A stretch of DNA of 64,000 bases, from contig JASNZL010000008.1 in NCBI GenBank assembly GCA_048499675.1, positions 27-64,026 of the forward strand. Direction: 5' to 3'. Position 1 is the first letter of the stretch. The number at the start of each line of letters is the position of its first letter. Below the pieces are notes generated by a model that was given only the letters and a program-made list of their open reading frames with translations, searched no databases and had not been told where the DNA came from. Source of the DNA: Candidatus Zambryskiibacteriota bacterium (GTDB taxonomy: Bacteria > Patescibacteriota > Minisyncoccia > Phycocordibacterales > WO2-35-19). This document shows positions 1-64,000 of the stretch, one piece after another. The position numbers and the translations under genes were made by a program.

Positions 1-242
1 TATTTGTATGTTTTTGTCAAAGCACCTGTGGCGCTGGTGTTTTTACAAGTGGAGACCCTGTCGGAGAATTGGAACCAGCTAGAGAGCTATTTTCGGGAAC
101 TACGAGTTGATCAGGAACGCTAATTTGGGCGATTTCAGCAATGAATTAGCAACAACACAGATCACGTGATGGATATTAACTAGAGAAAAGAAAAGAGCGC
201 CTGACGGTCGAAACCGTGGGCGCCCACGTAGTCGCTGAATCG

Positions 243-887
243 TTACTTGGTGACAAGCCAAGCTCGCGACCAGATACGATAGATCTGAAAGTAGTTGTTC
301 TCGACCATGAATCCGAAGCACAATTCTTCCTGTGCGAAGTTGCCATCACCGCCGAACAAACCGTTCAGTTTGCTGCCGCCGAAGCCAGTGCCGTACTTCT
401 TACGCTCGTTCTCCATAAAGCCCCACAGTGCGTCGGACATAGAAAGCGTCTGGTTTTTGAACGCAAGGTGTTCGATCTCGGTTATACCATCGAACATGTG
501 TCGAAGGGCGAACTTCGACACAATACGCATCTGTGCTAGATAGCCGTCGCGACCTGGACTCTCCGACTCCTGATAGAACACAGCGTAATCGTACCTTTCG
601 CGCTGATGCCACCGCGGGCGAACACCGGTGATGCTCATGAGAGCATCGAAGTCTGCACGTGGCACACTGTTGCCGAAGTGTAGAAATCCACCAATTTCAT
701 CCTGCGGCGGTGCCGACTTGAACGGATCAATCATTCCTCCCTGATATCCATACACGCCGTTTCCATGCGGCGCGAACTTAGTCAGATCGGCAGGGTTGAC
801 ACCCGTCTTATTGTTTGCAAATAGGGCGGGCGACACACTGAGTGCGCCGTTGACTCCCTCAAAAACTAATTGTACTGGTTTGCTCAC
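243..887 (-). CDS. hypothetical protein in a high-GC (~55-60% by eye) islet at the window edge; no family recognised
   Basis: 214-aa ORF with strongly different base composition from the flanking AT-rich DNA; no conserved motif recognised by eye. Confidence 0.4.
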   Translation of the reverse strand: MSKPVQLVFEGVNGALSVSPALFANNKTGVNPADLTKFAPHGNGVYGYQGGMIDPFKSAPPQDEIGGFLHFGNSVPRADFDALMSITGVRPRWHQRERYDYAVFYQESESPGRDGYLAQMRIVSKFALRHMFDGITEIEHLAFKNQTLSMSDALWGFMENERKKYGTGFGGSKLNGLFGGDGNFAQEELCFGFMVENNYFQIYRIWSRAWLVTK

Positions 888-2137
888 ATCAGCCTCCTAC
901 TTGGTTGATAAACGACAAAGAACTTGTTTAGTACATTACCTTAAAAAAGTATCTTGTCAAATTATAGAGACGGGGGGAATTAACCCAGAATCGTGGATAT
1001 TTTATAACACTTTGTGTTATAAAATATACTCACGTTCTTGGTTGAAGGAATTGGTCACGAGTATTTTGTTTGTCGTCACAAACAAAATCTCTCCTTCTTA
1101 CAGAAGCTGTCCACTCATTGGAATTTTTATTTCACATAGTTCATAAAAATTCTCAATGAGTCTTGCGCTTGGGTCCCACCCCAAGCTCACCCCGCCTCGC
1201 GGTGCTCCCGTCTCCACTTAAAAAACAAAAGCGTTTTGGGTGCTGATGTTTTGATAGGGAATTGGTCACGAGTATTTTGTTTGTCGTCACAAACAAAATC
1301 TCTCGACCCCAGCTCGCCTGTTTTTGTTGCTACAAAAACATGGCTCCGCTTTTCAATTCCCACGCACACCAAACTGTTGGTGTGCTCCCGTCTCCACTTA
1401 AAAAACAAAAGCGCCTGTGGCGCTAATGTTTTTACAAGTGGAGACGGGGGGAATTGAACCCCCGTGCATAAAAGGTTTGGAAATATATCTACATAGTATA
1501 GTTTGTTTTTCCGCATACGCGGATTCGATTCAAATTCTTTAAAACAAACAAAACAAATATGAATCTAACTCTTTATTTTCAAACAAAGGGCAGAGTATTC
1601 CTTTGCTTATAGTCCGAATTTATAACAATTTCTTTCTATAACAGACTTCAAGAGGAAACCGTCCACTTAGGCGAGCTTAAGCTCTAGCGTAAGCGAAGTC
1701 AAAGTCGCTCACCGCAAAATACGGAGAAACAACTTTTGCAAGAGTGTTTTTTGCACTTATGCTTTCTAACCTTTTTAAGAGTTATTAGAGCTCTACTATG
1801 CATATTTTCAAAGGACTTAAATGTCGATGCCTATCATCCCCGCCAAATTTGCCTGCGAGCAGAGCGAGTAGTTGCAAATTTGAGCGCTCCGACCGTAAGC
1901 GTCGGAGCCACCAGCCAAACTTAGCGCGGATTTTAGTTTTTTATTTCTTTATTTTAACCCACTAATTACTAATATTCACCTGCCCGCAATCGCTACGCTT
2001 AAGGCGTTGCAGGCGGGCTAATCTTACTAATCCAAAACTACAAAATTCAAATTTCATCTCATTTTTCTTTCTCCGTATCGTTGCCCGCTTTTATTATTAG
2101 TTATGATTAGCGTACATTAGCGGATTGGTGGGTAACT

Positions 2138-2581
2138 TTATAAACTTTTTAACTCCTTCCTTATCTCCCTCTCCGAATCTCTCTTTTTAATCGTCTCTCT
2201 TTTATCATATTTTTTCTTCCCTCTAACTACAGATATATCGAGTTTAAGCTTTCTACCCTTATTATACACCGAAAGTGGTATTATTGTCAACCCTTTTTGC
2301 TTCTCAAATTCAGCCAATTCTTTTATTTCCTTCTTATTTAGCAACAATTTTCTGTTTCTTTTGGAGTCGTATTCTTTTGGGGTGTTTGCTATCTGATATG
2401 GGGGTATGTCCATATTTATTACAAATGCTTCATTGCCCCTTATAGTAATATGAGCCCCCAAAAGGGAACCTTGTCCTTTTTTTAGCGACTTTACCTCAAA
2501 ACCCAATAACTCAATACCTGCCTCTATTTTTTCTAGAATTTCGTAGTCAAAATATGCTTTTTTATTCTGGATTAATGGCAT
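2138..2581 (-). CDS. smpB: SsrA-binding protein SmpB
   Basis: 147 aa; N-terminal KKAYFDYEILEKIEAGIEL...EVKSLK and basic C-terminal RGKKKYDKRETIKKR tail typical of SmpB. Confidence 0.85.
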   Translation of the reverse strand: MPLIQNKKAYFDYEILEKIEAGIELLGFEVKSLKKGQGSLLGAHITIRGNEAFVINMDIPPYQIANTPKEYDSKRNRKLLLNKKEIKELAEFEKQKGLTIIPLSVYNKGRKLKLDISVVRGKKKYDKRETIKKRDSEREIRKELKSL

Positions 2582-2631
2582 TTTACTCCAAATAAATCAT
2601 AGTAATGATAACATTTTTGTGTTAAAATTGA

Positions 2632-2686
2632 TAAACTTTATGAACTTTATGAACTTTATGAACTTTATAAACTTTATGAACTTTTT
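2632..2686. repeat. 9-bp tandem repeat (TGAACTTTA / TAAACTTTA) x6 in the divergent smpB/ftsH intergenic region
   Basis: directly visible head-to-tail copies ataaacttta tgaacttta tgaacttta tgaacttta taaacttta tgaactttt. Confidence 0.8.
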
Positions 2687-2700
2687 AACTTAACTTATTT

Positions 2701-4614
2701 ATGTCCAAAAATAAAAAAGAAGAAAAGAAGAAAATAACTTTAAAAAAAAGTCCGAATGGTGGATTTAAAAACTCTTTTTTTGGTAACTTTTTGATAAGTG
2801 TTCTTATATTATTTTTCGTAATATCTATTTACTCTTTACTATCAGAAAATAAAACAAAAGAAAAGGTAAGCATCTCAGAAGTGGCTCAATCTGTAAGAGC
2901 GGGTGAAATCAAAGAGATAGCTGTAAGAACAAATAATATTGAAGTGACTTATCTGGACGACACAATCAAAACATCTGTCAAAGAAACCAGTTCGAGCATT
3001 GCAGAAACTCTATCTTTTTATGGAGTAACAGAGGAAGTATTGAATAAAGTAAAAATTGAAGTATCGGAAGGTGGGGGATTTTGGTACTGGGTTCTAAACC
3101 TTTCACCGTTTCTTTTCCCAATCCTCTTTATTGGAGTCTTTTTTTGGTTGATGACACGACAAGTCAAAGGTGCTGGTATGCAAGCATTTTCATTTGGGCA
3201 ATCTAGAGCTCGTATGACAGATCCTCTCGATCAAAAACAGAGAGTAACATTTAAAGATGTAGCGGGTTGCAAAGAAGCAAAAGAAGAGTTGTCAGAAATA
3301 GTAGACTTCCTAAAAAATCCTAAGAAATTTTTTGAAATCGGTGCAAGAATTCCAAAAGGCATTCTTCTTATGGGAGCACCGGGAACAGGAAAAACTCTAC
3401 TTGCAAGAGCTGTCGCGGGCGAGGCTGGTGTAGCATTTTTCTCAATATCAGGCTCTGAGTTTGTTGAAATGTTCGTTGGGGTTGGTGCAAGCAGAGTGCG
3501 CGACCTTTTCCAAATCGCAAAAAAAGCAGCACCTGCAATTATATTTATGGATGAAATAGATGCCGTGGGAAGAATAAGAGGTGGAGGTACTGGAGGAGGA
3601 AACGACGAAAGAGAACAGACTCTAAATCAGATTTTGGTTGAGATGGATGGTTTTGAACCAACAGAAAAAGTTATCGTGATGGCAGCCACAAATAGGCCCG
3701 ACGTTTTAGACCCAGCACTTCTACGACCTGGGCGATTTGATAGGAGAGTAACGATTGATCTTCCTGATCGAAATGACAGAGAAGAGATACTAAAAATCCA
3801 CTCTCGAAGCAAACCTTTTGCAGAGGATGTTGATTTAAAACTTATTGCTGAAAGAACACCGGGATTTTCCGGAGCTGATTTATACTCCTTAATGAACGAG
3901 GGTGCCATACTTGCTGCGAGAGAAAACAGAAATAAAATTTCTCAATTTGACTTAATCCGCTCAATAGAAAAAGTGATGCTGGGGCCCGAAAGAAGAAGTC
4001 ATATACTTTCCAAAAAAGAAAAGGAGATAACGGCTTACCACGAAGCAGGGCACGCGCTGGTTGCCTCTCTATTACCTAATGCAGACCCTGTACACAAAAT
4101 TTCTATAATATCTCGAGGTAGAGCTGCTGGCTATACTTTGAAGCTCCCAATAGAAGACCGAAAACTACAATCAAGAAATGAATTTCTTGATGATATAGCA
4201 ATGTCTTTGGGTGGTTATGTAACGGAAAAGATAGTTTTTGGCGATCTTACCACTGGACCATCAAACGACCTTCAAGTCTCGACAGCAATGGCCCGAGATA
4301 TGGTCACAAAATATGGAATGTCAGAAAATTTGGGACCAATTGCTCTTGAAGGTAGTGGTGGTAAAGCGCTTTTTGGCAGAGGAATAAACGACAAAGAATA
4401 TTCAGAAGAGGTTGGAGCCCTTATAGATAAAGAAGTTTCAAAAATAATGAATGATGCCCACAACAAAGCAGTAAAAATTATTACCGAGCACAAGAACCTA
4501 CTTGATATAATCGCCAAACGACTTATTGAAGTCGAGAACATAGAGCGCGATGAATTTGAACAAATACTAATATCAAACGGAGTGCAACCAAAAAAAGCTG
4601 AACAAGTATCTTAG
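2701..4614 (+). CDS. ftsH: ATP-dependent zinc metalloprotease FtsH
   Basis: 637 aa; N-terminal TM segments, Walker [12 protein letters not shown] region, zinc motif HEAGHAL. Confidence 0.95.
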
Positions 4615-4669
4615 TCTAATATATATTGTGTCTCTATGTAATTTGGGGTAATATTGTGATTACCCAAGA

Positions 4670-4745
4670 GCACGCGTAGCTCAGTTGGTAGAGCGCCGAG
4701 CTTATACCTCGGTGGCCGTAGGTTCGAGTCCTACCGCGTGCACCA
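4670..4745 (+). tRNA. tRNA-Ile, anticodon UAU (reads AUA)
   Basis: cloverleaf by hand: acceptor GCACGCG/CGCGTGC, D-arm GCTCAGTTGGTAGAGC, anticodon stem CCGAG/CTCGG with loop CTTATAC, T-arm GTAGGTTCGAGTCCTAC, encoded CCA. Confidence 0.75.
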
Positions 4746-4791
4746 CTTTGCCGAGTTCACGATGCAACAAGCACCACAATTTTTATAAATA

Positions 4792-4867
4792 GCCGCTGTA
4801 GTTAAATGGATTATAACAGTCCCGTCCTAAGGGATAGTTGAAGGTTCGATTCCTTCCGGTGGCACCA
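4792..4867 (+). tRNA. tRNA-Arg, anticodon CCU
   Basis: acceptor GCCGCTG/CGGTGGC (two G-U pairs), anticodon loop GTCCTAA, T-loop TTCGATT, encoded CCA. Confidence 0.7.
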
Positions 4868-4916
4868 ATTTAAAATTATATTTATAACACCGGCGCGCAT
4901 CCTTTTATGAAATAAA

Positions 4917-5056
4917 GGGGAGCAAGGAATCGAAGCCCGATTGAGATTTTTTAGGAACATGGTGAACTAAAAAATCCAATTGGGATACTGATTCTGCTTG
5001 CCCACTCGAAGCTTTAGCGAAGTTGGGTAAGAATCGATTCCTTCCGGTGGCACCCC
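4917..5056 (+). ncRNA. structured element with a tmRNA-like 5' motif and a copy of the tRNA-Arg 3' end; ssrA-like RNA or att-site remnant, unresolved
   Basis: 5' GGGGAGCAAGGAATCGAAGCCCG matches the tmRNA 5' consensus GGGGnnnnnnGGAUUCGAnnGGG. The 3' AATCGATTCCTTCCGGTGGCACC is 22/24 identical to the tRNA-Arg T-arm/acceptor. An internal long hairpin GATTGAGATTTTTTAG/CTAAAAAATCCAATTGGG is present. It is too short for tmRNA, no tag ORF is seen, and there is no G3-U70 pair. Confidence 0.25.
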
Positions 5057-5216
5057 GTAAAATTCGCTACGTCCCGTAAAAAGCAAAGCTTCACAGGATA
5101 AGCTCATCACGGGGCGAGCCACCTATACAAATCAAAAGCCCCGCACCGTATGGCGCAAGGCTTTTGATTAAGTGGGTCTTTTGACTAAAAGCTAGAAGCT
5201 CTTAGCTAAAAGCTAA

Positions 5217-5489
5217 TTATTTAACAGCGTCTTTCAAAGCTTTTGCTGCTCTGAATTTTGGAACATTCATAGCAGGAACATTTACCGACTCTCCAGTTCT
5301 TGGATTTCTAGCTGTTCTTGCAGCTCTTTTCTTTGTTGAGAAAATTCCAAGTCCTGCAATTGATACTTCTCCGCCTGATTTTAGAGTCTTAACGATAGAT
5401 TCTATCATTATTTCTACTACTTCTTCTGCTTGAACTTTTGTTCCTCCCAATTTTTCATGTACTGCATTTGCTAAATCTGCTTTATTCAT
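5217..5489 (-). CDS. hup: HU/IHF-family DNA-binding protein
   Basis: MNKADLANAV...GGEVSIAGLGIFSTKKRAARTARNPRTGESV is the classic HU fold signature; the start is taken at the internal ATG rather than the ORF-track start. Confidence 0.85.
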   Translation of the reverse strand: MNKADLANAVHEKLGGTKVQAEEVVEIMIESIVKTLKSGGEVSIAGLGIFSTKKRAARTARNPRTGESVNVPAMNVPKFRAAKALKDAVK

Positions 5490-5635
5490 TTTATTTTTTT
5501 TGTTAAAAAAATTTATAATTTCTCGACCCTCCACATTTTTAAACTGATGGTCTCGAGAGCCACCCGTTTTACCTCCGTAATAAGTATATATTTAATAATA
5601 TTTTTCGGCAATATCTTGACTATCTGACTGTGGAT

Positions 5636-5695
5636 ATGTAATGTAAAACAAAAAATTGCAATCTATTTGCAATTTTTTGTTTTACATTATCTAAT
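5636..5695. terminator. long near-perfect palindrome (~23-bp arms) between rplT 3' end and hup; likely bidirectional terminator
   Basis: TAATGTAAAACAAAAAATTGCAA tctat TTGCAATTTTTTGTTTTACATTA. Confidence 0.6.
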
Positions 5696-5706
5696 TGTAG
5701 GTTTAA

Positions 5707-6051
5707 TTATACAGTTTTGGACAGAATTCTTTTGAAAGATTCCTGATTGTCATTTGCTATTTCTGAAAGCATTTTTCTGTTAAGAATAATGTTCTTTTTC
5801 TTTAGTTCACCCATAAACTTGCTGTAGGATAGATTATTTTCCTCTAGCAACGCATTTATTCTTACATTCCAAAGTTTTCTCATGTCTCCCTTTTTGTCTC
5901 TTCTGTGTGCAAAAGCATAGTTACCGGCATGTGAGATTGCCTCATATGCCTGCTTTTCTTTCTTTGATCTTCCAAAACGATATCCTTTGACTTGTTTTAG
6001 GACGTTTTTTCTTGTTTTTAGAGCATTTACTCCTTTCTTTACTCTTGGCAT
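5707..6051 (-). CDS. rplT: 50S ribosomal protein L20
   Basis: MPRVKKGVNALKTRKNVLKQVKGYRFGRSK...AFAHRRDKK typical L20. Confidence 0.95.
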   Translation of the reverse strand: MPRVKKGVNALKTRKNVLKQVKGYRFGRSKKEKQAYEAISHAGNYAFAHRRDKKGDMRKLWNVRINALLEENNLSYSKFMGELKKKNIILNRKMLSEIANDNQESFKRILSKTV

Positions 6052-6091
6052 ATTAAAAATTAAAAATTAAAAAATCAAAATTAAAAATTGA

Positions 6092-6277
6092 TTATAGATT
6101 GTTTAGAAAACGTCCTCGATCTTTATTTTTCATAGTTATAGATCCAGCGCGACGCTTCTTCAATGTTGTATTTGTTCTATTTTTTGCATTAAAGTGGTTT
6201 TGACCAATTTTTCTAGTCACCAATTTACCGTTTTTAGTTACTTTAATACGCTTTGCGAATGATTTGTTCGTTTTCAT
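6092..6277 (-). CDS. rpmI: 50S ribosomal protein L35
   Basis: 61-aa basic protein MKTNKSFAKRIKVTKNGKLVTRK, positioned rpmI-rplT downstream of infC. Confidence 0.85.
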   Translation of the reverse strand: MKTNKSFAKRIKVTKNGKLVTRKIGQNHFNAKNRTNTTLKKRRAGSITMKNKDRGRFLNNL

Positions 6278-6373
6278 TTTAATGGTTATTACCTATGATT
6301 CTAGTTCTAAGAGAATAAAGGAAACAAAGGCTATTCTACACGAATTTGTTTTTATGTCAAATATAAATTGAGA

Positions 6374-6868
6374 TTATTTAGCTTTTTCTATAACAGCTGT
6401 CATTCCCTTTGGGCTCTTTTTTGGCTCTTCTGCAACCTTATATTCTATGGTTACCAACTTCAAAATTCTATCCATTCTTTCTTTTAAGAAGGTTTCGTTC
6501 ATATATTTGGTTCTTCCGGGGAGAAAGAGGTCTATCTTTACTCTATGACCCTCCTTGAGCCATTCTGAAGCTTTTTTGGCTTTAAGATTGAGGTCGTGCT
6601 CTCCTGTGCCCAATTTTACCTGAACTGACTTTACTTCAGTTGTATGAGCTTTTGCTTTAATAGCTTTTTGTTTTTTGCTTTCGGTATAAAGAAACTTTCC
6701 ATAATCTACTATTTTTGCAATAGGGGGATTAGTGTTTGGAGATATAAGTACCAAATCAAGACCAGCTCCTTCTGCTTTTGTCATCGCCTCGTTAAAACTC
6801 ATAACTCCAAAATTTTCTCCTTCTGGACCTATAATCCTCAAGGTCTCCTCTCTAATATTATTGTTTAC
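6374..6868 (-). CDS. infC: translation initiation factor IF-3; true start uncertain, probably a non-ATG codon near NNNIREETLRIIGPEG
   Basis: IREETLRIIGPEGENFGVMSFNEAMTKAEGAGLDLVLISPNTNPPIAKIVDYGKF and the C-domain; gene order infC-rpmI-rplT. Confidence 0.85.
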   Translation of the reverse strand, partial: VNNNIREETLRIIGPEGENFGVMSFNEAMTKAEGAGLDLVLISPNTNPPIAKIVDYGKFLYTESKKQKAIKAKAHTTEVKSVQVKLGTGEHDLNLKAKKASEWLKEGHRVKIDLFLPGRTKYMNETFLKERMDRILKLVTIEYKVAEEPKKSPKGMTAVIEKAK

Positions 6869-7041
6869 TCTGTATTTATACAAAAATTGTAAATTATTTC
6901 TAATAATATGATTATAGCATATTTTAGACAAAAAGTAAGGAGAGATGAAACAAGCGCAAAACACGAAGCGCTAAGCACTAAGCACTAAATTAGAAAGGAT
7001 TTTTAGCTCTAAACCAAGCGTGGTCGGGCGAAATCCTTTTG

Positions 7042-8061
7042 TTAGAAAGGATTTTTAGCCCCTCTAATCTCAAAGTGGAGGTGGGCCCCTGTAACTTTTC
7101 CTGTTTTACCAACAGTACCTATTACTTCACCTTGTTTAACGGTATCACCAGCAGAGACATAGTTTGCATTATTGTGCGAATACAAAGTCTGAGTACCATT
7201 TGAGTGTTTTATAACAATATAATTACCATAACCACCGTTCCAACCACCAGTTCTACTGATTATAACTTCACCATCAGCTGATGCCATTATAGGAGTGCCT
7301 ACCGGAGCAGCAATATCAACCGCATTATATCCATGTATTCCTTGAGATTTTCTGCCCCCAACAATCGGTCTCAAATAATATCCTACATACTCTTTCAAAC
7401 CACTTCCAGAAGAAACCGCCTTGGAACCAGAAGATACAGAAGAAGTAACTATAGGCACAACTTCACCATCAGGAATAATGACAACAGACCCTATTTCTAG
7501 TTTTTGATCACTACTTAGGTTATTGTAAGCAATTATTTCTTCTTTATCGCCTTTGTATTTCTTTGCTAAAGAATCAATCGTGTCTCCTTTTTCTACAGTA
7601 TGTCTAACTCCAGAAATTGGGAGAATGACCAACGTTTCTCCAACCTTTAGAGTATTTGATTTTAAATCATTACCCCATTTAATGGTGTTTACTGTCACAT
7701 TAAACATCTCTGCGATTTGTGACAAAGTATCTCCTTCGTGTACAACATAAACGCTAATCTGGTCACTTGTTGGTTTTGCATTTTGGGAACTTTTTGTTCC
7801 AGAAGGACCAACTTCTGCCACCAAAGCATCTCCTTCAACATTTATAGGCTCCGGCAGACCTTCAGAAAGGGGAGTTGCAACCGCAACCAAGAGTGCCATA
7901 TTTTGAATATTCTTCGCAGGGAGAACATTTTCAGCACTAACGTTTCGAGAAAACATATTGGCAATTGCACCTACCAGACCAGCAGAAACAGATATTGGCA
8001 ATACCAAAGCCAGCATAACTAGGACTGCTTTTTTAAGCGATATTCTATTTTTAGAAACCAC
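7042..8061 (-). CDS. LysM-domain M23 (LytM-like) peptidoglycan endopeptidase
   Basis: signal/TM N-terminus, two LysM-like segments (HEGDTLSQIAEMFNVTVNTIKWGNDL; VEKGDTIDSLAKKYKG...IAYNNL), C-terminal HxxxD/ HLHFEIR M23 motifs. Confidence 0.85.
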   Translation of the reverse strand: MVSKNRISLKKAVLVMLALVLPISVSAGLVGAIANMFSRNVSAENVLPAKNIQNMALLVAVATPLSEGLPEPINVEGDALVAEVGPSGTKSSQNAKPTSDQISVYVVHEGDTLSQIAEMFNVTVNTIKWGNDLKSNTLKVGETLVILPISGVRHTVEKGDTIDSLAKKYKGDKEEIIAYNNLSSDQKLEIGSVVIIPDGEVVPIVTSSVSSGSKAVSSGSGLKEYVGYYLRPIVGGRKSQGIHGYNAVDIAAPVGTPIMASADGEVIISRTGGWNGGYGNYIVIKHSNGTQTLYSHNNANYVSAGDTVKQGEVIGTVGKTGKVTGAHLHFEIRGAKNPF

Positions 8062-8355
8062 GAACCCAACAATTTTCCTTATAAAATAAGAGGTTTTGGG
8101 CAGTGGATCATTCGAGTTTGGTAAAATAGCTTTATGGTTAATTGTAATTCTGGAATTCTGTAATTAATGGCTCAACAAAGCCATTTTTTAGGATATCGGT
8201 AATAATTTCTAACAGGCTTAAGTATACCTGAAACACCCCTTTTTTCAACTTAGCGTGTGAATAAAATAATTTTGTATTTATAAAAAGTTATTGTGTTATT
8301 TTTATATTATTTTAGTAAATTAATGTTTTGAAGAATATTTTGTTAGAATGTTTTA

Positions 8356-10323
8356 ATGACAAAATTATTTGATGAATTAAATGAGGCGCAGAGAAAAGCG
8401 GTAGAGACTACCGAGGGACCACTTCTCGTACTTGCCGGAGCAGGAGCCGGCAAAACCAAAACAGTAACGTTTAGAATTTTAAATTTGATTATCTCGGGGG
8501 TAGCTCCAGAAAACATTTTAGCTGTAACTTTTACAAACAAAGCAGCAAAAGAGATGCGAGAGAGGGTGGAGAAGCTTTTGTCTGAGAATATCGAGACCAA
8601 TAGACCTATTTCTACCTCGGGCACACCATTTGTATCAACTTTCCATGGACTTGGAGCCTTCATAATAAAAGAAAATGCAAAAGAGGCAGGAGTAAAGAAG
8701 CATTTTAGTATCTATGATAGGGGAGATTCAAAAAGAGCAATAAAAGAGTCCTTGGAGAAAACTGGCTACAGCGCCAAAGAATTTGAACCAAATAAGATTC
8801 TCTCTGTTATATCGAGAGAAAAAGGAAACTTTGTGAGTGTATCAGATTATTTAGAGAGCGATAGAGGTGGCTACTTCGGCGATATTGTAGCCAAAGTTTG
8901 GCAAGAATATGAACAAATTTTAAAAAAAGAAAACGCTCTTGATTTTGACGACCTTCTTCTCGTCTCAACAAAACTTCTACAAAATGAGGAGATAAGGAAA
9001 AAATACGAGAACAAATGGAAGTATATACACATAGATGAATACCAAGATACAAACAAAGTGCAATACAAAATGATTGAAGCCATTGTAAGAAATCACAAAA
9101 ATATTTGTGCCGTGGGGGATATAGACCAAAATATATATACATGGAGGCATGCAAGTATAAAAAACATAATGAATTTTGAAAAAGATTTTCCAAACGCAAA
9201 TACAGTTGTGCTAGAAGAAAACTACAGATCAACTCAAACCATACTTGCAGTAGCCAACAAAATAATAGAAAAGAATAAATTTAGAAAAGATAAAGTACTG
9301 GTAACCAGAAACGGAGTAGGGGAAAAGGTTGGTATATTTGAAGCGATGACCGAGAATCACGAAGCCGATTTTATTGTAGAAAAAATAAAAGAACTCCAAA
9401 AAAATGGTGTCGCTCTATCTGAAATAGCCGTGCTATATAGGGCAAACTTCCAATCAAGAGTTCTGGAGGAATCATTTCTATCAAAAAATATGCCATACCA
9501 CGTACTCGGTACAAGATTTTTTGAGAGAAAAGAAATAAAAGATATTATGGCCTTTTTGCGTTATTCATTAAACCCAGAAAGTATTTCTGATTTAAAAAGA
9601 ATAATTAATGTCCCACCGAGAGGAATAGGCAAAACTACTTTACTAAAAATAGTTGAGGGTAAAGAAGAAGGTTTGCCAGCAAATATGAGAGCCAAAATTC
9701 ACAATTTTAGAGAACTTTTAAACAGAATAAAAAACTTTGTCTTACATAATAAACCCTCAAGGAGCATTATTTACATCGCAGAAGAAAGCGGTCTTTTAAA
9801 AGAGCTTGACAAGTCAGAAGAAGAAACTGAAAGAATAGAAAACATAAAAGAACTTTCAGTGCTGGCGGGTAGATACGATAATATGTTTTTAGATAATGAA
9901 TCCGGTTTAAATATTCACGAGGAAGCCATAGAAAAATTGATTGAAGATGTATCTCTTGCATCCGATCAAGATGGAGACAAAGAAAACGTAGACGCAGTAA
10001 GGCTTATGACGGTACACGCCTCAAAAGGTCTTGAGTTTTCTTATGTTTTTGTGACCGGTCTAGAAGAAGGATTATTCCCGCACGAAAAAGACGAGAATCT
10101 GAGTGAAGAAGAATCAGAAGAAGAGCGAAGGCTTTTTTATGTCGCCATAACCCGAGCAAAGAAAAAACTTTTTCTCACATATTCACAAACAAGAACAATT
10201 TTCGGAAATAGGGGAGTAAACATTCCTTCAGAATTTGTTCTAGAAATTCCAGAAGAATATAGCGAGCACGAATTTTTGGACTACACCCCCAAACGCAAAC
10301 CCCTTTTGCACATTGAGTTTTAA
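8356..10323 (+). CDS. pcrA: UvrD/PcrA/Rep-family superfamily 1 DNA helicase
   Basis: Walker A LAGAGAGKTKT, TFHGLGA, DEYQDTN (motif II), VGDIDQNIYTWRHA, late motifs TVHASKGLEF and ITRAKKKL. Confidence 0.9.
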   Translation: MTKLFDELNEAQRKAVETTEGPLLVLAGAGAGKTKTVTFRILNLIISGVAPENILAVTFTNKAAKEMRERVEKLLSENIETNRPISTSGTPFVSTFHGLGAFIIKENAKEAGVKKHFSIYDRGDSKRAIKESLEKTGYSAKEFEPNKILSVISREKGNFVSVSDYLESDRGGYFGDIVAKVWQEYEQILKKENALDFDDLLLVSTKLLQNEEIRKKYENKWKYIHIDEYQDTNKVQYKMIEAIVRNHKNICAVGDIDQNIYTWRHASIKNIMNFEKDFPNANTVVLEENYRSTQTILAVANKIIEKNKFRKDKVLVTRNGVGEKVGIFEAMTENHEADFIVEKIKELQKNGVALSEIAVLYRANFQSRVLEESFLSKNMPYHVLGTRFFERKEIKDIMAFLRYSLNPESISDLKRIINVPPRGIGKTTLLKIVEGKEEGLPANMRAKIHNFRELLNRIKNFVLHNKPSRSIIYIAEESGLLKELDKSEEETERIENIKELSVLAGRYDNMFLDNESGLNIHEEAIEKLIEDVSLASDQDGDKENVDAVRLMTVHASKGLEFSYVFVTGLEEGLFPHEKDENLSEEESEEERRLFYVAITRAKKKLFLTYSQTRTIFGNRGVNIPSEFVLEIPEEYSEHEFLDYTPKRKPLLHIEF

Positions 10324-11939
10324 ATCAAAATTAAAATAATAGAAATTAAAACAAACGAAAAGTAATTTTTGAAAATAGGTTTTTCGACGTATGGTTTTGC
10401 AATTACATATGTGTAATTTAGATAACCAAATATTAAACTAGGAAAAATTAGAACGTAATTATTCACAAAAAACGGAACAAGCAAAAAAGCCAAACTGGAA
10501 AGTATCGCAACAACTCTTGGTCCCCACATATCACCAAAAAGCACGGGTACAGTTTGTATCCCTGCTTTTTTGTCACCTTCTATATCTTTCATATCTCGGA
10601 TATTAGAAGAAAGAAAGAAAATGAGAACAACCCCAACTGCAATTTTTGTAGGAAACACCCCTATTTCTTTTATTGGTGATACCAAATAAAAACCAGCAAG
10701 GACTGCCGACAAACAACATAGTCCTATGAGAAACGAAGAGAAGAAAGGGACAATTTTGAACCTTGTGGGGTTGGCACTATACATATAATAAAGAGCGGTA
10801 AAACAAAGCAAAAAGAAAAAAGGTCCAAAACCCGAAAGATATCCTCCAATCAAAGAAAGTATTAGAAAAATTCTAGAAACTTGTTTTGAGTCAAAACTGG
10901 TCAAAGTTTTTTGCACGAGTGGTCTTTCTTGGTTTGTTACTTCATCAATCAAAACATCCTCCTCGTCGTTTACAAAAACCGCAAACATCCAAGAAAAGTA
11001 AAAAGTTAAAAACAAAATTAAAATAGAAAAAATATCAAACCAACTTAAATATATTTTTGGGAAAATAGAGAAAGCAATAATTACTCCAAGCAGAATCATA
11101 AAAATATAATGTGCCACTCTCTCTCCTCTTGAATTTTTCATTACTGCCAAAAACTTTTCTTTTTGATTTTTATAAAACAAAAATAGAGCTGACAAAACTG
11201 CGATAACAAAAAACATTTTTGCCATCATAAAATTAAAAGCAATGTCGAGAACCGTTATGTCCGAAGAGTATTCTAAATAATGAGGAACATTGTTTAAAAT
11301 GGTGCTCGACTCTATTATTGATTTTTGAATATACAGATTTGGCGAATACTTGTAATTGCCCATTTGCCCAACAAGAGAGACAAAACTTGGAAAAGAAAGT
11401 ACAAAAAATATAATGAAATACAACGCGAGAACTGATAGCAGAGATTTGATAATATTTTTTTCACTCAAATAAGATATGAGTCCTATTGAGAGAAGTATCA
11501 GGAAAACTTCAATCTTTATACCAATTGTTATCCCTTGGCTAAAACTATTACCAAAATATGTAAAAAATGATTTTAATATTCCTATTGGTGTTTCAAAAAC
11601 ATATGCAAGCTTAAACCCCGCTCCCATACTGACAACAAAATCAATTAGTGGAGCAATGAAAATAGAAACAAAAAAGACAGCTACAAACTGGAAGGCGGTT
11701 TTTTTGAATTTTTCAAGAAAAACCTGTACAAATATTACAAAAATCAAAGCAACTGCTACAAAAAAAATGTAGTAGTGCATCATAGTAGAAAAATCAGAAA
11801 CAAAAAGAGGGCCGTTTGTGGGACTTGAAAAAGCTTCAAGAAAAAATCTACCAAATATAATCGCGGAGATTCCACCAAGCCAACTTAAAGGAGTAATTTT
11901 TATACTTTCAAAATAATCTTGTAATTTTTTTATAATCAT
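10320..11939 (-). CDS. polytopic membrane protein with C-terminal UbiA-family prenyltransferase domain fused to an extra N-terminal multi-TM domain
   Basis: Asp-rich motifs NDEEDVLID and DMKDIEGDKKAGIQT in the C-terminal half; >12 predicted TM helices overall. Confidence 0.6.
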   Translation of the reverse strand: MIIKKLQDYFESIKITPLSWLGGISAIIFGRFFLEAFSSPTNGPLFVSDFSTMMHYYIFFVAVALIFVIFVQVFLEKFKKTAFQFVAVFFVSIFIAPLIDFVVSMGAGFKLAYVFETPIGILKSFFTYFGNSFSQGITIGIKIEVFLILLSIGLISYLSEKNIIKSLLSVLALYFIIFFVLSFPSFVSLVGQMGNYKYSPNLYIQKSIIESSTILNNVPHYLEYSSDITVLDIAFNFMMAKMFFVIAVLSALFLFYKNQKEKFLAVMKNSRGERVAHYIFMILLGVIIAFSIFPKIYLSWFDIFSILILFLTFYFSWMFAVFVNDEEDVLIDEVTNQERPLVQKTLTSFDSKQVSRIFLILSLIGGYLSGFGPFFFLLCFTALYYMYSANPTRFKIVPFFSSFLIGLCCLSAVLAGFYLVSPIKEIGVFPTKIAVGVVLIFFLSSNIRDMKDIEGDKKAGIQTVPVLFGDMWGPRVVAILSSLAFLLVPFFVNNYVLIFPSLIFGYLNYTYVIAKPYVEKPIFKNYFSFVLISIILILI

Positions 11940-11981
11940 ATGATTTTGTTTTATGTAAATATTATGGTTACATAATACAAT

Positions 11982-12845
11982 ATGGAAGAAAATATGACAG
12001 CCAAAAAACTAGACCATGCAAGGCACGACTTAAAGCGAAGTTTGGGTCAAAATTTCTTGAAAGACCCAAAAATACTTAAAAAGATTGCCGATTTTGCCAA
12101 AATTGACAAAAAAGACACCATAATTGAAGTCGGTCCGGGAGAAGGGACACTCACAGAATTTTTGCTACAAAGAGCGGGCAAAGTTATAGTGATAGAAAAG
12201 GACGACAGAATGGTAGAATTCTTACACCACAAATTCCAACGCCAAATTTTACTGGGCAAGTTACAAATCATTTCTGGTGATGTTTTGAAAATTGAAAATT
12301 TATTAAAAATTGCAAAATTGAAAATTGAAAATTTTATTTTAATCGGTAACATCCCTTACTATATAACCGGAGCATTGTTTAGAAAAATTTTTGAATTAGA
12401 AAATTTACCAAAATCTTTAACTTTTGTAGTCCAAAAAGAAGTTGCGGACAGAATAATGACGAGGTCTGCACACCAAGGGGGAGGGGGGAGTAAAGAAAGT
12501 ATTTTGAGTATTTCGCTCAAAGTATATGGAACACCAAAATATGGAGGAGTAATCAAAGCTGGAAGTTTCTTCCCAAAACCAAAAGTTGATTCGGCAATTA
12601 TTTCAATTGAGAATATTAGTCGGAAAAATCTAAAAAGAGGAGATGAGGAAAGATTTTTTGAAATTTTAAAAGCTGGATTTGCTCACAAAAGAAAGCTGCT
12701 CATAAAAAACCTTGAAAAAATAAGCACGAAACCAAATTTAGAAAAAGTTTTTGACACATTAAAGATACCAAAAAACACAAGGGCTGAGGACTTGAAAGTA
12801 GAGAATTGGCTTCAAATAGCAAAAAAACTTACATATACGAAGTAA
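11982..12845 (+). CDS. rsmA: 16S rRNA (adenine1518/1519-N6) dimethyltransferase KsgA/RsmA, with a short in-frame low-complexity insertion (KIENLLKIAKLKIENF)
   Basis: LGQNFLKDPKIL, EVGPGEGTLT, IGNIPYYITGALF motifs. Confidence 0.9.
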   Translation: MEENMTAKKLDHARHDLKRSLGQNFLKDPKILKKIADFAKIDKKDTIIEVGPGEGTLTEFLLQRAGKVIVIEKDDRMVEFLHHKFQRQILLGKLQIISGDVLKIENLLKIAKLKIENFILIGNIPYYITGALFRKIFELENLPKSLTFVVQKEVADRIMTRSAHQGGGGSKESILSISLKVYGTPKYGGVIKAGSFFPKPKVDSAIISIENISRKNLKRGDEERFFEILKAGFAHKRKLLIKNLEKISTKPNLEKVFDTLKIPKNTRAEDLKVENWLQIAKKLTYTK

Positions 12846-13010
12846 CGAATTGGTTACGAATAGATACGAACAAGAAACGAGGTACGAAGTAGAATTAATC
12901 TAATTACACTAATTAACCTAATTATTCTAAATAATGACTAATTCTCAGTCCTAAATTTAAAATTGGGCATTGAGATTTATTTAGATTAATTAGAAATTAG
13001 AGTAATTACT

Positions 13011-13100
13011 TGTCCCGCGTAGTTTTAACGAAGTGGGACTTGTCCCGCGTAGTTTTAACGAAGTGGGACTTGTCCCGCGCAACTTCAGTGAAGTGGGAGA
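13011..13100. repeat. 3 x 30-bp perfect/near-perfect tandem repeats, each an internal hairpin (GTCCC...GGGAC), at the head of the secretion-like locus
   Basis: tgtcccgcgtagttttaacgaagtgggact repeated twice exactly, third copy tgtcccgcgcaacttcagtgaagtgggaga; no spacers. Confidence 0.8.
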
Positions 13101-13183
13101 ATAATTATTTTTGCCCACCTGTTCCCAAATCCTCTTTCACACTTTTTCTTTCTTTTAAGCTTAGTCTTGTTATAATTATTGTA

Positions 13184-14038
13184 ATGATGGCACCGAGTAA
13201 TAAAGCAATAAGCATAATTGTGATTACTTCAGCTTTTGTAATATTTGTTATTGTTGGTTTTGGTTTTGAAAAATCTTCTAACCTTGTTGGTAGTGCCGAC
13301 AATTTAATAGCTGGTGAAAAAATATTGCCCCCAACGAATCCAAATTGGCAAGAAGATTTAGATAAATTAAACATCCAGAGCAAAGATTTGAGCGGGGCAG
13401 AAACTATCCCAAATAGAGACACAGTGACCGAAGCTCTCTCTATCACACTCGCGTCAAATATTTTGACACATAAACAAAACAATACCCTCACCGAAAGAAC
13501 CGCCTTAGAACTAATAGACAAAAGCCTTGATTTTGTTGATAGTACAGCACCAAAAACAGATTCATTCAAAGTTACTGATTTAAATGTAGTCCCAAATAAC
13601 GGCCAAATCTCAATCAAACAATATGGCGAAAATCTAGGCCTAATCCTCAAAACAAGTAGGCCAGTAAATGCCAAAAATGAGATGCAAATAGTTGGAGATG
13701 CTATAGAAGCAAACAACCCATCAAGAATGAATGAGCTTGATCCTGTAATAATGAATTACCAAAACCTAACCGAAAAATTAGTAAAAATGCCTGTACCAGA
13801 GCTTTTTGTCAAAGCACACTTAGATATGGTTAATGGTTTAAACCAAATCCCATCTTCTTTAAAAGAAGTAAAAAAGGTTTTTGCTGATCCAATGACTGGT
13901 CTGATGTCACTTGAACTCTACAATGATGGCGTTAGTTTGTTTGCTTCAGCAATAAGCGCAACTGTTGAATTTATCAAGTCAAACAAAGTTATTTATGAAC
14001 AAGGCAGTGGTGGTTACTTCTTGTTGTACGGGATATAA
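13184..14038 (+). CDS. N-terminally membrane-anchored extracytoplasmic protein (first gene of the T4SS-like locus). The ATG start at 13184 is chosen; the ORF-track TTG start at 13010 would read through the tandem repeats.
   Basis: MMAPSNKAISIIVITSAFVIFVIVGFGF hydrophobic anchor followed by hydrophilic domain; no family recognised. Confidence 0.45.
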   Translation: MMAPSNKAISIIVITSAFVIFVIVGFGFEKSSNLVGSADNLIAGEKILPPTNPNWQEDLDKLNIQSKDLSGAETIPNRDTVTEALSITLASNILTHKQNNTLTERTALELIDKSLDFVDSTAPKTDSFKVTDLNVVPNNGQISIKQYGENLGLILKTSRPVNAKNEMQIVGDAIEANNPSRMNELDPVIMNYQNLTEKLVKMPVPELFVKAHLDMVNGLNQIPSSLKEVKKVFADPMTGLMSLELYNDGVSLFASAISATVEFIKSNKVIYEQGSGGYFLLYGI

Positions 14039-14222
14039 TTAAGACACGACACCAATAGTAGAGTAAAAAGTTTATAAAGGTGCAAGTTATAAAGTAACAA
14101 GACACAAAATGAGGCAACGAGATACGAGTTACGATATTAGAAATCACAAAACACAGGAAACAAATTACAAATAAAATACAAAAACTCTCGAATTTAAAGT
14201 TTAAAGGGCTTAAAAAGAAAAA

Positions 14223-15362
14223 ATGAAAAGTTTTAATAAAAAAATAATTTCAATACTTCTTGTTCTAATTTTTGTTTTTTCTCCCGTTTTCGCAAACAAA
14301 GCAGAAGCTCAGTGGGTAACATGGGACCCAGGCAACTTCGTACCAAATTGGGGTAAATTTATAAAAGACTGGGGTCTAGATACTTTAGCGTGGTCAATGG
14401 TAAACCTAGTAATAGAAAGAATGGCGGCCCAAACTGTTAATTGGATAAACAGCGGATTTGATGGTTCCCCAGGATTTATTACAGACACTGGAGGATTTTT
14501 TAGAGAAACAGCAGATGGTGTAGCCGGTCAATACATTTTTGAAAACCCAAACTTAAATTTTCTTTGCGGACCGATTAGTGCGAGAATACGATTATCCTTG
14601 GCTCAAAACTATATACAAGACAACGTGAGATGGCAATGTACTGTTACAGACGTTGTGGGCAATGTAGAAAACTTTATGAACGATTTTAGTCAAGGTGGTT
14701 GGGATGGATTTTTTGAACTAACACAAAGACAACAAAACAATCCTGTGGGTGCTTATATGCAAGCCGAGAACGAACTTTTTTGGAGAATAGCTAACAAACA
14801 AGGAACTTTGGATAAAGAGCTCAATTGGGGTCAGGGGATAATGTCATTCAAAACTTGTGACAGAGAACCTCCAAAAGTGGAGGCGAGTGGTGGTGTTCCA
14901 AACGCAGACGGTTCAATCAATTACATAACAACTCCTGGTGAATGTATAAAAGGGACAGAGAAAATTTCAACCCCCGGCTCAGTAATTCAGAGCAAACTAA
15001 ATGAAAGTTTGGGGATGGGTACAAAGAGACTTGAAGTTGCAGACGAAATAAACGAGATAGTAAGTGCTCTTATGAACCAACTTACTCTTCAAGTTATAGG
15101 TGGAGTAGGAAAAGGTCTTAGAAGTTTGAGTAGTCCAAGTACCGGCTCTTCAAATACCCAGACATTTGCTCAAAGACTGGCTTCAAGCACCGCTTCATCA
15201 ACTACAGACTACTTTGGCAATCAACAAGACACCTCAGCACTTGATACGCCACGACCTGATTTGAACCAATCACCAACAGGAGGAACTTTGGTATATCCAC
15301 CGGCACCGGCACCAGAACCGGAGCCATGCAATCCAAACATTGATCCAAATTGTACACCTTAA
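14223..15362 (+). CDS. secreted Trp-rich protein with signal peptide and Pro/Cys-rich C-terminus
   Basis: MKSFNKKIISILLVLIFVFSPVFANKAEA signal; C-terminus PAPAPEPEPCNPNIDPNCTP. Confidence 0.55.
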   Translation: MKSFNKKIISILLVLIFVFSPVFANKAEAQWVTWDPGNFVPNWGKFIKDWGLDTLAWSMVNLVIERMAAQTVNWINSGFDGSPGFITDTGGFFRETADGVAGQYIFENPNLNFLCGPISARIRLSLAQNYIQDNVRWQCTVTDVVGNVENFMNDFSQGGWDGFFELTQRQQNNPVGAYMQAENELFWRIANKQGTLDKELNWGQGIMSFKTCDREPPKVEASGGVPNADGSINYITTPGECIKGTEKISTPGSVIQSKLNESLGMGTKRLEVADEINEIVSALMNQLTLQVIGGVGKGLRSLSSPSTGSSNTQTFAQRLASSTASSTTDYFGNQQDTSALDTPRPDLNQSPTGGTLVYPPAPAPEPEPCNPNIDPNCTP

Positions 15363-15375
15363 GAATATTCAATAA

Positions 15376-17733
15376 ATGACAAAGAGATTTTTAATACTGG
15401 GAATATTTTTTGTAGTTTTAGCGGGAACAATATTTTCTCCTTTAGTTTCTTATGGGCAAAATACCGATGGAGAATGTACTCCTGCTCAAGTAGCGGCTGG
15501 TGGAATAACTCGTCGACCTGGAGATTTTGTAGATGGACGCTTAACAGTTAGCACTTATTGTCAAGTTGCAGGAAGTGCCCCAGATCAAGGAGTTCTAACT
15601 GAAACAGCGAAACAAGCAATGCAAATAGCTGGAGACGGACTTTTCAAGCCACTTTTTTTACCAATAGGCCACTTCCTACTTGGTGTTTCCTCAATCATTC
15701 TCATAACAACTGGTTGGATTTTTGACGGAATTGTAAGTATGACAATTCTCAATGTTGCAGAATACATTGGTACAGGCAGTGAAATGGGCGGAGCTATATC
15801 AATGGCGTGGGGCACACTCCGAGATGTGGCGAATATGTTTTTTATATTTGTCTTGATATTTGCAGCCCTCAAGTCTATGTTTGATTTGGATTTTGGAAAC
15901 GCAAACAAGACTATAAGAAACGTAATCATTGTTGCTCTTCTAATCAACTTCAGTCTTTTCTTTTCAAAAGTTGTAATAGACGCATCAAACGTTGTCGCTT
16001 TGGGTTTTTATAAAGCTATTTCACAAGCAAATACAGCATCTTTTCAAGCATCTGGACAATTAAACACAGGAATAGGTGGTACTGCAAATTTTGAAGGAAT
16101 ATCTGGCGGATATATGAGACTGCTTGGGCTCCAAACATTTTATGGTGCGAGCATTTTAAACGGTTTAAATGTTCAAAGTGTGATTGTGGTATCCGTAATG
16201 GGCTCTATTTTTATGTTGGTTGCCTCAGTAATATTTTTGATTTCTGGAGTTATGTTTGTCGCCCGTTTTGTCATACTTATTTTCCTTATGATACTCTCGC
16301 CTCTGGCGTTTATTGCCATAGCCATCCCCGGAGGTTCTCAAATATTTGATAAATGGAAAAGCGCCCTCATTGACCAGTCATTTTTTGCTCCTCTATTTTT
16401 TGCTTTGACTTGGGTTTCGTTTAAACTTGGGTCTGCCTTAATAACCAAAATGCCAACAGGAGATACAACTTGGGTTGATATTTTTGTTTCAAATCCAGCG
16501 AAACAAAAAGGAATAGTTGTGATTCTCTTGAATTATGTTTTAGTAATCGGATTTTCAATCGCCGCTCTCGTCTTTGCAAAACAAATGGCGAGCAGAACCG
16601 CCGGATTTACCCAAATCTCCGGTGCTATTGGTTCTGGAGCAGTTGGTGGCGCCGCATTTATTGGTAGACAAACAATCGGACGAGGTGCCAATATGATTTC
16701 TGAAAACAAAAGAGAGGCTTGGTCTAAAACCACTCTTGGTAGAGCTGGTCTCTGGATGGCAGATAAAGGCAGGAGTGCAAGTTTCAACGTGGGAGGTCTT
16801 GCAGACACAAAGCTTGGTAAAATGACTGGTGCAAATAAAATACTAGATCCAAATATAATTGGCAAAACTACTGGTGTAGGTGGATTTGCAAAGGCGACAG
16901 AAGAAAAAGCAAAGAAAAAAGCTGAATATGCTAAGAGGGTATACGGACAAACAAGCGACGAAAATGAAGCTCTAAGAAGAATGGAGTTGGCTTACAAGGG
17001 AGGTTTTGATGAAAACGGCGAGCCAATAAAGGGGCTTGAGAATGAATTGAGTGAGATGAAGAGACAAGAAGAAGAGGTAATAAAAAAATCCAGAAAAGAA
17101 AATGTTGAATTAGCTCAAAAGGCCGAGGAAGAAGCTCAAACAAAGGTTGAAGAAAACAGGAGAGCATTAGAAAAAGCAAAAACATCGATGATGCCGGAGC
17201 AAATAAAAGTAGCAAAAATGAAGCTTGAAGAATCCGAAAGAGATTTAGAATTAAATAAGATAAAACACAAAGAAGCCATACAAAAACAAACTTCTAAAAT
17301 TGAGGATGATGAATTTTCTGAAGAATTAAAGACTTTGGAGAGAGAAGCAAACGAAGCAAAAATAAATATAGAAAAACAAAAAAATCTTGGTAAGGTAAGA
17401 CAACTTGAATACGCAAAAAGATTAGAAAAAACACCTCTCGTTGCAGAAGGATTGGGTGCAGCATCTGGAATATATGGTGGCGCTGCACTTGGTGCATTAT
17501 TTGGACCCTTAGGAATACTTATTGGAGGGGCGGCAGGCGCAGCAACAGGAGCGCATCTTGCTGGAAAATTGGGTAGCGGGGGCGTTGCTTGGGCAGGAAA
17601 TAAGAGTGCTTCGAGGAGTGTCCGCGCCCTTGCCGAAGGAAAAGAAAAAAAAGATAAAAAGAAACTGCAAGAAGATTTGGCTAAAGCGCTTGGAATAGAA
17701 GAGGATAAAAAAGAAGACCAACAACAAAATTAA
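15376..17733 (+). CDS. large polytopic membrane protein, VirB6/TrbL-like candidate, with a long C-terminal coiled-coil/Gly-rich extension
   Basis: signal peptide, >=7 hydrophobic helices in the central ~400 aa, charged coiled-coil tail (KRQEEEVIKKSRKENVELAQKAEEEAQTK) and GxxxG-rich end; architecture rather than motif identity. Confidence 0.45.
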   Translation: MTKRFLILGIFFVVLAGTIFSPLVSYGQNTDGECTPAQVAAGGITRRPGDFVDGRLTVSTYCQVAGSAPDQGVLTETAKQAMQIAGDGLFKPLFLPIGHFLLGVSSIILITTGWIFDGIVSMTILNVAEYIGTGSEMGGAISMAWGTLRDVANMFFIFVLIFAALKSMFDLDFGNANKTIRNVIIVALLINFSLFFSKVVIDASNVVALGFYKAISQANTASFQASGQLNTGIGGTANFEGISGGYMRLLGLQTFYGASILNGLNVQSVIVVSVMGSIFMLVASVIFLISGVMFVARFVILIFLMILSPLAFIAIAIPGGSQIFDKWKSALIDQSFFAPLFFALTWVSFKLGSALITKMPTGDTTWVDIFVSNPAKQKGIVVILLNYVLVIGFSIAALVFAKQMASRTAGFTQISGAIGSGAVGGAAFIGRQTIGRGANMISENKREAWSKTTLGRAGLWMADKGRSASFNVGGLADTKLGKMTGANKILDPNIIGKTTGVGGFAKATEEKAKKKAEYAKRVYGQTSDENEALRRMELAYKGGFDENGEPIKGLENELSEMKRQEEEVIKKSRKENVELAQKAEEEAQTKVEENRRALEKAKTSMMPEQIKVAKMKLEESERDLELNKIKHKEAIQKQTSKIEDDEFSEELKTLEREANEAKINIEKQKNLGKVRQLEYAKRLEKTPLVAEGLGAASGIYGGAALGALFGPLGILIGGAAGAATGAHLAGKLGSGGVAWAGNKSASRSVRALAEGKEKKDKKKLQEDLAKALGIEEDKKEDQQQN

Positions 17734-17743
17734 CCGAAACAAA

Positions 17744-18325
17744 ATGGATAATACAAAAGAATTATTGATACAAAAAATAGAATCTTTACCCAAAGCATAT
17801 AAAAGCTATATTTTGAGTAAGGAATGGGTTAAAAATTTATCTGAAACTTTTTTAGGTTTTACTTTTGATGAATGGCAAATAACTTCTATTGAAAATGAAG
17901 TATTTATTGTACTTGTTGGTTTAGAGCCATACACAAATCTATCAGAAAATATTTCAAAAGAAGCGGAAATTGACATAGAAACAGCAAACAAAATAGCGGT
18001 GGGTATAATAAATAAAATACTTGGACCAATAACAGAAAAATTTAGAAAAGATTTTGGTATCCCCGAAGAAACAAAACAGCCAGAAAAAACAAACCCGATA
18101 GGAAAATCATTTGAAGAAACAATATTAAACCAAGCGAGAGGGATGATGCCTGCCCGCCACGCTTCGCAAAGCGATGCGGGCGGGCCTGCCCGTCCTGCGA
18201 ACGAAGATACGAGTTACGAGATACGAGATGAGGCAAATAAAAAAATAGAGGAAAACAACAAACCAAATGTTCCATTACCTAATTATTCTGGAGGAAACGA
18301 TCCGTATAGAGAACCAATTCAATAA
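17744..18325 (+). CDS. acidic hypothetical protein carrying an in-frame GC-rich hairpin + heptamer-repeat insertion (MPARHASQSDAGGPARPANEDTSYEIRDE)
   Basis: ORF continuity through the insertion at 18149-18228. Confidence 0.5.
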   Translation: MDNTKELLIQKIESLPKAYKSYILSKEWVKNLSETFLGFTFDEWQITSIENEVFIVLVGLEPYTNLSENISKEAEIDIETANKIAVGIINKILGPITEKFRKDFGIPEETKQPEKTNPIGKSFEETILNQARGMMPARHASQSDAGGPARPANEDTSYEIRDEANKKIEENNKPNVPLPNYSGGNDPYREPIQ

Positions 18326-18454
18326 TTACCTAATTCCTAATTGCCCTAATTAATCTAAACAAATCCAAAGGCCTAATTTTAAAATTGGGAATTGTAGATT
18401 AGTCATTATTTAGAATAATTAGTATAATTAGATTAATTAGAATAATTTAACCCT

Positions 18455-18889
18455 ATGCGTTTTCAAATACCACAATTTATTGATGTAGAAGACCAAATAC
18501 TTGGCCCTTTTACTTTAAAACAGTTTATTTACATTGCAGGAGGCGCAAGCGTTGCTTTGATTTTTGTAACCCTACTTGGTGTTTTTTGGGGACTTTTAGT
18601 TTCTTCTCCAATTGTAATTCTCGCTCTAGCTCTGGCTTTTTACAAAATAAACAACAGACCGTTTATAAACACCCTCGAGTCAGCATTTAAATATATGATC
18701 AAAGACAAACTCTATATTTGGCACAAAAAAGAGCCTGAGGAAAAAGAAGCAGACTCTAGTACCGACAAAAAATTTAGCTCGCTTGTTGTGCCCAACTTAT
18801 CCCAAAGTAAACTCAAGGATATGAACTGGGAATTAGATGTGAAGAAGAAGGAAAACGAGTTACGAGATACGAGTAACGAGATACGATAA
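18455..18889 (+). CDS. small two-TM membrane protein, VirB3/PrgI-like candidate; C-terminus encoded by heptamer repeats (ENELRDTSNEIR)
   Basis: MRFQIPQFIDVEDQILGPFTLKQFIYIAGG followed by two hydrophobic helices; lies immediately upstream of the VirB4 gene, as VirB3 does. Confidence 0.5.
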   Translation: MRFQIPQFIDVEDQILGPFTLKQFIYIAGGASVALIFVTLLGVFWGLLVSSPIVILALALAFYKINNRPFINTLESAFKYMIKDKLYIWHKKEPEEKEADSSTDKKFSSLVVPNLSQSKLKDMNWELDVKKKENELRDTSNEIR

Positions 18890-19192
18890 AAAGATTTTGA
18901 AAATTTAAAATTTAATAAGAGTTAAAACTTAAAAGCGTTTTTGTTTATATAAAAAATTTTAACAGTTAACTCTTTTCATTCCTAGGGTTGTTTTAATCTT
19001 TAAATGATTAATTCAAAATAAAGAATGAATATAACTAATAACAAAGGATATAATACGGTGTATTTAAATTTTTTTATTTTATAAGTGGTGCAAATCAAAA
19101 AATAGGATTATAATCATTAATATAGATTTGGTTGTTTATTTTAAAAATTAATTCGTACTTCGTTACTCGTACCTCGTAACTCGTCCATTTTT

Positions 19193-19813
19193 ATGAAGAA
19201 TGCTACACAAAAATTTGTACCAATAGATGATGTCAGAGATGGCATTGTTATTTTGAAAGAAGGTGGAATGAGAGGGGTCCTTATGGCTTCTTCAATAAAC
19301 TTTTCTCTAAAATCAAACGACGAGAGACAAGCAATCCTGATGCAGTTTCAAGATTTTCTCAATTCTTTGGATTTTTCAATTCAAATACTTGTTCAGTCCA
19401 GAAGATTAGATATTAGACCTTATGTTGCACTGCTTGAGGGACGGCACAAAGAACAAACAAACGACCTTATGAAAATTCAGATAGAGCAATACATACAATT
19501 CGTAAAAAGCTTTACCGAGAGCACAAACATAATGACCAAAAACTTTTTTATTGTCATACCTTATGATGGGGCAATTATCTCTTCAAAAAAAGGAGTATTA
19601 TCTGGGTTTGGGAGTCAAAATAAATCAAAAGAATCACAAGAAGAAGATTTTGAAGAGAGGAAAAACCAACTTGAACAAAGAATGGCAGTGGTTGAACAGG
19701 GACTCGTCCGATGTGGAGTTAGAGTCGCAAAACTCGGAACAGACGAAGTGGTAGAATTATTTTATAAGATATTTAATCCAGGGGAGTCAGAGAAACCTAT
19801 TAAAATTTCGTAG
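19193..19813 (+). CDS. VirB4/TrbE/CagE-family ATPase, N-terminal domain only (5' fragment of a split gene)
   Basis: KFVPIDDVRDGIVILKEGGMRGVLMASSINFSLKSNDERQAILMQFQDFLNSLDFSIQILVQSRRLD and ...NFFIVIPYDG match the conserved N-domain of Gram-positive-type VirB4 proteins. Confidence 0.7.
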   Translation: MKNATQKFVPIDDVRDGIVILKEGGMRGVLMASSINFSLKSNDERQAILMQFQDFLNSLDFSIQILVQSRRLDIRPYVALLEGRHKEQTNDLMKIQIEQYIQFVKSFTESTNIMTKNFFIVIPYDGAIISSKKGVLSGFGSQNKSKESQEEDFEERKNQLEQRMAVVEQGLVRCGVRVAKLGTDEVVELFYKIFNPGESEKPIKIS

Positions 19814-19838
19814 AAATTTTAATTGTAAATAAAACAAA

Positions 19839-20258
19839 ATGAGTTACGAGTTACGAGTTACGAGTTACGAAACAAAAGAGAAAATAAACACTTTTCATGA
19901 TTTAAGAGTGTGGAAAGAAGCACATAATCTGGTTATATCAATTTATAAGACAACTAAAAATTTTCCAAAGGATGAGCTTTTTGGGTTAACTAACCAAATA
20001 AGGAGGTCTGCGGTCTCAATAACATCAAATTTAGCTGAAGGGTTTGGTAGAGAAACAATAAAGGATCGGGTACATTTTTATATTATATCCTTAGGATCAT
20101 TAAACGAAATCCAGAATCAGCTTCTCATTTCAAAAGATGTAGGATACCTAAGTTTAGAAAATTGGAGTAAGCTTGAAGAACAGATTATAATTGTAAACAA
20201 GATGCTTAATGGTTTAATAAAAAGATCCAGATCGTACTTCGTTACTCGTACCTCGTAA
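19839..20258 (+). CDS. four-helix-bundle protein of the 23S rRNA intervening-sequence protein family
   Basis: DLRVWKEAHNLVISIYKTTKNFPKDELFGLTNQIRRSAVSITSNLAEGFGR...SLGSLNEIQNQLLISKDVGYL matches the family consensus. Confidence 0.8.
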   Translation: MSYELRVTSYETKEKINTFHDLRVWKEAHNLVISIYKTTKNFPKDELFGLTNQIRRSAVSITSNLAEGFGRETIKDRVHFYIISLGSLNEIQNQLLISKDVGYLSLENWSKLEEQIIIVNKMLNGLIKRSRSYFVTRTS

Positions 20259-20265
20259 CTCGTTC
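19841..20265. mobile_element. inverted-repeat-flanked insertion splitting the VirB4 gene; carries a four-helix-bundle protein gene
   Basis: left arm GAGTTACGAGTTACGAGTTACGAGTTACGAA (19841-19873) and right arm TCGTACTTCGTTACTCGTACCTCGTAACTC (20231-20265) are near-perfect reverse complements; the arms encode the N- and C-termini of the cargo ORF. Confidence 0.55.
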
Positions 20266-20272
20266 TAAATAT

Positions 20273-22078
20273 ATGTTTGATTTTTTTAAGAAAAAAGAAA
20301 AAGAAAGTTTAACGGCTATTTCAATATTGCCGAAATCTATTACTGAAAGCTCGGAGCTAGAACTACAAGATATTTTGGCACCAAGTGCCTTAAAGGTTAA
20401 TGCAAAAGAGTTAAACCTTGGTGAAAAATTAGTTAGAAGTTTTTTTGTTATATCTTATCCTCGTTTTCTTAATGAAGATTGGTTTGCTCCGATTATAAAT
20501 ATGGATAAAATGTTTGATATTTCAATATTTATACATCCATTAGAAACGGCAAAAATATTAAGAAATTTCCAAAAAAAGGTCGCGGAGGTGCAGAGCCAAA
20601 TAAGAATGAGAGAGGAAAAAGGTTTGGTGAGAGACCCAATGCTTGATACGGCATACCAAGACCTAGAAAACCTGCGTGACGAGCTCCAGCAGGCCCAAGA
20701 AAAAATGTTTGAGGTTGGTTTATATATTTCAGTCTATGCAAACAACAGCGAAGAGTTGGACAAAGTTGGATCAGAAATAAAATCCATATTGGAATCAAAA
20801 CTTGTATACGTAAAACCAGCGCTTTTCCAACAAGAACAAGGTTTTGAGAGTATTCTTCCAATTGCAAAAGATGAGCTAAATGTACACTCAAAAATAAATT
20901 CTTCACCACTTTCAAGTATTTTCCCATTTATATCTTTTGACCTAACTTCTGACAAAGGAATACTCTATGGTATCAACAGGCACAATTCTTCTTTGATTTT
21001 GTTTGATAGATTTTCATTAGAAAACTATAACTCTATTACTTTTGCAAAATCTGGTTCTGGTAAATCATATGCCACAAAATTGGAAATAATAAGGACACTA
21101 ATGTTTGACACAGAAGTAATTGTTATTGACCCAGAAAACGAATATGAATATATGGCCGAAGCGATAGGGGGTAGGTATTTTAATATTTCTCTAAACTCCG
21201 ACCACCACATCAACCCATTTGAACTTCCTGTCCCTGGTGAAGACGAGTCCGGCGCTTCAGTTTTGAGAAGTAAGATTATAAATCTAGTGGGATTGTTTAG
21301 AATCATGATGGGCGGTCTTACAGCTGAAGAAGATGCGATTATAGACCGCGCAATCACAGAAACCTATGCCCTCAAAGATATTACTCCGGATTCTGATTTT
21401 GCAAATGTTGAACCCCCACTTCTTTCTGATTTTGAAATGGTATTGAGTGGTATGGAAGGAGGGGAATCATTGGCCCAAAGACTAACCAAGTACACAAAAG
21501 GAACTTGGTCCAACTTTATAAACAGACCTTCAAACATAGACATAAACAAAAAATTTGTCGTCTTTTCTATTAGAGATATGGAGGACGAACTCAAACCCGT
21601 TGCGATGTATATCGTGACCCACTATATCTGGAACGCTATCAGGAGAAATATCAAAAAGAGACTTCTTGTTATTGACGAAGCTTGGTGGATGATGAAATCA
21701 GAAGATACTGCGTCATTTTTGCTTTCGCTTGCAAAAAGAGGTAGGAAATATTACTTGGGACTTGCCACAATCACACAGGATGTTGATGACTTTTTGAAAT
21801 CACCTTACGGAACTCCCATAATTACAAACTCATCAATTCAAGTACTCTTGAAACAGTCACCAACTTCAATAGACAGACTTCAAGAAGTTTTCAATCTAAC
21901 AGACGAAGAAAAATATCTACTTATAGAATCTGGAGTAGGGGAAGGAATATTCTTTGCTGGTCTCAAACACGTAGCTATCAAAATAATTGCTTCTTATACA
22001 GAAGATCAAATAATCACATCTGACCCATCTCAAATTTTGGCTATGAAAAAAGCCAAAAGAGAAGCAGAACTTGAATAA
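20273..22078 (+). CDS. VirB4/TrbE/CagE-family ATPase, central + C-terminal ATPase domains (3' part of the split gene)
   Basis: FFVISYPRFLNEDWF...DISIFIHP (CagE_TrbE_VirB region), Walker A AKSGSGKSY, Walker B LLVIDEAWWMM, RGRKYYLGLATITQDVDD. Confidence 0.85.
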   Translation: MFDFFKKKEKESLTAISILPKSITESSELELQDILAPSALKVNAKELNLGEKLVRSFFVISYPRFLNEDWFAPIINMDKMFDISIFIHPLETAKILRNFQKKVAEVQSQIRMREEKGLVRDPMLDTAYQDLENLRDELQQAQEKMFEVGLYISVYANNSEELDKVGSEIKSILESKLVYVKPALFQQEQGFESILPIAKDELNVHSKINSSPLSSIFPFISFDLTSDKGILYGINRHNSSLILFDRFSLENYNSITFAKSGSGKSYATKLEIIRTLMFDTEVIVIDPENEYEYMAEAIGGRYFNISLNSDHHINPFELPVPGEDESGASVLRSKIINLVGLFRIMMGGLTAEEDAIIDRAITETYALKDITPDSDFANVEPPLLSDFEMVLSGMEGGESLAQRLTKYTKGTWSNFINRPSNIDINKKFVVFSIRDMEDELKPVAMYIVTHYIWNAIRRNIKKRLLVIDEAWWMMKSEDTASFLLSLAKRGRKYYLGLATITQDVDDFLKSPYGTPIITNSSIQVLLKQSPTSIDRLQEVFNLTDEEKYLLIESGVGEGIFFAGLKHVAIKIIASYTEDQIITSDPSQILAMKKAKREAELE

Positions 22079-22353
22079 AGAAGGGGTAGAAGCTCGTAAA
22101 ATTGAAAAAATTATTCTAATTTCTAATTAACCTAATTATCCTAAAAAAATCCTAAATTCTAAATTCTAAATTTGGAAGTTTTAAATTTTGGATTTTGAAT
22201 TTCTGATTTGCTTGCCCTGTAAAAGCTTGCTTTTATTCGAGTTTAGTATTTCGGATTTAGAATTTAGAATTTTATCGTATCTCGTACTTCGTAACTCGTA
22301 CTTCGTTTGCCTTCATATCGTGTTTTATTTTAAACTCTTGATATAATATCCTT

Positions 22354-23361
22354 ATGGATGAAGCTATAGAACAAAATGCTGGCATACAAAGAGAACCTCT
22401 AATAAGGCCTGTTCGTAAGTATCCAAGAGAAAAAGAAGTAAAACATAGAATTAAAATATGGATGGCTTACTGCCTTATTGTTTTTGCTGTAATGATAGAC
22501 TTCGCTGAGTTGGGCACTACTTATATTGGAGTTGTGGTTATTGGTGGGATTTTAAGCAATCTAATTGCAGCTTTTGCCACAACCGTTTTTTGGATTTGGT
22601 TTTTGATACTAGGAGTCCCTTATTCTGCTAATACCAAAAGGTTTGGTGTAATGGTGGTGACTCACGTTGCAGAGTATGTCCCCGTGGCTGATGCTTTGCC
22701 GTTTTGGTTTATGTGGACAATAGGTATGGCGGTTACTATAGGAATGGTGAGGATGGAGGATAAGGGAGAAAAACCAACAATTCTTGGTGGGATATTAGAA
22801 ATATTATCGATAACAGCACCATCTCCAGGTATTTCCATTTTAAAAAAAATTACCAGCTCTCAATTGGTTCTTAATAAAATACATAATGTAAAGTACGCTA
22901 AACAAATTAATAGTATGGATAGATTAGGGAGTGTAGAATCTGGCACAAAAGGTAATTCCAAAACATTAGATTTAAGAAATAAAAATACTCACTCTGGTTA
23001 TTCTCTAAAAAAACGGCCCCCTACGAACCAATCTGCTCAATCGCAACAAAAATTGAATAGATTACAATCTGACATTAGTAGATATCAAGCAGAGATACAA
23101 CAAAAAGAAAGAGAGTTGGCACAAAAAGAACAACACTACAAGGAAAATGAGGACGGTTTTACTCGTGGCCTCGAAATAATTCGTTCAACCAGAGATATTA
23201 ACAAAGAAGAAGAAGCCAGATACTTTAGGGAACATAGTTCAAGAATGACCTCTTTCTACCAAGACATAGACAAACTAAAATCCAGCATAGCAGGACTTAA
23301 AAAACTAATCTCTCAATTACAAAATGAAATATCGATATCCCAATCAAAAACTGTAACTTAA
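22354..23361 (+). CDS. membrane protein (3-4 TM) with long C-terminal coiled coil; unknown function, in T4SS-like locus
   Basis: hydrophobic helices in residues ~45-140, heptad-rich tail. Confidence 0.45.
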   Translation: MDEAIEQNAGIQREPLIRPVRKYPREKEVKHRIKIWMAYCLIVFAVMIDFAELGTTYIGVVVIGGILSNLIAAFATTVFWIWFLILGVPYSANTKRFGVMVVTHVAEYVPVADALPFWFMWTIGMAVTIGMVRMEDKGEKPTILGGILEILSITAPSPGISILKKITSSQLVLNKIHNVKYAKQINSMDRLGSVESGTKGNSKTLDLRNKNTHSGYSLKKRPPTNQSAQSQQKLNRLQSDISRYQAEIQQKERELAQKEQHYKENEDGFTRGLEIIRSTRDINKEEEARYFREHSSRMTSFYQDIDKLKSSIAGLKKLISQLQNEISISQSKTVT

Positions 23362-23509
23362 GACAAATGAAATCTCCTCAAACCAAACCTCAAGCAACAA
23401 ATACAAGCAATGTATTAAATCTAAAAAAGGTTGCCTAAATTGTTTTCTTATCTAATTTCGTTTCCACAAAACCAAAACAAAAAAATAACTACCGTAGTAT
23501 AATTAAACT

Positions 23510-24493
23510 ATGATAAAAAATATCGGAATTATAATAACTTTTTTACTCTTGGTACCTGTCTTTACCTTTGCTCAACAAATAAATATTCCTTTTGCACTGT
23601 CAAACGAGCTTAATGTTGATGTAAACCCAGATTATCCAAGACCAAACGAGAATACAACCATTTCACTATCACTTTATTCTGATGATTTGACTACAGCAAC
23701 CATCTCTTGGTATCAAGACGACGAACTAGTTTTGAGTGGTATAGGCAAGACTATTCACCAATTCACAATGGGCAATGTGGGCGAGGAAACAAAAATACGA
23801 ATAGTGATTAATTTGCTTAACGGAATTAGTTTTTCAAAACAACTAAGCTTTACGCCAGCAAGCGTTGATCTTGTTTGGGAAGCAGAAAGCTATGTACACC
23901 CATTTTACAAAGGCAAGGCGCTACACCCAAGACAAGGATCTATAAAGGTGGTAGCAGTGCCCGAGTTTTATAGAAATGGAAACAAAGTTCCGGCTGAAAA
24001 TTTGGTCTACACATGGACCAATGGTTTAAAGGCAGTCCAAAACCAATCAGGATACGGCAGGAATGTTGTTTTTTTGGACGGTTCTCTTTTTGGTAGAACC
24101 GAGAGAATAGAAGTGATAGTGGTCGACCCTATAAACAATCTGGTTGCTAGTCAAGTAATTAACATAGCACCAACTGCACCGGAGATACTTTTTTACGAAA
24201 ATAATCCCTATTATGGTTACTTATTTGATGTTGCGATTCCAAATCAATTCAAACTTGTTTCAGATGAGGTAGAGATAGTTGCTTCACCTTATTTCTTTAC
24301 AAAGGAAGACGTGCCTTTTTTCAATTACAACTGGCGCATCAACAACAGTTCCGTTCCTTCTATAGCTGACTCAATGAGTGCAATTTTTAGAAGACCAGAA
24401 GAGAGTGGACGTTCACAAGTTTCTTTGGAAATTGCAAATCAAAGCCGATTATTACAACAAGCACAAAAAAGTTTTTCAATAAATTTTGATTAA
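23510..24493 (+). CDS. secreted protein with signal peptide; unknown function
   Basis: MIKNIGIIITFLLLVPVFTFAQQ signal peptide. Confidence 0.5.
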   Translation: MIKNIGIIITFLLLVPVFTFAQQINIPFALSNELNVDVNPDYPRPNENTTISLSLYSDDLTTATISWYQDDELVLSGIGKTIHQFTMGNVGEETKIRIVINLLNGISFSKQLSFTPASVDLVWEAESYVHPFYKGKALHPRQGSIKVVAVPEFYRNGNKVPAENLVYTWTNGLKAVQNQSGYGRNVVFLDGSLFGRTERIEVIVVDPINNLVASQVINIAPTAPEILFYENNPYYGYLFDVAIPNQFKLVSDEVEIVASPYFFTKEDVPFFNYNWRINNSSVPSIADSMSAIFRRPEESGRSQVSLEIANQSRLLQQAQKSFSINFD

Positions 24494-24496
24494 AAT

Positions 24497-25501
24497 ATGA
24501 AAAAAACATTTATTAATACAACCTTTATCATTTTTGCATTTGCACTTCTTTTGTTCTCTCCTTTTTATATAGAGGTTGCACTTGCACAACCAACACCAAC
24601 CCCAACATCTGCCACAACAGCTGAGGATCCTTATACCCTCCTAGCACCAATTCCTTGCGTTGGCGGTAATTGCTCTGGTGATTTGGCAACAAACACAACC
24701 TTACCTCAATACGTAAAAGGCTTTATCCAATTATCAATTGGTATTTCCGCTGTTTTTGCAATAGTTATGATAGTTATCGGCGGGTTCCAATATATGACTT
24801 CAGACGCTCTGCAAGGCAAACAAGATGGTAAAACCAGAATTAAAAACTCAGCAATAGGAATATTACTTATAGCAGCTTCTTTTATAATTTTACAAACAAT
24901 AAATCCAGACTTGCTTGACATAAAACTAAAAATTGATGCGAGTCCGACCGCGCAGAGTGGTACCCAGACAGGAACACTTGTTGCCGGCGGGACTTGCACA
25001 ACCTGTGTACCACTTGATAGTTCTTTATCTTCGGTTCTTAAGCGCGGCCAAGGAACACAAATACTACCAGATACCAACACAAAGCTTGTCGCATTAAACA
25101 ACACTCTGAAAGAAGAAAATATTTCATGGTGGATTTCTGAAGCGTACCCACCAACAGTAAAGCATGCAAATGTTTGTCATTCTGCTGGCACCTGCATTGA
25201 CGCAAATTTCACAAATACTAGTAAGCCTAGGACAAGTGATTTTGAATCTCTAACTGAACCAGAAAGGACTCAGCATGCAAAGAATATAAATAGCTTTATC
25301 GACTCGGCGGAAAGTGCAAACTTAAGAGCAATATATGAGGTACCAACTAGCGCCAGGAGAGATCTTTTAATACAAGCAGGGGTTCCAGCAAATAGAATAA
25401 TTACTGTTATAAAATCAGACGGCGCACCTATAGAGCCACACTTTTCGGTATATAATTGTTCTGCCCACCCAGAAAGCTGTAGAACCTTGCCAAGACCATA
25501 A
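24497..25501 (+). CDS. signal peptide + two closely spaced TM helices (VirB2/TrbC-pilin-like core) followed by a Cys-rich extracellular domain
   Basis: after signal: QYVKGFIQLSIGISAVFAIVMIVIGGFQYM - short polar loop (SDALQGKQDGKTRIKNS) - AIGILLIAASFIILQTI; topology resembles T4SS pilins; the C-terminal 180 aa contain 9 Cys. Confidence 0.4.
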   Translation: MKKTFINTTFIIFAFALLLFSPFYIEVALAQPTPTPTSATTAEDPYTLLAPIPCVGGNCSGDLATNTTLPQYVKGFIQLSIGISAVFAIVMIVIGGFQYMTSDALQGKQDGKTRIKNSAIGILLIAASFIILQTINPDLLDIKLKIDASPTAQSGTQTGTLVAGGTCTTCVPLDSSLSSVLKRGQGTQILPDTNTKLVALNNTLKEENISWWISEAYPPTVKHANVCHSAGTCIDANFTNTSKPRTSDFESLTEPERTQHAKNINSFIDSAESANLRAIYEVPTSARRDLLIQAGVPANRIITVIKSDGAPIEPHFSVYNCSAHPESCRTLPRP

Positions 25502-25506
25502 TAAAC

Positions 25507-26766
25507 ATGAAAAAAATATTACTTATAGTTGGAATAATATTGATAATCGGAATAGTAATATTCTTTATGTTTGGTATGGGAGGATCACAACAAGAAGGGG
25601 AGAGTAGGATTGGTTTTTCTTTACAAGAATTTTTTCCTTTTGGTAGAAGCGGGGATAGTAGCACGACCGCCACCGAAAATACATTCCCAATAAATGAAAA
25701 CGAAAGTTTTGGTGGCTCTGAAACGGACGAAAACAAACCGATACCAAGACTAAGAAAACTTTCTGGGGAACCTGTAGCTGGGTCAATAATGTTTAATGTG
25801 GGGACAACAAGCGTTGTAAGGTTTATAGAAAAAGGCACAGGTAATGTATATGAGGCAAGATCGGATTCAAACAAAATAGAGCGACTAACAAACACAACCA
25901 TTCCAAAAATTATAAGGGCTTTTTGGTTGCCAAATGGCACAGGTTTTTTGGCACAAACTCTAATTCCAAACACAGAAATAATAGAGACAAGTTTTGTTAA
26001 ATTAAACCAAAGAAACGGCGAGGATTCATTAGGTGAAGTCTTGACCCCTTATGTAACATCTATCGCCAAACTACCCACAGGGATAAAAGAAATATCTATC
26101 AGACCAGATGGTGCCAAGATTTTTTATTACATACAAAATAGGAATTATACAAATTGGTATATATCAAATCCTGACGGAACAGGGAGTGAGATGGTTTATG
26201 CTCACAACCTAGCCGAGTGGTTACCTAAATGGATATCTACAAACACTATTATTATGCAGACCAAGAGTAGTTATATTGCTCCATCTTACACATACACATT
26301 TAGTCCACAAACAAAAATATTAAAAAAACAAGGTTTTGGTTATAACGGGCTTTCACTTTTACCAAAACAAGATAATTTGTTTAGTTTAATATCAATCGGT
26401 GGCATCAACACAGATTTGTATTTACTTAACAACAATACCTTTGAAACAAGTGCCTTGGTATCAAGTGCTATAGCAGAAAAATGTGTCTGGTCAAAAACGG
26501 AGGATATGTTTATTTACTGCGCTGTTCCAAACTCACTACCAAACAGCACCTATCCTGATTCTTGGTACAAAGGAATTATAAGGACTGAGGATTCAATTAG
26601 AAAGATAGATTTAAATAACAACATTTTTTACAATGTTATTGATCTAAAGAGGGAATCGGAAGAAGAAATAGATGTTGTTGATGTTTTAATTTCTTCAGAC
26701 GACACCCATCTCATATTCAGGAATAAAACCGATGGATTTTTGTGGATACTTCGAGTAGAAGACTAG
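25507..26766 (+). CDS. N-terminally anchored extracytoplasmic protein, possibly beta-propeller-like; unknown
   Basis: MKKILLIVGIILIIGIVIFFMFG anchor; repetitive beta-rich segments. Confidence 0.45.
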   Translation: MKKILLIVGIILIIGIVIFFMFGMGGSQQEGESRIGFSLQEFFPFGRSGDSSTTATENTFPINENESFGGSETDENKPIPRLRKLSGEPVAGSIMFNVGTTSVVRFIEKGTGNVYEARSDSNKIERLTNTTIPKIIRAFWLPNGTGFLAQTLIPNTEIIETSFVKLNQRNGEDSLGEVLTPYVTSIAKLPTGIKEISIRPDGAKIFYYIQNRNYTNWYISNPDGTGSEMVYAHNLAEWLPKWISTNTIIMQTKSSYIAPSYTYTFSPQTKILKKQGFGYNGLSLLPKQDNLFSLISIGGINTDLYLLNNNTFETSALVSSAIAEKCVWSKTEDMFIYCAVPNSLPNSTYPDSWYKGIIRTEDSIRKIDLNNNIFYNVIDLKRESEEEIDVVDVLISSDDTHLIFRNKTDGFLWILRVED

Positions 26767-26795
26767 GAGCGCCATCTAACAATTATTTGCCTGTT

Positions 26796-27188
26796 CTATA
26801 GCAAAACTAGATTATAGACTAAACTTACTACTAGCAAGACAATTAGTATAATTTTGAATGAGTTTTTTTGTAAAATAGTTTTTTCTTTTTGTTCTCTGTT
26901 TTCTCTTATTTCCAACCCAAACAGTTTTCTATAATAGTGAACCATGCAAGATTTTTCATATTTTGAATCAGGAAAAATCTTTCTTCTTAGATCAAATTCT
27001 ATATTTGTGAGCACACATCTGCCGAAAAGAATTTCCGAAATAAATGTAAAGGTCCACAACACCAAAAAATAAACGAAGAGTTTGGGGAAGAGCCAACTAA
27101 AAACCACAGACAAGACCAGCAAGAAGTGTATTACAAATATAATATCTGCAACAAAGGTATACAAGAATATTTTATTTTTTGTGAGCAT
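26796..27188 (-). CDS. small integral membrane protein, unknown function (start placed at internal ATG to avoid overlap with yidC)
   Basis: four hydrophobic segments. Confidence 0.45.
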   Translation of the reverse strand: MLTKNKIFLYTFVADIIFVIHFLLVLSVVFSWLFPKLFVYFLVLWTFTFISEILFGRCVLTNIEFDLRRKIFPDSKYEKSCMVHYYRKLFGLEIRENREQKEKTILQKNSFKIILIVLLVVSLVYNLVLL

Positions 27189-27195
27189 TCTGGTT

Positions 27196-27927
27196 TTATG
27201 ATACAACAACTTCTTCCTGCTCTTTTAGTTGGTTTTTTATATAGTAATCCTGAGCAGTACCCATTAGATTACTCACAAACCAATATAACGCAACCACACC
27301 AGAAATTTGCCATGATACAAAAAATACAATTATAGGAAGAGTGTATTTCATTTGCTTCATCATAATTTTTGAAAAATCTTCTTTATCTAGAGGTTTTGTA
27401 GATTTTTCTGGAGTATTCATAGATGACAAGTGCATCTGGAAATATGTACTAGCGCTCGCTAAAAGGGCGAGAATGATGCTTTTTTTGGAAACATCAACAA
27501 GACCCAAAAAATTCATAGATACGCTCGCTGGCTCTTTAACAAAAGAGTAGAGCAAGTCGGTATCTATGAGCGGTAGACCTGATTTAAAAAATATATAATA
27601 CAAAGAGTATATAATCGGTATTTGAAGTATAACAACACCAATACTAGAAAACGGATTGATCTTATTTTCTTTATAAAACTCCATTATTTTTATTGCTTGA
27701 ACCTGTTTATCTTTGTATTTTTCTTTTATTTCATTTAGCTCACCACCTTTTTCTCTCATTTTAATCTGAGTTACTATTGATTTTTTCGCTAGGGGATAGA
27801 GAATCATCTTTACAAAAACAGTAAGGAGCACCGCAGCAATCCCCGCATCTACCCAACTAAAATTCAGCATAAATACCAAAATATTATAAAGTGGTGTATA
27901 TATTATTATTTTGAAAAATTCTATCAT
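27196..27927 (-). CDS. yidC: membrane protein insertase YidC/Oxa1 (short form)
   Basis: PLYNILVF...AGIAAVLLTVFVKMILYPLAKKSIVTQIKM and GLPLID...; gene order rpmH-rnpA-yidC. Confidence 0.85.
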   Translation of the reverse strand: MIEFFKIIIYTPLYNILVFMLNFSWVDAGIAAVLLTVFVKMILYPLAKKSIVTQIKMREKGGELNEIKEKYKDKQVQAIKIMEFYKENKINPFSSIGVVILQIPIIYSLYYIFFKSGLPLIDTDLLYSFVKEPASVSMNFLGLVDVSKKSIILALLASASTYFQMHLSSMNTPEKSTKPLDKEDFSKIMMKQMKYTLPIIVFFVSWQISGVVALYWFVSNLMGTAQDYYIKNQLKEQEEVVVS

Positions 27928-28256
27928 TTGATTAGTTTAGCTTTTTTTAGGATATATTCCAAATTACTAAAAACTTCTTCTTTTTTTGTTGGGGTTTTGT
28001 TATAAGAAAAAATAGCCACTACACTCTTGTTTATTTCTGGAATAAATTTTGCTATTTCTGAATAGCCCCATCTTCTGTTTTTGTTCCTAATTACGGCCTT
28101 TTTGGCTATTTTTTTTGAAACAGAAAAACAAAACCTACTATTTGCCTCCTTGCTAGGGACAAATCTTAACAAAAAAAGGTCACTTCTAAATACATTTGCT
28201 CCCTTTTTCAACAAAGGAAACATTTCTATTGGTATTCTTTGTTTTTTATTAAGCAT
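27924..28256 (-). CDS. rnpA: RNase P protein component
   Basis: RFCFSVSKKIAKKAVIRNKNRR motif; follows rpmH. Confidence 0.85.
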   Translation of the reverse strand: MLNKKQRIPIEMFPLLKKGANVFRSDLFLLRFVPSKEANSRFCFSVSKKIAKKAVIRNKNRRWGYSEIAKFIPEINKSVVAIFSYNKTPTKKEEVFSNLEYILKKAKLIK

Positions 28257-28262
28257 TAAAAG

Positions 28263-28397
28263 CTAAACGGATAATTTTTTTCTACCTTTCCTTCTTCTGC
28301 TTTGTAAAACTTTTGTGCCAGAAGTTGACTTACTTCTTTTCAAGAAACCATGCGCTCTTGCTCTCTTTCTTTTTTTGGGTTGATATGTTGTTGACAT
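28263..28397 (-). CDS. rpmH: 50S ribosomal protein L34 (44 aa; missed by the ORF track because it is shorter than the cutoff)
   Basis: minus-strand translation [44 protein letters not shown]. Confidence 0.85.
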
Positions 28398-28479
28398 CTT
28401 GTTTTATTTTAATCTCTTTATTAATTTATTAAATATAGGAATTTGATATTATGGCTACATAGAAAGTAAAAAGTGAATT

Positions 28480-28530
28480 AAAGCGGGATTATCCACAGCT
28501 AATCATCCAAATCCTTACTATTCACAGATT
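28480..28530. promoter_or_regulatory. DnaA boxes upstream of dnaA (perfect TTATCCACA at 28489-28497; 7/9 box cTATTCACA at 28518-28526)
   Basis: consensus match read directly. Confidence 0.6.
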
Positions 28531-28650
28531 ATAAACATATTTAACTATAAAAACAAGTTCCCTAAATTTGAATAAAATATATAATGGCAGACAAGCAAGA
28601 CATGATTTACTCTGAGTTAATATTAGTAAGAATAATATCTATCTAACCAA

Positions 28651-29994
28651 ATGGACACTCAAGAACTTTGGAACAACGTTTTAGCTAAAATAGAATCATC
28701 TGTTTCTAAAGCGAACTTTGCAACTTGGTTTAAAGACACTAAAATATCAGGTTTTGACGACGGTATAGTGTATTTGAGTGTACCAAACACATTTGTTCAA
28801 GAGTGGTTAACAAAAAAATTTCACCAAATAGTCCTTAAATTTCTCAGGGAGTCATCTGATTCTATTCATGGCTTGGAGTATGTAATAAAAGAAGAAGTAA
28901 AAACAAAAAATCAATATATTCCTACAAAAGGATCTTCCCCAACTAGAGAACTACCACTTTCCGAACTATATGTGAACAAGGAAGATAATTTGAATCCAAG
29001 ATACACGTTTGAAACATTTGTTGTTGGACCTTTTAATGAACTCGCGTTTGCAGCAGCTCAAGCTGTAATAAAAAATCCTGGCGTTACATACAACCCATTT
29101 TTTATTTATGGAAATACAGGACACGGCAAAACTCACCTTATACAGGCAATAGGAAATGCAATAAAAACTAATGACCCAACAAAAAAAATATTTTACTTCA
29201 CATCAGAAAAATTTTTAAACGACTATGTAGCGTCTGTACAATCCAACAAAGTTACCCAATTCAAGGAAAAATACAGAAAGTATGATGTTTTGATTATGGA
29301 TGATGTTCAATTCTTGTCTGGTAAAGAAAAAACTCAAGAGGAATTGTTCCATTTGTTCAACATAATGAGAGAGTCTAACAAACACATAGTATTTTCTTGT
29401 GATAAACACCCTAATTTTGTTACAGGACTAGAAGACAGGCTAAAATCAAGGTTTTCTTCTGGGATGGTTTTGGATATTCCTGCACCAGACCACGAATCTC
29501 GGGTGGCAATAATAAAAGCTAAGTGCTCTAGCATAAACCTTTATCTAGGAGACGATATAATTGATTATTTGGCTGACTCCATAAAAGGTAATATTAGGGA
29601 CTTAGAAGGGGTTATAAACCTAATAGTTTGCCAAACAGAGACAAAAAACAGGACACTTACATTAAACGAAATAAAAGATTTGGTTAAAAACAGTATCAAA
29701 CAAAAAAAATTGCTTTCCTATAAAGAAGTAGTAAAAATAATATCTGATTTTTATAAAATAGAAGAAGAGTCAATCTACGAAAAAACCAGAAAGAAGGAGG
29801 TTATAAAACCAAGACAAATAATAATGTATATTTTGCGAGAAGATTTTAGTATTTCTTATCCTTCAATAGGGGAGAAATTGGGAGGAAGAGACCACACAAC
29901 GGTTATCCACTCATGCGAGAAAATAAAAAAAGAAATCAAAGTTGATAATCTTTTAATGAAAGAAATTCAAGAAATCAGAGGTATGATAGGTTAA
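28651..29994 (+). CDS. dnaA: chromosomal replication initiator DnaA
   Basis: Walker A GNTGHGKTHL, Walker B VLIMDDVQFL, C-terminal DNA-binding domain. Confidence 0.95.
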   Translation: MDTQELWNNVLAKIESSVSKANFATWFKDTKISGFDDGIVYLSVPNTFVQEWLTKKFHQIVLKFLRESSDSIHGLEYVIKEEVKTKNQYIPTKGSSPTRELPLSELYVNKEDNLNPRYTFETFVVGPFNELAFAAAQAVIKNPGVTYNPFFIYGNTGHGKTHLIQAIGNAIKTNDPTKKIFYFTSEKFLNDYVASVQSNKVTQFKEKYRKYDVLIMDDVQFLSGKEKTQEELFHLFNIMRESNKHIVFSCDKHPNFVTGLEDRLKSRFSSGMVLDIPAPDHESRVAIIKAKCSSINLYLGDDIIDYLADSIKGNIRDLEGVINLIVCQTETKNRTLTLNEIKDLVKNSIKQKKLLSYKEVVKIISDFYKIEEESIYEKTRKKEVIKPRQIIMYILREDFSISYPSIGEKLGGRDHTTVIHSCEKIKKEIKVDNLLMKEIQEIRGMIG

Positions 29995-29997
29995 TAA

Positions 29998-30198
29998 GTT
30001 GTTAACAGATTGTTTATAAGTTGTATTAATTGTGTTTAGAGTTGGTGTATAAAAAACAATATTTTTATAACAACGAAGATATTCAAGTAGTTATACACAT
30101 AAACAAAAAATACTTATTCAAAAAATCCCTTTATTTAAAACATTTTAAAACTAATCAACTAATCCACATCTTTAATAATCTTTAATTAATTTAAATAT
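29998..30198. promoter_or_regulatory. AT-rich dnaA-dnaN intergenic region with near-consensus DnaA boxes (TTATACACA 30091-30099; TAATCCACA 30160-30168); candidate oriC/DUE
   Basis: box matches 8/9; ~80% AT. Confidence 0.5.
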
Positions 30199-31299
30199 AT
30201 GAAACTAGAATGTAATAAAGAAGTGTTAGATAAAGCAATCCAAAAAACAACCAGACTTGCAGGAAAACATTTAACACTACCAGTGCTTTCTTGTGTATTT
30301 ATAGAAGCATTTGGAGACGGAAGAGTGTTGTTAAAATCTACAAACCTAGATCTTGGTCTTGAATTAGAAATAAAGGCAAAGGTTTTTGAAGCAGGAAATG
30401 TTGCTGTGCCTGCAAATATTTTTTATGGGGTCTTATCTTCGGTTAAAGACGATGTTTTGATTTTGGAAAAGAAAGATAATAATTTAAAAATCGAAACAAA
30501 AAGTAATTCAGCTTTAATAAAATGCATGCAAAGCGAAGACTTTCCAAGTATTCCAAAATTAGAAAAAATAAACCCAATCAAAATAAACTACGAGGATTTG
30601 ATGCTTGGTTTTAAGTCTGTTTGGTATAGTGCATCAAATTCTAGTATAAAACCAGAACTTGGTAGTGTTTATATATACAAAGGAGATAATGGTTTAGTTT
30701 TTGTTTCTACAGATTCGTTTAGATTGGCAGAAAAAACAATAAACACAAAAATTTCTGATGATTTTCCTACAACACTAATACCATACAAAAATGTAGCAGA
30801 AATAATGAAAATATTTGAAGATGGTAACGAGGATATAGAAATTATATTTGAAAAGAACCAAGCCGCTTTTATAAGAAAAAATGTGTATTTAGTATCACGT
30901 CTTATTGATGGTAATTTTCCTGACTACAAACAAATTGTGCCAAAATCCTATGTTTCGAGTGCGACTATTTTAAAAAATGATTTGATTAACGCCATTAAAA
31001 CCTCAAACATATTTTCTGATAATTTAAATCAAACAAAAATAAAAGTTATCAATAAAGAAAAAATCTTAGATATTGAATCAAAGAATAATGATGTGGGGGA
31101 GTATAGAGAGTCAATAAAAGCATCAATAAACGGCGATGATATAGAACTCAATTTCAATAACAGGTATATTACCGAATGTATGCAATCAATACCTTCTGAA
31201 AGCATAACCCTTAGTTTTGGTGGTATAGGCAAACCACTTATGATTACAGGCTCTTCAGATAAAAGTTTTGTTTATATTGTGATGCCGATGAATAGGTAG
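30199..31299 (+). CDS. dnaN: DNA polymerase III beta sliding clamp
   Basis: 366 aa, three-domain length, immediately downstream of dnaA; MKLECNKEVL...LLKSTNLDL pattern. Confidence 0.9.
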   Translation: MKLECNKEVLDKAIQKTTRLAGKHLTLPVLSCVFIEAFGDGRVLLKSTNLDLGLELEIKAKVFEAGNVAVPANIFYGVLSSVKDDVLILEKKDNNLKIETKSNSALIKCMQSEDFPSIPKLEKINPIKINYEDLMLGFKSVWYSASNSSIKPELGSVYIYKGDNGLVFVSTDSFRLAEKTINTKISDDFPTTLIPYKNVAEIMKIFEDGNEDIEIIFEKNQAAFIRKNVYLVSRLIDGNFPDYKQIVPKSYVSSATILKNDLINAIKTSNIFSDNLNQTKIKVINKEKILDIESKNNDVGEYRESIKASINGDDIELNFNNRYITECMQSIPSESITLSFGGIGKPLMITGSSDKSFVYIVMPMNR

Positions 31300-31498
31300 G
31301 GTAGGAAAATATAATTACTCTAATTACTAATTTCTAAACAAATTCTCAAATTCAAAATTTAAAATTTAAAATTAAGACATTTATTAAAAATTAAAAATTT
31401 TAAATTAAAAATTTAATCAGTAATATTTGTGTATATTAGTAATTAACCCTTATTTTAAACTTTAAAACTTGTAACTTTTTAACTTTACAACTAATTAT

Positions 31499-31747
31499 AT
31501 GTTTAATATTTCACAATTTTTTGAAAAGTTTAAAAATATTGAAAAAAGCAGTAGTGAAAAAACTTCTGTTGTTATAAATACAATAAAAAAAATTACCAAA
31601 ATAGAGCTTCAAAAAGAATCTCTAGAGATTAAAGAAGAAACTATAAGATTAAAATGTAGTCCTGTTTTCAAAAATGAAATATTTATGAAAAAGGAACTTA
31701 TTGAGGAGGATTTAAAGAAACAAAAAATTTATCTGAGAATTACTTGA
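31499..31747 (+). CDS. small hypothetical protein downstream of dnaN
   Basis: ORF only. Confidence 0.3.
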   Translation: MFNISQFFEKFKNIEKSSSEKTSVVINTIKKITKIELQKESLEIKEETIRLKCSPVFKNEIFMKKELIEEDLKKQKIYLRIT

Positions 31748-33879
31748 TCTAGAGGCACTGGATTATCAAAATGTAAACCCCTTTCTTGCGCCCAAACTCT
31801 TACAGGGTATTCCCATCTTTCATATTGAGGATCATTATTTGGTTCATCTACAAAATCACCTCTAGGATCATCTTTGTTTAACCAATTTAGTATTGAATGT
31901 ACTCCTCCTGTGACCATATTGCCCTCAAACCTTCCACCTTGCCAAATTCCATGCAAAACAGGTTTATCAGTCATTTCTGTAACTAAAGGATCCTCAAAAT
32001 TACTTACAGGCATTTTTGCAAGAGCTCTATCCATAAAAGCTCTCCACATTGGAGCTACTATAAAACCAGCAACCCTTTTCTCCATTGGGCTATTGTCGTT
32101 ATTTCCAGCCCACGCTCCAACAGCTATGTCTGGAGTATATCCAATTATCCATGCATCCTTGTAATCATTGGTGGTACCTGTTTTTACCGCAACGTCTCTG
32201 GTTGGGAAATTCAAAGCGGAGGATTGACCAAAGGCAGGGGTTCGAGCAACATTATCTGAGAGAATACTAGAAATTTTTAATGCTATTTCCTTTGGTAGTA
32301 CTTGTTTTGTTGTTGAGTTCATTTTTTCAAGAACTTCACCATTTTTATTTTTAATTTCTATTATTGAAACAATATTACTCTTTACTCCTTCATTTGCAAA
32401 AACTCCATAAGCACTAGTAATTTCTAGTGGGGTAACTTCTCCACCTCCAAGCACTAAAGTAAGACCATAGTCACCTCGGTTAGAAAGTGATTCCATACCC
32501 ATATCTCGCGCAAGTCTTATAGATTCGTTTAATCCTGCTAAATAAAGTACTTTTACTGAAGGAATGTTCAAAGATTGAGCCAGAGCGTTTCTCAAGGTTA
32601 CTGGGCCTCTAAAAACATTGTCGTAGTTTTCTGGAGCGTAACAACCGTTACCCATCGTTAAATTGTTTGGTGCGCAAGTTGTGGAGAACTGTGTTTTGAG
32701 GTCAAAAACAACTGTTTCTGGTGTATATCCTTTTATAAATGCTTGAGCATAAACAAACGGTTTGAAAGTAGAACCCGGCTGTCTTTTTGCCGTGGTGACA
32801 TTGAATGCCCCATCTATTTCTTCATCAAAATAATCTCTGGATCCAACCATTGTTATTATTTCTCCAGTCTTTGGGTTTAGGGCGATTATAGAAGCATTTT
32901 CTGCATTAAAATTTTCTTTATTAGACATCGCGTAGTCGTGGGCTATTTTTTCTGCAATATTTTGTAGTTCATAATCAAGGGTGGTAATTATTCTTAAACC
33001 ACCATTGTTTACAGCGTCTTCACCGTATTTTGCTTTAACTTGTTCAAGTACATAAAAAACAAAATGGGGAGCTTTTATGCTGGTGTCAGCTTTTTCATAA
33101 AAAACAACCTCTTCTTTTATGGCTTCGTCGTATTCATTTTGGGTTATAAAATTGTTTCTAAGCATCTCTCTCAGTACCAAATTTTTTCTCTCTTCTAGTT
33201 TTTCTTTGTTTTTACCATAAGGTGAATAGTATGTTGGCGCTTTTGGCAATGCTGCAAGGTACGCCGCTTCTGCCAAAGTAACATCACTTGATTTTTTACC
33301 AAAGAAAGCCTCGCTCGCTTCTTCAATACCGTAAATAACCCCACCATAAGGAATCTCATTTAAATACATAGAAAGAATCTGGTCTTTATCAATCATTTGT
33401 TCTAGTTTGATAGCGATTACCCACTCTTTTATCTTTCTTGATATTGCCTTTTCGCTAGTTAAAATAGAATTTTTTACTACTTGCTGAGTTATGGTAGAGC
33501 CACCCTGACTAAAATTTAATGAAAGAATGTTTACAATAACTGCCCTTAAAAAAGCTTTTGGTTTAACCCCAATATGGCTATAAAATTCCCTGTCCTCTAT
33601 CGCAATTGTTGCATTTTTAATATGTCTAGATATTTCTTCAAGTGGAACCATACTCCTTCTCATATTGCCACCTGTGTCGTATAGCAAAATTTCACCAGTT
33701 CTGTCATATACTTTGGTTGATTCTGTAATACGCCTTTCTCTTATTGACTCAGATGTAGGTACTTTAAATGTACTTACCCAAACCAAAACAAAAGCTCCAA
33801 CTATAAAAAAGGAAGACAAAAGAAGCATAAAAAATGCCTTGAGGAGAGTCCGGTGCTTTTTTACAAAGTGTTTAAACAT
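31729..33879 (-). CDS. class A penicillin-binding protein (glycosyltransferase GT51 + transpeptidase)
   Basis: IAIEDREFYSHIGV, GGSTITQQVVKN, transpeptidase STFKPFVY (SxxK), KTGTTND. Confidence 0.9.
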   Translation of the reverse strand: MFKHFVKKHRTLLKAFFMLLLSSFFIVGAFVLVWVSTFKVPTSESIRERRITESTKVYDRTGEILLYDTGGNMRRSMVPLEEISRHIKNATIAIEDREFYSHIGVKPKAFLRAVIVNILSLNFSQGGSTITQQVVKNSILTSEKAISRKIKEWVIAIKLEQMIDKDQILSMYLNEIPYGGVIYGIEEASEAFFGKKSSDVTLAEAAYLAALPKAPTYYSPYGKNKEKLEERKNLVLREMLRNNFITQNEYDEAIKEEVVFYEKADTSIKAPHFVFYVLEQVKAKYGEDAVNNGGLRIITTLDYELQNIAEKIAHDYAMSNKENFNAENASIIALNPKTGEIITMVGSRDYFDEEIDGAFNVTTAKRQPGSTFKPFVYAQAFIKGYTPETVVFDLKTQFSTTCAPNNLTMGNGCYAPENYDNVFRGPVTLRNALAQSLNIPSVKVLYLAGLNESIRLARDMGMESLSNRGDYGLTLVLGGGEVTPLEITSAYGVFANEGVKSNIVSIIEIKNKNGEVLEKMNSTTKQVLPKEIALKISSILSDNVARTPAFGQSSALNFPTRDVAVKTGTTNDYKDAWIIGYTPDIAVGAWAGNNDNSPMEKRVAGFIVAPMWRAFMDRALAKMPVSNFEDPLVTEMTDKPVLHGIWQGGRFEGNMVTGGVHSILNWLNKDDPRGDFVDEPNNDPQYERWEYPVRVWAQERGLHFDNPVPLDQVILR

Positions 33880-33933
33880 CTTAGGTATAATACATATTAT
33901 GCCAAAAATTCAAAATTATGATAGAGTTTTAGT

Positions 33934-35331
33934 ATGAACAATCAAAAAACAAATATTTTTTCCGATAAGGAAGTTGAAGAATTTTTTGATCCCGATGGTG
34001 TTTTTGCCAATAAAATAAAGGCAAAAAAAGAAGGAAAATATAACAAAGACATAGTAATAAAATTTGGCGTTGACCCAACAAGACCAGATATTCATCTGGG
34101 ACACGCCGTTGTATTTAGGTTTTTGAGAAAAATGCAAGACATTGGTTGCAAGGTAATATTTTTGGTTGGTGATTTTACAGCGAGAATAGGTGACCCAACA
34201 GGTAAAAGCAAAGTTAGACCAGAAATAGAACAAGCTGAAATAGAAAAGAACATGAAAACTTATCTTGAACAAGTTGGCAAAATTCTTAGAACAGACAAGG
34301 AAGTATTTTCTTGGATTAGAAATTCAGATTGGTTTTATGGAGTAGAGGATATTGTTCCCGGAATAGGGGATAAAGTCACAATGAATGTTAAAAAAGCTGG
34401 AATTGCTTTTGATGCCGAAATACCAGCAAACAGTTTTATAGGAAAGGCGGCTCTTTTTGAAAACACAAGAATGCAGTCTTCTGTGCTATCAAGAAAACAA
34501 ATAGTATCAATAACCGTAAGGGGACTTCTTTGGACCTTGAGACACATTACACATCAAAGATTGATAAGTAGAGATATGTTTCAAGATAGACTCAAAAAAG
34601 GAGAGGAATTATATATGCATGAAATGCTTTATCCAGTACTCCAAGGTATAGATTCTTTTGTTTTGGCTCAAATATATGGCTCTTGCGATTTGGAAATTGG
34701 AGGCACTGACCAAACATTTAATATGTTGATTGGTAGAGATATTATGAAAATTAATGAGACTGCTCCTCAAGCGGTGATATCGTGCAAAATACTAAAAGGG
34801 TTGGATGGTAAAGAAAAAATGAGTAAAAGTTTGGATAACTATATCGCTATCAATGAAGAACCAACGGAAATATTTGGAAAAGTTATGTCGATCCCCGATG
34901 AGCTCATAGAAGAATATTATAGTTTATGCACAAATTTAGATGAGCAAGAAATAGATAGCAAAATCCAAGAAATAAAAAATGGTAAAAATCCAAAAGATAT
35001 AAAGGTTAATCTAGCCAAGGAGATTATAAAAGTTTATTATGGCAACAAAGAAGCAGAATCGTCCGCACTCTCTTTTGAAAACGTTTTTTCAAAGGGAAAA
35101 TTTCCAGAAGACTCAAAAATTATTGAAGCCGGAAAGGAGGAAAAAATATGTGATGTTTTGGTTTCAAACAAAATAGTCGCTTCAAAATCAGAATACAGAA
35201 GGTTGGTAGAAGGGGGAGCGGTTACTGATCTTCCAGATTACAAAATAGAAAATACTGACGAACTTATTGGGAACAAAGAAAGAAAATTACGAATAGGTAA
35301 GAAAATATTTGTAGTGGTTAAACCCGTTTAA
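33934..35331 (+). CDS. tyrS: tyrosyl-tRNA synthetase (class I; HIGH-like HLGH, KMSKS, C-terminal S4-like domain)
   Basis: GVDPTRPDIHLGHAVVF...VGDFTARIGDPTGKS, KMSKSLDN, C-terminal SEYRRLVEGGAV. Confidence 0.85.
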   Translation: MNNQKTNIFSDKEVEEFFDPDGVFANKIKAKKEGKYNKDIVIKFGVDPTRPDIHLGHAVVFRFLRKMQDIGCKVIFLVGDFTARIGDPTGKSKVRPEIEQAEIEKNMKTYLEQVGKILRTDKEVFSWIRNSDWFYGVEDIVPGIGDKVTMNVKKAGIAFDAEIPANSFIGKAALFENTRMQSSVLSRKQIVSITVRGLLWTLRHITHQRLISRDMFQDRLKKGEELYMHEMLYPVLQGIDSFVLAQIYGSCDLEIGGTDQTFNMLIGRDIMKINETAPQAVISCKILKGLDGKEKMSKSLDNYIAINEEPTEIFGKVMSIPDELIEEYYSLCTNLDEQEIDSKIQEIKNGKNPKDIKVNLAKEIIKVYYGNKEAESSALSFENVFSKGKFPEDSKIIEAGKEEKICDVLVSNKIVASKSEYRRLVEGGAVTDLPDYKIENTDELIGNKERKLRIGKKIFVVVKPV

Positions 35332-35335
35332 ACAT

Positions 35336-35365
35336 AACAAAAAACGCCCGAGTGGGCGTTTTTTG
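35336..35365 (+). terminator. rho-independent terminator after tyrS
   Basis: AAAAACGCCCGAGTGGGCGTTTTTT. Confidence 0.8.
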
Positions 35366-35368
35366 TTA

Positions 35369-35533
35369 TTACATGTCTACTTCTTCCTCTTCCTCTTCGT
35401 CGTCTTCATCTTCATCACCACCTTCCTCCTCTTCTTCTATATCAGGAGCCACTTCTACATCGTCATCGTCTGCTAAAAGTTTTGGATCGATTTCTGTTGT
35501 TTCTTGATCCAATACATCATCTTCTTCTGGCAT
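35369..35533 (-). CDS. 54-aa highly acidic low-complexity peptide (MPEEDDVLDQ...EEEEEVDM); possibly spurious
   Basis: uninterrupted minus-strand reading frame from ATG to TAA. Confidence 0.25.
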   Translation of the reverse strand: MPEEDDVLDQETTEIDPKLLADDDDVEVAPDIEEEEEGGDEDEDDEEEEEEVDM

Positions 35534-35652
35534 ATTTTAAAAAATTATTTCTAATACCAACTCTTGTTGGATGAGTAATTTGTAACATACCAAAAACTTT
35601 TTGCAATAATACTGGACACTAAAATCTGTGGATAATTATTAGATGTTTTAAA

Positions 35653-36168
35653 TTAGTTAAGAGTCAACCTAATAGCCGAACAAGTAAGAGCTGTTGCTAT
35701 CGCATCATACTCATCATCCAATCTTTTTTTTGGTTCTAATTTTAGTATTTTGTGTATCATTTGAATAATCTGTTTTTTGTCGCTTTTGCCATAACCAGTA
35801 ACAGCAAGCTTTATCTCGTTTGGGTTAAACTCTCTAATCAACAAGTTTCTTCTCGCACCTTCATTTATTATTACTCCACGAGCCTCTGATACTTGCAAGG
35901 CTGTTTTTTGGTTCTTACTAAACAAAAGAGTTTCAATAGCCATTTCCTGAGGTTTAAATTTTTCGATGATATCTTGAATTTTTAAAGAAAGAGAAAGAAG
36001 TCTTTTGCTGTGAGGGAGTTTTGGGTCTGTCTCAAAACATTCAGAATAAATTAATTTATCAGTAGTGTTATTCTTTTCTATTATTGCTATACCGATTCTT
36101 CCATACCCAGGGTCAATACCCAAAATACGGCTTCTAGGCAATAACTGAGAGCTTAGAGTTTTTTTCAT
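35653..36168 (-). CDS. ruvC: Holliday junction resolvase RuvC
   Basis: RILGIDPGYGRIGIAIIE...; catalytic Asp-containing motifs. Confidence 0.9.
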   Translation of the reverse strand: MKKTLSSQLLPRSRILGIDPGYGRIGIAIIEKNNTTDKLIYSECFETDPKLPHSKRLLSLSLKIQDIIEKFKPQEMAIETLLFSKNQKTALQVSEARGVIINEGARRNLLIREFNPNEIKLAVTGYGKSDKKQIIQMIHKILKLEPKKRLDDEYDAIATALTCSAIRLTLN

Positions 36169-36197
36169 TTTTTTATTTTACTTAAAGCTTCAAGCTT

Positions 36198-36731
36198 TTA
36201 TGTTGCATTACAAAAAACTTCTTGAACTTCTTCATTTTCTTCTAATTCTTCTATAAGGGCGTTTAGTTTCTCACCATCTTCGGTGCTTATGTTTACGTAT
36301 GTGTTTGGAATCCAACCCTCTCCTATTTTTTTGGTAAATGCCCACGAAGCAGAACCCGGGGTAGCTAACTCAAAACCATTTTTAGAAAGTATATGTTTTA
36401 TTTCTTGAGCCGCTTTATTTCTGTTTCCTGTTAACGCGTCTATTATTATTGCACAACCACCGGGCCCATAACTTTCGTATGTGATTTGTTCCATTTCTAA
36501 CGAGTCGGTGCCCACGCCTTTTTTTACTGCTCTCTCTATGTTGTCATTGGGAACATTTTCGGATTTAGCTTTTAAAATTGCGTTTCTTAGTCCAGGTGAG
36601 TTTGTATCACCTTTTGCTAGTCTAGATTCTACAGTGATTAGCTTAACCATCTTGCTAAAGATTTTACTTTTTTGTGCATCGGTAACCGCTTTTTTATTTT
36701 TTATTTTTGACCATTTATTATGTCCAGACAT
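36198..36731 (-). CDS. YebC/PmpR-family transcriptional regulator (short)
   Basis: MSGHNKWSKIKNKKAVTDAQKSKIFSKMVKLI. Confidence 0.75.
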   Translation of the reverse strand: MSGHNKWSKIKNKKAVTDAQKSKIFSKMVKLITVESRLAKGDTNSPGLRNAILKAKSENVPNDNIERAVKKGVGTDSLEMEQITYESYGPGGCAIIIDALTGNRNKAAQEIKHILSKNGFELATPGSASWAFTKKIGEGWIPNTYVNISTEDGEKLNALIEELEENEEVQEVFCNAT

Positions 36732-36744
36732 TTTTTTATTTTAA

Positions 36745-37755
36745 TTATAATAATTTGTCTTGGTGTGGGTAATCTATGCCTAAGTGTAGATACCCATGCT
36801 TAGTTAAAATTCGGCCTCTTGGTGTTCTTTCAATAAATCCAATCTGTAAGAGATAGGGTTCGTTAAATTCTTCAATTGTAGACTCTTCCTCTGAGAGAGA
36901 GGCGGCCAAAGTGTTCAGACCAACTGGGCCCCCATTAAATTTTTTTGCTAGTGTTTCAAGAAGGATTCTGTCTGAATAATTAAGTCCCATATTATCAACA
37001 CCCAACAAATCAAAAGCTTCGTTTACCATCCTTTCGCTCAATTCTTCTTTTTTCATTTGGGCGTAATCTCTCACTCTTTTTAGAAGATAATTAGCGGTTC
37101 TTGGTGTAAAACGACTGCTTTTTGAAATTAATTCTATGGCGTTTTTATCTGTCTTTACTCCTAAAATTTTGGAAGACCTTTCAATTATTTTTGCTATTTC
37201 TTCATTTTTGTAAAATTCTAATCGGAATACACCACCAGAAAATCTGCTTCGTAGTGGTGAAGATAACATAGCGAGTCTTGTTGTGGCCCCAATCAAAGTA
37301 AAAGAGGGGAGATCAAGCTGTATTGTACGAGCACTTGGTCCTTTGCCGATTATTATATCGAGTGAACGAGATTCCATCGCGGGGTACAAAACTTCCTCAA
37401 TTGATTTATTTAGTCGGTGTATCTCGTCTATAAAAAGAATATCCCCAGGCGATAGGTTTGTAAGTATAGAAGCAAGGTCACCAACTTTTTCAATTGCTGG
37501 ACCTGAAGTAGAACGCATTTGACTGCTCGTTTCTTTGGCTATTAGATGGGCTAGCGTTGTTTTACCAAGTCCGGGTGGACCATAAAAAAGTATGTGTTCT
37601 GGCGGATGTTCTCTTTCTTTGGCTGCACCAAGTAGAATTTGTAAGTTTTTTTTAATTGTTTCTTGACCAATATACTCTTCCCACCTATTTGGTCTTAGGG
37701 TTTGATCAAGAAAATCATAGTCTTTTTCGGAGTTGTTTATTTGTTTCTTATCCAT
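36745..37755 (-). CDS. ruvB: Holliday junction branch-migration ATPase RuvB
   Basis: Walker A GPPGLGKTTLA, Walker B DILFIDEIHRL, sensor motifs. Confidence 0.95.
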   Translation of the reverse strand: MDKKQINNSEKDYDFLDQTLRPNRWEEYIGQETIKKNLQILLGAAKEREHPPEHILFYGPPGLGKTTLAHLIAKETSSQMRSTSGPAIEKVGDLASILTNLSPGDILFIDEIHRLNKSIEEVLYPAMESRSLDIIIGKGPSARTIQLDLPSFTLIGATTRLAMLSSPLRSRFSGGVFRLEFYKNEEIAKIIERSSKILGVKTDKNAIELISKSSRFTPRTANYLLKRVRDYAQMKKEELSERMVNEAFDLLGVDNMGLNYSDRILLETLAKKFNGGPVGLNTLAASLSEEESTIEEFNEPYLLQIGFIERTPRGRILTKHGYLHLGIDYPHQDKLL

Positions 37756-37881
37756 AACTATATTATGCCCTTTTTAGTATAATATAAAAGGCATTGACAT
37801 ATTTTATGGTATATGCTATACTTAAAAAGTTATTGTATATTGAAATGATAGGATGTATAATATCCTTTTGTAAGAAGTTTG

Positions 37882-38045
37882 GGGCTACAAATCTCTAAGC
37901 GGCGGTTCACTTTAGTGGATTTTGACGTTAAATCAAGGAAACATCGGTACCATTTTGTTAAAGGGTGGATCGCTGATGTTCCCCTCAGAGTAATGTTTTG
38001 CTTTCGGTACAAATATTGAAAGTGCCGCTTAGAGATTTGTGTCCC
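37882..38045. ncRNA. ~165-nt element closed by a 19-bp near-perfect stem, between ruvB and pilB; candidate structured RNA (6S-like?) - strand unknown
   Basis: GGGCTACAAATCTCTAAGCGGC (37882-) pairs with GCCGCTTAGAGATTTGTGTCCC (-38045); inner complementary segments CACTTT/AAAGTG. Confidence 0.3.
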
Positions 38046-38137
38046 TAATTTTGAAAATTTAATATCCTATTTCCATTATTCACAAAAGTTGCGCATCGGC
38101 AATTTTTTTTGTGTATAACCAATAATTTCTTATACAA

Positions 38138-39817
38138 TTATTCTTCTAAGTCAATAACTCTCTCTAATTCATCGAGTGAGGTTATGCCTTTTAGTATTTT
38201 GATTATTCCATCTTGCTTCATATCAAGTAGACCTTGATCTTCTGAAGCTTTTCTTATTTCTCTTTCGCTAGGGTTCTCTTGTACAATAGCTTCAATTTTT
38301 TCATCAGTTAGGATTGCTTCATAAATTCCTGTTCTGCCTTTAAATCCAGTAAAATTACATTTTTCACACCCAACCGGTCCAAAAATATTATCCATAGATG
38401 TTCCCACAAGTTCTTCTTTGTCTTTTATTTTATCTACTATATTTGAAATAATTAATTTTTCTTGTTCAGTGGGGGAATATTTCTTTTTGCAATTTTGACA
38501 CAATGTTCTAATAAGTCTTTGAGCCATCGCAATATTTATTGCCGAAGTAATAACTTTTGGGTTTACTCCTAAATCAATCAATCTTGGAAAAGTGCCCGCA
38601 GCATTGTTAGTATGAAGGGTTGAGAACACCAAGTGGCCCGTCAAAGCAGAATTAACAGCGATTTCTGCTGTTTCGCTATCTCTAATTTCTCCAACCATTA
38701 TTATGTCTGGGTCTTGACGCAGAGCACTACGCAAACCTTCCAAAAATGTATATCCCTTGTCTTCCTCGGTTTGGGTTTGGACGATTCCTTTTAGGTGGTA
38801 TTCAATCGGATTTTCAATGGTAATAATTTTAATGCCCGCGTTGTGTACATGTTTTAGAAAAGCATAAAGAGTGGTTGTCTTACCGCTTCCGGTTGGACCA
38901 GTGTTTAAAATCATCCCGTTTGGTTTTTTTAGTTCATGTATCAAAATACCAAGCAATTTTTTATTTATACCTAAGTTTTCCAATGACACAGAAATTGCAT
39001 CAGGATTTAAAACCCTAAGTACAACTGATTCACCATATCCTCCTGGCAAGAGGGAAGTTCTGATTTCTATTTCTGTTTCCTCTATTTTGATGCTAAACCT
39101 TCCGTCTTGAGCTTTGTTTTTTATATTTAGTTTTAAATTGGAAATAAGTTTTATTCTTGAAAGCAGGAGATTATATATATTGTGGTCCATTTCTAGTATG
39201 TCGTTTAAAACGCCATCCAGACGATACCTGAGTCGTACAGAAGAGTCTTCTGGTTCTATATGGACGTCAGATGCCTTAAGCGAGATTGCTCCAGCTAAGA
39301 TGATTTCCAAAATTCTAGTGATACGGTAGCTCTTTTTTTGAGCTATAACATGTTCGATTGATGTTTTTATATCTTTTGCTGTTTTAACATCTTTTACCAA
39401 GTCTTGTATTTCTTCGTTGGCAATGTCAAGCGCACCTCCTTTTGTTTCCATAGAATACGAGAGATCTTTGTATCTCTCCCAAACTTTTTGAAGACTTTGG
39501 TGTGAGGCCAGAAAAATATTTACTGTGTATCCTTTGTTTTTAAGCTCATCAATCAAAGCCATTGTTTTTGGATTGTTTGGAGAAACAACTGCAAGTGATA
39601 TTTTTTTGTTAAGCAAATTAAATGGCGCTACTTCTGCCATTCTAGCGTCATTTTCGTGAATCATTCTCAATGAATCAATGTTGATTGGGCTGACCGAAAG
39701 ATCTACATAAGAAAGACCGTATTTTTTTGACATCATTTGTGCCAAACCTTCTTCTTCAAGTTCCCTTAATTCTTCCAATTTTCTTTTTTGTTTTCCTTCT
39801 TCAAAATTTATTGTCAT
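38138..39817 (-). CDS. pilB: GspE/PilB-family type IV pilus / type II secretion assembly ATPase
   Basis: Walker A GPTGSGKTTTLYA, Asp box, Walker B, His box, C-terminal CxxC...CxxC. Confidence 0.9.
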   Translation of the reverse strand: MTINFEEGKQKRKLEELRELEEEGLAQMMSKKYGLSYVDLSVSPINIDSLRMIHENDARMAEVAPFNLLNKKISLAVVSPNNPKTMALIDELKNKGYTVNIFLASHQSLQKVWERYKDLSYSMETKGGALDIANEEIQDLVKDVKTAKDIKTSIEHVIAQKKSYRITRILEIILAGAISLKASDVHIEPEDSSVRLRYRLDGVLNDILEMDHNIYNLLLSRIKLISNLKLNIKNKAQDGRFSIKIEETEIEIRTSLLPGGYGESVVLRVLNPDAISVSLENLGINKKLLGILIHELKKPNGMILNTGPTGSGKTTTLYAFLKHVHNAGIKIITIENPIEYHLKGIVQTQTEEDKGYTFLEGLRSALRQDPDIIMVGEIRDSETAEIAVNSALTGHLVFSTLHTNNAAGTFPRLIDLGVNPKVITSAINIAMAQRLIRTLCQNCKKKYSPTEQEKLIISNIVDKIKDKEELVGTSMDNIFGPVGCEKCNFTGFKGRTGIYEAILTDEKIEAIVQENPSEREIRKASEDQGLLDMKQDGIIKILKGITSLDELERVIDLEE

Positions 39818-40261
39818 ATAAATATTATAGCACGCTGTTTGGGATAGAATAAGTTAAAACAACACGAATTAGGGAAACGAGGTACGAGATACGAAGTACA
39901 ATAAAATATTAAATTCTAAATACTAAATCCGAAATATTAAACAAAACTTTAAATTCTAAATTCAAATGTTCAAAACAAAAATTTTATTTTACAATTTAAA
40001 ATTTATAATTCCAGTAACTTGAAAATTAAATTAGTAAGATTGGTCCGCCCGCAACGCCTTAAGTGAAGCAATTGCGGGCAGCAGGTTTCCAAGGACTGTC
40101 CTTGGAAGTGAAAAAACAAATTTTCCAAGGGCTACCCTTGGAAGTGTTTTTAGGATTGTTTTTCAATGTATTTGGTTGGTGTATTGGAACAAAAAAGGCC
40201 TGAAGCCATTGACAAAAGGTTTCAAATTTGCTATAATTAGGGTAGAGAAGGAGAAAGTACA

Positions 40262-40918
40262 ATGAAAAAAGGGTTATTTCTGTCTGTTTTTTTGGCGCTT
40301 GTCCTCTTGGGCGGATGCCGGAAGACCCTCATTGTTCATGTCCCGGTTAGCCCGGGTATGAGCAAGACGGAGGTTGTGAAGGCCGAAAAAGAGGCGACCC
40401 GCCAGGCGGTCGCCGAGAAAAAGATGGAGGAACATGCCTCCAAAGCGGTGAGACAAATTGTCCGCCGTGCCACTCAACAAAACGAGTGGAAGCAAGAGTT
40501 CGCCCTCTCATGTCCCTACGGGGGCTACGAGAGGGTAATCATCCACCCCCACCTAGGAGACCAGTTCACTTATTGGAGGGGTGGGGGAGCCCAAAAAATC
40601 CTCATGCGCAGGGTGGTTATGGTGCATAGGGCGATGAACCCTTACACCAATCTCCCCTGCACCCTCCTCGAGGGTGGCCAGTTGGCGGTGAGCAATATGT
40701 GTCCGGGGGGGAGCATAACACTTGTCTCCTCCATTCCTCCCGTCGTTGGTGGCAGGGCACGGCAGGTAATCTGGACCGCCGAGGCCATGATTGAGGGCAG
40801 GCTCGCTCATAGCGAGTCGTCGCCAGGGATGATCTGGCAGGGGGACATGTGGTGGGAGGTTCAAATGAACCGCCCATCATGGATAATCGAATTCACTCGG
40901 GTGGATAAGGAATTCTGA
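40262..40918 (+). CDS. lipoprotein (lipobox LLGGC) encoded by a high-GC islet; unknown function
   Basis: MKKGLFLSVFLALVLLGGC; GC content visibly much higher than neighbours. Confidence 0.6.
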   Translation: MKKGLFLSVFLALVLLGGCRKTLIVHVPVSPGMSKTEVVKAEKEATRQAVAEKKMEEHASKAVRQIVRRATQQNEWKQEFALSCPYGGYERVIIHPHLGDQFTYWRGGGAQKILMRRVVMVHRAMNPYTNLPCTLLEGGQLAVSNMCPGGSITLVSSIPPVVGGRARQVIWTAEAMIEGRLAHSESSPGMIWQGDMWWEVQMNRPSWIIEFTRVDKEF

Positions 40919-40940
40919 TTCCACGATTCCACCCAAAATC

Positions 40941-40980
40941 AAGGGCGGGGAGCGCAAGCTTCCCGCCCTTTCTACTTTTT
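40941..40980 (+). terminator. rho-independent terminator after the lipoprotein gene
   Basis: AAGGGCGGGgagcgcaagcttCCCGCCCTTtctacTTTTT. Confidence 0.8.
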
Positions 40981-40999
40981 ATGATAGGATAAATGCAAG

Positions 41000-41129
41000 G
41001 TCCCGTAGTAGAAAATGGCATTAAAAGTGTGGTTTGTAAGTATGGATTAAATTGATTATGTTTAAATTACCAACAATAAAAACAAAAATGAGCACCTGCT
41101 TTTAAAGCAATGCCTTTTTTCACTACGGG
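41000..41129. repeat. 130-bp element with 21-bp terminal inverted repeats, copy A, abutting the tsaE start codon
   Basis: GTCCCGTAGTAGAAAATGGCATT ... AATGCCTTTTTTCACTACGGG; second copy at 48931-49059. Confidence 0.75.
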
Positions 41130-41627
41130 ATGCAATATACATCTAAATCAGTCGAAGAGACAGAAGAAATAGCAAAGGATTTTATAAACGATTTTATTTT
41201 ACAGGAGAAAAATAGAGACAAAGCTTTTGTGGTGGGTCTCTATGGCGACTTGGGGGCAGGCAAAACAACTTTTATGAAATGTTTCGCAAAAAATTTGGGT
41301 GTAAAAGAAACTATTCAAAGCCCAACATTTGTCATAATGAAGAAATACGAGTTACGAAGTACGAGTAACGAAGAACGAGAAAAAAAGGAATCTGATTTAT
41401 CGTACCTCGTACCTCGTACTTCGTATGCCTGTTTATATCACATTGATGCTTATAGAATAGAAAAAGACGAGGAAATGTTAAAATTAGGATGGGATGAAAT
41501 AATACACAACCCGAATAATTTAGTTTTTGTAGAATGGCCGGAAATTATAAAAGATATAATGCCACCACATACTAAAATATTTTTTGAACATATAAAAGAA
41601 AACGAGAGGGAAATAAAAATAATTTAA
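41130..41627 (+). CDS. tsaE: tRNA threonylcarbamoyladenosine biosynthesis ATPase TsaE, carrying an in-frame ~80-bp palindromic insertion
   Basis: P-loop GLYGDLGAGKTTF, SPTFVIMKKY, YHIDAYRI. The segment ELRSTSNEEREKKESDLSYLVPRTSYACL is encoded by inverted TACGAG-type arms (41346-41426). Confidence 0.8.
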   Translation: MQYTSKSVEETEEIAKDFINDFILQEKNRDKAFVVGLYGDLGAGKTTFMKCFAKNLGVKETIQSPTFVIMKKYELRSTSNEEREKKESDLSYLVPRTSYACLYHIDAYRIEKDEEMLKLGWDEIIHNPNNLVFVEWPEIIKDIMPPHTKIFFEHIKENEREIKII

Positions 41628-44023
41628 TGAAAGAGAATAAATCAAATAAAAAATTAGTTTTACTTGATGCGCACGCGATTATTCATCGCGCGTACCACGC
41701 CCTGCCAGATTTTGCTACAAGCAAAGGAGAACCAACTGGGGCGTTATATGGTCTTGTGGCAATGATTTTAAAAATAGTTACCGACCTAAAACCAGATTAC
41801 ATAGTTGCTTGTTACGATTTACCAAAACCAACTTACAGACACGAAGTTTATGATGGATATAAATTAGGCAGAGCAAAGACAGATGAAAATTTGGTGATGC
41901 AACTAGAAAAATCAAAACAGATTTGTGAAATTTTAAACATACCAATTTATTCCAAAGAGGGTTTTGAGGCTGATGATATGCTTGGAACAATAGTAGAGAA
42001 ATTGAAAATTCCTGTGGATATAATTATTGCATCTGGTGACATGGATACAATGCAACTTGTAAAAGATGGAACAGGAAAAACTGGAAGTGTTAAGGTCTAT
42101 ACTCTAAAAAAAGGCATAAACGACACCATTCTGTATGATGAGAGTAAGGTAATAGAAAGATTTGGTTTTCACCCAAAATATTTAGCAGATTTCAAAGGGT
42201 TAAGGGGCGACCCGTCGGATAACATCATTGGTATTGTTGGAATTGGAGAAAAGAGTGCAACAGAACTTATAAAGAATTTTGGAACAATTGAAGAAATATA
42301 TAAACAAATCCGAAATCCAAAATCCGAAATCCGAAACAAAATAAAAGAAAGGGTTATAAAATTGTTAGAAGATGGAGAAGAGGAGGCAAAATTTAGCAAA
42401 ATGCTCGCAACAATTAGAAGAGACGCTCCGATAGATTTTGTTTTGCCAGAAACCGAATGGAAAAACGGCGTTGATTTGAATAAGGCAAAAGCGCTTTTTG
42501 CGGAATTGGAATTTAGAAATATGGGCAGTAGGCTTGAAAGTGTTTTGGGTAACGCTTCGGACGAAAGTCGCAAGGACACACAAAAACAAAACGATGATAG
42601 AGATTTGCTTGAGAAATCGCGAAGTGTCGAGGTGGAAGAGGCAAAGGTGGCGCTCTGGGTTCTTGATTCAAACAAAACGGATCCAAGTTTGGAAGATGTT
42701 TTATTTGCAGGTAAATCAGAAAACTTTGATACGGCAAAGAAAAATATCATGGATGAAATAAAAAACAGAGAAAGTGAATTTGTTTTTGAGGAAATAGAGA
42801 AACCGCTAATTCCTATAATAAAGAAAATAGGGGAACACGGAGTTTTGATAGACAAAATTTTCCTAAAAGATTTGGGAAAAAAATATTCAAAAGAGTTAGA
42901 AAAAATAGAGAAGGAAGTCTGGCAAGAAGCAGGCACTGAATTTAATGTTGCTTCACCAAAACAACTAGGAGAGATTCTTTTTGATAAACTCAATCTTTCT
43001 GTTAAAAATCAAAAAAAGACAGCCGGAGGAGCAAAATCGACAAAAGAATCAGAACTAGAAAAAATGAAGGATATGCACCCGATAATTCCACTTGTTTTGG
43101 AATACAGAGAACTTCGCAAACTCTTATCTACCTATATAGACCCAATTCCAAAGATGCTTGATAAAGACGATAGATTGCATGCAAGATTTATACAAGCTGG
43201 CACCACAACGGGCAGAATGTCCTCGGAGAACCCAAATTTACAAAACATACCGATTGGTAGTGATAGAGGGAAAGTAATAAGAAATGCTTTTATCTCACCC
43301 AAAAAAAGAAAACTGGTTGCGATGGACTATTCTCAAATAGAGCTCCGTATATCCGCCTTTCTTTCAAAAGATAAAAAACTAATTGATATTTTTAGAAATG
43401 GTAAAGATGTGCACTCTGCAGTCGCTTCTGAGGTCTTTAGGGTAAATGAATATGAAGTAACAAAAGAGATGAGAAGGCAGGCCAAAGTAATAAATTTTGG
43501 GATTTTATATGGAATGGGAGTTACTGCTCTGCAAGCAAATTTGGGAACAGATAGGAAAACAGCTCAAGAATTTTTGAACGCATATTTTGAGAAATTTGAT
43601 GGTTTAGCAAACTATCTTCATAGGTCAAAACAAGAAGCGAGTGAGCTGGGATACACAAAAACTTTTTTTGGAAGAAGGAGGTATTTTGAGGGTATAAAAT
43701 CAAAAATCCCATTTATCAGAGCAAGTGCCGAAAGGATGGCCATCAACGCTCCTATCCAAGGAACGTCAGCCGATATAATAAAAATTGCAATGAAAAAAAT
43801 TGATGATTATTTGACTCAAAATGAGAGTTCAAAAAAGGCAAATTTGATTATGCAAATTCACGACGAATTAATATATGAGGTAGACGAATCTTTTGTTTCT
43901 GACTTTTCCAAGAATGCCAAAAATATAATGGAAAATACAATAGACAAAAAAGATATATCAGATGTGCCGATAGTTGTGAATGTTTCAGTGGGTGATAATT
44001 GGGGGGAGATGGAAGGATTATAA
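41627..44023 (+). CDS. polA: DNA polymerase I (5'-3' exonuclease + polymerase domains)
   Basis: N-terminal FEN-like LVLLDAHAIIHRAYHAL; polymerase motifs DYSQIELR (A), KVINFGILYGM (B), HDEL (C). Confidence 0.9.
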   Translation: MKENKSNKKLVLLDAHAIIHRAYHALPDFATSKGEPTGALYGLVAMILKIVTDLKPDYIVACYDLPKPTYRHEVYDGYKLGRAKTDENLVMQLEKSKQICEILNIPIYSKEGFEADDMLGTIVEKLKIPVDIIIASGDMDTMQLVKDGTGKTGSVKVYTLKKGINDTILYDESKVIERFGFHPKYLADFKGLRGDPSDNIIGIVGIGEKSATELIKNFGTIEEIYKQIRNPKSEIRNKIKERVIKLLEDGEEEAKFSKMLATIRRDAPIDFVLPETEWKNGVDLNKAKALFAELEFRNMGSRLESVLGNASDESRKDTQKQNDDRDLLEKSRSVEVEEAKVALWVLDSNKTDPSLEDVLFAGKSENFDTAKKNIMDEIKNRESEFVFEEIEKPLIPIIKKIGEHGVLIDKIFLKDLGKKYSKELEKIEKEVWQEAGTEFNVASPKQLGEILFDKLNLSVKNQKKTAGGAKSTKESELEKMKDMHPIIPLVLEYRELRKLLSTYIDPIPKMLDKDDRLHARFIQAGTTTGRMSSENPNLQNIPIGSDRGKVIRNAFISPKKRKLVAMDYSQIELRISAFLSKDKKLIDIFRNGKDVHSAVASEVFRVNEYEVTKEMRRQAKVINFGILYGMGVTALQANLGTDRKTAQEFLNAYFEKFDGLANYLHRSKQEASELGYTKTFFGRRRYFEGIKSKIPFIRASAERMAINAPIQGTSADIIKIAMKKIDDYLTQNESSKKANLIMQIHDELIYEVDESFVSDFSKNAKNIMENTIDKKDISDVPIVVNVSVGDNWGEMEGL

Positions 44024-44238
44024 TTACCTAATTTCTAATTATTCTAATTAATCTAAACAATTACTAATATGGTAAAAAATACAAAATACAGTAAACAAAT
44101 TACATATAAAATACAGGAAGTAGAATAAAACCTAAAACATTTAATTTTGTATTTTATAATTTGTGATTTGTTTATAATTTTAACTTTTGATATTTTTTAG
44201 AAATTATAATAATTAGAGTACTTAGAAAAATTATACTT

Positions 44239-44667
44239 ATGGATTCTTTATTTAAACAATACGAAGGGGTTTTTGATGAAAAAGCTGAAGAACCAAAAAA
44301 GAAAAATGGCGACTTTACTTTTGCCTATAGTCCGTTTGCTCTACAAGATGCAATAGGGGAAAGGAATATAAAAAATATTTGGATTGAATATCAAAAAATA
44401 ATACTTCAAGGTATTGATCCTGAAGAAATAATTTATAAAGTGATTTCAAAAGTTAGGGATATGCTAGCTGTCCAAAAAGGAGCCACCGCAAATGATTTGG
44501 GTATAAAAGATTATCCATACAACAAATCAAAAAAAGATTTGAAGAATTGGAAAGTGGACGAGCTCCTAGATTTTTATGAAAAATTAGTGACCATTTTCCA
44601 CGAATCTAGAATGGGTAAGGACGGCATTGGTCTTGCGCTAGAAAAATTATTTCTATCATTAAGATAA
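44239..44667 (+). CDS. hypothetical protein (142 aa)
   Basis: ORF only. Confidence 0.35.
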   Translation: MDSLFKQYEGVFDEKAEEPKKKNGDFTFAYSPFALQDAIGERNIKNIWIEYQKIILQGIDPEEIIYKVISKVRDMLAVQKGATANDLGIKDYPYNKSKKDLKNWKVDELLDFYEKLVTIFHESRMGKDGIGLALEKLFLSLR

Positions 44668-44700
44668 ATGGCCCACATCGAAGTGTGGACCACAAGAAAC

Positions 44701-45072
44701 CTACCTAATCTTGTCAAAAAAATCAGCTGGTAGTTTGAAGCCGATAAATTTGGATATCTCACCAAACATTATGGGGTCGATAACTGCCTCTTGGGAAATT
44801 ATATCCACGACCGCAAACTTCAAACCTCTTTTTGTAAGAATCCCACCCTTAGCATACTCGCTCAATCTCCAGCTTTCTACGATCGAGGAGACGTCATCAG
44901 AGTAGAAACCATTCGGGGTCACTCTCAAATCAATCCCAGTTTCTATATTCATTTTGGTTACTAAATCATTGTGTTTAGAGGAAATTTCCTCAACCGTTAC
45001 TGGTTTTCCATTAAGCGAAGCCATAACCCAAATCATAAGAGTTACAGCATCACCATTGAATTCATAAGGCAT
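44701..45072 (-). CDS. hypothetical protein (123 aa)
   Basis: ORF only. Confidence 0.35.
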   Translation of the reverse strand: MPYEFNGDAVTLMIWVMASLNGKPVTVEEISSKHNDLVTKMNIETGIDLRVTPNGFYSDDVSSIVESWRLSEYAKGGILTKRGLKFAVVDIISQEAVIDPIMFGEISKFIGFKLPADFFDKIR

Positions 45073-45124
45073 AACACACCTGAAAATTCTTGTTTGAAAT
45101 GCAACTGGCGGTAATATAATTTGT

Positions 45125-46100
45125 ATGGGAAAAACAAGAATTTTCGTCCAGTTGGACGAGCATAAAAGAGACAGGATTGAAGCTCTTTTGACTCAAGGAG
45201 TGGAGAAAAAATTAATAGCTAAAATCATCGGAGTACACAAAAGCACCGTCACAAGAGAGGTACAAAAAAGAAGCAGATTGAATGGAGAATATAGAGCCAG
45301 CTCTGCGGAACACAGCTCAAATTTTGCGGAGCAACTCTAAATATCAAGGCATGAAAATCGAGAGGCATCCGAACTCCGAGGTTCATAATTTCAGAATTAA
45401 AAATATCAATCGATGGCATCGCCGGAAGAATGAGAGAAGAAAAATGGTCAGTCAGAGTTTCGAGATGCTATATACCGATGGCTTCGATCTGTTCACGGAG
45501 TAAGATATTGCAAGTATCTTTGTACCAAAAGATATCGCAAGAAACCGCATACTGATACTCCAAAGAGGCAGATCATCCCAAATATGGTCATATTCACGAT
45601 ATGCCAGGCTAATCCGGGATTTGTGACCGAAGGAGATTATCTCTTTCACCAAAGAAAATATCCAAACGGCGCTGGTATTTGTCGGTTGGAGAGAGAAACC
45701 AAACTAAAGGAATTTGGTTAAAGTTCCCTGACCGATACATACTGCGAGAGTTGGTGAGAAAATTACAATGAAAACATCATTCATGTTATGATTTGACCAA
45801 GGTGGAGAAAACCTCTGAGAGCATGAAAATTCAGCATGAAGACATATTTTTGCATCCTGGCATCTCCGAGGCAGAAACCCTTCATTGAGTCCAGCATCGG
45901 ATTATGTGAAGATATTTTGGCCCAAGGGAACTAATTTGAAAAAAGTATCAAAAGAAGAATTCCAAGAAAAATTGGAAATCTTAAACAACAACAGAAAAAC
46001 GCTTCGTTACCGAAGCGCCAATGAAGCAGCGAGAGAGTGTGGTATCATTCATGGCAATTAGCAACTCCAGTTGCATTTCACCCCAGAATTTACAACCTCC
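45125..46100 (+). pseudogene. IS30-family transposase remnant, frameshifted/degraded, higher GC than surroundings
   Basis: N-terminal HTH QGVEKKLIAKIIGVHKSTVTREVQKRS characteristic of IS30 transposases; downstream reading frame broken into several short ORFs. Confidence 0.5.
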
Positions 46101-46197
46101 TTTCTGGGATATTTATAGCATGATCTAATAACAAATCAAATTAGTAATTTGATTTTATATGGTTTTTATAGTATATTTTGTTGTTGAAGTTATTTAT

Positions 46198-46271
46198 CCG
46201 CCCGTAGCTCAGTCGGTAGAGCAGCTCCCTTTTAAGGAGATGGTCGTAGGTTCGATTCCTACCGGGCGGAC
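46198..46271 (+). tRNA. tRNA-Lys, anticodon UUU
   Basis: acceptor CCGCCCG/CGGGCGG, D-arm GCTCAGTCGGTAGAGC, anticodon loop CTTTTAA, T-arm GTAGGTTCGATTCCTAC. Confidence 0.8.
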
Positions 46272-46272
46272 A

Positions 46273-46540
46273 AGCGTTAAAAAAATCAGAACTGCTTCTG
46301 ATTTTTAGCTTGTCCGAGGCGGAGCGATTTTTTTGTTTTGCGAAGCAAAGGCAAAAACCGCGAGCCGGGTGAGAAGCGAATATTTGGAGCTTCGCAAGAC
46401 CTTTGATAATTTTTATGAGTGTTGCGAGTAAAAATAGAAAAGGTGTACAGGTTCTGTAAGAACCGCGAGATTTTTCCGTCAGGAAAAATACTTGTGACGA
46501 CAAAAGCGTTAAAAAAATCAGAACTACTTCTGATTTTTAA
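46273..46540. repeat. two 36-40-bp direct repeats (terminator-like hairpin AATCAGAACTNCTTCTGATT) bracketing a ~190-bp segment that contains a conserved element shared with 56955-57050
   Basis: AGCGTTAAAAAAATCAGAACTGCTTCTGATTTTTA at 46273 and 46505; inner segment 46369-46464 is ~90% identical (reverse complement) to 56955-57050. Confidence 0.6.
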
Positions 46541-46557
46541 ATTTATACACTTTCTAA

Positions 46558-46962
46558 CTAAAGTGGTAAATCAATTGCAAAAGCGCCAGCTCCGGAGAAG
46601 AGGAGGGATAGTGTGATCGCTAAAATTAAAACATAGAAAACAAAATTTCTTTTTAGAATTGTTGGGTCTTTGTACTCAACGTAAGCTTCGGCAAAAGTAA
46701 GAAGTGCCAAAACAAGAGCGGCTATCTGAGTATAATAACCCAAGAGAAACATAACACCGCCAACAAATTCAATTGCCCCAAAAATTTTTACAGCAATTTT
46801 TGGATTTGGGATGTTTAATGTCGCAAGAGAAACTATCCATCTTTCTTTTTCTCCTTTAAAAGCAAGAAGCCCGAGGTTTACAAATATAAAACCAACAACT
46901 ACTCTTAGTATAAAAGGGGAGAGTAGTCCGTATGTAAGTAATTCTGGGAAAGGATTGAGCAT
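46558..46962 (-). CDS. DoxX-family membrane protein
   Basis: four TM helices; LLSPFILRVVVGFIFVNLGLLAF pattern. Confidence 0.65.
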   Translation of the reverse strand: MLNPFPELLTYGLLSPFILRVVVGFIFVNLGLLAFKGEKERWIVSLATLNIPNPKIAVKIFGAIEFVGGVMFLLGYYTQIAALVLALLTFAEAYVEYKDPTILKRNFVFYVLILAITLSLLFSGAGAFAIDLPL

Positions 46963-47062
46963 ATGATTTAAATTATTCTAATTAACCTAATTTCTAATTA
47001 ATCTAATAGGTACTTGTAAATTGGGATTTTTTTAGAATAATTAGAGTAATTATACACAATAA

Positions 47063-47590
47063 ATGAAAGTTTCAAAAGGAAAAAAGGATGTTGTTGTAAT
47101 TCTGAACAACATAAGGAGTAATGAGAATGTTGGCTCTATATTTAGGACGGCAGACGCTTTTTGTGTTTCAAAAATATATCTATGTGGTTATACACCTGCT
47201 CCGCTGGATAGGTTTGGAAGAGAGAACAAAGGTCTAACTAAAGCATCGCTTGGCGCGGAGAAGATGGTTGTTTGGGAAAAGGTTGAAGATATGAAGGAGT
47301 TGATTAAACAATTAAAAATTGAAGGATATAAAATTGTCGGGATAGAACAAGATACCAATTCGTTAAATATAGAATCTTTTAATTCTAAAATCGTAACTCA
47401 TTACTCGTTACTCGGTTTAATATTTGGCAACGAAGTAGATGGTCTTAATGAAGAGGAACTAAAACTCTGCGACTATATAGTAGAAATACCAATGAGAGGA
47501 AAATTAAAAAGAGATAGGGGAGCAAGTAAAATAAACAAAGAATCCCTAAATGTTGCCGTAACAGCAGGGATAGTATTGTCTAGTATATAA
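47063..47590 (+). CDS. SpoU/TrmH-family RNA 2'-O-methyltransferase, with a short in-frame heptamer-repeat insertion (IVTHYSLL)
   Basis: NVGSIFRTADAFCV, LIFGNEVDGL motifs; insertion at 47390-47415. Confidence 0.75.
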   Translation: MKVSKGKKDVVVILNNIRSNENVGSIFRTADAFCVSKIYLCGYTPAPLDRFGRENKGLTKASLGAEKMVVWEKVEDMKELIKQLKIEGYKIVGIEQDTNSLNIESFNSKIVTHYSLLGLIFGNEVDGLNEEELKLCDYIVEIPMRGKLKRDRGASKINKESLNVAVTAGIVLSSI

Positions 47591-47967
47591 AAGAGATTAA
47601 TTTCTTAGCATAAAATAGAAAGACATAATATTTATTTCGAAAATTTTAAATTTTAAATTCTAAACATAATTTTAAAAATACCAAATTACAGTATCCAAAT
47701 TACAAACAATACACAAATAACAAAATCTAAAATTTAAAGATTTAGGATTTAAGAGTTTGTTTCCCCCTTCGCTAAAGCTTCGGCGGGACAAGTCGGATTT
47801 CGGATTTAGGATTTAGAATTTTAGTTAAGCTTTTATACGATTTGTGAGTAGCTTTATAAACTTTTTACCTTCAAACTTTCTAACTAATATATTCGTGTTA
47901 TTCGTGTGCATTCGCCCGCCTGCAACGTGTATGCGATAGCATTGCGGGCAGGTATATTGGTGTCGCG

Positions 47968-48930
47968 TTAGTATTTTATAGTCGCTACTACGAGCCCATT
48001 TTCGTCATGTAAATTTATGACATCATTTTTGGTTCTCCATAACGTACCAAATCTACCTAGATAAACCCTATAAATATTTCCCGGGAAATCGGTGTCCCCA
48101 AAATGGGTAGCTACGCACATATTGTAGTTAATCTGAGTGGTTAAGTATGTTTTGCATGAAGTTGTAACAGTGTCAGGCAAATCTCTAATGAACTCATTAT
48201 CTATTGTTCTACATCTACCTATTCTTTCAATAATCTTTACACACTCATCGTGTCTATCTGGAATGGATGAAAATAATGGGAGATTTTCGTCTTTCGCACG
48301 TGGGCACTGTAGAGGTAATCTTGGGTAAAAAGTGCGGTTTTCTTCAAAATAACCAGTACACTTGTTTGTTCTAAAAGAGATACCGATTGGAGAAAATCCT
48401 TTGGTTACGATGGCCTTATCTCCTTTTTGCAAAACAATGTCACTTTCTGTTTTTGTATTTGGAAAAGGTAAAAGTGATGCTCTACCAATCATTGCGTAAT
48501 TTCCTGTAACTTCACTCCTAAAATACCAGCCAGTAATATTTATCGTTTCAGTTATTTTGAGATTTGTAGACAATGTTAAATATTCTTTGCTTGGGTCACT
48601 TTGCCTAACCCCAGAAATATTGGACATTCTTATTTTGCCATAATATGGCGACCTCTCTTTGGGTACTACTTGCTTCGATATGTTTCTTTCCAGTTTTTGA
48701 AGATCTCTTTCTATTTTTTTTATCTCGTCTGCAAGTACTTTATTTGAAGTTTCTCCAAGATTTGTTCCGGAACTTGTATTGCTTCGTCCGACAGAGGAAG
48801 ACCCTTCTGTAGAAGCAGTTTTGCCCGAGCTTGTCTGTCTGTCACTCGAGCTATTTTTGATTGGTCCATAAGCAAGACCAACTACGATTATTAAAACTAA
48901 TATTACAAATATAGGTGTTTTGTCTTCCAT
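47968..48930 (-). CDS. N-terminally anchored Ser/Thr-rich and Cys-containing extracytoplasmic protein; unknown
   Basis: MEDKTPIFVILVLIIVVGLAYGP anchor; no family recognised. Confidence 0.45.
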   Translation of the reverse strand: MEDKTPIFVILVLIIVVGLAYGPIKNSSSDRQTSSGKTASTEGSSSVGRSNTSSGTNLGETSNKVLADEIKKIERDLQKLERNISKQVVPKERSPYYGKIRMSNISGVRQSDPSKEYLTLSTNLKITETINITGWYFRSEVTGNYAMIGRASLLPFPNTKTESDIVLQKGDKAIVTKGFSPIGISFRTNKCTGYFEENRTFYPRLPLQCPRAKDENLPLFSSIPDRHDECVKIIERIGRCRTIDNEFIRDLPDTVTTSCKTYLTTQINYNMCVATHFGDTDFPGNIYRVYLGRFGTLWRTKNDVINLHDENGLVVATIKY

Positions 48931-49059
48931 CCCGTAGTGAAAAATGGCATTGCTTTAAAAGCAGGTGCTCATTTTTGTTTTTATTGTTGGTAATTTAAAC
49001 ATAATCAATTTAATCCATACTTACATACTACACTTTTGATGCCATTTTCTACTACGGGA
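48931..49059. repeat. 130-bp TIR element copy B (reverse orientation on + strand), abutting the start codon of the 47968..48930 gene
   Basis: CCCGTAGTGAAAAATGGCATTGC ... GATGCCATTTTCTACTACGGG; ~90% identical to copy A. Confidence 0.75.
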
Positions 49060-49106
49060 CCATCCCGTTAGAAGTATAAAATTATACAATTGAAAATAAA
49101 TTTTCT

Positions 49107-49973
49107 CTAACTATACTTTATTTGGTGTATGGGACAGAAGTGAGAACTACGTCCTTTTATCACCATTCTCTCTATTATACCCGAGCATCCGTTTTTTGGA
49201 CACTCTGCCCCTTTTTTGCCATAAACCTTGTGAAAATTTTGAAAACCACCTTTTTTGCCAAAAGCATTGCGATAATCTGATTTAGAATCGCCTCCATGCT
49301 TAATTGAAAGTTTTAATATTGTTAGCATAGCTTTAAATATTTCTATAAATTTATTTTCTGGAATTTTTTCACTCTTTGACGCGGGGTGTATACTAGTTTG
49401 CCAAAGTATTTCATCTGAATAAATATTACCAATTCCAGCAATGGTGTTTTGGTCAAGTAGACTTGATTTAATTGGCCAATTTTTCTTTCTATGAATCAGC
49501 TCAAAAAGTTTTTTTGAATTTAATTTTGGATGGAAAGGGTCAATACCGAGTTTTCCGAGTGTTTCGTGCAAATGATTTTGATCCGTTTTTGAAATAATGA
49601 CAGAAGCAAATTTTCTCAAATCTGAAAGTAGTAAATAGTGATTATTTGAAAGTGTGAAAATGAGGTGAATATATTTTTCATCAGAGAAATCTTTTTTATA
49701 CATAAGGCACCCTGTCATTTTCATATGCACCACGATTGTATGGTCAGTGCTTAAATTTATTAAAATATTTTTACCTCTTCTTTCTACACTTTTAATTTTT
49801 GAACCCTTAGTAATTTTTCGGAACTTATCAAAATATTTTTTGTTCTTTATGTTTTGTCGATTGTTATATTTTGAACCAATATAAAAATCCGACCAGACAT
49901 CCTTAATTGTCTTGCCAATAACGACACTTTTCAAACCTTCTACGGTTGTATGTACTTCGGGTAATTCAGGCAT
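49107..49973 (-). CDS. mutM: formamidopyrimidine-DNA glycosylase (Fpg/MutM/Nei family)
   Basis: N-terminal MPELPEVHTTV (catalytic Pro2/Glu3), H2TH, C-terminal zinc finger CPKNGC...CPIHQ. Confidence 0.9.
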   Translation of the reverse strand: MPELPEVHTTVEGLKSVVIGKTIKDVWSDFYIGSKYNNRQNIKNKKYFDKFRKITKGSKIKSVERRGKNILINLSTDHTIVVHMKMTGCLMYKKDFSDEKYIHLIFTLSNNHYLLLSDLRKFASVIISKTDQNHLHETLGKLGIDPFHPKLNSKKLFELIHRKKNWPIKSSLLDQNTIAGIGNIYSDEILWQTSIHPASKSEKIPENKFIEIFKAMLTILKLSIKHGGDSKSDYRNAFGKKGGFQNFHKVYGKKGAECPKNGCSGIIERMVIKGRSSHFCPIHQIKYS

Positions 49974-50038
49974 GGAATAGTTTAGAGCTTACAGCTTTTA
50001 GCTTAGAGTGTAAACAAACCAAAAATTTCTCAAAACTT

Positions 50039-51337
50039 TTAGCTATTACCTAAAACCTTCTTTAGTTCTTCACGAGCAACATACGCATCGTCCCAAGGAG
50101 TTTTTTTACCGTTGGCTTCCATAATATAAGGGTCAGTGCCTTTACCTGTAATCAAAACAGCAACTCTGTTTTGGTTATCCCGCGAAGCTCCATTTTTTGG
50201 AGCGAAGCGAAACGCCTTCAGAATCGCGGTCCGAATCGCAGTTCGTCTATCCATTATAATTTCTGTCGGTTTGTTTTTTATACCTTTTTTTATATCATCC
50301 ACGATTTTTACAGGGTCTTCATCATACGGGTCTTCATTGGTTAAAATAATTTGTTCACAATATTTGTCTGCAAGTCGTCCCATCTCAGGTCTTTTCCATG
50401 TGTCTCTACCGCCCCCAGTATTTCCCAAAATACAAATTGTTTTGTGTGTTTTATAGGTTTCGTATACTGCTTTGAGTGAGTCGGGTGTGTGAGCATAATC
50501 AACAACAACATCAAAATTTTGTCCTATATCTACTTTTTCCATTCTGCCTCTTATAAACTGCATATTTTCCAAACCTTTCTTAATTATCTCGTCCTGTATT
50601 CCAAAAAATCTTGCACAAGCTATTGCGCCAAGCATATTTGAAACGTTAAATATTCCTGGGAGTTTGGAATGAATCACAACTTTGCCTATCTGAAAAACAG
50701 AACCTTTTTCATCTGCTTTGACAGCGGTTGCGTCTTTGAGAGAGTAGGGGATTTTGTGGTCTGCAGAAACCTCTAAAAACTTTTCTCCTTCTTTATCGTC
50801 TATGTTTGCAATTATGCAAGTATCCCCTTTGACTTTTTTTGTTAACTCGCGTGCAATATTTAATTTGGCTTCTCTATAATTTTCGTAAGAACCATGAGAT
50901 TCGATGTGTTCCTTTGCAAGATTTGTAAATATAAGAGCGTTTGGGTATATAAATCTGTGCCTGAATTGTTTTGATCCTTCACTTGTCATTTCCATAACAA
51001 CATGAGTACAACCCGCATCTAAACTTCTCTTTAGAAAATTTTGTAAGAAAAATCTCCCCGGCATTGTCATTTTAAAAAGGTTTCTTTCTTCTTTTTCGCC
51101 AATTTTAAAACGAAGTGTGCTTGCGAGAGCGGTTTTGTATCCAGCTTCCTCAAAAATCGCATTTACTATTTCTGTTGTTGTTGTTTTGCCTTTTGTACCG
51201 GTTATACCAATTACAACCATTTTTTTAGAAGGGAAACCAAATTTAATTGCTCCAAGAAGTGCAAGTAAAAAGTGGTAGCTAGGCTGAAAAAAACTAAATA
51301 TCTTTTTTGGTATTATTTTTTTTAAAATGTTAAGCAT
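50039..51337 (-). CDS. Mur ligase family enzyme (MurE-like UDP-MurNAc-tripeptide synthetase)
   Basis: P-loop GITGTKGKTTTTEIV, DYAHTPDSL. Confidence 0.7.
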   Translation of the reverse strand: MLNILKKIIPKKIFSFFQPSYHFLLALLGAIKFGFPSKKMVVIGITGTKGKTTTTEIVNAIFEEAGYKTALASTLRFKIGEKEERNLFKMTMPGRFFLQNFLKRSLDAGCTHVVMEMTSEGSKQFRHRFIYPNALIFTNLAKEHIESHGSYENYREAKLNIARELTKKVKGDTCIIANIDDKEGEKFLEVSADHKIPYSLKDATAVKADEKGSVFQIGKVVIHSKLPGIFNVSNMLGAIACARFFGIQDEIIKKGLENMQFIRGRMEKVDIGQNFDVVVDYAHTPDSLKAVYETYKTHKTICILGNTGGGRDTWKRPEMGRLADKYCEQIILTNEDPYDEDPVKIVDDIKKGIKNKPTEIIMDRRTAIRTAILKAFRFAPKNGASRDNQNRVAVLITGKGTDPYIMEANGKKTPWDDAYVAREELKKVLGNS

Positions 51338-51539
51338 ATTTAAATTTAAAATGTAAATATAAAAATTAAAAATGACAATTTAAAATGGAAAATATTTAAA
51401 CCCTAAATTATACTTTTTTGCTATTTTATATTCTTGCCTGTGACTTTTCATTTTGACTTTTAAATTTATAATTTAATCGTACCTCGTACCTCGCCTTCTC
51501 AATTAGTGTCATTCGTTTTCATTTGTAATTTGTGTCGTG

Positions 51540-52106
51540 TTATTGACCTAAATTTTTTAAAATATATTTTATTTTTTCGTTTGTACCTTCCAAATCTTTT
51601 GGTAATTGTTTGATTGTTTCTTGAATATCTCTTTCACGATAACCTAATGATTTAAGAGCTTCAAATACATCCACATCTTCGCTAGTCCTGCTTTCACCTT
51701 TTCTGGTTGTAATTAGTTTTCCATTCAGTTCCAAAACAATTTTCTCCGCTGTTTTTCTGCCAATACCTGAAATTTTGGTAAGTGATGAGGTGTCGCCAGT
51801 ACCAACCGCCTCTTCAATTGATTTTACTCCTGCAACAGAAAGTATGGCTAAACCAGATTTCGGCCCAACTCCAGAAACAGTAATCAAAAGCTCAAAAATC
51901 CTTAGTTCCTCTTCAGTTTCAAAACCATATAAATCAATTGAATTTTCTCTGACCGCCGTGTGGGTCCAAAAGTTTGCTTCCTCTCCTGTTCTTAATTTTG
52001 CCAAATAAGAAGGTGTGCTATATATAATAAAACCAATATTGCCAGCCTTTACAATAGCTTTTGCACCCTTTAAATCAAAAATTTTACCTGTTATGTGTCC
52101 AAACAT
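51540..52106 (-). CDS. ruvA: Holliday junction DNA helicase RuvA
   Basis: MFGHITGKI..., HhH motifs LLITVSGVGPKSGLAIL, C-terminal domain. Confidence 0.9.
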   Translation of the reverse strand: MFGHITGKIFDLKGAKAIVKAGNIGFIIYSTPSYLAKLRTGEEANFWTHTAVRENSIDLYGFETEEELRIFELLITVSGVGPKSGLAILSVAGVKSIEEAVGTGDTSSLTKISGIGRKTAEKIVLELNGKLITTRKGESRTSEDVDVFEALKSLGYRERDIQETIKQLPKDLEGTNEKIKYILKNLGQ

Positions 52107-52259
52107 AAAAGCTTAGAGCTAAAAGCTTAGAGCTTGAAGCTGTATATAATATAGCAAAACTGAGGTTATTTTCATCTTATTGCTATTTTTTTATATTTAT
52201 GTTAGATTTTACACGTCATTAATTTTAAATTTTGATTTTTTAATTTTGATTTTTATAAC

Positions 52260-52517
52260 ATGCCAATAATCAAATCAGCAAAAAAGGCCCTAAGATCTTC
52301 AAAAAAGAAGAGAATTTTCAATTTGAAAAGAAAAAACGAAATGAACAAGATTGTTAAGGAATACAAAAAGCTTGTAATTTCAAAATCAGAAAAAGAAGCT
52401 AAAGATTTGTTACCAAAACTTCAGAAAGCAATAGATAAAGCCTCAAAGAGGGGAGTAATAAAGAAAAACACAGCATCTCGCAAAAAATCCCGCCTAATGA
52501 AGAAACTTTCAAAATAA
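52260..52517 (+). CDS. rpsT: 30S ribosomal protein S20
   Basis: MPIIKSAKKALRSSKKKRIFNLKRK. Confidence 0.9.
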   Translation: MPIIKSAKKALRSSKKKRIFNLKRKNEMNKIVKEYKKLVISKSEKEAKDLLPKLQKAIDKASKRGVIKKNTASRKKSRLMKKLSK

Positions 52518-52529
52518 TTCAAATCAACA

Positions 52530-52558
52530 AAAAAACAGCAGATGCTGTTTTTTTGTTG
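52530..52558 (+). terminator. rho-independent terminator after rpsT
   Basis: AAAAAACAGCAGATGCTGTTTTTTTG; the identical sequence recurs at 54028-54056. Confidence 0.8.
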
Positions 52559-52655
52559 TCCACATTTCTATAGGATTTATTTTAGTTAATTAAATACAAT
52601 ATAAGCATTAATAATATTATAAATCTAACTATGAATTTTTTTAAAGTATTGATTT

Positions 52656-54005
52656 TTGCAGGTATTGCAACATCAATTTTTTTTTGGTGTGTTTAATACA
52701 TCGTCTGCAAATACGGTTCCGCCCCCATTTATTAGTGGTACAGAAGTTAAGGGCGGGCCAAGTATGACAAGTTATATAGGAGAAGAGCTTATTATAAATG
52801 GTACAAATTTATTTACTTTTTGTTGTAAATATGACACTGGAATTTACATAAATAGCAAAGGTCCATTGTCATTAAACGAAAAAATTATTTCTGAGAATAG
52901 AATATCATTTATTGTACCGAATAATTTAGAAGAAGGTAATTCATTTAGTTTGTACATAACAACAAACTCAGGAATAAGTAATATTGTAAACGTTAAAGTG
53001 ATACCAAAATTAGTAAGTAATCAGCTACCAAAACCTTATATATCAAGCATAGAGCCAAAATCAGCAAAAGTGGGCGAATTAGTAACTGTGCGAGGTTCTA
53101 ATTTGTTTGGCAACTCGGTATATCTAAATGATTATTCTGTAAGTTCTGATCCTGTAAACTATAGTTATGACGCTTCTGGCAACAGTCTTGTTTTTACAGT
53201 TCCTAAAGGTTATGACGTAGGAAGATATAATCTGAAAGTTGAGCAAAGAGTTGTTGGTGGGTTTAGCAACTCACTCCCTTTTGAAATTATTGCACAAACA
53301 ATAAATAAACAGCCCGTCATCTCTAGTGTAGAATCAAAAGTAATTGGTGCTGGTAATGTAGTGTCAGGAGAAAAAGCTTATATTCACGGTTCTGGTCTAT
53401 TGGGGCCTTTAACAATACAACTTGGTACGATTGAACCAAAGTATGTATACACTAGAGGAACATCTGATACTTATGCGGAGTTTGTTGTTCCGTATTATAC
53501 TCAAGGAATAAATCTAGACATAAAGGTTACTAATTCAACCAATCTATCTAGTAGTCCTTACCCAGTAAGAGTGTCTACAACATATAGTTCTGCTGGTACT
53601 ACATCAGTTGCGCCAGTTATGGTTGACGCAAGCAACTCTGATTTGAATCAGGTCATTAAATCACTCTTAGAGCAAATTCAGGCATTACAAGCTCAATTAA
53701 ATGAGAGAAACAAACAGACAACTAACGCAACAAATCAATTTAATAATACAAACATAAATGCATCTTGTTTGATTATTAACCGCGATTTAGCCTACAGAGA
53801 AAAGGATGGGTGGAACACGTCAAATATCACTGGTTTGCAAGATTTTCTTCAATCATCAGGTTACCTAAATTCAGAACCAACTGGTTATTTTGGTCTGATG
53901 ACATTAGACGCAGTTAAGAGATTCCAGAGTGCCCACTCTATAAATTCTACTGGATTAGTTGGTCCAATGACTAGAGCCAAAATACAAGAGTTAAGTTGTA
54001 GATAG
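52656..54005 (+). CDS. surface protein with three IPT/TIG-like repeats, a coiled-coil linker and a C-terminal peptidoglycan-binding domain. The apparent signal peptide lies in another frame upstream (ATG 52631), separated by a T9 tract.
   Basis: repeated segments YISSIEPKSAKVGELVTVRGSNLFG / VISSVESKVIGAGNVVSGEKAYIHGSGLLG; C-terminal DFLQSSGYL...GYFGLMTLDAVKRFQ (PG_binding_1-like). Confidence 0.65.
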   Translation: MQVLQHQFFFGVFNTSSANTVPPPFISGTEVKGGPSMTSYIGEELIINGTNLFTFCCKYDTGIYINSKGPLSLNEKIISENRISFIVPNNLEEGNSFSLYITTNSGISNIVNVKVIPKLVSNQLPKPYISSIEPKSAKVGELVTVRGSNLFGNSVYLNDYSVSSDPVNYSYDASGNSLVFTVPKGYDVGRYNLKVEQRVVGGFSNSLPFEIIAQTINKQPVISSVESKVIGAGNVVSGEKAYIHGSGLLGPLTIQLGTIEPKYVYTRGTSDTYAEFVVPYYTQGINLDIKVTNSTNLSSSPYPVRVSTTYSSAGTTSVAPVMVDASNSDLNQVIKSLLEQIQALQAQLNERNKQTTNATNQFNNTNINASCLIINRDLAYREKDGWNTSNITGLQDFLQSSGYLNSEPTGYFGLMTLDAVKRFQSAHSINSTGLVGPMTRAKIQELSCR

Positions 54006-54027
54006 TTTATTCATTAGATTATCAAAC

Positions 54028-54056
54028 CAAAAAACAGCAGATGCTGTTTTTTTGGT
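54028..54056 (+). terminator. rho-independent terminator (second copy of the rpsT terminator sequence)
   Basis: AAAAAACAGCAGATGCTGTTTTTTTG. Confidence 0.8.
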
Positions 54057-54070
54057 TGTAATTAATTATC

Positions 54071-55822
54071 CTATCGGCCACCACCACCGCCACCACCGCC
54101 ACCCCCTCCGGAAAAACCACCCCCTCCAGAGCCACCAGAGCTTGAACCATAACTCGAGTTTGCATTAACTGTATTTGAGAAACTACTCATCATTGATGCA
54201 AAAGTGACCGTGTTTATCGTTTGATTATGACTTGAGTACCAACTAGGTCTTGAATGGGTAATTTCGTAATAATGCCCAAGTTCTTTGTTCCATTCTTTTT
54301 CTTTGTTGAACAATACAGCATAGGGAAGTACTTTTTCGTATAATTTTATTAGTTTTGCAGTATCTCTTGTGTCTATAACAACTTTTTCTGCACCAGTTGG
54401 ACTTTGTAAAACTCGCATTCTTTCTGTCTCAGCCATACTTATGTAGTGCTTAAATCCTTTGAGATAGCGACGCAACTCCAAACCTTTGTCTGTGAGTGGT
54501 TTAAGATGCTTTGATGCTCCGTATAGAGTAACAGCCATAATCAAAAATACGAAATTTAGTGATAAGGCGCCACACACAACTAAACCCAAAGCCCCGTATT
54601 TTAATTTTTTTGTTTTGGATTCATCCACTCTTCTTAATTCATATCTCAGGACAAGTAATTCATCCAATTTCTTTTTATTATCACTGATTCTTTTTCGAAA
54701 ACTTGTGTTATTGCGCAAAGATTTTAGAGCCAGTCTCTGTCCTGTTTGTGGAATTCCATCAAAAAGATCACTAAGCATCTCTTTTTCTTCTTCAAAGAGA
54801 TTATTTAAATCATTTTTTATTTCTATTTCATATTCGGCTTTCTTCCAAAAAGTTTTCTCTTTTAACTCAATTATCTTAATATAATCGCGCACTGCCAAAT
54901 CCAAAAGAAAAGCTGTAAGAACAGAATGAGCACTATTTAGTAAACTGGCAGATGTTATTACACTGACCCCGTCTGGAGGGAAATATTCAGTAACGATTGT
55001 CCCTAATTCCTTGTTTCTATTATGAGACTTGTAATAGAAGTATAAAGACCAAAAAATGATTAATACTCCAGTCATTTGAGCAGTAAGTTGGATTAAAGGT
55101 GAAGCAAAAATAGCGAGTATTTTTTCTATTAAAGTAGGTTTGTAACCGGCAAAAGTTTCGGGATTGAAACCAACTGCAATAGTTAAATTTTCATACGGTA
55201 AAAGATTGGTTGTGCTTGCGGTCAAACCATGAAAAATGGGCGATAGTGTACAGGTTTCAGTTCCGCCACTTGCTCCACGATAACAAGCTACAGATCCAGT
55301 GAGTGATGGTATTAATGATTCTGCTATGTTTATTTGAACATTTAGATTTTCTATAGGAACCCTCCAACCCGTGCCGTTTGTGTCCCAGTAAAATTCATCT
55401 TGGTTTGTATTAGGAAAATATTTTGTAACATCTCGTAAGGTGTAGGTGATTGTATATGTTTGTGGGCCAAGGAGATATTCATCTGTCCCTGTTTCAATAA
55501 CATAATGGTCGCCTTTTGAATATTCGGCATATATTGGTTCTGGTTGGCCGTTGCGTTCTAGAGATATTAATGAAAAGGAGAGCGAATGCCCATCATATTG
55601 ATCTGGGATTTCCCGCACTAAACCCTTGTTTTGGGGAAAAGTGGGGAAGTCTGCAGTGATACGCTCTACCACTCGTAGAGTAGAGTGTCCTTCATTGTCT
55701 TTATCCAAAAAATACTCAATTTCAAATTGACTGATTGAAAAATTATTTACATCAGCCATCACCAAAGAAGCCTCACTAAATAGAGAGAAGATTAGTAGAC
55801 AAATAATCAAAAATTTTTTCAT
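54071..55822 (-). CDS. DUF2207-like membrane protein with Gly-rich C-terminal tail
   Basis: signal peptide, large extracytoplasmic N-domain, TM cluster, C-terminal SSSGGSGGGGFSGGGGGGGGGGGR. Confidence 0.6.
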   Translation of the reverse strand: MKKFLIICLLIFSLFSEASLVMADVNNFSISQFEIEYFLDKDNEGHSTLRVVERITADFPTFPQNKGLVREIPDQYDGHSLSFSLISLERNGQPEPIYAEYSKGDHYVIETGTDEYLLGPQTYTITYTLRDVTKYFPNTNQDEFYWDTNGTGWRVPIENLNVQINIAESLIPSLTGSVACYRGASGGTETCTLSPIFHGLTASTTNLLPYENLTIAVGFNPETFAGYKPTLIEKILAIFASPLIQLTAQMTGVLIIFWSLYFYYKSHNRNKELGTIVTEYFPPDGVSVITSASLLNSAHSVLTAFLLDLAVRDYIKIIELKEKTFWKKAEYEIEIKNDLNNLFEEEKEMLSDLFDGIPQTGQRLALKSLRNNTSFRKRISDNKKKLDELLVLRYELRRVDESKTKKLKYGALGLVVCGALSLNFVFLIMAVTLYGASKHLKPLTDKGLELRRYLKGFKHYISMAETERMRVLQSPTGAEKVVIDTRDTAKLIKLYEKVLPYAVLFNKEKEWNKELGHYYEITHSRPSWYSSHNQTINTVTFASMMSSFSNTVNANSSYGSSSGGSGGGGFSGGGGGGGGGGGR

Positions 55823-56040
55823 AATTCTATTGTACAGGAACTAAGAAATGAGAGAAAGGTTTGTTGGTGTAATTTACTAAAATTGGTATTAACAAAATCT
55901 TACTATTGAAACATTTTTATAATATTTGGGTGAACAAAAAACTTTTATAAATTAGCATCCTGACAATAAATTCTGTTTCAATATATAAAAAAAGAGGGGG
56001 GGCGAGTTTCAAACACAACGCCCCCGCTCTGGGTGTACTA

Positions 56041-56553
56041 CTATTGAAGCATGAAATCCCTTTTTATGCTCCCCCTGGGAATGAAGAACTCGTACTTTTT
56101 TGTCGGATAGTCCAGACCAACCAGTAGTAAGTTTGGATTCACAAACTGGTAGGTGTAAGTCTTGAGTTCTCCCACCTTTCTTTCTTCATCTTCAAAAACC
56201 GTGACATTACCCTCAATTTCAATTTTCCTCGGCCGATAGCCCAACCCGACCGCTTCATAGAAGAAGTAGTGCTGGGTTGTGTCAATACTGCCGGTACCGA
56301 GGTAGAATTGCCCACTGAGACCATCGCTCCCACGTAGGCTCACTAGCCCTGTTGTTTCGGGTCCAGTCCAGTGTTTGGGCACCGCAAGACCAATGACTGA
56401 CGCGAAGCCGATGCCAAAAAAGAACACAATCGACGCGAAGATCCCAAAGAAAAATGTTGCAGCGCAACGGTCAAGGAAACCGTCTGCCTGTCCGTACATG
56501 TCCTTCCATGCAAAGACGACAAAAATCAAAACAAAAAGAAGTGGCCAAAGCAT
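56041..56553 (-). CDS. membrane protein, unknown; lies at the AT-rich to GC-rich transition
   Basis: two N-terminal TM helices. Confidence 0.45.
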   Translation of the reverse strand: MLWPLLFVLIFVVFAWKDMYGQADGFLDRCAATFFFGIFASIVFFFGIGFASVIGLAVPKHWTGPETTGLVSLRGSDGLSGQFYLGTGSIDTTQHYFFYEAVGLGYRPRKIEIEGNVTVFEDEERKVGELKTYTYQFVNPNLLLVGLDYPTKKYEFFIPRGSIKRDFMLQ

Positions 56554-56811
56554 ACTTTATCTCCTGTTTGGAAAGTTTTATATCGAGTTACGAGCGCTCG
56601 ATATTGGTCCTTAACCATAATAGCATACTACATATTAAAAGTCAATGTTTTATAAAATCATTAAATAGTGTCTTTTGGGCCACTATTTCTTCTTGGCTAA
56701 ATAATTTAGATACTTTTTACTCAGAAGAATCTAACTTATTTGTTATTGAGTCTTGGTATTAATTAATTATTACAACGCCGTGCCTCTCTGCTAGTAAAGC
56801 ACCTTGCTTGC

Positions 56812-57113
56812 TCGAGGGCACAAAATATTTTGTTTTTTGTGCCCTCGGTAGGAGTATTTCCCTCGACTCAAAATTTTTTCAGTCAAAAAATTTCGGTCTG
56901 GGCACCGGCTCATGGAAATTTATTTCTAAAAATTTCACATTCCGCCGTTCGATTTCTTACAGAAACTGTACACCTTTTCTATTTTTATTTCGCAAAACTC
57001 ATAAAAATTATCAAAGGTCTTGCGAAGCTTCAAACATTTGCTTCTCACCTACACGCAAGCAAAGCAGTTTGCTTGCTCGAGAGCACAAAATATTTTGTTT
57101 TTTGTGCCCCACT
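56812..57113. repeat. two 10-13-bp-stem hairpins (CGAGGGCACAAAA..TTTTGTGCCCTCG) bracketing a ~230-bp segment that contains the conserved element 56955-57050
   Basis: hairpins at 56812-56848 and 57077-57113; inner conserved block matches 46369-46464 (reverse complement). Confidence 0.6.
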
Positions 57114-57663
57114 CGGGTCTCGGACGTTGGTATACCAAGCAGTATAAGGGTTTTCGGGAGGATTCCCAAGAGTTGAGATGATGCCTCCGCATAGGGGTCA
57201 GTTTTCACCAAACAGGCGCTTGTGCCTTCAAAAACAGAATGAGACAAATGGGACACTCCTTCACGGGTATTTGGCAGTATCTCAAATGCCAACAAATGCC
57301 AATTTTCTGACACCAAAAAGTGACAAAAGTGACACTCTTTGGACACTTTTTCCGTGTCACTTTTTGCTAAAATCTGATGCGAGACAGAGACAGACGAGAC
57401 ACAGGTTAGAGGTATGCCACGAATGTCTCATCTGGAACCCAAATGGCTAAAAAAAAGGATATTTTACCGCCAATGTTACACCATGTGACACCAAAACAGA
57501 TGTGCATGTGTGTCACTTTTTCGTATTTGGTGGCTTTACAGCCACTTTTCCCGGCACTGCGTCGCTCTTGTGCTAAGTATGAAATTATTGTATTTTACGA
57601 CCTAGAGAGTGACGCCTGTCACAAAACCACAAACAGCACATTCACAAACGAAAGGAGACAGAG

Positions 57664-58809
57664 ATGGAAAAGCTCTTAAATCTTGAAGAACTCAGTAGCC
57701 GTCTCGCGACTGTCGACACGATGATCATGCAGCTCATCATGCGTCGCATGGAGCTCGCTGAGCAGGTTGGAAAATACAAACGCCAAAAGGGCGAGCGGAT
57801 TTTCCGGGCAGATATCGAAGATAGGCGTATCGATGCGATCAGGAAATGGGCTGCGACACACCACCTGAATCCGCATTTCGCCGAATCGGTCTTGTACGCA
57901 CTCATCAACGAGTCATGCAAGCTGCAAATGATCCGACTCCAAGAAGAGTCGCTGGAATCAAGTGAGCCTCAGACCGAAGACCAGTGGTATGAGAAGCTCA
58001 AGCGAAACCTTCTTATCCTCACCGAACGATGGTGCAGTACCTACGACTCAAGCTACGAAAACAGCTACTTCGCGACAAAGGCGTACCTGCGGTACGAGCA
58101 TGAACTGCTCACTCGAGAAATCCAACAATTGACTGATACAGAGCTCATGCTCGACCTTGGGTGCGCGACTGGCAGGATGACGTTCCAATGCCACGATGTG
58201 TTCAGGCGCGTCATGGGGTACGACATCAGCCAGCACATGCGGATGATGGCAAACCAGCTTGCTGAAAGCAAGAACTTACACTCGAAGGTCGCTTTCGAGT
58301 GCACGGACATTGAGGATGGCATCCCAATGCTCGATACTTCCGCATCGTTCGTCGTGATGAACCTTGGCACGGCCAGCGACATTCGGGGCATCGGTAAGGT
58401 GATAGATGAAACGCTTCGGGTGCTCAAGCCCGGAGGTCGATTCTTCTTCTCTTTCTACAATCGAGATGCTCTCGTTTATCGCTGGGAGTTCCTGCCGTGG
58501 GAAGCGGGGTTGGCCGCATCAATCAACATCCACCGCGACTCGCTCGACGTTCACTCGAAAAATGACGACCAGGTGGAGGAAGTCATTCCGGTCTACGCGC
58601 GAGCGTATACGTGGGACGAGGTAATGTCGCTATTCTCCGCTCGAGGAGTGGAGGTGTCGCTCACGACATATCCTACCATCAGCGCCATTCTCCCTCACGA
58701 GTTGTTTACCAAACAGCTCGACGTGCAAGAATCGGTCATCGCGATTGATAATGCGCTTGCTGATACTTCAATGGGTGCCTACATCATTGCGACAGGCGCA
58801 AAGCCTTGA
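57664..58809 (+). CDS. fusion protein: N-terminal AroQ-type chorismate mutase-like domain + C-terminal class I SAM-dependent methyltransferase domain
   Basis: N-terminus LEELSSRLATVDTMIMQLIMRRMELAEQVGKYKRQKGERIFRADIEDRRIDAI fits the AroQ pattern L..LR..ID.ID..L..LL..R..L...IG..K; later LDLGCATGRMT (motif I) and VLKPGGRFFF (post II). Confidence 0.6.
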   Translation: MEKLLNLEELSSRLATVDTMIMQLIMRRMELAEQVGKYKRQKGERIFRADIEDRRIDAIRKWAATHHLNPHFAESVLYALINESCKLQMIRLQEESLESSEPQTEDQWYEKLKRNLLILTERWCSTYDSSYENSYFATKAYLRYEHELLTREIQQLTDTELMLDLGCATGRMTFQCHDVFRRVMGYDISQHMRMMANQLAESKNLHSKVAFECTDIEDGIPMLDTSASFVVMNLGTASDIRGIGKVIDETLRVLKPGGRFFFSFYNRDALVYRWEFLPWEAGLAASINIHRDSLDVHSKNDDQVEEVIPVYARAYTWDEVMSLFSARGVEVSLTTYPTISAILPHELFTKQLDVQESVIAIDNALADTSMGAYIIATGAKP

Positions 58810-58831
58810 TGTCACGTTGGATAACACCTAC

Positions 58832-58862
58832 AACGCGCGAGCTTACCACTCGCGCGTTTTTC
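58832..58862 (+). terminator. rho-independent terminator
   Basis: AACGCGCGAGcttaccaCTCGCGCGTTTTT. Confidence 0.8.
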
Positions 58863-58989
58863 TATCGAATCAATTACATACAATTGACAAAGATAACCCC
58901 ACTGTGATAAATTACAGGTGTTGTTCATTTCAGTATATAAAACCCATATCCGATTCCCTTGAGTAATCAAGGGGTTGGGGTCGGATAGT

Positions 58990-59243
58990 TTTGCGGAGTA
59001 ATTCGCGAAACAGGGTGGTCTCTGCATAAGTGGAGACCCGGCTTCCTCCGTAACCATAGGAAAACCGAAATCGGTCGAAAGACCAGAGCCGGTATAAGTC
59101 CCGAGAGACATCAAGGGAAAAGTAAGGTGGCACCGCGGAAACCCGCCCTTACGATATGAGCAGTTTTGCTTGTATCGTGAGGGCGGTTTTTCATTGGGAA
59201 AAATCGCATAGTTCTTTCACATCAACCAAAGGAGAAATATCTC
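58990..59243 (+). promoter_or_regulatory. ~250-nt structured 5' leader with mutually exclusive antiterminator/terminator helices (riboswitch- or attenuator-like) upstream of the GNAT-like gene
   Basis: terminator ACCCGCCCTTACGATA...TATCGTGAGGGCGGTTTTT (59142-59191) overlaps alternative helix GTAAGG...CCCTTAC (59122-59152); several further local helices (GGTCTC..GAGACC; CCCGGCT..AGCCGG). Confidence 0.4.
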
Positions 59244-59936
59244 ATGAAGCTCTCTGAATACGCAACTAAGAATCAACTTGTCACAAAGGCGGGCGTGTAT
59301 AGCGCCTACCACTTAATGCCTGAGCTACTTTCTAATGAGGTTAAAGACTATCTCTTTAACCTTGTCTATCCAGTTGCTCAAAACGCCTTCGGGCAACAGC
59401 ATTCTGAGGAGTTTGCTCACGATGTCAGAACGCATGTTCTTGACCATTCAAATATTTTGATTGTTCAAGACCATACTGGTGCGGTTATCGCATTTCGAGT
59501 CTGGGATATTCTCCACGGCATCGAAAGAGACATCGTCTATCTTGCTGGTATGTGTGTTACTTATGAATACCAGAAGATCGGTCTAGGAAAGGCGTTGATA
59601 CAGGCTGCAATCGATATTGCGCAAGTATCTCACCCGAATTTGGGCTATGTTGTACTACGTACCCAAAATTGGGCAATGCAGAAGAGTTTGTCTGCTATTG
59701 CTGCAGAATCTGGTGTGTACAAGAAGTTTGGCGACACCAACATTGATGAAGACATGCAAGCCGCCGTTAAGATAGTAGCGGATAAAATCAATGATTCCTG
59801 CATCGTGCCTTCTGAGCTTGTGTCGCGAAAAGTCTATGGCAGTAGCTTATATGGCTCGGCGCATAACTATCAGAACGGCTTCGTTGGGCTAGATGTCTCT
59901 AATGGTGATGCAGCTTACTGCGTTTGGCGACGATGA
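59244..59936 (+). CDS. GNAT-family acetyltransferase-like protein
   Basis: motif A-like YQKIGLGKALIQAAI; beta-strand HTGAVIAFRVWDI. Confidence 0.5.
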   Translation: MKLSEYATKNQLVTKAGVYSAYHLMPELLSNEVKDYLFNLVYPVAQNAFGQQHSEEFAHDVRTHVLDHSNILIVQDHTGAVIAFRVWDILHGIERDIVYLAGMCVTYEYQKIGLGKALIQAAIDIAQVSHPNLGYVVLRTQNWAMQKSLSAIAAESGVYKKFGDTNIDEDMQAAVKIVADKINDSCIVPSELVSRKVYGSSLYGSAHNYQNGFVGLDVSNGDAAYCVWRR

Positions 59937-60013
59937 GTCGATCACAAACTAGAGCCATTCTAAGAAACTCGGGTGGCTCTATTTTTTTACAGGGAAATAT
60001 ATATAATTTTACT

Positions 60014-60823
60014 ATGTTACAGAGCATTAAAAAAATACTTATTGTTGGCAGTACGCATGGACACGAAAGGATAGGTCTTGCTGTTATCGAAGAGTTAAAA
60101 AAACTAAATATACCGAACGATCAACTCCGTTTTGAAATTGGCAACCCGAGAGCTTCAGAGAAAAATATTCCCTTTATCGACTCAGATCTCAATCGCATCT
60201 TTCCTGGTAATCCGAATGGTACATACGAAGAACGGCTGGCATTTGAACTATTACCAAAGATCAGGGATGTTGATTTGGTGATAGACATTCACTCAACCAA
60301 TACCACTGATTTATCTGAAAACTCAATGCTTATCGTCACAAAATATGATACCGTCACCAGAGATATTGTTGGCACTATCAATCCTCCGAAAGTTTTGGTG
60401 ATGAAATATAAAAGTGATAGCGCCCTCATTTCGCAAGCACGAATTGGTGTGGCATTTGAGTATGGGAAAGACACGAGCGAATCCGTATTACAAGCTACCC
60501 TGTTCGACATTGCTGAAGTTTTGATTGCCTGCGGATTCATTTCTAGAAATCCATATACAACCACAAAACATAATGAACGTACTGACGCTTTTGAGGTATA
60601 CGATTCATATAAAAAAGACTTTCTCGGGAAGTTTACACTTGCACCCGAAATAAAAAATTTCCAATTAGTCACACAAGGTTCTTTTTTGGGCGTAACCGAT
60701 TCTGGCGTAGAAGTACTTGCAGATGAAAGTTTTGTCCCGATTCTGTTTGGAGAAAACAGATATACGGAAATATTGGGTTTTAAGGCAAAGAAAATAGCGC
60801 CACCCACGAAGGAATGGCGCTAG
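60014..60823 (+). CDS. succinylglutamate desuccinylase / aspartoacylase (AstE/AspA) family zinc hydrolase (start moved to internal ATG)
   Basis: ILIVGSTHGHERIG...DSDLNRIFPG...DLVIDIHS matches the family zinc-binding/catalytic motifs. Confidence 0.7.
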   Translation: MLQSIKKILIVGSTHGHERIGLAVIEELKKLNIPNDQLRFEIGNPRASEKNIPFIDSDLNRIFPGNPNGTYEERLAFELLPKIRDVDLVIDIHSTNTTDLSENSMLIVTKYDTVTRDIVGTINPPKVLVMKYKSDSALISQARIGVAFEYGKDTSESVLQATLFDIAEVLIACGFISRNPYTTTKHNERTDAFEVYDSYKKDFLGKFTLAPEIKNFQLVTQGSFLGVTDSGVEVLADESFVPILFGENRYTEILGFKAKKIAPPTKEWR

Positions 60824-60836
60824 GTTGTTTGCGTGA

Positions 60837-61799
60837 TCAAGAGACAATTCCCTTGATCGCTTGGAGCGTTTGGTGCTGGCTCTGTGGAAGCACATTGCCA
60901 ATCACGTTGTTGAGGACGGTCACTACGCCTTGCGGCTTGGAACCAATCGGATTCACGATGAGAACCATACCTTTGGCAAAGTGCCTGGTGCTGATGCTAA
61001 ACGCATTAGACCGAAACACACTGCCGACGAGCTTGTGGATACCGTCCGGCGTATACCAGTGAGACAGGAAGAAGCCGCTTCTCCCTTCAGTCTGCCCAAC
61101 AATCTGGAGCGCCGCGATGGACGGTATTGCGCCGGAAGAGATTTCTCGCTGCATTGCGGCAAGCGAGTCTCTCACTGCGATCTTCCTGATCTCCTCGCCC
61201 GAAGTTGAGATTTTGGCGCGGATGCCTGTCGATGTGGGCTCATTCGTTTCCGAAAGTTCTACCCAATCGAACAGGAATTCTTCGCCAAGGACCCTCTCGT
61301 TCCGAAGGTACTCATCGTACCCGCAGAAAGGATATCCGACTTGCGGATCGGCCTTGAAGAAAGCCTCGCAGTTGTAGACCCCGATAATGAGTCGTCTGGG
61401 CTTGCGCTCGATTTCTCTGCAAACGTGAGCGATCTCACCCGAAAGGAACACCATCTCCACACCGTCGTCTATGAACGACTTCAGTATGGAAGACTTGGCT
61501 CGATTGACTTGCTGTGGTGCCAGATCATTGAAGACTACTCGAGGAACGTATCCCCCTGTTCGAGAAAATGTATCCTCGAGAAGCATCTTTGGATCACGAC
61601 TCCCAACAGCGCCGCCGAGAGTGACTATATCCTCGCAATCGACTTCTCGATATGCATCAAGGACAGCGTCCATTTCTCCCTGGTTGTCTGTCGTCATTTC
61701 TTCGTTTTCGTACGTGGCTGCCTGGGCGTCCCAGAAGGCCTTTTGGCCTTCAACGGTAAGAGTTGGCTTGCGCCAACCATCTTCTCCTGACTTACTCAT
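60837..61799 (-). CDS. hypothetical protein, weak resemblance to a SAM-dependent methyltransferase fold
   Basis: IVTLGGAVGS...FNDL pattern only. Confidence 0.3.
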   Translation of the reverse strand: MSKSGEDGWRKPTLTVEGQKAFWDAQAATYENEEMTTDNQGEMDAVLDAYREVDCEDIVTLGGAVGSRDPKMLLEDTFSRTGGYVPRVVFNDLAPQQVNRAKSSILKSFIDDGVEMVFLSGEIAHVCREIERKPRRLIIGVYNCEAFFKADPQVGYPFCGYDEYLRNERVLGEEFLFDWVELSETNEPTSTGIRAKISTSGEEIRKIAVRDSLAAMQREISSGAIPSIAALQIVGQTEGRSGFFLSHWYTPDGIHKLVGSVFRSNAFSISTRHFAKGMVLIVNPIGSKPQGVVTVLNNVIGNVLPQSQHQTLQAIKGIVS

Positions 61800-61823
61800 C
61801 TGAACCTCCTGTGGTTTGAGTGT

Positions 61824-62300
61824 TTACTGATGTGTTTGAGAGATGTCCGCAATCGTTGCTCCGATGGCGTTCACCATTTCTTTAGAGCCGATCGCGATTG
61901 TCTTTCGCGGATCACCTGACCCGCAATAGATCAACTGCCGAGCCAAGAGAGCGTTATCCACGATATGTCGCTGGAAGAAGTCATGGAACGGACTCGCGTC
62001 TCCCGGGTTCAGCCCGATTTCTCGGGTGATTTCTGGGCCAGCAAACTTTACCGTTTTCCTTGATACGCCGAGGATGGCAGCGACTTTTGAGAAGTCGACC
62101 CGATTCATACCCGGTAGAATAGCGGCAATGAGGCCAATATTCTTCTGATCAAGGATCACAGTCTTAGCCATTGCGTCCCTCGGAATGTCCAAAGTTTGAA
62201 CGACATCGTCCATTGTGATCACAGGATCATGCTCCATCACCCTCGGAGAATACCCTGAATCTTTGAGTCTCCGTATGATTTTTTCTGTTGACGTTTCCAT
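61824..62300 (-). CDS. YbaK/ProX-type aminoacyl-tRNA trans-editing deacylase domain protein
   Basis: KTVILD, GLIAAILPGMNRVDFSKVAAILG, GLNPGDASPF match the YbaK/EbsC family. Confidence 0.7.
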   Translation of the reverse strand: METSTEKIIRRLKDSGYSPRVMEHDPVITMDDVVQTLDIPRDAMAKTVILDQKNIGLIAAILPGMNRVDFSKVAAILGVSRKTVKFAGPEITREIGLNPGDASPFHDFFQRHIVDNALLARQLIYCGSGDPRKTIAIGSKEMVNAIGATIADISQTHQ

Positions 62301-62400
62301 AGTGCCTCTTTTGGTTTGTGAAGGTGCGTTTTAAGAAAACCCACAATGGATTCCTCGCCGACGATACCATAGCACAATTTTCCGCTTGACACAAGAGACA
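62301..62400 (-). promoter_or_regulatory. promoter/5' leader of the ybaK-like gene; paralogous copy of the trpS leader
   Basis: ~80% identity over ~100 nt with 63458-63570; candidate -35 TTGTGT / -10 TATGGT and a GAGGAA...TTTCTT dyad. Confidence 0.5.
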
Positions 62401-62464
62401 CTACAAAAGAAAACAGGCATTCGGAACCTTGCGATTTCGAATGCCTGTGAGTAAGTAGCTTGTT

Positions 62465-63457
62465 CTAGTAGAGGACGATACCCATCTTCTCCCGAACAAG
62501 CTCGGTGGTTGCCTTGATTCTGGCGCGAGCCTTTTTGCCGCCTTCGTGAAGCACGTTTTTGACGTAATCGTTTTGGCTGGCGAGCTTGACGCGCTTTTCC
62601 TGAAAGGGCTCCAAGATTTTGGCAATGCCGTCAACCAAAAGATGCTTGCAGGCGGCACAGCCGATTTGCGCCGAGATGCACAGTTTCGCGATCTCTCGAC
62701 TCTCGACCTCGCCTTCCGTCACTAGCTCGTGGACAGGATAGACGGATTGACACCGATTGTACGGATCGCCGGGGTCGGAGACGCGAAGACGTTGCGGATC
62801 AGTAATGCCTTTCTTCAGATAGCGATCGCGAATTTCTTCGATGCCGGCATTGATGTCGATGGCATTGTCCGCTTCCGACTTGCCCATCTTCGCGCCGTCA
62901 AGACCGGGTACCTTGATCATCTGCGCCATCATCTCGGGAACGACGAACGTGTCCCCAAAACGCTTGTTGAAACGATTCGCAAGATTGCGAGCCATCTCAA
63001 CGTTCGGCACCTGATCCTCACCAACTGGCACCAGTGTTGCCTTGGGACCAAGAATGTCGGCTGCCATGAGGACAGGGTACGTCACGAGCCCGAGGTTCAC
63101 GTTGTCCGGATTCTTGCGAACCAGATCCTTGAACGTTGGGACCCGTTCGAGCTCACCGAGTGACTGGATCATCGAAAGATACAGGCACAGTTCAGAGATT
63201 TCCGGTACGCTTGATTGAGCGTAAATGATCGATTGCTCCGGGTCGAGACCCGCGGCAATGTAATCCTTCACGATTTCAATCAAATTGCCCCGAAGCTCTT
63301 CTGGATTCTCGAGCGTCGTCAGTGTATGCCAGTCGGCGATGAAGTAAAGGCAGGTATTGCCTGGTTGCTGGAACTTCACGAAGTTTTGTACCGCTCCGAG
63401 AAAGTTTCCGAAGTGGAGGCGCCCTGTAGCGCGGATTCCTGATAGGACTGTTTCCAT
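62465..63457 (-). CDS. trpS: tryptophanyl-tRNA synthetase (class I). The start is placed at the ATG preceded by AAGGAG; the ORF-track start lies further upstream.
   Basis: GRLHFGNFLGAV (HIGH-type), KMGKS (KMSKS), GEDQVPNVE, overall length 331 aa typical of bacterial TrpRS. Confidence 0.9.
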   Translation of the reverse strand: METVLSGIRATGRLHFGNFLGAVQNFVKFQQPGNTCLYFIADWHTLTTLENPEELRGNLIEIVKDYIAAGLDPEQSIIYAQSSVPEISELCLYLSMIQSLGELERVPTFKDLVRKNPDNVNLGLVTYPVLMAADILGPKATLVPVGEDQVPNVEMARNLANRFNKRFGDTFVVPEMMAQMIKVPGLDGAKMGKSEADNAIDINAGIEEIRDRYLKKGITDPQRLRVSDPGDPYNRCQSVYPVHELVTEGEVESREIAKLCISAQIGCAACKHLLVDGIAKILEPFQEKRVKLASQNDYVKNVLHEGGKKARARIKATTELVREKMGIVLY

Positions 63458-63570
63458 CTTTGTCTCCTTTGGTTTGTGAATGAACTGTTTTGAGAAAGCC
63501 ACCATGGATTTCTCGCCGATGTTACCATAACACGATTTTCCGCTTAATACAAGGGTTTCGTCACGCAACC
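63458..63570 (-). promoter_or_regulatory. promoter/5' leader of trpS (copy 2 of the duplicated leader)
   Basis: candidate -35 TTGTAT, 17-nt spacer, -10 TATGGT; dyad CGAGAAATCCATGGTGGCTTTCTC; SD AAGGAG 8 nt before ATG. Confidence 0.5.
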
Positions 63571-64000
63571 ACACCACTCCGTAGAGTGGTGTGGTGTTTC
63601 GGCGGATAGGACTTCTGCCTCTCCTTGGAGATCGGAGCCTCTCGTCGCGTACGACGTTCCCGCCGGCCGGTTAGCCGGACTTTGCCCAATCATCTCACTC
63701 ATCTCCTGTGGCGTACCGCAGACGGGGTAAGTCAGAGGGCTCGCCGGCCGTCTGTACTTAATGATTAGTATTTAAGATTTGTGTAGTCGAGTTACCAACA
63801 GCTTGCCAACTACCCCTCCTGGACTCCTCGGAGGGGTAGCGTCATCAATGTAGCTGCATGACACACACAACAACAGCGCCGTCTGGGGCTACGGCAAACA
63901 TTGCAAGCTCCGCAAGCGTGAAATATTGTCTCTACGCCAGAAAAAGTACCGAACAGGAGGACAAGCAGGTGCTTTCCATCGACTCCCAGATCAAGGAAAT

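Follow-up and report, generated by a model that had tools for sequence, protein, structure and literature searches.

The high-GC end of the window (the whole stretch of 64,000 nucleotides analyzed here) raises two questions: whether it belongs to the low-GC CPR bacterium in whose assembly it appears, and why a tryptophanyl-tRNA synthetase (TrpRS) should be encoded there next to an aminoacyl-tRNA deacylase and a chorismate mutase fusion. The rise in GC content and the different codon usage that the initial annotation had placed at ~56 kb are borne out by 1-kb GC and GC3 values. Overall GC increases from ~0.34 to 0.42-0.55 from 56 kb on, with the step at ~55.95-56.1 kb; 1-kb windows lie mostly at 0.27-0.41 on its left and 0.41-0.53 on its right. 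Mean GC3 is 0.305 (sd 0.086) for 51 ORFs outside the segment, whereas per-gene computation gives 0.35-0.66 within it (170-aa membrane protein, 0.54; chorismate mutase::methyltransferase fusion (CM::MT), 0.66; GNAT, 0.45; AstE, 0.35; 320-aa protein, 0.59; YbaK, 0.55; TrpRS, 0.64; recombinase, 0.52). Every gene that had been named there is present.

So sharp a change in composition could mean that DNA of two organisms was fused at ~56 kb during assembly, an alternative already raised from the sequence, and an independent Logan contig (L001), 100% identical to the window across 57,049-64,000, does stop at a repeat at 57,049. However, L001 continues past the window through a CcrB-like large serine recombinase gene and a tRNA-Arg gene into low-GC DNA again. 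In addition, a contig from a third sample and a different run (L030) joins the host DUF2207 gene (98.5% identical, blastn against the window) to island DNA, and host and island genes also occur together on an NCBI contig of 69,120 nt, the former represented by the host TyrRS of the window and a close variant of its penicillin-binding protein. A recombinase adjoining a tRNA gene is also the mark expected of a genuine island. The three contigs refute a chimera, which we regard as extremely improbable. The high-GC end is thus genuine and represents most of an island of about 9 kb acquired by horizontal transfer; the island occupies 55.9-64.0 kb of the window and continues to ~65.3 kb on the extended sequence. 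Its foreign origin, as first proposed, is upheld by composition, by the recombinase and tRNA at its edge and by a deletion polymorphism in another sample. The edges contain:

55877..56834, no strand: left-end segment, absent from variant contig L030 (blastn against the window; junction sequences)
about 55,995-56,030: G+C-rich hairpin followed by a T run, read from the sequence
56,041-56,553, minus strand: gene for a 170-aa high-GC membrane protein
56790..56844, plus strand: 55-nt direct repeat, copy 1, containing the palindrome CGAGGGCACAAAA...TTTTGTGCCCTCG (repeat search)
56835..56960, no strand: conserved non-coding element, exactly the piece kept in L030
57055..57109, plus strand: 55-nt repeat, copy 2, 91% identical to copy 1, where L001 ends
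63858..64000, plus strand: 5' end of the large serine recombinase gene (CcrB-like, 442 aa), which ends at ~65,186 on the extended sequence

The left island boundary lies inside 55877..56834 or at its edge. Over 69 nt, the non-coding element matches, at 91% identity, DNA located 2.4 kb upstream of the TrpRS module in L017 and L039; an Rfam search with it gave no match. The 170-aa protein had no Pfam or NCBIfam match. The 170-aa gene, the two palindrome-containing repeats (56,790 and 57,055) and the recombinase 5' end had been overlooked previously. On the right, the recombinase matches the NCBIfam CcrB model (E 5e-35, L001 gene calls); beyond it, the extended sequence has a degenerate copy of tRNA-Arg and then tRNA-Arg(GCG), before turning low in GC. 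Beside this tRNA gene, it presumably moved the island in. The same layout is seen in L026, where tRNA genes precede a serine recombinase gene (36% identical), which in turn precedes TrpRS.

The cargo appears to be organized in four transcription units: a very highly conserved bacterial-type [4Fe-4S]-class TrpRS, a YbaK-type aminoacyl-tRNA deacylase with a SAM-fold enzyme, the CM::MT fusion, and, under a T-box riboswitch, a GNAT acyltransferase with an AstE/AspA-type zinc deacylase. The first three comprise:

63461..63553, minus strand: promoter and 5'UTR copy of TrpRS (extended -10 promoter, hairpin, CATTCACAAACCAAAGGAG box)
62465..63457, minus strand: bacterial-type TrpRS, 330 aa, starting METVLSG (TIGR00233, 256 bits, cut-off 177)
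62303..62395, minus strand: promoter and 5'UTR copy of YbaK (direct-repeat search)
61824..62300, minus strand: YbaK/ProX-type aminoacyl-tRNA deacylase, 158 aa (Pfam tRNA_edit, 62 bits)
60837..61799, minus strand: 320-aa protein of a small family (77 sequences found)
57631..57663, plus strand: third, partial copy of the 5'UTR and ribosome-binding site (CATTCACAAACGAAAGGAGACA), upstream of CM::MT (inverted repeats, alignment)
57664..58809, plus strand: CM::MT, an AroQ-type chorismate mutase and class I SAM methyltransferase, 381 aa
58832..58858, plus strand: terminator-like hairpin behind CM::MT

The TrpRS carries a C-x23-C-x6-C-x2-C motif, from which [4Fe-4S] cluster binding is predicted; the motif occurs in all full-length TrpRS of the clade, and its four cysteines align with those of the best PDB match, 2G36 (E 4e-76). 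In the module comparison (22 genome loci, plus L003, L006 and L032-L035), this TrpRS is 60-95% identical among 20 loci, while the few shared host proteins of these relatives are 33-63% identical to those of the window. Between genome pairs it is 74-83% identical, whereas the second TrpRS of those pairs reaches 32-60%. Compared with L003, it is 95% identical, against only 56-63% for L20, IF3 and SmpB, so that the clade, judged by these identities, seemingly behaves as transferable. Four-fold degenerate sites are only 46-58% identical, which indicates very strong purifying selection. In 20 of 21 loci, the GC content of TrpRS equals or exceeds the average of its locus, and this high GC could stem partly from constraint instead of transfer.

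The gene is indeed the sole TrpRS of the window; the other class Ic match (33,934-35,331) was rejected as a second TrpRS, its motifs being those of TyrRS. No second TrpRS was found in the 67.6 kb of this genome that were covered, and most related loci have only the island-type enzyme within 8 kb, as would be expected if it were the sole essential TrpRS, acquired by xenologous replacement, and its neighbors were unrelated passengers. The [4Fe-4S] class would fit this as well, being known from organisms with single and with multiple TrpRS genes (PMC2954223). Such a replacement is nevertheless quite doubtful, as the same partners recur next to this TrpRS across lineages with such divergent host proteins. 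More than 20 loci of Patescibacteria share the building blocks: fusions of a chorismate mutase domain with either a methyltransferase or a GNAT (the CM fusion in 14/22 loci), an AstE/AspA deacylase (13/22), Trp T-boxes before varied genes, YbaK with the SAM-fold protein, and often tRNA-Trp and a second, divergent TrpRS. The latter lies within 8 kb in 6/22 loci, which makes an auxiliary role for the island-type enzyme plausible.

The leaders also speak against unrelated passengers. The paralogous ~100-nt leaders reported for TrpRS and the deacylase were recovered as 93 nt at 78% identity (62,303-62,395 against 63,461-63,553), and the third copy, upstream of CM::MT, extends over 40 nt at 90% identity, its 5'UTR box being also found upstream of TrpRS in relatives. 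The 5'UTR is common to all three genes, the upstream promoter region to TrpRS and YbaK only. Recurring partners and a duplicated 5'UTR therefore argue for a functional unit.

Among its enzymes, CM::MT matches Pfam CM_2 (60.7 bits) and Methyltransf_25 (58.8 bits). Its R28, K39, E52, S84 and Q88 align with 1ECM, and the first three are almost invariant across the family (142 cluster representatives, E<1e-30); the chorismate mutase residues thus look intact. Homologs lie immediately downstream of TrpRS in nine of the 14 loci that have them. With the YbaK equivalog model, whose cut-off is 153 bits, the YbaK protein reaches 31 bits, and its KT motif, aligned to APE2540, looks intact. The 320-aa protein, without match in Pfam and PDB sequence searches, is modeled with a class I SAM-dependent methyltransferase fold, the top fold matches being the azetidine-2-carboxylate synthases AzeJ and VioH. 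By this model it is a new SAM-fold protein of a small undescribed family, and its gene adjoins that of YbaK in 4/4 loci that carry it intact.

The fourth unit is preceded by a T-box leader, which the initial annotation had overlooked:

58884..58913, plus strand: promoter-like site for the T-box transcript (TTGACA, 18 nt, TG, TAAATT)
58937..59190, plus strand: Trp-specific T-box leader (Rfam RF00230, 29.4 bits, E 9e-5, 501-nt search)
58,976-58,978: specifier UGG, followed by G
59,126-59,137: T-box sequence GGUGGCACCGCG, with the UGGC bulge at 59,128-59,131
59,143-59,186: T-box terminator, followed by a U run
59244..59936, plus strand: GNAT N-acyltransferase, 230 aa, first gene behind the T-box
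59933..60823, plus strand: AstE/AspA-family zinc amidohydrolase, 296 aa (AstE_AspA_cat Pfam, 60.8 bits; aspartoacylase model, 68 bits)
60795..60822, no strand: hairpin between the convergent AstE and 320-aa genes, probably serving as a two-way terminator

As sequence and covariation show, the leader combines a UGG specifier and a terminator with a UGGC bulge matching the G73-CCA end of tRNA-Trp in bacteria. Thirteen homologous leaders share an invariant UUGGG, and compensatory changes occur in 43/64 pairs of their alignment. The bulge is UGGC in 9/13 leaders and UGGU in 4/13, and the neighboring tRNA-Trp genes have G73; Trp leaders in the T-box database likewise have UGGC or UGGU, the latter with a G:U wobble to G73 (PMC7778990). 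Because Stem I is short (a 6-7 bp helix above the specifier loop, without the distal platform), Rfam scores, at 27-40 bits, fall short of the gathering score of 93. The AstE start overlaps the GNAT stop codon (ATGA), its HG-x-E and DxHS zinc-site motifs align and look intact, and the gene is also called in L001. GNAT homologs are mostly CM_2::GNAT fusions.

The initial annotation had suggested a self-resistance or immunity cassette. In such a cassette, the TrpRS would be an extra copy insensitive to an inhibitor or analogue. A tryptophan-like (or other amino-acid) analogue would be produced or detoxified by the methyltransferases, the GNAT and AstE, and any tRNA mischarged with it would be cleared by the YbaK-type deacylase. 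Several observations suit this: the mobility of the element, the second TrpRS beside the conserved one in the six loci, the AzeJ/VioH-like protein always beside the deacylase, and the aminotransferase and dehydrogenase added in relatives. Among the nearest fold matches of the GNAT are enzymes that acetylate toxic amino-acid analogues, namely the tabtoxin resistance protein, a putative phosphinothricin acetyltransferase and Mpr1. Yet induction by uncharged tRNA-Trp would be the wrong signal for a Trp-consuming pathway; the island has no transporter, NRPS, PKS or other recognizable biosynthetic gene; and the module context is core-like in most relatives. Furthermore, the TrpRS, read by eye, retains the His equivalent to His43 of the Bacillus enzyme, a site of indolmycin resistance mutations. 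A cassette of this kind is therefore unlikely. Foreign origin and a plausible auxiliary TrpRS survive from that interpretation, whereas an indolmycin-type inhibitor or analogue biosynthesis has nothing specific in its favor.

On balance, we lean towards the island being a mobile module for tryptophan charging and supply; a role in tryptophan supply or quality control is favored over one in antibiotic self-resistance. A leader predicted to read uncharged tRNA-Trp implies induction under Trp shortage: the uncharged tRNA would favor the antiterminator, and GNAT-AstE would be transcribed. In relatives, Trp T-boxes precede an ELFV dehydrogenase with a class I/II aminotransferase, a Glycos_transf_3 (TrpD-like) gene or a GCS2-like gene. 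Since the leader stands before the dehydrogenase and aminotransferase or the TrpD-like gene, its cargo most likely raises Trp supply, and Trp acquisition fits better than toxin production. The AstE-like enzyme may free Trp from an N-acyl conjugate, and TrpRS and the deacylase would keep tRNA-Trp charged, and correctly, when Trp is scarce. Against a supply function, a T-box operon that pairs an acyltransferase with a deacylase forms no obvious Trp-making route, the chorismate mutase would divert chorismate from Trp, and the TrpRS itself is outside T-box control. CPR bacteria are also generally considered to lack the shikimate pathway.

Several known systems resemble parts of this island. Like Ccr-type large serine recombinase islands (SCCmec), it has a recombinase with Resolvase, Recombinase and Zn-ribbon domains at its edge, a cargo composition unlike that of the host and variant content in another sample, but it is small (about 9 kb), lies beside a tRNA gene and has translation and amino-acid genes as its cargo. 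Auxiliary TrpRS genes include Streptomyces coelicolor TrpRS1 (indolmycin resistance) and Deinococcus radiodurans TrpRS II. Here too, several related genomes have a second TrpRS and a specialized copy is possible; however, there is no tie to a known inhibitor pathway, the TrpRS has no identified resistance substitution, its partner genes differ, and nearby regulation is predicted to sense tRNA-Trp charging. The cluster cysteines align with those of the Thermotoga maritima [4Fe-4S] TrpRS (2G36; C-x22/23-C-x6-C-x2-C), and, as in genomes with several TrpRS genes, where only one has the motif (PMC2954223), there is one motif-bearing TrpRS per locus in 4/5 loci with a full-length second TrpRS. The clade here is, by contrast, unusually uniform (60-95%) across diverse Patescibacteria, and its member in the window sits on a mobile element. 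Another CPR case that combines additional TrpRS genes with Trp-linked operons and lateral transfer is that of the Microgenomates TrpRS-A/ORF1/tRNA-Trp(A73) operons, in which archaeal-type enzymes pair with an A73 tRNA-Trp and ORF1 (Mukai et al. 2017, PMC5370408), whereas the present TrpRS is bacterial-type (TIGR00233), with G73 in neighboring tRNA-Trp genes and other partners.

The leader shares with Firmicutes Trp T-boxes (RF00230; upstream of trpS and trp operons) the UGG specifier followed by a purine, the UGGN bulge, the antiterminator-terminator competition and conserved stretches beyond Stem I, at the Stem II and IIA/B position. It differs in its short Stem I, its CPR host and its cargo, which is GNAT-AstE, GCS2-like-AstE, dehydrogenase-aminotransferase or TrpD-like, not trpS or trpEDCFBA. 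A truncated Stem I with a conserved Stem II/IIA/B pseudoknot position is likewise found in actinobacterial ileS T-boxes, which exert translational control and in which the specifier can sit in an apical loop (PMC7583486); here, the specifier lies in a side bulge, and the strong intrinsic terminator indicates transcription control.

From about 56 kb onwards, the window belongs to a genuine genomic island, apparently carried by a large serine recombinase. GC content in 1-kb windows is mostly 0.27–0.41 before 56 kb and 0.41–0.53 over 56–64 kb, with the step falling at ~55.95–56.1 kb in 300-nt windows. Outside the island, the 51 ORFs have a mean GC3 of 0.305 (sd 0.086); the island genes range over 0.35–0.66, in line with the shift in GC and codon usage at ~56 kb described in the initial annotation. 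Every gene that had been named in this segment was recovered:

57,664–58,809, plus strand: chorismate mutase (CM_2) domain fused to a class I SAM methyltransferase (CM::MT)
59,244–59,936, plus strand: GNAT, whose stop codon overlaps the AstE start
59,933–60,823, plus strand: AstE/AspA-type amidohydrolase
60,837–61,799, minus strand: 320-aa protein, previously noted as methyltransferase-like
61,824–62,300, minus strand: YbaK-type deacylase
62,465–63,457, minus strand: bacterial TrpRS (TIGR00233, 256 bits, cut-off 177)

This TrpRS is indeed the sole one of the window, as had been proposed. The only other class Ic synthetase there, at 33,934–35,331, is a TyrRS, which rules out a second TrpRS at 34.5 kb, and no other TrpRS was found within the 67.6 kb of genome sequence examined. 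In the host part, a tmRNA with a tag peptide similar to the one in the related locus L003 and a tRNA-Ile (anticodon TAT), at 1,436–1,841 and 4,670–4,745, both fit a Patescibacteria host, a placement taken from the relatives of this organism. Two host-part genes have a foreign-looking composition and no Pfam family, one at 40,262–40,918 (plus strand, GC3 0.68), which resembles a lipoprotein, and one at 243–887 (minus strand, GC3 0.61).

The far edge of the island lies beyond the window. The YbaK protein is also encoded on Logan contig L001 (10,563 nt, run SRR21762701), which has 6,952 bases in common with the window, every one identical, and reaches 3.6 kb past the end of the window. This contig encodes a 442-aa large serine recombinase, the first 143 nt of which are window positions 63,858–64,000, with Resolvase, Recombinase and Zn-ribbon domains (top NCBIfam model CcrB, E 5e-35). 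Past the recombinase follow a degenerate copy of the 3' part of a tRNA-Arg, an intact tRNA-Arg(GCG) and low-GC DNA (0.27–0.37) with genes for a RelB/ParE pair and a short-chain dehydrogenase. Low-GC DNA thus lies on both flanks, and the high-GC block therefore spans ~55.9–65.3 kb, differing in composition from the host on either side and carrying the recombinase at its edge. The same layout is seen in related locus L026, where tRNA genes are followed by a serine recombinase (36% identical) and the same TrpRS type, divergently transcribed.

The suggestion that the contig is chimeric at ~56 kb is refuted by independent assemblies. Besides L001, contig L030 (run SRR33243636) contains the host DUF2207 gene (98.5% identical) and, adjoining it, island DNA (99.96% identical), with two deletions relative to the window, one of 55,877–56,834 and one of 56,950–59,760, the latter bounded by CGCCGTT microhomology. 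Host and island are thus contiguous in another sample, and the island content is variable. In addition, the island genes share one NCBI contig of 69,120 nt with the window TyrRS and with a penicillin-binding protein that closely matches the one in the window. Together, these contigs exclude an assembly chimera. An empty site was not found, L030 showing two internal deletions and no clean absence.

Other assignments of the segment were rejected. For a phage origin, IMG/VR yielded no close TrpRS relative and GenBank phages at most 42% identity; PADLOC gave only a generic methyltransferase match for an anti-phage defence system; and the tRNA-Trp genes nearby vary and seem particular to each lineage, which argues against tRNA-Trp as part of the mobile unit. 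No excisionase or regulator was recognized, the small ORFs of 56.4–57.7 kb having no family matches.

The island also holds several non-coding elements. At 56,835–56,960, an element of ~125 nt contains 69 nt that are 91% identical to a stretch in L017 and L039, loci of a distant Patescibacterium in which it lies 2.4 kb upstream of the TrpRS module, by tRNA-Tyr. Four further metagenome contigs share its 22-nt core. L030, the deletion variant, retains precisely this element, and the minus strand of the element folds to −40 kcal/mol. It has no Rfam match at E<=5 and might represent a small RNA or serve in recombination as a site. Two 55-nt direct repeats (56,790–56,844 and 57,055–57,109) each hold a palindrome with 13-nt arms (CGAGGGCACAAAA...TTTTGTGCCCTCG), and it is at the second of them that the L001 assembly breaks. 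At the other island end, CTCGAGGGCAC, an 11-mer, also terminates the degenerate tRNA-Arg copy (extended coordinate ~65,267). There (L001 2,148–2,345, extended coordinates ~65,267–65,464), the intact tRNA-Arg(GCG) lies between apparent pieces of another, degenerate tRNA-Arg(GCG), the 5' part on one side and the 3' part on the other; this arrangement may be the scar of integration events. The ~0.4 kb non-coding stretch 5' of CM::MT (57,250–57,640) has many GTGACA(C) and TGTCAC repeats, and the ORFs within it have no family matches. Locus L026 has its conserved TrpRS split by a frameshift (8,001–8,985) and its 320-aa gene reduced to the last 46 codons; an island of this type seems to be decaying there, unless the sequence was misassembled.

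The paralogous leaders initially reported for the TrpRS and YbaK genes proved to be 93-nt upstream copies with 78% identity, and a third, shorter copy precedes CM::MT. These shared promoter/5'UTR copies have no Rfam match at E<=5. Just 5' of the three start codons lies a 5'UTR box, (A/T)AGTTC(A/T)TTCACAAAC(C/G)AAAGGAG:

63,461–63,500: box of the TrpRS gene
62,303–62,340: box of the YbaK gene
57,631–57,663: box of the CM::MT gene

The box is also kept upstream of TrpRS in L003, L008, L009, L010, L026 and L033, relatives in which a covarying hairpin often precedes it, and a looser version occurs at 59,210–59,240, downstream of the terminator of the T-box leader that precedes the GNAT gene.

This leader, absent from the initial annotation and located between a promoter-like site (58,884–58,913) and the GNAT gene, is a tryptophan-specific T-box riboswitch as judged by sequence, covariation and context. 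Rfam RF00230 matches it below threshold at 58,937–59,153 (29.4 bits, E 9e-5 in a 501-nt search, with relatives at 27–40 bits and a gathering score of 93). The low score results from a short Stem I lacking the distal platform, ~90 model positions being replaced by 65 nt. The near-consensus T-box sequence of the window leader (AAGGUGGCACCGCG; GGUGGCACCGCG at 59,126–59,137) presents a UGGN bulge complementary to the NCCA end of tRNA and is followed by a 20-bp terminator hairpin (59,143–59,186) and a UUUUU run. The 5' arm of the terminator overlaps the 3' half of the antiterminator, and the strength of this hairpin indicates transcription control.

A simple motif search retrieved 12 homologous leaders from related loci, giving a 13-leader alignment with compensatory changes in 43 of the 64 predicted pairs. 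UUGGG is invariant in all 13 and lies between two covarying helices, so that the specifier is read as UGG followed by a purine (G), the standard T-box arrangement (PMC7583486). The helix above the specifier loop is 6–7 bp with a small loop throughout, and the distal Stem I platform is absent. Nine leaders have UGGC as the bulge and the other four UGGU, the same C/U pattern as reported for Trp T-boxes generally (PMC7778990); nearby tRNA-Trp genes carry a G73 discriminator, which fits UGGC as well as UGGU. Uncharged tRNA-Trp would thereby turn on GNAT–AstE. The open-access papers and preprints covered included none linking T-box riboswitches to the candidate phyla radiation (CPR).

The gene set recurs across loci. 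Relatives of this TrpRS number in the thousands; the top 120 are 72–100% identical, and all lineage-named matches among these 120 are CPR (Liptonbacteria, Azambacteria, Staskawiczbacteria, Parcubacteria). A scan of species-representative genomes gave 21 close TrpRS loci, mostly labelled Patescibacteria-group MAGs.

Table. Neighbors within 8 kb of this TrpRS in 22 loci (tblastn, ORF clustering, Pfam)
CM::methyltransferase fusion: 14/22, usually the next gene
AstE/AspA-type protein: 13/22
tRNA-Trp(CCA): 8/22
GCS2-like protein: 6/22
Second, divergent TrpRS: 6/22
ELFV-type amino-acid dehydrogenase and class I/II aminotransferase: 4/22
YbaK and 320-aa protein: 4/22, the same four for both, one remnant included
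TrpD-like (Glycos_transf_3) protein: 4/22

Simple replacement of a housekeeping TrpRS gene would leave these recurrent partners unexplained, and we regard it as decidedly unlikely. The cargo of the Trp T-box varies by locus.

Table. Genes downstream of the 13 Trp T-box leaders
GCS2-like, then AstE: six loci
Dehydrogenase, then aminotransferase: three loci
Phosphatase-like gene, then TrpD-like gene: one locus
TrpD-like gene alone: one locus
PEP-utilising-type enzyme (judged by eye from sequence): one locus
GNAT, then AstE: the window

The homologs nearest to the window GNAT are for the most part CM_2::GNAT fusions of 330 aa, encoded in tight TrpRS, CM::GNAT, AstE operons. Thus, a chorismate mutase domain is a constant beside this TrpRS, fused to either a methyltransferase or an acetyltransferase. 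Locus L016 holds two YbaK-type paralogs in one Trp locus (6,219–6,707 and 12,582–13,049).

The nearest solved relative of the island TrpRS is the [4Fe-4S] enzyme of Thermotoga maritima, 2G36 (PMC2954223), with which its four cluster cysteines align. The spacing C-x23-C-x6-C-x2-C, found in the window TrpRS and in every full-length clade member, fits the motif of this class in the anticodon-binding domain (C-x(21-24)-C-x6-C-x2-C). The archaeal-type TrpRS-A, a different enzyme described from CPR by Mukai et al. (PMC5370408; among the open-access papers and preprints covered, the only one dealing with a CPR TrpRS), was ruled out, the island enzyme being bacterial-type and the nearby tRNA-Trp carrying G73. 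The second TrpRS of L013, L014, L016 and L028 lacks the four-Cys motif, and that of L010 (6,036–7,439, ~50% identical) has an N-terminal extension of ~130 aa rich in Cys pairs.

Conservation of this TrpRS far exceeds that of its surroundings. Between the window and L003, TrpRS is 95% identical, versus 56–63% for L20, IF3 and SmpB and 43% for AstE; within the same genome pairs, this TrpRS is 74–83% identical versus 32–60% for the second TrpRS. Four-fold degenerate sites of the closest TrpRS genes are only 46–58% identical; the transfers were therefore not very recent, and purifying selection has been very strong. TrpRS GC is at least the locus average in 20 of 21 loci, with the largest gap in the window (0.54 vs ~0.34). 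Partner identities fall far below those of TrpRS (CM::MT 33–81%, AstE 29–62%), making the window island a mosaic and no recent copy of any one relative.

The AroQ-type CM_2 domain (Pfam 60.7 bits, cut-off 27) aligns the active-site residues R28, K39, E52, S84 and Q88 with the E. coli chorismate mutase 1ECM, and R28, K39 and E52 are near-invariant across the fusion family (142 cluster representatives at E<1e-30); R11 of 1ECM is opposite a Ser, with an Arg two residues further. The idea that CM::MT might be a carboxy-SAM synthase of the CmoA kind, supplied by the mutase domain it carries, drew no specific CmoA signal from NCBIfam. The AstE-like protein (Pfam 60.8 bits) aligns its THGHE, NRIFPG and DIHS zinc-site motifs with 2QJ8 (Mlr6093), the next-best solved matches being aspartoacylases. 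The YbaK-like protein (Pfam tRNA_edit, 62 bits) keeps the conserved Lys (AKTVIL vs VKTLIV of APE2540) and falls outside the Cys-tRNA(Pro) deacylase equivalog (31 bits vs a cut-off of 153). Structurally, the GNAT model (pLDDT 92.9) resembles generic amino-group acetyltransferases. The 320-aa protein, with 77 relatives found among 5.8 billion proteins, is modeled (pLDDT 93.5) as a class I SAM-methyltransferase fold with a C-terminal sheet domain. The azetidine-2-carboxylate synthases AzeJ and VioH top both fold searches barely above ordinary methyltransferases; given this slight margin and the extra C-terminal domain, that function was set aside as an assignment and kept as a lead only.

In the relatives, the enzymes that the Trp T-box would drive might convert indolepyruvate or related precursors to Trp. 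The same switch over possible Trp-making enzymes points to a common theme in which tRNA-Trp would stay charged under Trp scarcity. A candidate role of the AstE-type enzyme is to free Trp from N-acylation, and that of the YbaK-type enzyme is editing. This Trp-supply reading is weakest at the acyltransferase–deacylase pair, which has no obvious Trp-making logic, and at the chorismate mutase, which is hard to place in it.

The initial annotation had raised self-resistance, with the island TrpRS as an auxiliary, inhibitor-resistant copy. Such a role would fit the second TrpRS genes beside this TrpRS at 6 of 22 related loci and the fold neighbors acting on amino-acid analogues, but runs counter to the T-box logic and to the core-like contexts of most relatives, and we consider it unlikely. 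Candidate genes for an analogue are the two methyltransferase-fold genes, the GNAT and the deacylase, to which relatives add the dehydrogenase and aminotransferase; a recognizable biosynthetic core or exporter is absent among the island genes. An equally doubtful alternative to Trp salvage takes the conserved set (near-invariant Fe-S TrpRS, CM::methyl-/acetyl-transferase, AstE-type and YbaK-type deacylases, new SAM-fold enzyme) as a CPR-specific, undescribed pathway acting on tryptophan or Trp-tRNA(Trp) and spreading as a cassette. It could be, for example, a reversible N-acylation or methylation of the amino acid or charged tRNA, or trans-editing dedicated to tRNA-Trp, which would be the first such system.

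CPR genomes are tiny, and these bacteria are thought to rely on other cells for amino acids. On the evidence of these leaders, they appear to use T-box riboswitches that read tRNA-Trp, and the varied and in part unknown enzymes placed behind these leaders offer direct candidates for the means by which CPR cells obtain their scarcest amino acid. The repeated chorismate mutase/transferase fusions are a clear lead to unknown biochemistry, and the T-box, TrpRS, deacylases and transferases are all open to in vitro study without growing the organism. The T-box, the Fe-S TrpRS, the serine-recombinase island and the YbaK-type deacylase are each of a kind already known. What is new is a short-Stem-I, transcription-controlling Trp T-box in CPR bacteria, placed over unusual genes; the tie between chorismate mutase fusions and this TrpRS; and a near-invariant TrpRS clade, apparently transferred across deeply divergent lineages and sometimes paired with a second TrpRS.

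Follow-up and report, generated by a model that had tools for sequence, protein, structure and literature searches.

The 64 kb stretch of bacterial DNA analysed here (henceforth the window) carries a long, structured untranslated region ahead of a gene for a GNAT-family protein, and this raises the question of what signal the leader senses and which genes answer to it. The original prediction placed several stable helices at 58990-59243, ending in a strong terminator with a T5 tract whose 5' strand can instead pair with an upstream GTAAGG segment; it considered ligand- and tRNA-responsive attenuation side by side, recognized no known class by eye and found the segment GUCCCGAGAG loosely reminiscent of the guanidine-I motif. 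Using searches with covariance models, comparison with related loci and thermodynamic folding we arrive at a more specific reading, to which we give a probability of about 0.75: the 5' leader (~58920-59243) is a T-box that controls transcription termination via tRNA-Trp ahead of a GNAT/AstE-like operon. The limits of the leader and the genes that flank it are as follows:

57664-58809: chorismate-mutase/methyltransferase gene (assigned by domain search), directly preceding the leader unit
58832-58858, + strand: intrinsic terminator serving this upstream gene, a 10-bp stem with 7 G-C pairs followed by a T run
58884-58913, + strand: sigma-70-like promoter, with TTGACA at 58884, an 18-nt spacer and a TG-extended TAAATT ending at 58913 (consensus match 10/12)
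59230-59234, + strand: ribosome-binding site AGGAG, 39 nt past the terminator of the leader and before the GNAT reading frame
59244-59936, + strand: GNAT gene, the first gene under the proposed control, coding for a 230-aa protein with the Pfam domains Acetyltransf_1 and Acetyltransf_7
60014-60823, + strand: AstE_AspA amidohydrolase gene, the second gene under the proposed control, of the succinylglutamate desuccinylase/aspartoacylase family (Pfam PF24827, 1.3e-16)

Since the upstream gene is provided with its own terminator, the leader constitutes a separate transcription unit. Transcription is predicted to start near 58920, a position taken from the promoter, which was itself called solely by its consensus match; the untranslated leader running from this promoter to the ATG at 59244 thus measures ~320 nt. 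The earlier interval was right in placing the leader upstream of the GNAT gene and too narrow in its extent: the functional unit begins ~70 nt 5' of 58990, and both the promoter and the first hairpin (58948-58986) fall outside it. The stability claimed for the helices was borne out, with the segment 58930-59200 folding at -119.9 kcal/mol (z = -7.84; none of 200 shuffled sequences folds as well).

At its 3' end the leader can assume two structures:

59122-59152, + strand: T-box antiterminator, with helix A1 (GUAAGG/CCUUAC), the 7-nt bulge UGGCACC (59128-59134) and helix A2 (GCGG-AAAC-CCGC)
59143-59191, + strand: intrinsic terminator, in which 59143-59186 forms 20 bp (10 G-C) closed by the 4-nt loop GUUU and followed by U5 (-39.5 kcal/mol)

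The 5' arm of the terminator is at the same time the 3' half of the antiterminator: the shared segment CCGCCCUUAC (59143-59152) pairs alternatively with GCGG (59135-59138) and GUAAGG (59122-59127), precisely the alternative that had been noted from the sequence. At -11.6 kcal/mol the antiterminator is the minimum free energy structure of the transcript for as long as the 3' arm of the terminator is unmade, and it and the more stable terminator are mutually exclusive. The pair that closes A2 next to the bulge is G-C (G59135-C59146) and not the canonical G.U, a pair that has been described as a steric sensor of the aminoacyl group (PMC7583486).

It is this switch region that identifies the class of the element. 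The T-box sequence AAGGUGGCACCGCGG lies at 59124-59138, with its UGGCACC bulge sitting between the two antiterminator helices. The exact 12-mer GGTGGNACCRCG has one copy in the window, where 0.31 chance matches would be expected even with one mismatch allowed; one such single-mismatch motif, at 5046, sits in another structured RNA. Under permissive thresholds the Rfam T-box model RF00230 aligns full-length over 58937-59153 at 29.4 bits (E = 9.4e-5 in a 501-nt search and 0.012 against the whole window), a score far below the gathering cut-off of 93 bits. The covariance search proposed along with the original prediction has thereby yielded a sub-threshold match to a known family, its low score being a consequence of the departures from a canonical T-box described below, namely a short Stem I, an extra hairpin and the G-C pair of A2. 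At gathering thresholds Rfam recovers one tmRNA and three tRNAs in the whole window and nothing else. Motif, Rfam and nhmmer searches gave no second T-box in the window, the region upstream of trpS included.

A long, well-folded and structured leader that reaches the gathering score of no Rfam family might also be expected of a metabolite riboswitch of an undescribed class, or of a guanidine-I element, that uses a terminator as its expression platform. We consider this highly improbable: the expression platform is itself a T-box sequence with a UGGNACC bulge, the helices upstream of it map onto the T-box model, and no guanidine (ykkC) or other riboswitch family besides the T-box was recovered in 58800-59300 even at E<=10. 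The segment GUCCCGAGAG that had evoked guanidine-I makes up the 5' strand and the loop of Stem III, here a weak helix. The leader is hence a T-box, a known class in a reduced architecture and not a new riboswitch class; of the two kinds of attenuation initially entertained, the tRNA-responsive one is retained, and the view that no known class is represented has to be given up.

To place the remainder of the leader on the T-box plan we relied on the alignment with RF00230 and on a second sequence. Homologues of the GNAT protein and of a neighbouring aspS led us to 46 loci; of these the first 39 were searched by nhmmer with the window leader as query, and the later aspS loci with Rfam and motif searches. 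These recovered a sole sequence homologue of the leader, at 3413-3673 of the metagenome contig L019 (nhmmer E 4e-13; Rfam T-box 38.5 bits), which by eye is equipped with a promoter-like site and a terminator and in which the closing pair of A2 is G.U. The elements upstream of the antiterminator are the following:

58948-58986, + strand: Stem I, with the lower helix AUCCGAU/GUCGGAU, the upper helix CCCUUGA/UCAAGGG, a GUAA cap, a 1-nt 5' bulge and a 3' internal loop
58974-58979, + strand: the 3' internal loop of Stem I, 6 nt, GUUGGG, invariant between the window and L019
58976-58978, + strand: proposed Specifier UGG (Trp), followed by the purine G58979, as read from the sequence
58990-59010, + strand: extra small hairpin between Stems I and II, UUUGCG-GAGUAAUU-CGC(G)AAA, outside the canonical T-box plan
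59017-59038, + strand: probable Stem II, GGUCUCU-GCAUAAGU-GGAGACC, with the purine-rich RAGUGGAGA conserved on its 3' side
59039-59062, + strand: probable Stem IIA, F-box and IIB pseudoknot, with IIA formed by CGG/CCG, the F-box CCGUAA at 59048-59053, and UUCCU (59043-59047) pairing with AGGAA (59058-59062)
59064-59093, + strand: ACCG/CGGU helix (59064-59067 with 59090-59093), enclosing the hairpin GGUC-GAAA-GACC
59094-59121, + strand: linker and Stem III, consisting of AUAAG, UCCC (59099-59102) paired with GGGA (59115-59118) in a weak helix of 4 bp, and AAA; contains GUCCCGAGAG

Stem I measures only 39 nt and is topped by a 7-bp helix whose loop is GUAA. All 14 pairs of its helices are paired in both the window and L019, and 8 of them have changed on both sides. 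No distal platform, AG bulge or distal loop was found in it, the 90 Stem I positions of the Rfam model being matched by 65 nt; nor did we see by eye tandem G.A pairs of the kind that make a K-turn below 58948/58986 or in L019. The extra hairpin that follows is likewise paired throughout in both sequences (6 pairs, 3 changed on both sides). Rfam puts 59017-59038 on the second helix of the model, the one after Stem I, with UAAGU opposite the consensus AAGUA, and from this alignment we read the hairpin as Stem II; it has 7 pairs, one of them changed on both sides, and shows GCA/GCG at the S-turn position where the consensus has a 5' GAA. The adjoining CGG..CCGUAA is aligned with the third helix of the model (consensus CGUUA), and we read it, again off the alignment, as Stem IIA and the F-box. 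The IIB pseudoknot keeps one compensatory change, U-A to C-G in L019; RNAalifold gives a nested alternative to the IIA/B pseudoknot. Further downstream the outer ACCG/CGGU helix is invariant, and all four comparable pairs of its inner hairpin have changed on both sides. Stem III of L019 occupies the same position and is much longer (7 bp), with the flanks AAAAG...AA; the RRRxG...AA purine flank (PMC7583486) is thus fully present in L019 and partially in the window, which has one non-purine. A long-range helix GCGGAG/CUCCGU, which would have made a larger Stem II in the window, was discarded, as it clashes with IIA and L019 is unable to form it.

Taken across the 11 helices and 65 pairs, 98.3% of the cells are paired in the window and L019, and 21 of the 65 pairs have changed on both sides and are still paired. 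When the 3' partners were slid by 1-3 columns as a control, 38-56% were paired and 0-3 pairs had changed on both sides; column shuffles gave 10.4+-2.3 double-changed pairs, with 0 of 500 reaching the observed 21. These counts come from two sequences and are biased by an alignment that was registered by hand to the proposed structure with N padding; the registered sequences, once stripped of the padding, were checked to be the real ones. Between the two leaders the helices have drifted around a GUUGGG loop, an F-box region and a T-box bulge that are unchanged, and such invariant motifs amid helices that differ at 21 pairs and remain 98% paired indicate purifying selection.

The gene that follows the T-box of L019 differs from the GNAT gene: no homologues of it were found, it has no Pfam domain, and tblastn finds no copy of it in the window. 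L019 also has an 83-aa reading frame that, by eye, resembles the C-terminal end of the AstE/AspA-like gene. DNA pattern searches recovered no further homologues of the leader in viral contigs, and motif, nhmmer and Rfam searches revealed no T-box at the GNAT loci L002-L018, L020-L034 and L036-L039, among them the loci of the closest GNAT orthologues, L023 (70% identity), L024 and L028. Comparison with related leaders, which had been suggested as a check, favours a real element, since compensatory change is plentiful in L019; the GNAT loci of the closest orthologues, however, do not carry it.

Candidate T-box leaders of another kind are present upstream of genes for a non-discriminating aspS in related contigs, which are probably from bacteria of the Candidate Phyla Radiation (CPR). 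Those of L041, L042 and L043 score 28.5 bits and that of L046 26.6 bits against RF00230; those of L044 and L045 came from the motif search alone. These leaders start with a 4-bp hairpin that shows GAC followed by A in a 7-nt terminal loop and whose stem covaries (GCAA/UUGC vs GCAG/CUGC), and their bulge is UGGC. Both tRNA-Asp and tRNA-Asn have G73, which this bulge fits, so that codon and discriminator are matched by the same rule in these lineages. The pair at the base of A2 is G-C in L041, L044 and L046, and terminators with U tracts are clear in L041 and L046. No Stem II was identified in these leaders by eye, and the aspS contigs that were screened with nhmmer show no similarity to the window leader. 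T-boxes that terminate transcription and have a reduced Stem I are hence found repeatedly in these organisms, and every aspS T-box that Rfam scored falls far below the cut-off.

These observations bear on whether the leader of the window might be a decayed T-box relic that has lost its function, or an attenuator that acts constitutively and has ceased to respond to tRNA. The failure to find a Stem I platform or K-turn, the weak 4-bp Stem III, the closure of A2 by G-C in place of G.U and the absence of the element from the nearest orthologous loci would all suit such a relic. Against this, all the decoding and 3'-end-sensing motifs are intact, and they are invariant between two leaders that are 98% paired with 21 double-changed pairs; the G-C pair at the base of A2 is seen again in the T-boxes that precede aspS in related contigs; and a terminator of -39.5 kcal/mol, if unrelieved, would silence the operon. 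We accordingly regard decay as quite unlikely and the leader as probably a working T-box.

Which tRNA it would recognize can be read from two of its motifs. The first four bases of the bulge, UGGC (59128-59131), imply that the discriminator base of the cognate tRNA should be G (G73), which is the base that bacterial tRNA-Trp has. In the Stem I loop GUUGGG, no register but UGG followed by G both agrees with G73 and has, in each of the two sequences, a purine behind the codon as the final unpaired base. The register is one that we infer, and with it the most likely Specifier is UGG and the predicted cognate tRNA-Trp. The validated Trp T-box of Streptococcus suis trpX has the same pair of signals, the specifier UGG and the bulge UGGC (PMC9382623). 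Gene order provides independent support of a suggestive, not decisive, kind: in relatives trpS lies 17-18 nt upstream of the GNAT/AstE genes in an apparent operon, and in the window trpS heads the adjoining convergent run, an argument weakened by the finding that the GNAT/AstE pair also adjoins aspS in some contigs. The tRNA genes of the window are tRNA-Ile(UAU), tRNA-Arg(CCU) and tRNA-Lys(UUU); no tRNA-Trp gene was found in it or in any collected locus.

Two other tRNAs could be considered, in each case through a different choice of codon. In the first, the hairpin 59017-59038 would be an ultrashort Stem I presenting AGU followed by G to tRNA-Ser in its terminal loop; both loops, GCAUAAGU and GCGUGAGU, keep this tetranucleotide, bacterial tRNA-Ser has a G73 that would suit the bulge, and a terminal loop is indeed where the aspS leaders in related contigs show their codon. 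This hairpin, however, aligns with the second helix of the model, with AGU opposite the AGUA motif, and stands directly before the IIA/B pseudoknot in the place of Stem II, and it is in the first hairpin after the promoter that the loop is invariant, with 8 compensatory pairs on its flanks. In the second, the codon would follow UU, as it does in the loops of the aspS leaders, and the same register in GUUGGG gives GGG, for tRNA-Gly; yet GGG would then precede a paired C in L019, and the U73 of bacterial tRNA-Gly does not fit UGGC. Moreover, trpS is linked and no seryl or glycyl gene is. A T-box for either of these tRNAs, or for another with G73, therefore appears unlikely, and we retain tRNA-Trp.

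The wider context of the genes that this putative Trp-responsive switch would control includes a convergent run headed by trpS:

60837-61799: 320-aa reading frame in the trpS run
61824-62300: YbaK-like deacylase gene with a tRNA_edit domain, in the trpS run
62465-63577, - strand: trpS (tryptophan-tRNA ligase; TIGR00233, 256 bits vs a cut-off of 176.75), at the head of the run

The 320-aa frame at 60837-61799 and another of the same length at 47968-48930 have no mutual similarity and are hence not paralogues. Although the sequence similarity of the 230-aa GNAT protein to solved structures is remote, we can confidently predict a GNAT fold from its AF2 model (pLDDT 92.9), the top Foldseek matches of which are acetyl-CoA N-acetyltransferases with a TM of about 0.45-0.5. 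The possibility of an aminoacyl-tRNA-dependent transferase of the Fem or L/F type was rejected, as none occurs in the best 50 Foldseek matches, all of these being GNAT-fold acetyltransferases and nearly all named N-acetyltransferases. Most related contigs that extend far enough to reveal a neighbour have the AstE/AspA-like gene beside the GNAT gene. In relatives the GNAT protein is usually fused to a chorismate-mutase domain and encoded after trpS, without a T-box, and the genes upstream of the GNAT/AstE pair pass the TIGR00233 cut-off for trpS. The nearest relative, L023, has this fused form, and its chorismate-mutase domain is 49% identical to that of the chorismate-mutase/methyltransferase protein encoded upstream in the window; set against the L023 fusion, the chorismate-mutase and GNAT parts are hence separated in the window by a methyltransferase domain, a terminator, a promoter and a T-box. 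The GNAT family occurs in metagenome-assembled genomes labelled Candidatus Paceibacterota, Parcubacteria and Moraniibacteriota, and the aspS homologues on the same contigs are labelled Minisyncoccia, Paceibacterota or Parcubacteria by their sources. FtsH followed by tRNA-Ile(UAU) is an arrangement common to the window and L028. Together these points make it probable that the window derives from a CPR bacterium. By way of speculation, induction upon Trp starvation would suit the release of Trp from N-acylated forms by the encoded enzymes.

On this evidence the switch would most likely operate as follows. During transcription the short Stem I would present UGG to the anticodon of tRNA-Trp, and Stem II together with the IIA/B pseudoknot would buttress the tRNA held there. 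If the tRNA is uncharged, its 3' end GCCA could pair with UGGC in the 7-nt bulge and thereby stabilise the weak antiterminator, so that RNA polymerase would read into the GNAT and amidohydrolase genes. With charged tRNA-Trp the antiterminator would stay unstabilised, and the stronger terminator would form and stop transcription at the U tract. A Trp-linked salvage or modification step would, at a guess, be switched on in this way as the charging of tRNA-Trp falls.

In Firmicutes and Actinobacteria T-boxes are textbook regulators, and those with a truncated Stem I have, to our knowledge, been described solely as translational ileS switches. The combination of a truncated Stem I with a strong terminator is thus an unusual departure from the described T-boxes, and our literature search found no report of a T-box in CPR, Patescibacteria or Parcubacteria. 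It is quite possible, if short of probable, that the leader represents a lineage, as yet undescribed, of truncated or ultrashort-Stem-I, transcription-terminating T-boxes of CPR bacteria, here standing before a GNAT/AstE-like pair that otherwise travels with trpS. Were this so, such leaders would have been missed at the Rfam cut-off, and the GNAT/AstE pair would represent a previously unknown response to tryptophan starvation, e.g. Trp salvage from N-acylated forms, in bacteria credited with hardly any regulation or amino-acid metabolism. If the variant works as proposed, docking of the tRNA elbow would be dispensable even for a kinetically demanding co-transcriptional decision, annotation by Rfam thresholds would under-count T-boxes in reduced-genome bacteria, and the specifier would offer a functional handle (Trp) on the conserved chorismate-mutase/GNAT/AstE module beside trpS.

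When set beside the known systems, the leader has most of its plan in common with the class I transcriptional T-boxes (e.g. B. subtilis tyrS and trpS, and S. suis trpX), namely the T-box UGGN bulge, the competition of A1/A2 with a terminator, a probable Stem II, the F-box with IIA/B, and a probable Stem III; with S. suis trpX it further shares both specifier and bulge. It differs from them in its ~39-nt Stem I, which is devoid of AG bulge, distal-loop platform and recognisable K-turn, in the extra hairpin between Stems I and II, in the G-C pair of A2, in scoring 29 bits vs 93, and in its probable CPR host, where the genes downstream are GNAT and AstE/AspA-like and not those for a synthetase, biosynthesis or transport. 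A truncated Stem I that lacks the elbow platform, with Stem II and IIA/B kept, is found instead in the class II or ultrashort ileS T-boxes (M. tuberculosis, M. smegmatis, N. farcinica). In these translational T-boxes of Actinobacteria Stem II and the IIA/B pseudoknot compensate for the truncated Stem I (PMC11297988; PMC7913692), the ultrashort forms all regulate ileS translationally in response to tRNA-Ile (bioRxiv 10.1101/2023.02.28.530422), and transcriptional T-boxes have a longer Stem I according to TBDB (PMC7778990). The class II and ultrashort T-boxes sequester a Shine-Dalgarno sequence, whereas the window leader has a 20-bp terminator with U5; and the ultrashort ileS T-boxes place their codon in the terminal loop, whereas the window leader has a Trp-type specifier in an internal loop and no Ile codon. 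All that it has in common with the guanidine-I (ykkC) riboswitch is a brief GUCCCGAGAG-like stretch located around Stem III of the T-box; the ykkC model gives no match. The aspS leaders of the related contigs are alike in their probable CPR host, sub-threshold RF00230 score, UGGC bulge, G-C pair of A2 and reduced Stem I, and unlike in presenting the codon in the terminal loop of a 4-bp hairpin and in controlling a synthetase.

In most relatives, among the proteins P0002-P0016 compared, a single 330-aa protein joins a chorismate mutase (CM) domain to the GNAT domain, and its gene lies directly after trpS. Unlike these fusions, the window GNAT (59244-59936) is encoded by a gene of its own behind the T-box, and the CM domain is instead joined to a methyltransferase (57664-58809). 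Upstream of the CM-methyltransferase gene lies a stretch of about 1.1 kb (56560-57660) devoid of a convincing ORF. Within it, a 55-nt sequence at 56790-56844 recurs as a direct repeat at 57055-57109, with 91% identity. By eye, about 300 nt of this stretch (~57110-57430) are conserved before the CM-GNAT gene of the closest relative, contig L023 (860-1190). The stretch could represent a non-coding RNA or the remnant of a mobile element. Two genes that follow trpS on the same strand are convergent with the T-box operon (60837-62300, minus strand):

Window 61824-62300, minus strand: YbaK-like aminoacyl-tRNA editing-domain gene
Window 60837-61799, minus strand: 320-aa ORF, with no match in Pfam or NCBIfam

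In the related contigs L028 and L002 the trpS/CM-GNAT/AstE operon is directly preceded by a tRNA gene that the window carries elsewhere:

L028 2774-2848: tRNA-Ile(UAU)
L002 1267-1341: tRNA-Ile(UAU)
Window 4670-4745: tRNA-Ile(UAU)

As the window copy comes after FtsH, distant from the GNAT locus, the differing positions suggest a rearrangement. After this tRNA and tRNA-Arg(CCU) the window contains a further structured element:

Window 4896-5170, plus strand: candidate unannotated ncRNA, with a strong fold of about 290 nt and a terminator-like hairpin at its end

Its predicted fold has an energy of -109.6 kcal/mol (z = -6.36), and it contains GGTGGCACCCCG, a T-box motif with one mismatch. It matched no Rfam family at E<=1, and no gene lies downstream of it on the plus strand.

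The homologous T-box in contig L019 controls a different gene:

L019 3892-4236: gene running off the contig end

The partial protein displays a P-loop-like motif, GPCRSGTT; no homologue was detected in a search of 5.8 billion proteins, and no Pfam domain was found in it.

Contigs of related MAGs also carry sub-threshold T-box leaders upstream of a non-discriminating aspS:

L041 659-833 (the same in L042 228-402 and L043 155-329): aspS leader
L046 1231-1445: aspS leader
L044 1270-1394 and L045 473-597: aspS leaders
L035 3121-3320: aspS leader

Those that Rfam scored reach 26.6-28.5 bits, below the cut-off of 93 for the T-box model RF00230. The T-box bulge of these leaders is UGGC with a G-C pair at the base of the A2 helix, and U-tract terminators are present in those of L041 and L046. 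Their Stem I is 'ultrashort', comprising a 4-bp stem that presents GAC+A within a 7-nt terminal loop; in the T-box literature found, an ultrashort Stem I is described for translational ileS T-boxes only.

Follow-up and report, generated by a model that had tools for sequence, protein, structure and literature searches.

We begin by asking why two minus-strand genes near the right-hand end of the window (the whole 64,000-nucleotide stretch of DNA that was analysed) should be preceded by almost the same sequence. A sequence-only reading of this locus had noticed about 100 nt of about 80% identity before trpS and before a ybaK-like gene, and had taken this to imply the co-regulation of a synthetase and an editing factor. 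The two copies, which we call wA and wB, contain the following parts (coordinates are those of the window).

63458..63556, minus strand: module copy wA, before trpS (83.5 bits with the covariance model; hairpin predicted by RNAfold)
63547-63552 and 63524-63529, minus strand: predicted promoter of wA, -35 TTGTAT, a 17-nt spacer and TG-extended -10 TATGGT
63492-63514, minus strand: wA hairpin GAGAAATCCA-tgg-TGGCTTTCTC
63474-63481, minus strand: AUUCACAA box of wA, followed by the Shine-Dalgarno (SD) sequence AAGGAG (63464-63469) and ATG (63455-63457)
62301..62398, minus strand: module copy wB, before the ybaK-like gene (covariance model 70.5 bits)
62389-62394 and 62366-62371, minus strand: predicted promoter of wB, -35 TTGTGT, a 17-nt spacer and -10 TATGGT
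62333-62356, minus strand: wB hairpin GAGGAATCCA-ttg-TGGGTTTTCTT, containing G.U pairs and a bulge
62316-62323, minus strand: box CTTCACAA of wB, followed by the SD AAGAGG (62305-62310) and ATG (62298-62300)

The repeat is borne out by alignment. The mean column identity of wA and wB is 81% with MAFFT (78-81% over 93-105 nt overall), and 93 nt form an ungapped direct repeat (62303-62395 and 63461-63553) that is 78% identical. In the upstream region, 47 of the 55 positions from CTTGT to GTGG are the same, and blastn gives 87% over 47 nt. Two sub-patterns of 21-23 nt match at wA and wB only in the 64 kb, where shuffles give an expectation of 0.00. The TTGT(A/G)T and TATGGT hexamers lie 17 nt apart in both copies, at the positions where they had been reported, and the dyad is likewise present in both, in a longer form than had been described. 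The likeness begins 2 nt upstream of the -35 hexamer and ends after ATGGAAAC, 8 nt into each gene. Because the 60-nt flanks on both sides show identity at the random level, a tandem duplication taking in coding sequence, which the sequence-only reading had named as its own refutation, is ruled out.

We turn to the genes that stand behind the two copies.

62465..63457, minus strand: trpS, bacterial-type tryptophan--tRNA ligase, 330 aa (Pfam PF00579, 2.9e-54; TIGR00233, 256 bits, above cutoff)
62405..62447, minus strand: intrinsic terminator of trpS, an 11-bp stem and then UUUUCUUUU (-25.2 kcal/mol, z = -4.6)
61824..62300, minus strand: YbaK/ProX-like aminoacyl-tRNA trans-editing domain protein, 158 aa (Pfam PF04073, 6.9e-17)
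60837..61799, minus strand: 320-aa protein with a class-I methyltransferase-like fold (AF2 model, pLDDT 92.9; Foldseek)
60795..60822, minus strand: terminator-like hairpin where leftward and rightward island units converge

The TrpRS is 70-95% identical to the TrpRS of many Patescibacteria MAGs, including homologues from a Moraniibacteriota MAG (92%) and a Taylorbacteria MAG (90%). The YbaK-like protein has the PDB relatives 1wdv and 2dxa (YbaK) and scores under the NCBIfam YbaK cutoffs. For the 320-aa protein, the best Foldseek matches are the SAM methyltransferases CcbJ, EgtD and GNMT at a TM of about 0.4; only 77 homologues are found, and there is no sequence match in Pfam, NCBIfam or PDB. 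Its gene follows the ybaK-like gene after a 24-nt gap, has its own SD, and is evidently co-transcribed with the ybaK-like gene. The trpS terminator, whose site also gives a ctRNA-like hairpin match in cmscan, stands between trpS and the wB promoter. Because of this predicted hairpin and its U-run, trpS and the ybaK-like gene are by all appearances separate transcription units. Since one promoter-leader heads each unit, we may fairly infer that they are expressed in parallel through a shared signal.

The next question is whether the module also precedes other genes of the window. A third, diverged copy (wC), absent from the sequence-only reading, does so on the opposite strand.

57564..57663, plus strand: diverged module copy wC, before a chorismate-mutase/methyltransferase gene (covariance model 31.8 bits, E ~1e-3)
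57568-57573 and 57591-57596, plus strand: predicted promoter of wC, -35 TTGTGC, a 17-nt spacer and TATTTT
57609-57622, plus strand: wC hairpin GTGAC-gcct-GTCAC, short and different (read from the sequence; not the RNAfold MFE)
57640-57647, plus strand: box ATTCACAA of wC, followed by an SD (57652-57657) and ATG (57664)
57664..58809, plus strand: chorismate mutase (CM_2) fused to a class-I methyltransferase (CM-MT), 381 aa (Pfam/NCBIfam)

Outside the island, over the remaining 57 kb, the covariance model gives no further module copies (scores <=15 bits, E > 3). TrpRS (PF00579), the YbaK-like protein (PF04073) and CM-MT belong to different families and are non-paralogous cargo.

All three copies lie within an island of about 8 kb and about 50% GC that has a serine recombinase and adjoins a tRNA. 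Its further features are as follows.

56790..57109, no strand: left border zone of the island, with 55-nt direct repeats (56790-56844 and 57055-57109) containing CTCGAGGGCACA
59244-59936, plus strand: GNAT acetyltransferase
59924-60823, plus strand: AstE/aspartoacylase-like gene
63858..64000, plus strand: start of the gene of a large serine recombinase, 442 aa (NCBIfam CcrB/XisF-like), which exits the window

The GC content is 0.50-0.53 at 61-64 kb versus about 0.33 in the host part, a Patescibacteria chromosome whose PolA shares about 70% identity with Paceibacterota/Zambryskibacteria homologues. Locus L001 equals positions 57049-64000 of the window at 100% identity and runs on into the serine recombinase (complete at L001 2426-3754), a tRNA-Arg(gcg) and a tRNA-like remnant. 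The 12-mer CTCGAGGGCACA occurs at both borders; at the one beside tRNA-Arg it ends the tRNA-like remnant (L001 2290-2342). The island has the GC step, the recombinase, the tRNA-adjacent insertion and the repeated border sequence of an integrative island and, judged from its sequence, it is horizontally transferred. A phage or plasmid origin of the island module is rejected on the null searches: there is no pattern match in IMG/VR and no blastn match among plasmids or phages.

Does the module exist in other genomes? The sequence-only reading had proposed a search for further copies of the dyad, and the dyad does recur in other genomes, ahead of non-homologous genes. From a metagenome pattern scan (about two-thirds of whose 35 matches were set aside as chance, having long gaps and no promoter, SD or ATG) and the covariance model, we count 25 module copies in total over related genomes and metagenome contigs. 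The module recurs at 10 or more other loci of apparently Patescibacteria type. The module heads trpS and ybaK in L003, and trpS and CM-MT in L004 and L063; elsewhere it heads ndk, gmk-Ham1, GreA-like/tmk, ribonucleotide reductase (RNR), aldo-keto reductase and radical-SAM genes. Copies are 91-100% identical within a locus versus about 70% between loci, and the genes that they head lie in segments of 46-54% GC inside flanks of 30-38% GC. The module always points into a gene, and the start codon and SD lie about 10-30 nt from the box in nearly all 25 copies. No regulator gene common to the islands is found among the loci compared. Because the third copy heads CM-MT and others head ndk, gmk-Ham1, RNR and so on, a specificity of the module for the synthetase/editing-factor pair, or for aminoacylation, does not hold. 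The co-regulation proposed for the pair keeps the part that both units carry the same promoter-leader, and loses the part that the element belongs to this pair.

We next consider the parts of the module, which come in the order of a -35 hexamer starting TTG, an extended -10 (TGnTAnnnT), a stem-loop, the box, a Shine-Dalgarno sequence and ATG. With the -35 variants TTGTAT, TTGTGT and TTGCAT and a 17-nt spacer, a sigma-70-type promoter is predicted, with its transcription start about 7 nt past the -10. The wA hexamers are weak when judged by the E. coli consensus, with which they agree at 3/6 and 4/6 positions (7/12), and they are not among the promoters listed by a generic promoter scan. The hairpin begins 9 nt past the -10 hexamer, a few nt from the predicted 5' end, and has a stem of 9-10 bp with the core GAAAUCC / GG(A/G)UUUC and a variable loop of 3-5 nt. 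About 12 unpaired A-rich nt follow, then a nearly invariant single-stranded box, (C)AUUCACAA, and at the 3' end a strong Shine-Dalgarno sequence and the start codon with one or two codons after it. The distance between box and hairpin is 10-13 nt (17 nt in L057), that between box and SD 0-13 nt. In 15 diverse copies, little or no variation is seen in the -35 TT, in the extended -10 at its TG and A, in the stem or in TTCACAA; in 15-24 copies the same holds, at fixed spacing, for TT(G) of the -35, TG at -15/-14 and TA..T of the -10.

Between its predicted start and the ATG, the trpS leader measures about 60 nt and has a single hairpin of 9-10 bp. The whole-leader folding energy of the window copies is no better than that of shuffles (z = 0.07 and 0.45), and wB forms its hairpin in folding only with a bulge. 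The alignment of the stem has 87% of its cells paired and double-sided changes at 6 of the 10 pairs, counts in which a few events recur many times, since the alignment was fitted to the model and its sequences are related; none of 500 shuffles matches the observed values, and slid registers reach at most 62% paired. On the sense strand, the core stem has about 12 G.U cells versus 1 A.C cell, and variant stems occur, GAAACCG/CGGUUUC in L040 and GAAAAACUC/GAGUUUUUC in L060. The compensatory stem changes together with the sense-strand G.U wobble pairs point to the dyad being an RNA hairpin. A loop-box pseudoknot or a second helix at the box is rejected: the loops are unconserved, only some copies show a helix, of 3-4 bp, and no box complement is found in the loop or 5' tail among the copies. 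An antisense promoter at the box is rejected as well, as the reverse strand, read by eye, has no TA-containing -10.

The reading that we favour, at a probability of roughly 60%, sees in the repeat an expression cassette that is complete in itself, spans about 100 nt and has been copied before unrelated cargo genes of a mobile island. The module looks like a general portable expression signal and not a tryptophan- or amino-acid-specific switch. The cassette would supply transcription initiation from the predicted sigma-70-type promoter, its predicted 5'-terminal stem-loop would be of the kind that shields mRNAs from 5'-end-dependent decay, and it would also give an open translation-initiation region. 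With promoter, stem-loop and open initiation region in one piece, the cargo units (trpS; the ybaK-like and 320-aa genes; CM-MT) would be expressed in parallel and independently of the host context. A factor that many Patescibacteria hosts have in common may read the invariant box, the candidates being the ribosome, an RNA polymerase accessory factor, an RNase or an RNA-binding protein. Spread or homogenisation of the cassette would occur via duplication/recombination inside islands.

The invariance of the 8-nt box and the frequent inverted repeats around the cargo are two features that a role in expression only does not explain. We put forward, tentatively, a possible further reading in which the hairpin and the AUUCACAA box make up an undescribed, Patescibacteria-specific leader RNA, a universal "expression adaptor" read by a conserved host factor, with the module-headed genes as a mobile, co-controlled regulon. 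Candidate readers here are an RNA-binding regulator, an RNase or a Nus/NusG-type elongation factor. Cassettes that are tRNA-adjacent and bracketed by inverted repeats could in this way move between very different ultra-small bacteria and still have their cargo expressed, the cargo including an auxiliary TrpRS, AlaRS-like genes, the YbaK-like deacylase, ndk, gmk, tmk and RNR.

It is more doubtful that the hairpin and box are the operator at which a dedicated regulator (a protein or an RNA) acts, and the module-headed genes a true regulon switched as one. The candidates would be a processive antitermination/Nus-type leader, with a hairpin and then a boxA-like sequence, or the site of a specific RNA-binding repressor. 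In favour of an operator, the 8-nt box is invariant though the remaining positions diverge by about 30% from locus to locus, the stem is conserved in sequence beyond pairing alone, the spacing of the box is tied to the hairpin and not to the SD, and the cargo includes GreA-like genes. The module sequence UGYACAUUCACAA also matches what we take to be the E. coli rrn boxA, UGCUCUUUAACAA, at 10/13 positions, and in rrn leaders a hairpin precedes boxA. The mismatches, however, sit in the best-conserved half of boxA, and the islands have no common regulator gene. With downstream units of only 1-2 kb, processive antitermination would have little substrate.

Could the repeat instead be kept for DNA mobility, as a terminal inverted repeat or recombination handle, with the promoter incidental? 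Facing pairs of copies bracket higher-GC cargo in L003, L004, L025, L029 and L063, where the arms of the inverted repeats are 80-462 nt long and 81-100% complementary, and the window has this arrangement too, as wC reads rightward and wA leftward. An outer "arm" of 250-350 nt, beginning directly after the 3' end of a tRNA, is conserved among L003, L021, L029, L030, L037 and L060, and the trpS copy has a serine recombinase beside it both in the window and in L021. We nevertheless regard this explanation as unlikely. Nearly every copy ends in an SD and start codon and points into a gene; the inner edge of the repeat is codon 2-3 of that gene and not the end of an element; copies may also be internal (wB), divergent (L040) or free of the outer arm (the window, L025). 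Conserved sequence also extends beyond the module, no target-site duplications are seen, the G·U bias of the sense strand points to RNA, and the perfect 462-nt repeat of L029 may be an assembly artefact.

That the dyad is a double-stranded DNA operator, bound by a dimeric repressor overlapping the transcription start, we hold to be very improbable; the single factor proposed in the sequence-only reading would imply such an operator. The arm sequence is conserved, and in L003 and L004 the dyad is a near-perfect palindrome, AGAAATCC-N3-GGATTTCT, at about +3 to +22, the classical position of an operator. The spacing of the half-sites varies from 3 to 5 bp, however, and frequent A-to-G changes in one arm keep the RNA pairing but break the DNA symmetry (one stem pair is U.G in 8 cases versus U-A in 11). 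Replacements of the whole stem, in the L040 copy at 1-60, in L060 and in wC, likewise keep the pairing and not the sequence.

A T-box/RNA motif search of the trpS leader had also been proposed, and with 300 nt of upstream sequence included this leader gives no T-box or other Rfam match at E <= 10. Over 61700-64000, cmscan at E <= 10 gives only the ctRNA-like terminator hairpin and a chance miRNA match, and over the whole window, at gathering scores, tmRNA and tRNAs only. In the trpS and ybaK leaders we find no Stem I, specifier loop, T-box sequence (GGUGGNACCGCG) or terminator/antiterminator. The T-box sequence occurs in the island only at 59120-59140, within another leader.

58937..59200, plus strand: T-box-like leader with GGUGGCACCGCG, before the GNAT/AstE-like operon (RF00230, 29.4 bits, E = 9.5e-4, below the gathering score of 93)

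This leader has a terminator (59143-59186), a fold z of -7.7 and a conserved structure, and L011 and L063 have it too, in the syntenic position; it is the island's only leader of a tRNA-sensing type and is separate from the module. The module leader, a single stem with an unconserved 3-5-nt loop and no Rfam match, does not have the make-up of a riboswitch-type aptamer. A leader peptide with attenuation is rejected also: the frame of an ATG in the wA hairpin loop continues into trpS, where the gene caller took a 346-aa version, and in wB, L003, L029 and L040 this ATG is missing or out of frame. A tRNA- or tryptophan-responsive leader (T-box, attenuator or riboswitch) tying TrpRS and the deacylase to charging is therefore scarcely credible: the gene pair is suggestive, the wA loop ATG leads into trpS and a T-box-like leader with a candidate UGG specifier lies in the same island, but the leader region has no Rfam match beyond chance-level hairpins, a single short hairpin with a variable loop cannot make an aptamer or T-box, the loop ATG is not kept in other copies, and the module also heads nucleotide-metabolism and other unrelated genes.

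Patescibacteria, also called the candidate phyla radiation (CPR), are not culturable by themselves and, to our knowledge, almost nothing is known of CPR promoters, leaders or the control of transferred genes; our literature search found no relevant description of a CPR leader motif or of the module's gene cluster. The module offers an alignable signal, made up of promoter hexamers, a covarying hairpin and an invariant box, that marks probably independently expressed cargo on islands moving between CPR lineages. With it, such islands can be located together with their cargo, which includes second copies of aminoacyl-tRNA synthetases and genes of nucleotide salvage, genes on which the reduced Patescibacteria depend. 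It also provides a case in which to test whether foreign genes come to be expressed through promoter reuse, and a defined RNA for which a binding partner can be sought. If it is merely a constitutive cassette, it is a useful annotation and no surprise.

How does the module compare with known systems? T-box leaders (RF00230) share its place upstream of aminoacyl-tRNA synthetase genes in Gram-positive-type bacteria, but they have the Stem I, specifier loop, T-box sequence and terminator/antiterminator that the trpS and ybaK leaders lack. The rrn boxB-boxA and JUMPStart/ops-type leaders act in processive antitermination, and ops marks horizontally acquired operons. These leaders also have a promoter-proximal hairpin and then a short conserved single-stranded box, but the module box differs in sequence from boxA and ops, and the units downstream of it are short. 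In the "morons" of prophages and comparable cargo units of mobile elements, each gene has its own promoter and terminator. They resemble the module-headed genes as self-contained units within a horizontally acquired element, whereas the module island reuses one promoter-leader for all units and has no phage or plasmid match. Stem-loops at the 5' terminus stabilise mRNAs in the E. coli ompA leader and in the B. subtilis aprE and ermC leaders. The module likewise has a hairpin near its (predicted) 5' end, an unstructured region and a strong SD; it differs in conserving the sequence of the stem across hosts and in the invariant 8-nt box downstream.

Putative mobile promoters (PMPs) are defined as upstream stretches of 50 nt or more, 80% or more identical, before non-homologous genes of one genome; they are also common to distant taxa, match no known RNA family and spread by a mechanism that is unknown (Matus-Garcia, Nijveen and van Passel 2012; commentary PMC3575422). 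In wA and wB, 47/55 upstream positions are identical and the adjacent genes are not paralogous, which places the pair within this definition. The module resembles PMPs in having similar upstream regions before non-homologous genes, in being shared across distant taxa and in matching no known RNA family. It differs from them in spanning the whole 5' UTR into the first codons, with a covarying hairpin and an invariant box, and in being tied to the higher-GC island cargo of Patescibacteria, which lie outside the 2011 genome set.

The regions upstream of trpS and of the ybaK-like gene on the minus strand align over stretches of ~100 nt with 81% column identity, and 93 nt of this (62303-62395 and 63461-63553) repeat without a gap at 78% identity. 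These two copies of a promoter and leader module, together with a third and the other elements considered here, are as follows.

Features of the module-bearing part of the window
63458-63556, minus strand: wA, module copy before trpS
62405-62447: strong terminator between trpS and wB
62301-62398, minus strand: wB, module copy before the ybaK-like gene
60837-61799, minus strand: gene of a 320-aa protein
58937-59200, plus strand: T-box-like leader, upstream of a GNAT-like and an AstE-like gene
57564-57663, plus strand: wC, diverged module copy before a chorismate-mutase/methyltransferase fusion gene (CM-MT)

wA and wB are alike from the second base ahead of the -35 hexamer up to and including ATGGAAAC, which comprises the start codon and five further bases; 60 bases further out on each side the identity is that of chance. 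Sub-patterns of 21-23 nt match in the window at the wA and wB sites only, with 0.00 matches expected in shuffles, and the shared sequence that the sequence-only reading described is indeed there and non-random. The genes behind the two copies are unrelated (TrpRS, PF00579; YbaK-like, PF04073) and the flanks are at chance identity, so that the repeat does not stem from a tandem duplication including coding sequence. Because the terminator splits trpS from wB, the two genes are transcribed as separate units and each has a module copy to itself; that one shared signal heads both was rightly proposed. A search with the SD-proximal part of the module finds the third site, at 57641. Here the -35 region CTCTTGTGC, a 17-nt spacer, TATTTT, a short different hairpin and ATTCACAAACGAAAGGAGACAGAGATGGAAA follow each other in the same order as in wA and wB.

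Across the copies, the elements fixed in register are the TTG of the -35 and, 17 nt on, the TG and TA..T of the extended -10, then the stem core GAAAUCC / GG(A/G)UUUC, an A run, the box (C)ATTCACAA and the SD. The stem starts 9 nt after the -10 hexamer and is therefore predicted to lie only a few nt from a transcription start with the usual spacing; its loop of 3-5 nt is not conserved in sequence. Among 24 distinct copies, 87% of the stem cells are paired and 6 of the 10 pairs have double-sided changes (0 of 500 shuffles reach these values, and slid registers give at most 62%), the alignment being one fitted to the model and the sequences being related. Whole-stem variants keep the pairing, as in GAAACCG/CGGUUUC (locus L040) and GAAAAACUC/GAGUUUUUC (locus L060). 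Nearly all non-Watson-Crick cells of the core stem are G.U on the sense strand (~12 G.U vs 1 A.C), and one pair is U.G in 8 copies vs U-A in 11. We argue from the variable half-site spacing and these strand-specific wobble pairs that the dyad is probably an RNA hairpin in the mRNA rather than a duplex operator. The whole-leader folding energy of the window copies is not exceptional, as expected for one short hairpin, and thermodynamics alone thus gives the structure no support. Between hairpin and SD lies the box, an almost invariant 8-nt element. Its distance is steadier to the hairpin (10-13 nt; 17 in L057) than to the SD (0-13 nt), and hence it belongs with the hairpin or the promoter and not with the ribosome-binding site.

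Is the signal specific to a synthetase and its editing factor? We fetched 22 genome loci with close relatives of the island TrpRS. The nearest of these carry the same upstream module, in multiple copies as in the window: before trpS and the ybaK-like gene in L003, and before trpS and CM-MT in L004 and L063. When a metagenome collection is scanned with a pattern built from dyad and box, about one third of the 35 matches are complete modules (promoter, hairpin, box, SD, ATG), so that further copies of the dyad do occur elsewhere. A covariance model built from 15 copies gives a total of 25 in the window and the fetched loci and contigs; 3 of them are in the window and none is in its 57-kb host part. 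The phage and plasmid collections contain no match, and we found no paper in the literature on the motif or on its gene cluster. Elsewhere the module heads genes for a guanylate-kinase/Ham1 fusion, a nucleoside-diphosphate kinase, a GreA-like protein with thymidylate kinase, a ribonucleotide reductase, an aldo-keto reductase and a radical-SAM-like protein. Since it heads such unrelated genes, as well as CM-MT, it is not tied to tryptophan or aminoacylation, and the proposed specificity for the synthetase/editing pair is wrong. So is a T-box-type mechanism for these two genes, as the module is not a T-box.

The three window copies all lie within the last 7 kb, where the GC content is 0.46-0.53 vs ~0.33 elsewhere. 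The Logan contig L001 matches 57049-64000 at 100% identity and runs on into a 442-aa large serine recombinase, tRNA-Arg(gcg) and a tRNA-like remnant whose last 12 nt, CTCGAGGGCACA, are found again in 55-nt repeats at 56790-57109. The host part encodes FtsH, UvrD, PBP1, PolA, PilB and TyrRS; its PolA is ~70% identical to Paceibacterota/Zambryskibacteria proteins, whereas the island TrpRS shares 92% identity with its counterpart in a Moraniibacteriota MAG and 90% with the one in a Taylorbacteria MAG. From the GC step, the recombinase and tRNA features and these differing affinities, we conclude that an island of ~8 kb, acquired by horizontal transfer into a Patescibacteria chromosome, carries wA, wB and wC. 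The units of this island point inward on either side and meet at 60795-60823.

Several other features of the window can be recorded. All four GTGACAC heptamers of the 64 kb fall just inside the left border of the island (57329-57516), as two GTGACAC-N18-GTGTCAC palindromes ~156 nt apart, to which the recombinase or an accessory protein may bind; the wC hairpin (GTGAC/GTCAC) resembles them. In the 5' coding region of the recombinase gene, a 20-base stretch (63898-63917) matches the anticodon-arm region of the adjacent tRNA-Arg(gcg) gene (L001 2225-2244) at 95% identity. Compared with 54059-62351, contigs L065 and L066 from other samples join 59761 to 56949 and 56835 to 55876, without CM-MT, the T-box-like leader, part of the GNAT gene and a host segment; this reflects either true structural variation of the island or an artefact of assembly. 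The host part has short-repeat families with TCGTA(C/A)(C/T)TCGT-type units near gene boundaries (18838-22313, 39860-41424, 47377, 51463) and three 30-nt units in tandem at 13008-13097 (ACTTGTCCCGCGTAGTTTTAACGAAGTGGG).

The gene set of TrpRS, CM-MT, AstE-like, YbaK-like and 320-aa protein recurs in many Patescibacteria (window 57664-63457; L003-L023, L060-L063), often adjoined by a second, divergent TrpRS (35-51% identity), and may handle a derivative of tryptophan or of an aromatic amino acid. In L003 an amino-acid dehydrogenase and an aminotransferase are also present. The 320-aa protein has no sequence match in Pfam, NCBIfam or PDB. Its homologues number only 77, of which the few with a name come from candidate-phyla bacteria. 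Its confident AlphaFold model (pLDDT 92.9) resembles class-I SAM methyltransferases acting on amino groups (CcbJ, EgtD, glycine N-methyltransferase; TM ~0.4). The T-box-like leader contains GGUGGCACCGCG and a terminator, and leaders of this kind occupy the syntenic position in at least three further loci (L011 7131-7353; L063 11113-11347; L062 ~1195-1560), before a GNAT- or GCS2-like and an AstE-like gene. These leaders score below threshold (29-35 bits vs a gathering score of 93). Their structure is conserved, and because the invariant Stem-I bulge GGGGUUGGG contains UGG, tRNA-Trp is a candidate effector. In module-bearing segments, synthetase-like paralogues seem to be frequent cargo: in L029 (8562-9584 and 11059-12174) and L035 (1001-2194) the island cargo includes two partial AlaRS catalytic-domain genes (PF01411) along with a peptidase S51 and a radical-SAM-like gene. 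In L063, two 150-aa NUDIX genes (9443-9895 and 14863-15315) on either side of the TrpRS/GCS2-like/AstE-like/CM-MT segment suggest that the segment was inserted into a NUDIX gene or that such a gene was duplicated.

Copies from the same locus are 91-100% identical, including the promoter spacer and loop, positions that vary between loci, and copies from different loci are ~70% alike. It appears from this pattern that the copies of each island were recently duplicated or homogenised. In L003, L004, L025, L029 and L063 two facing copies bracket a segment of 46-54% GC in flanks of 30-38% GC, and the window is laid out likewise, wC pointing right and wA left. Six loci have another 250-350 nt of conserved sequence outside the module, a non-coding arm with several GC-rich hairpins and no Rfam match (L003 5700-5900 and 11220-11350; upstream of the module in L021, L029, L030, L037 and L060), which runs from directly after a tRNA 3' end (..ACCAAGTTAGAACCTATTTTCAAAAT..) up to the module and in L029 forms perfect 462-nt inverted repeats. 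While the bracketing and the arm keep alive the explanation that the module is conserved for a DNA-level role in mobility, almost every copy closes with an SD and start codon, the inner edge of the repeat is at codon 2-3, wB is internal, the pair in L040 is divergent, and the window and L025 copies have no outer arm. We favour a role in expression as the primary constraint.

The account of the module with the best support is that of a portable cassette for expression, in which a promoter and a 5'-proximal stem-loop are followed by an open A/C-rich stretch and a strong SD. Such a cassette would have been copied ahead of every cargo unit, so that the units could be expressed in parallel and independently of the insertion site. 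Stem-loops in the 5'-proximal position are known to shield mRNAs against 5'-end-dependent decay. That the module exists, how it is distributed, how its copies are related and that base pairing in its stem is constrained are shown by the data; promoter activity, a stabilising role and parallel expression are what we infer for it. The cassette alone does not explain the invariance of the box. As no regulator gene is common to the islands when their gene content is compared, this implies that a factor shared by many Patescibacteria hosts recognises the box.

As a promoter-leader that is conserved and present in several copies on mobile islands, in bacteria that are still poorly understood, the module is of moderate interest. 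Rfam scans reject a T-box identity, and the architecture is not that of a riboswitch. The order of hairpin and box may correspond to that of boxB and boxA in rrn leaders, and the box is a candidate boxA-like sequence. The published operational definition of a putative mobile promoter (PMC3575422) asks for 80% identity or more over 50 nt or more upstream of genes that are not paralogous, with sharing across taxa as well; under it, the module is counted as a member.
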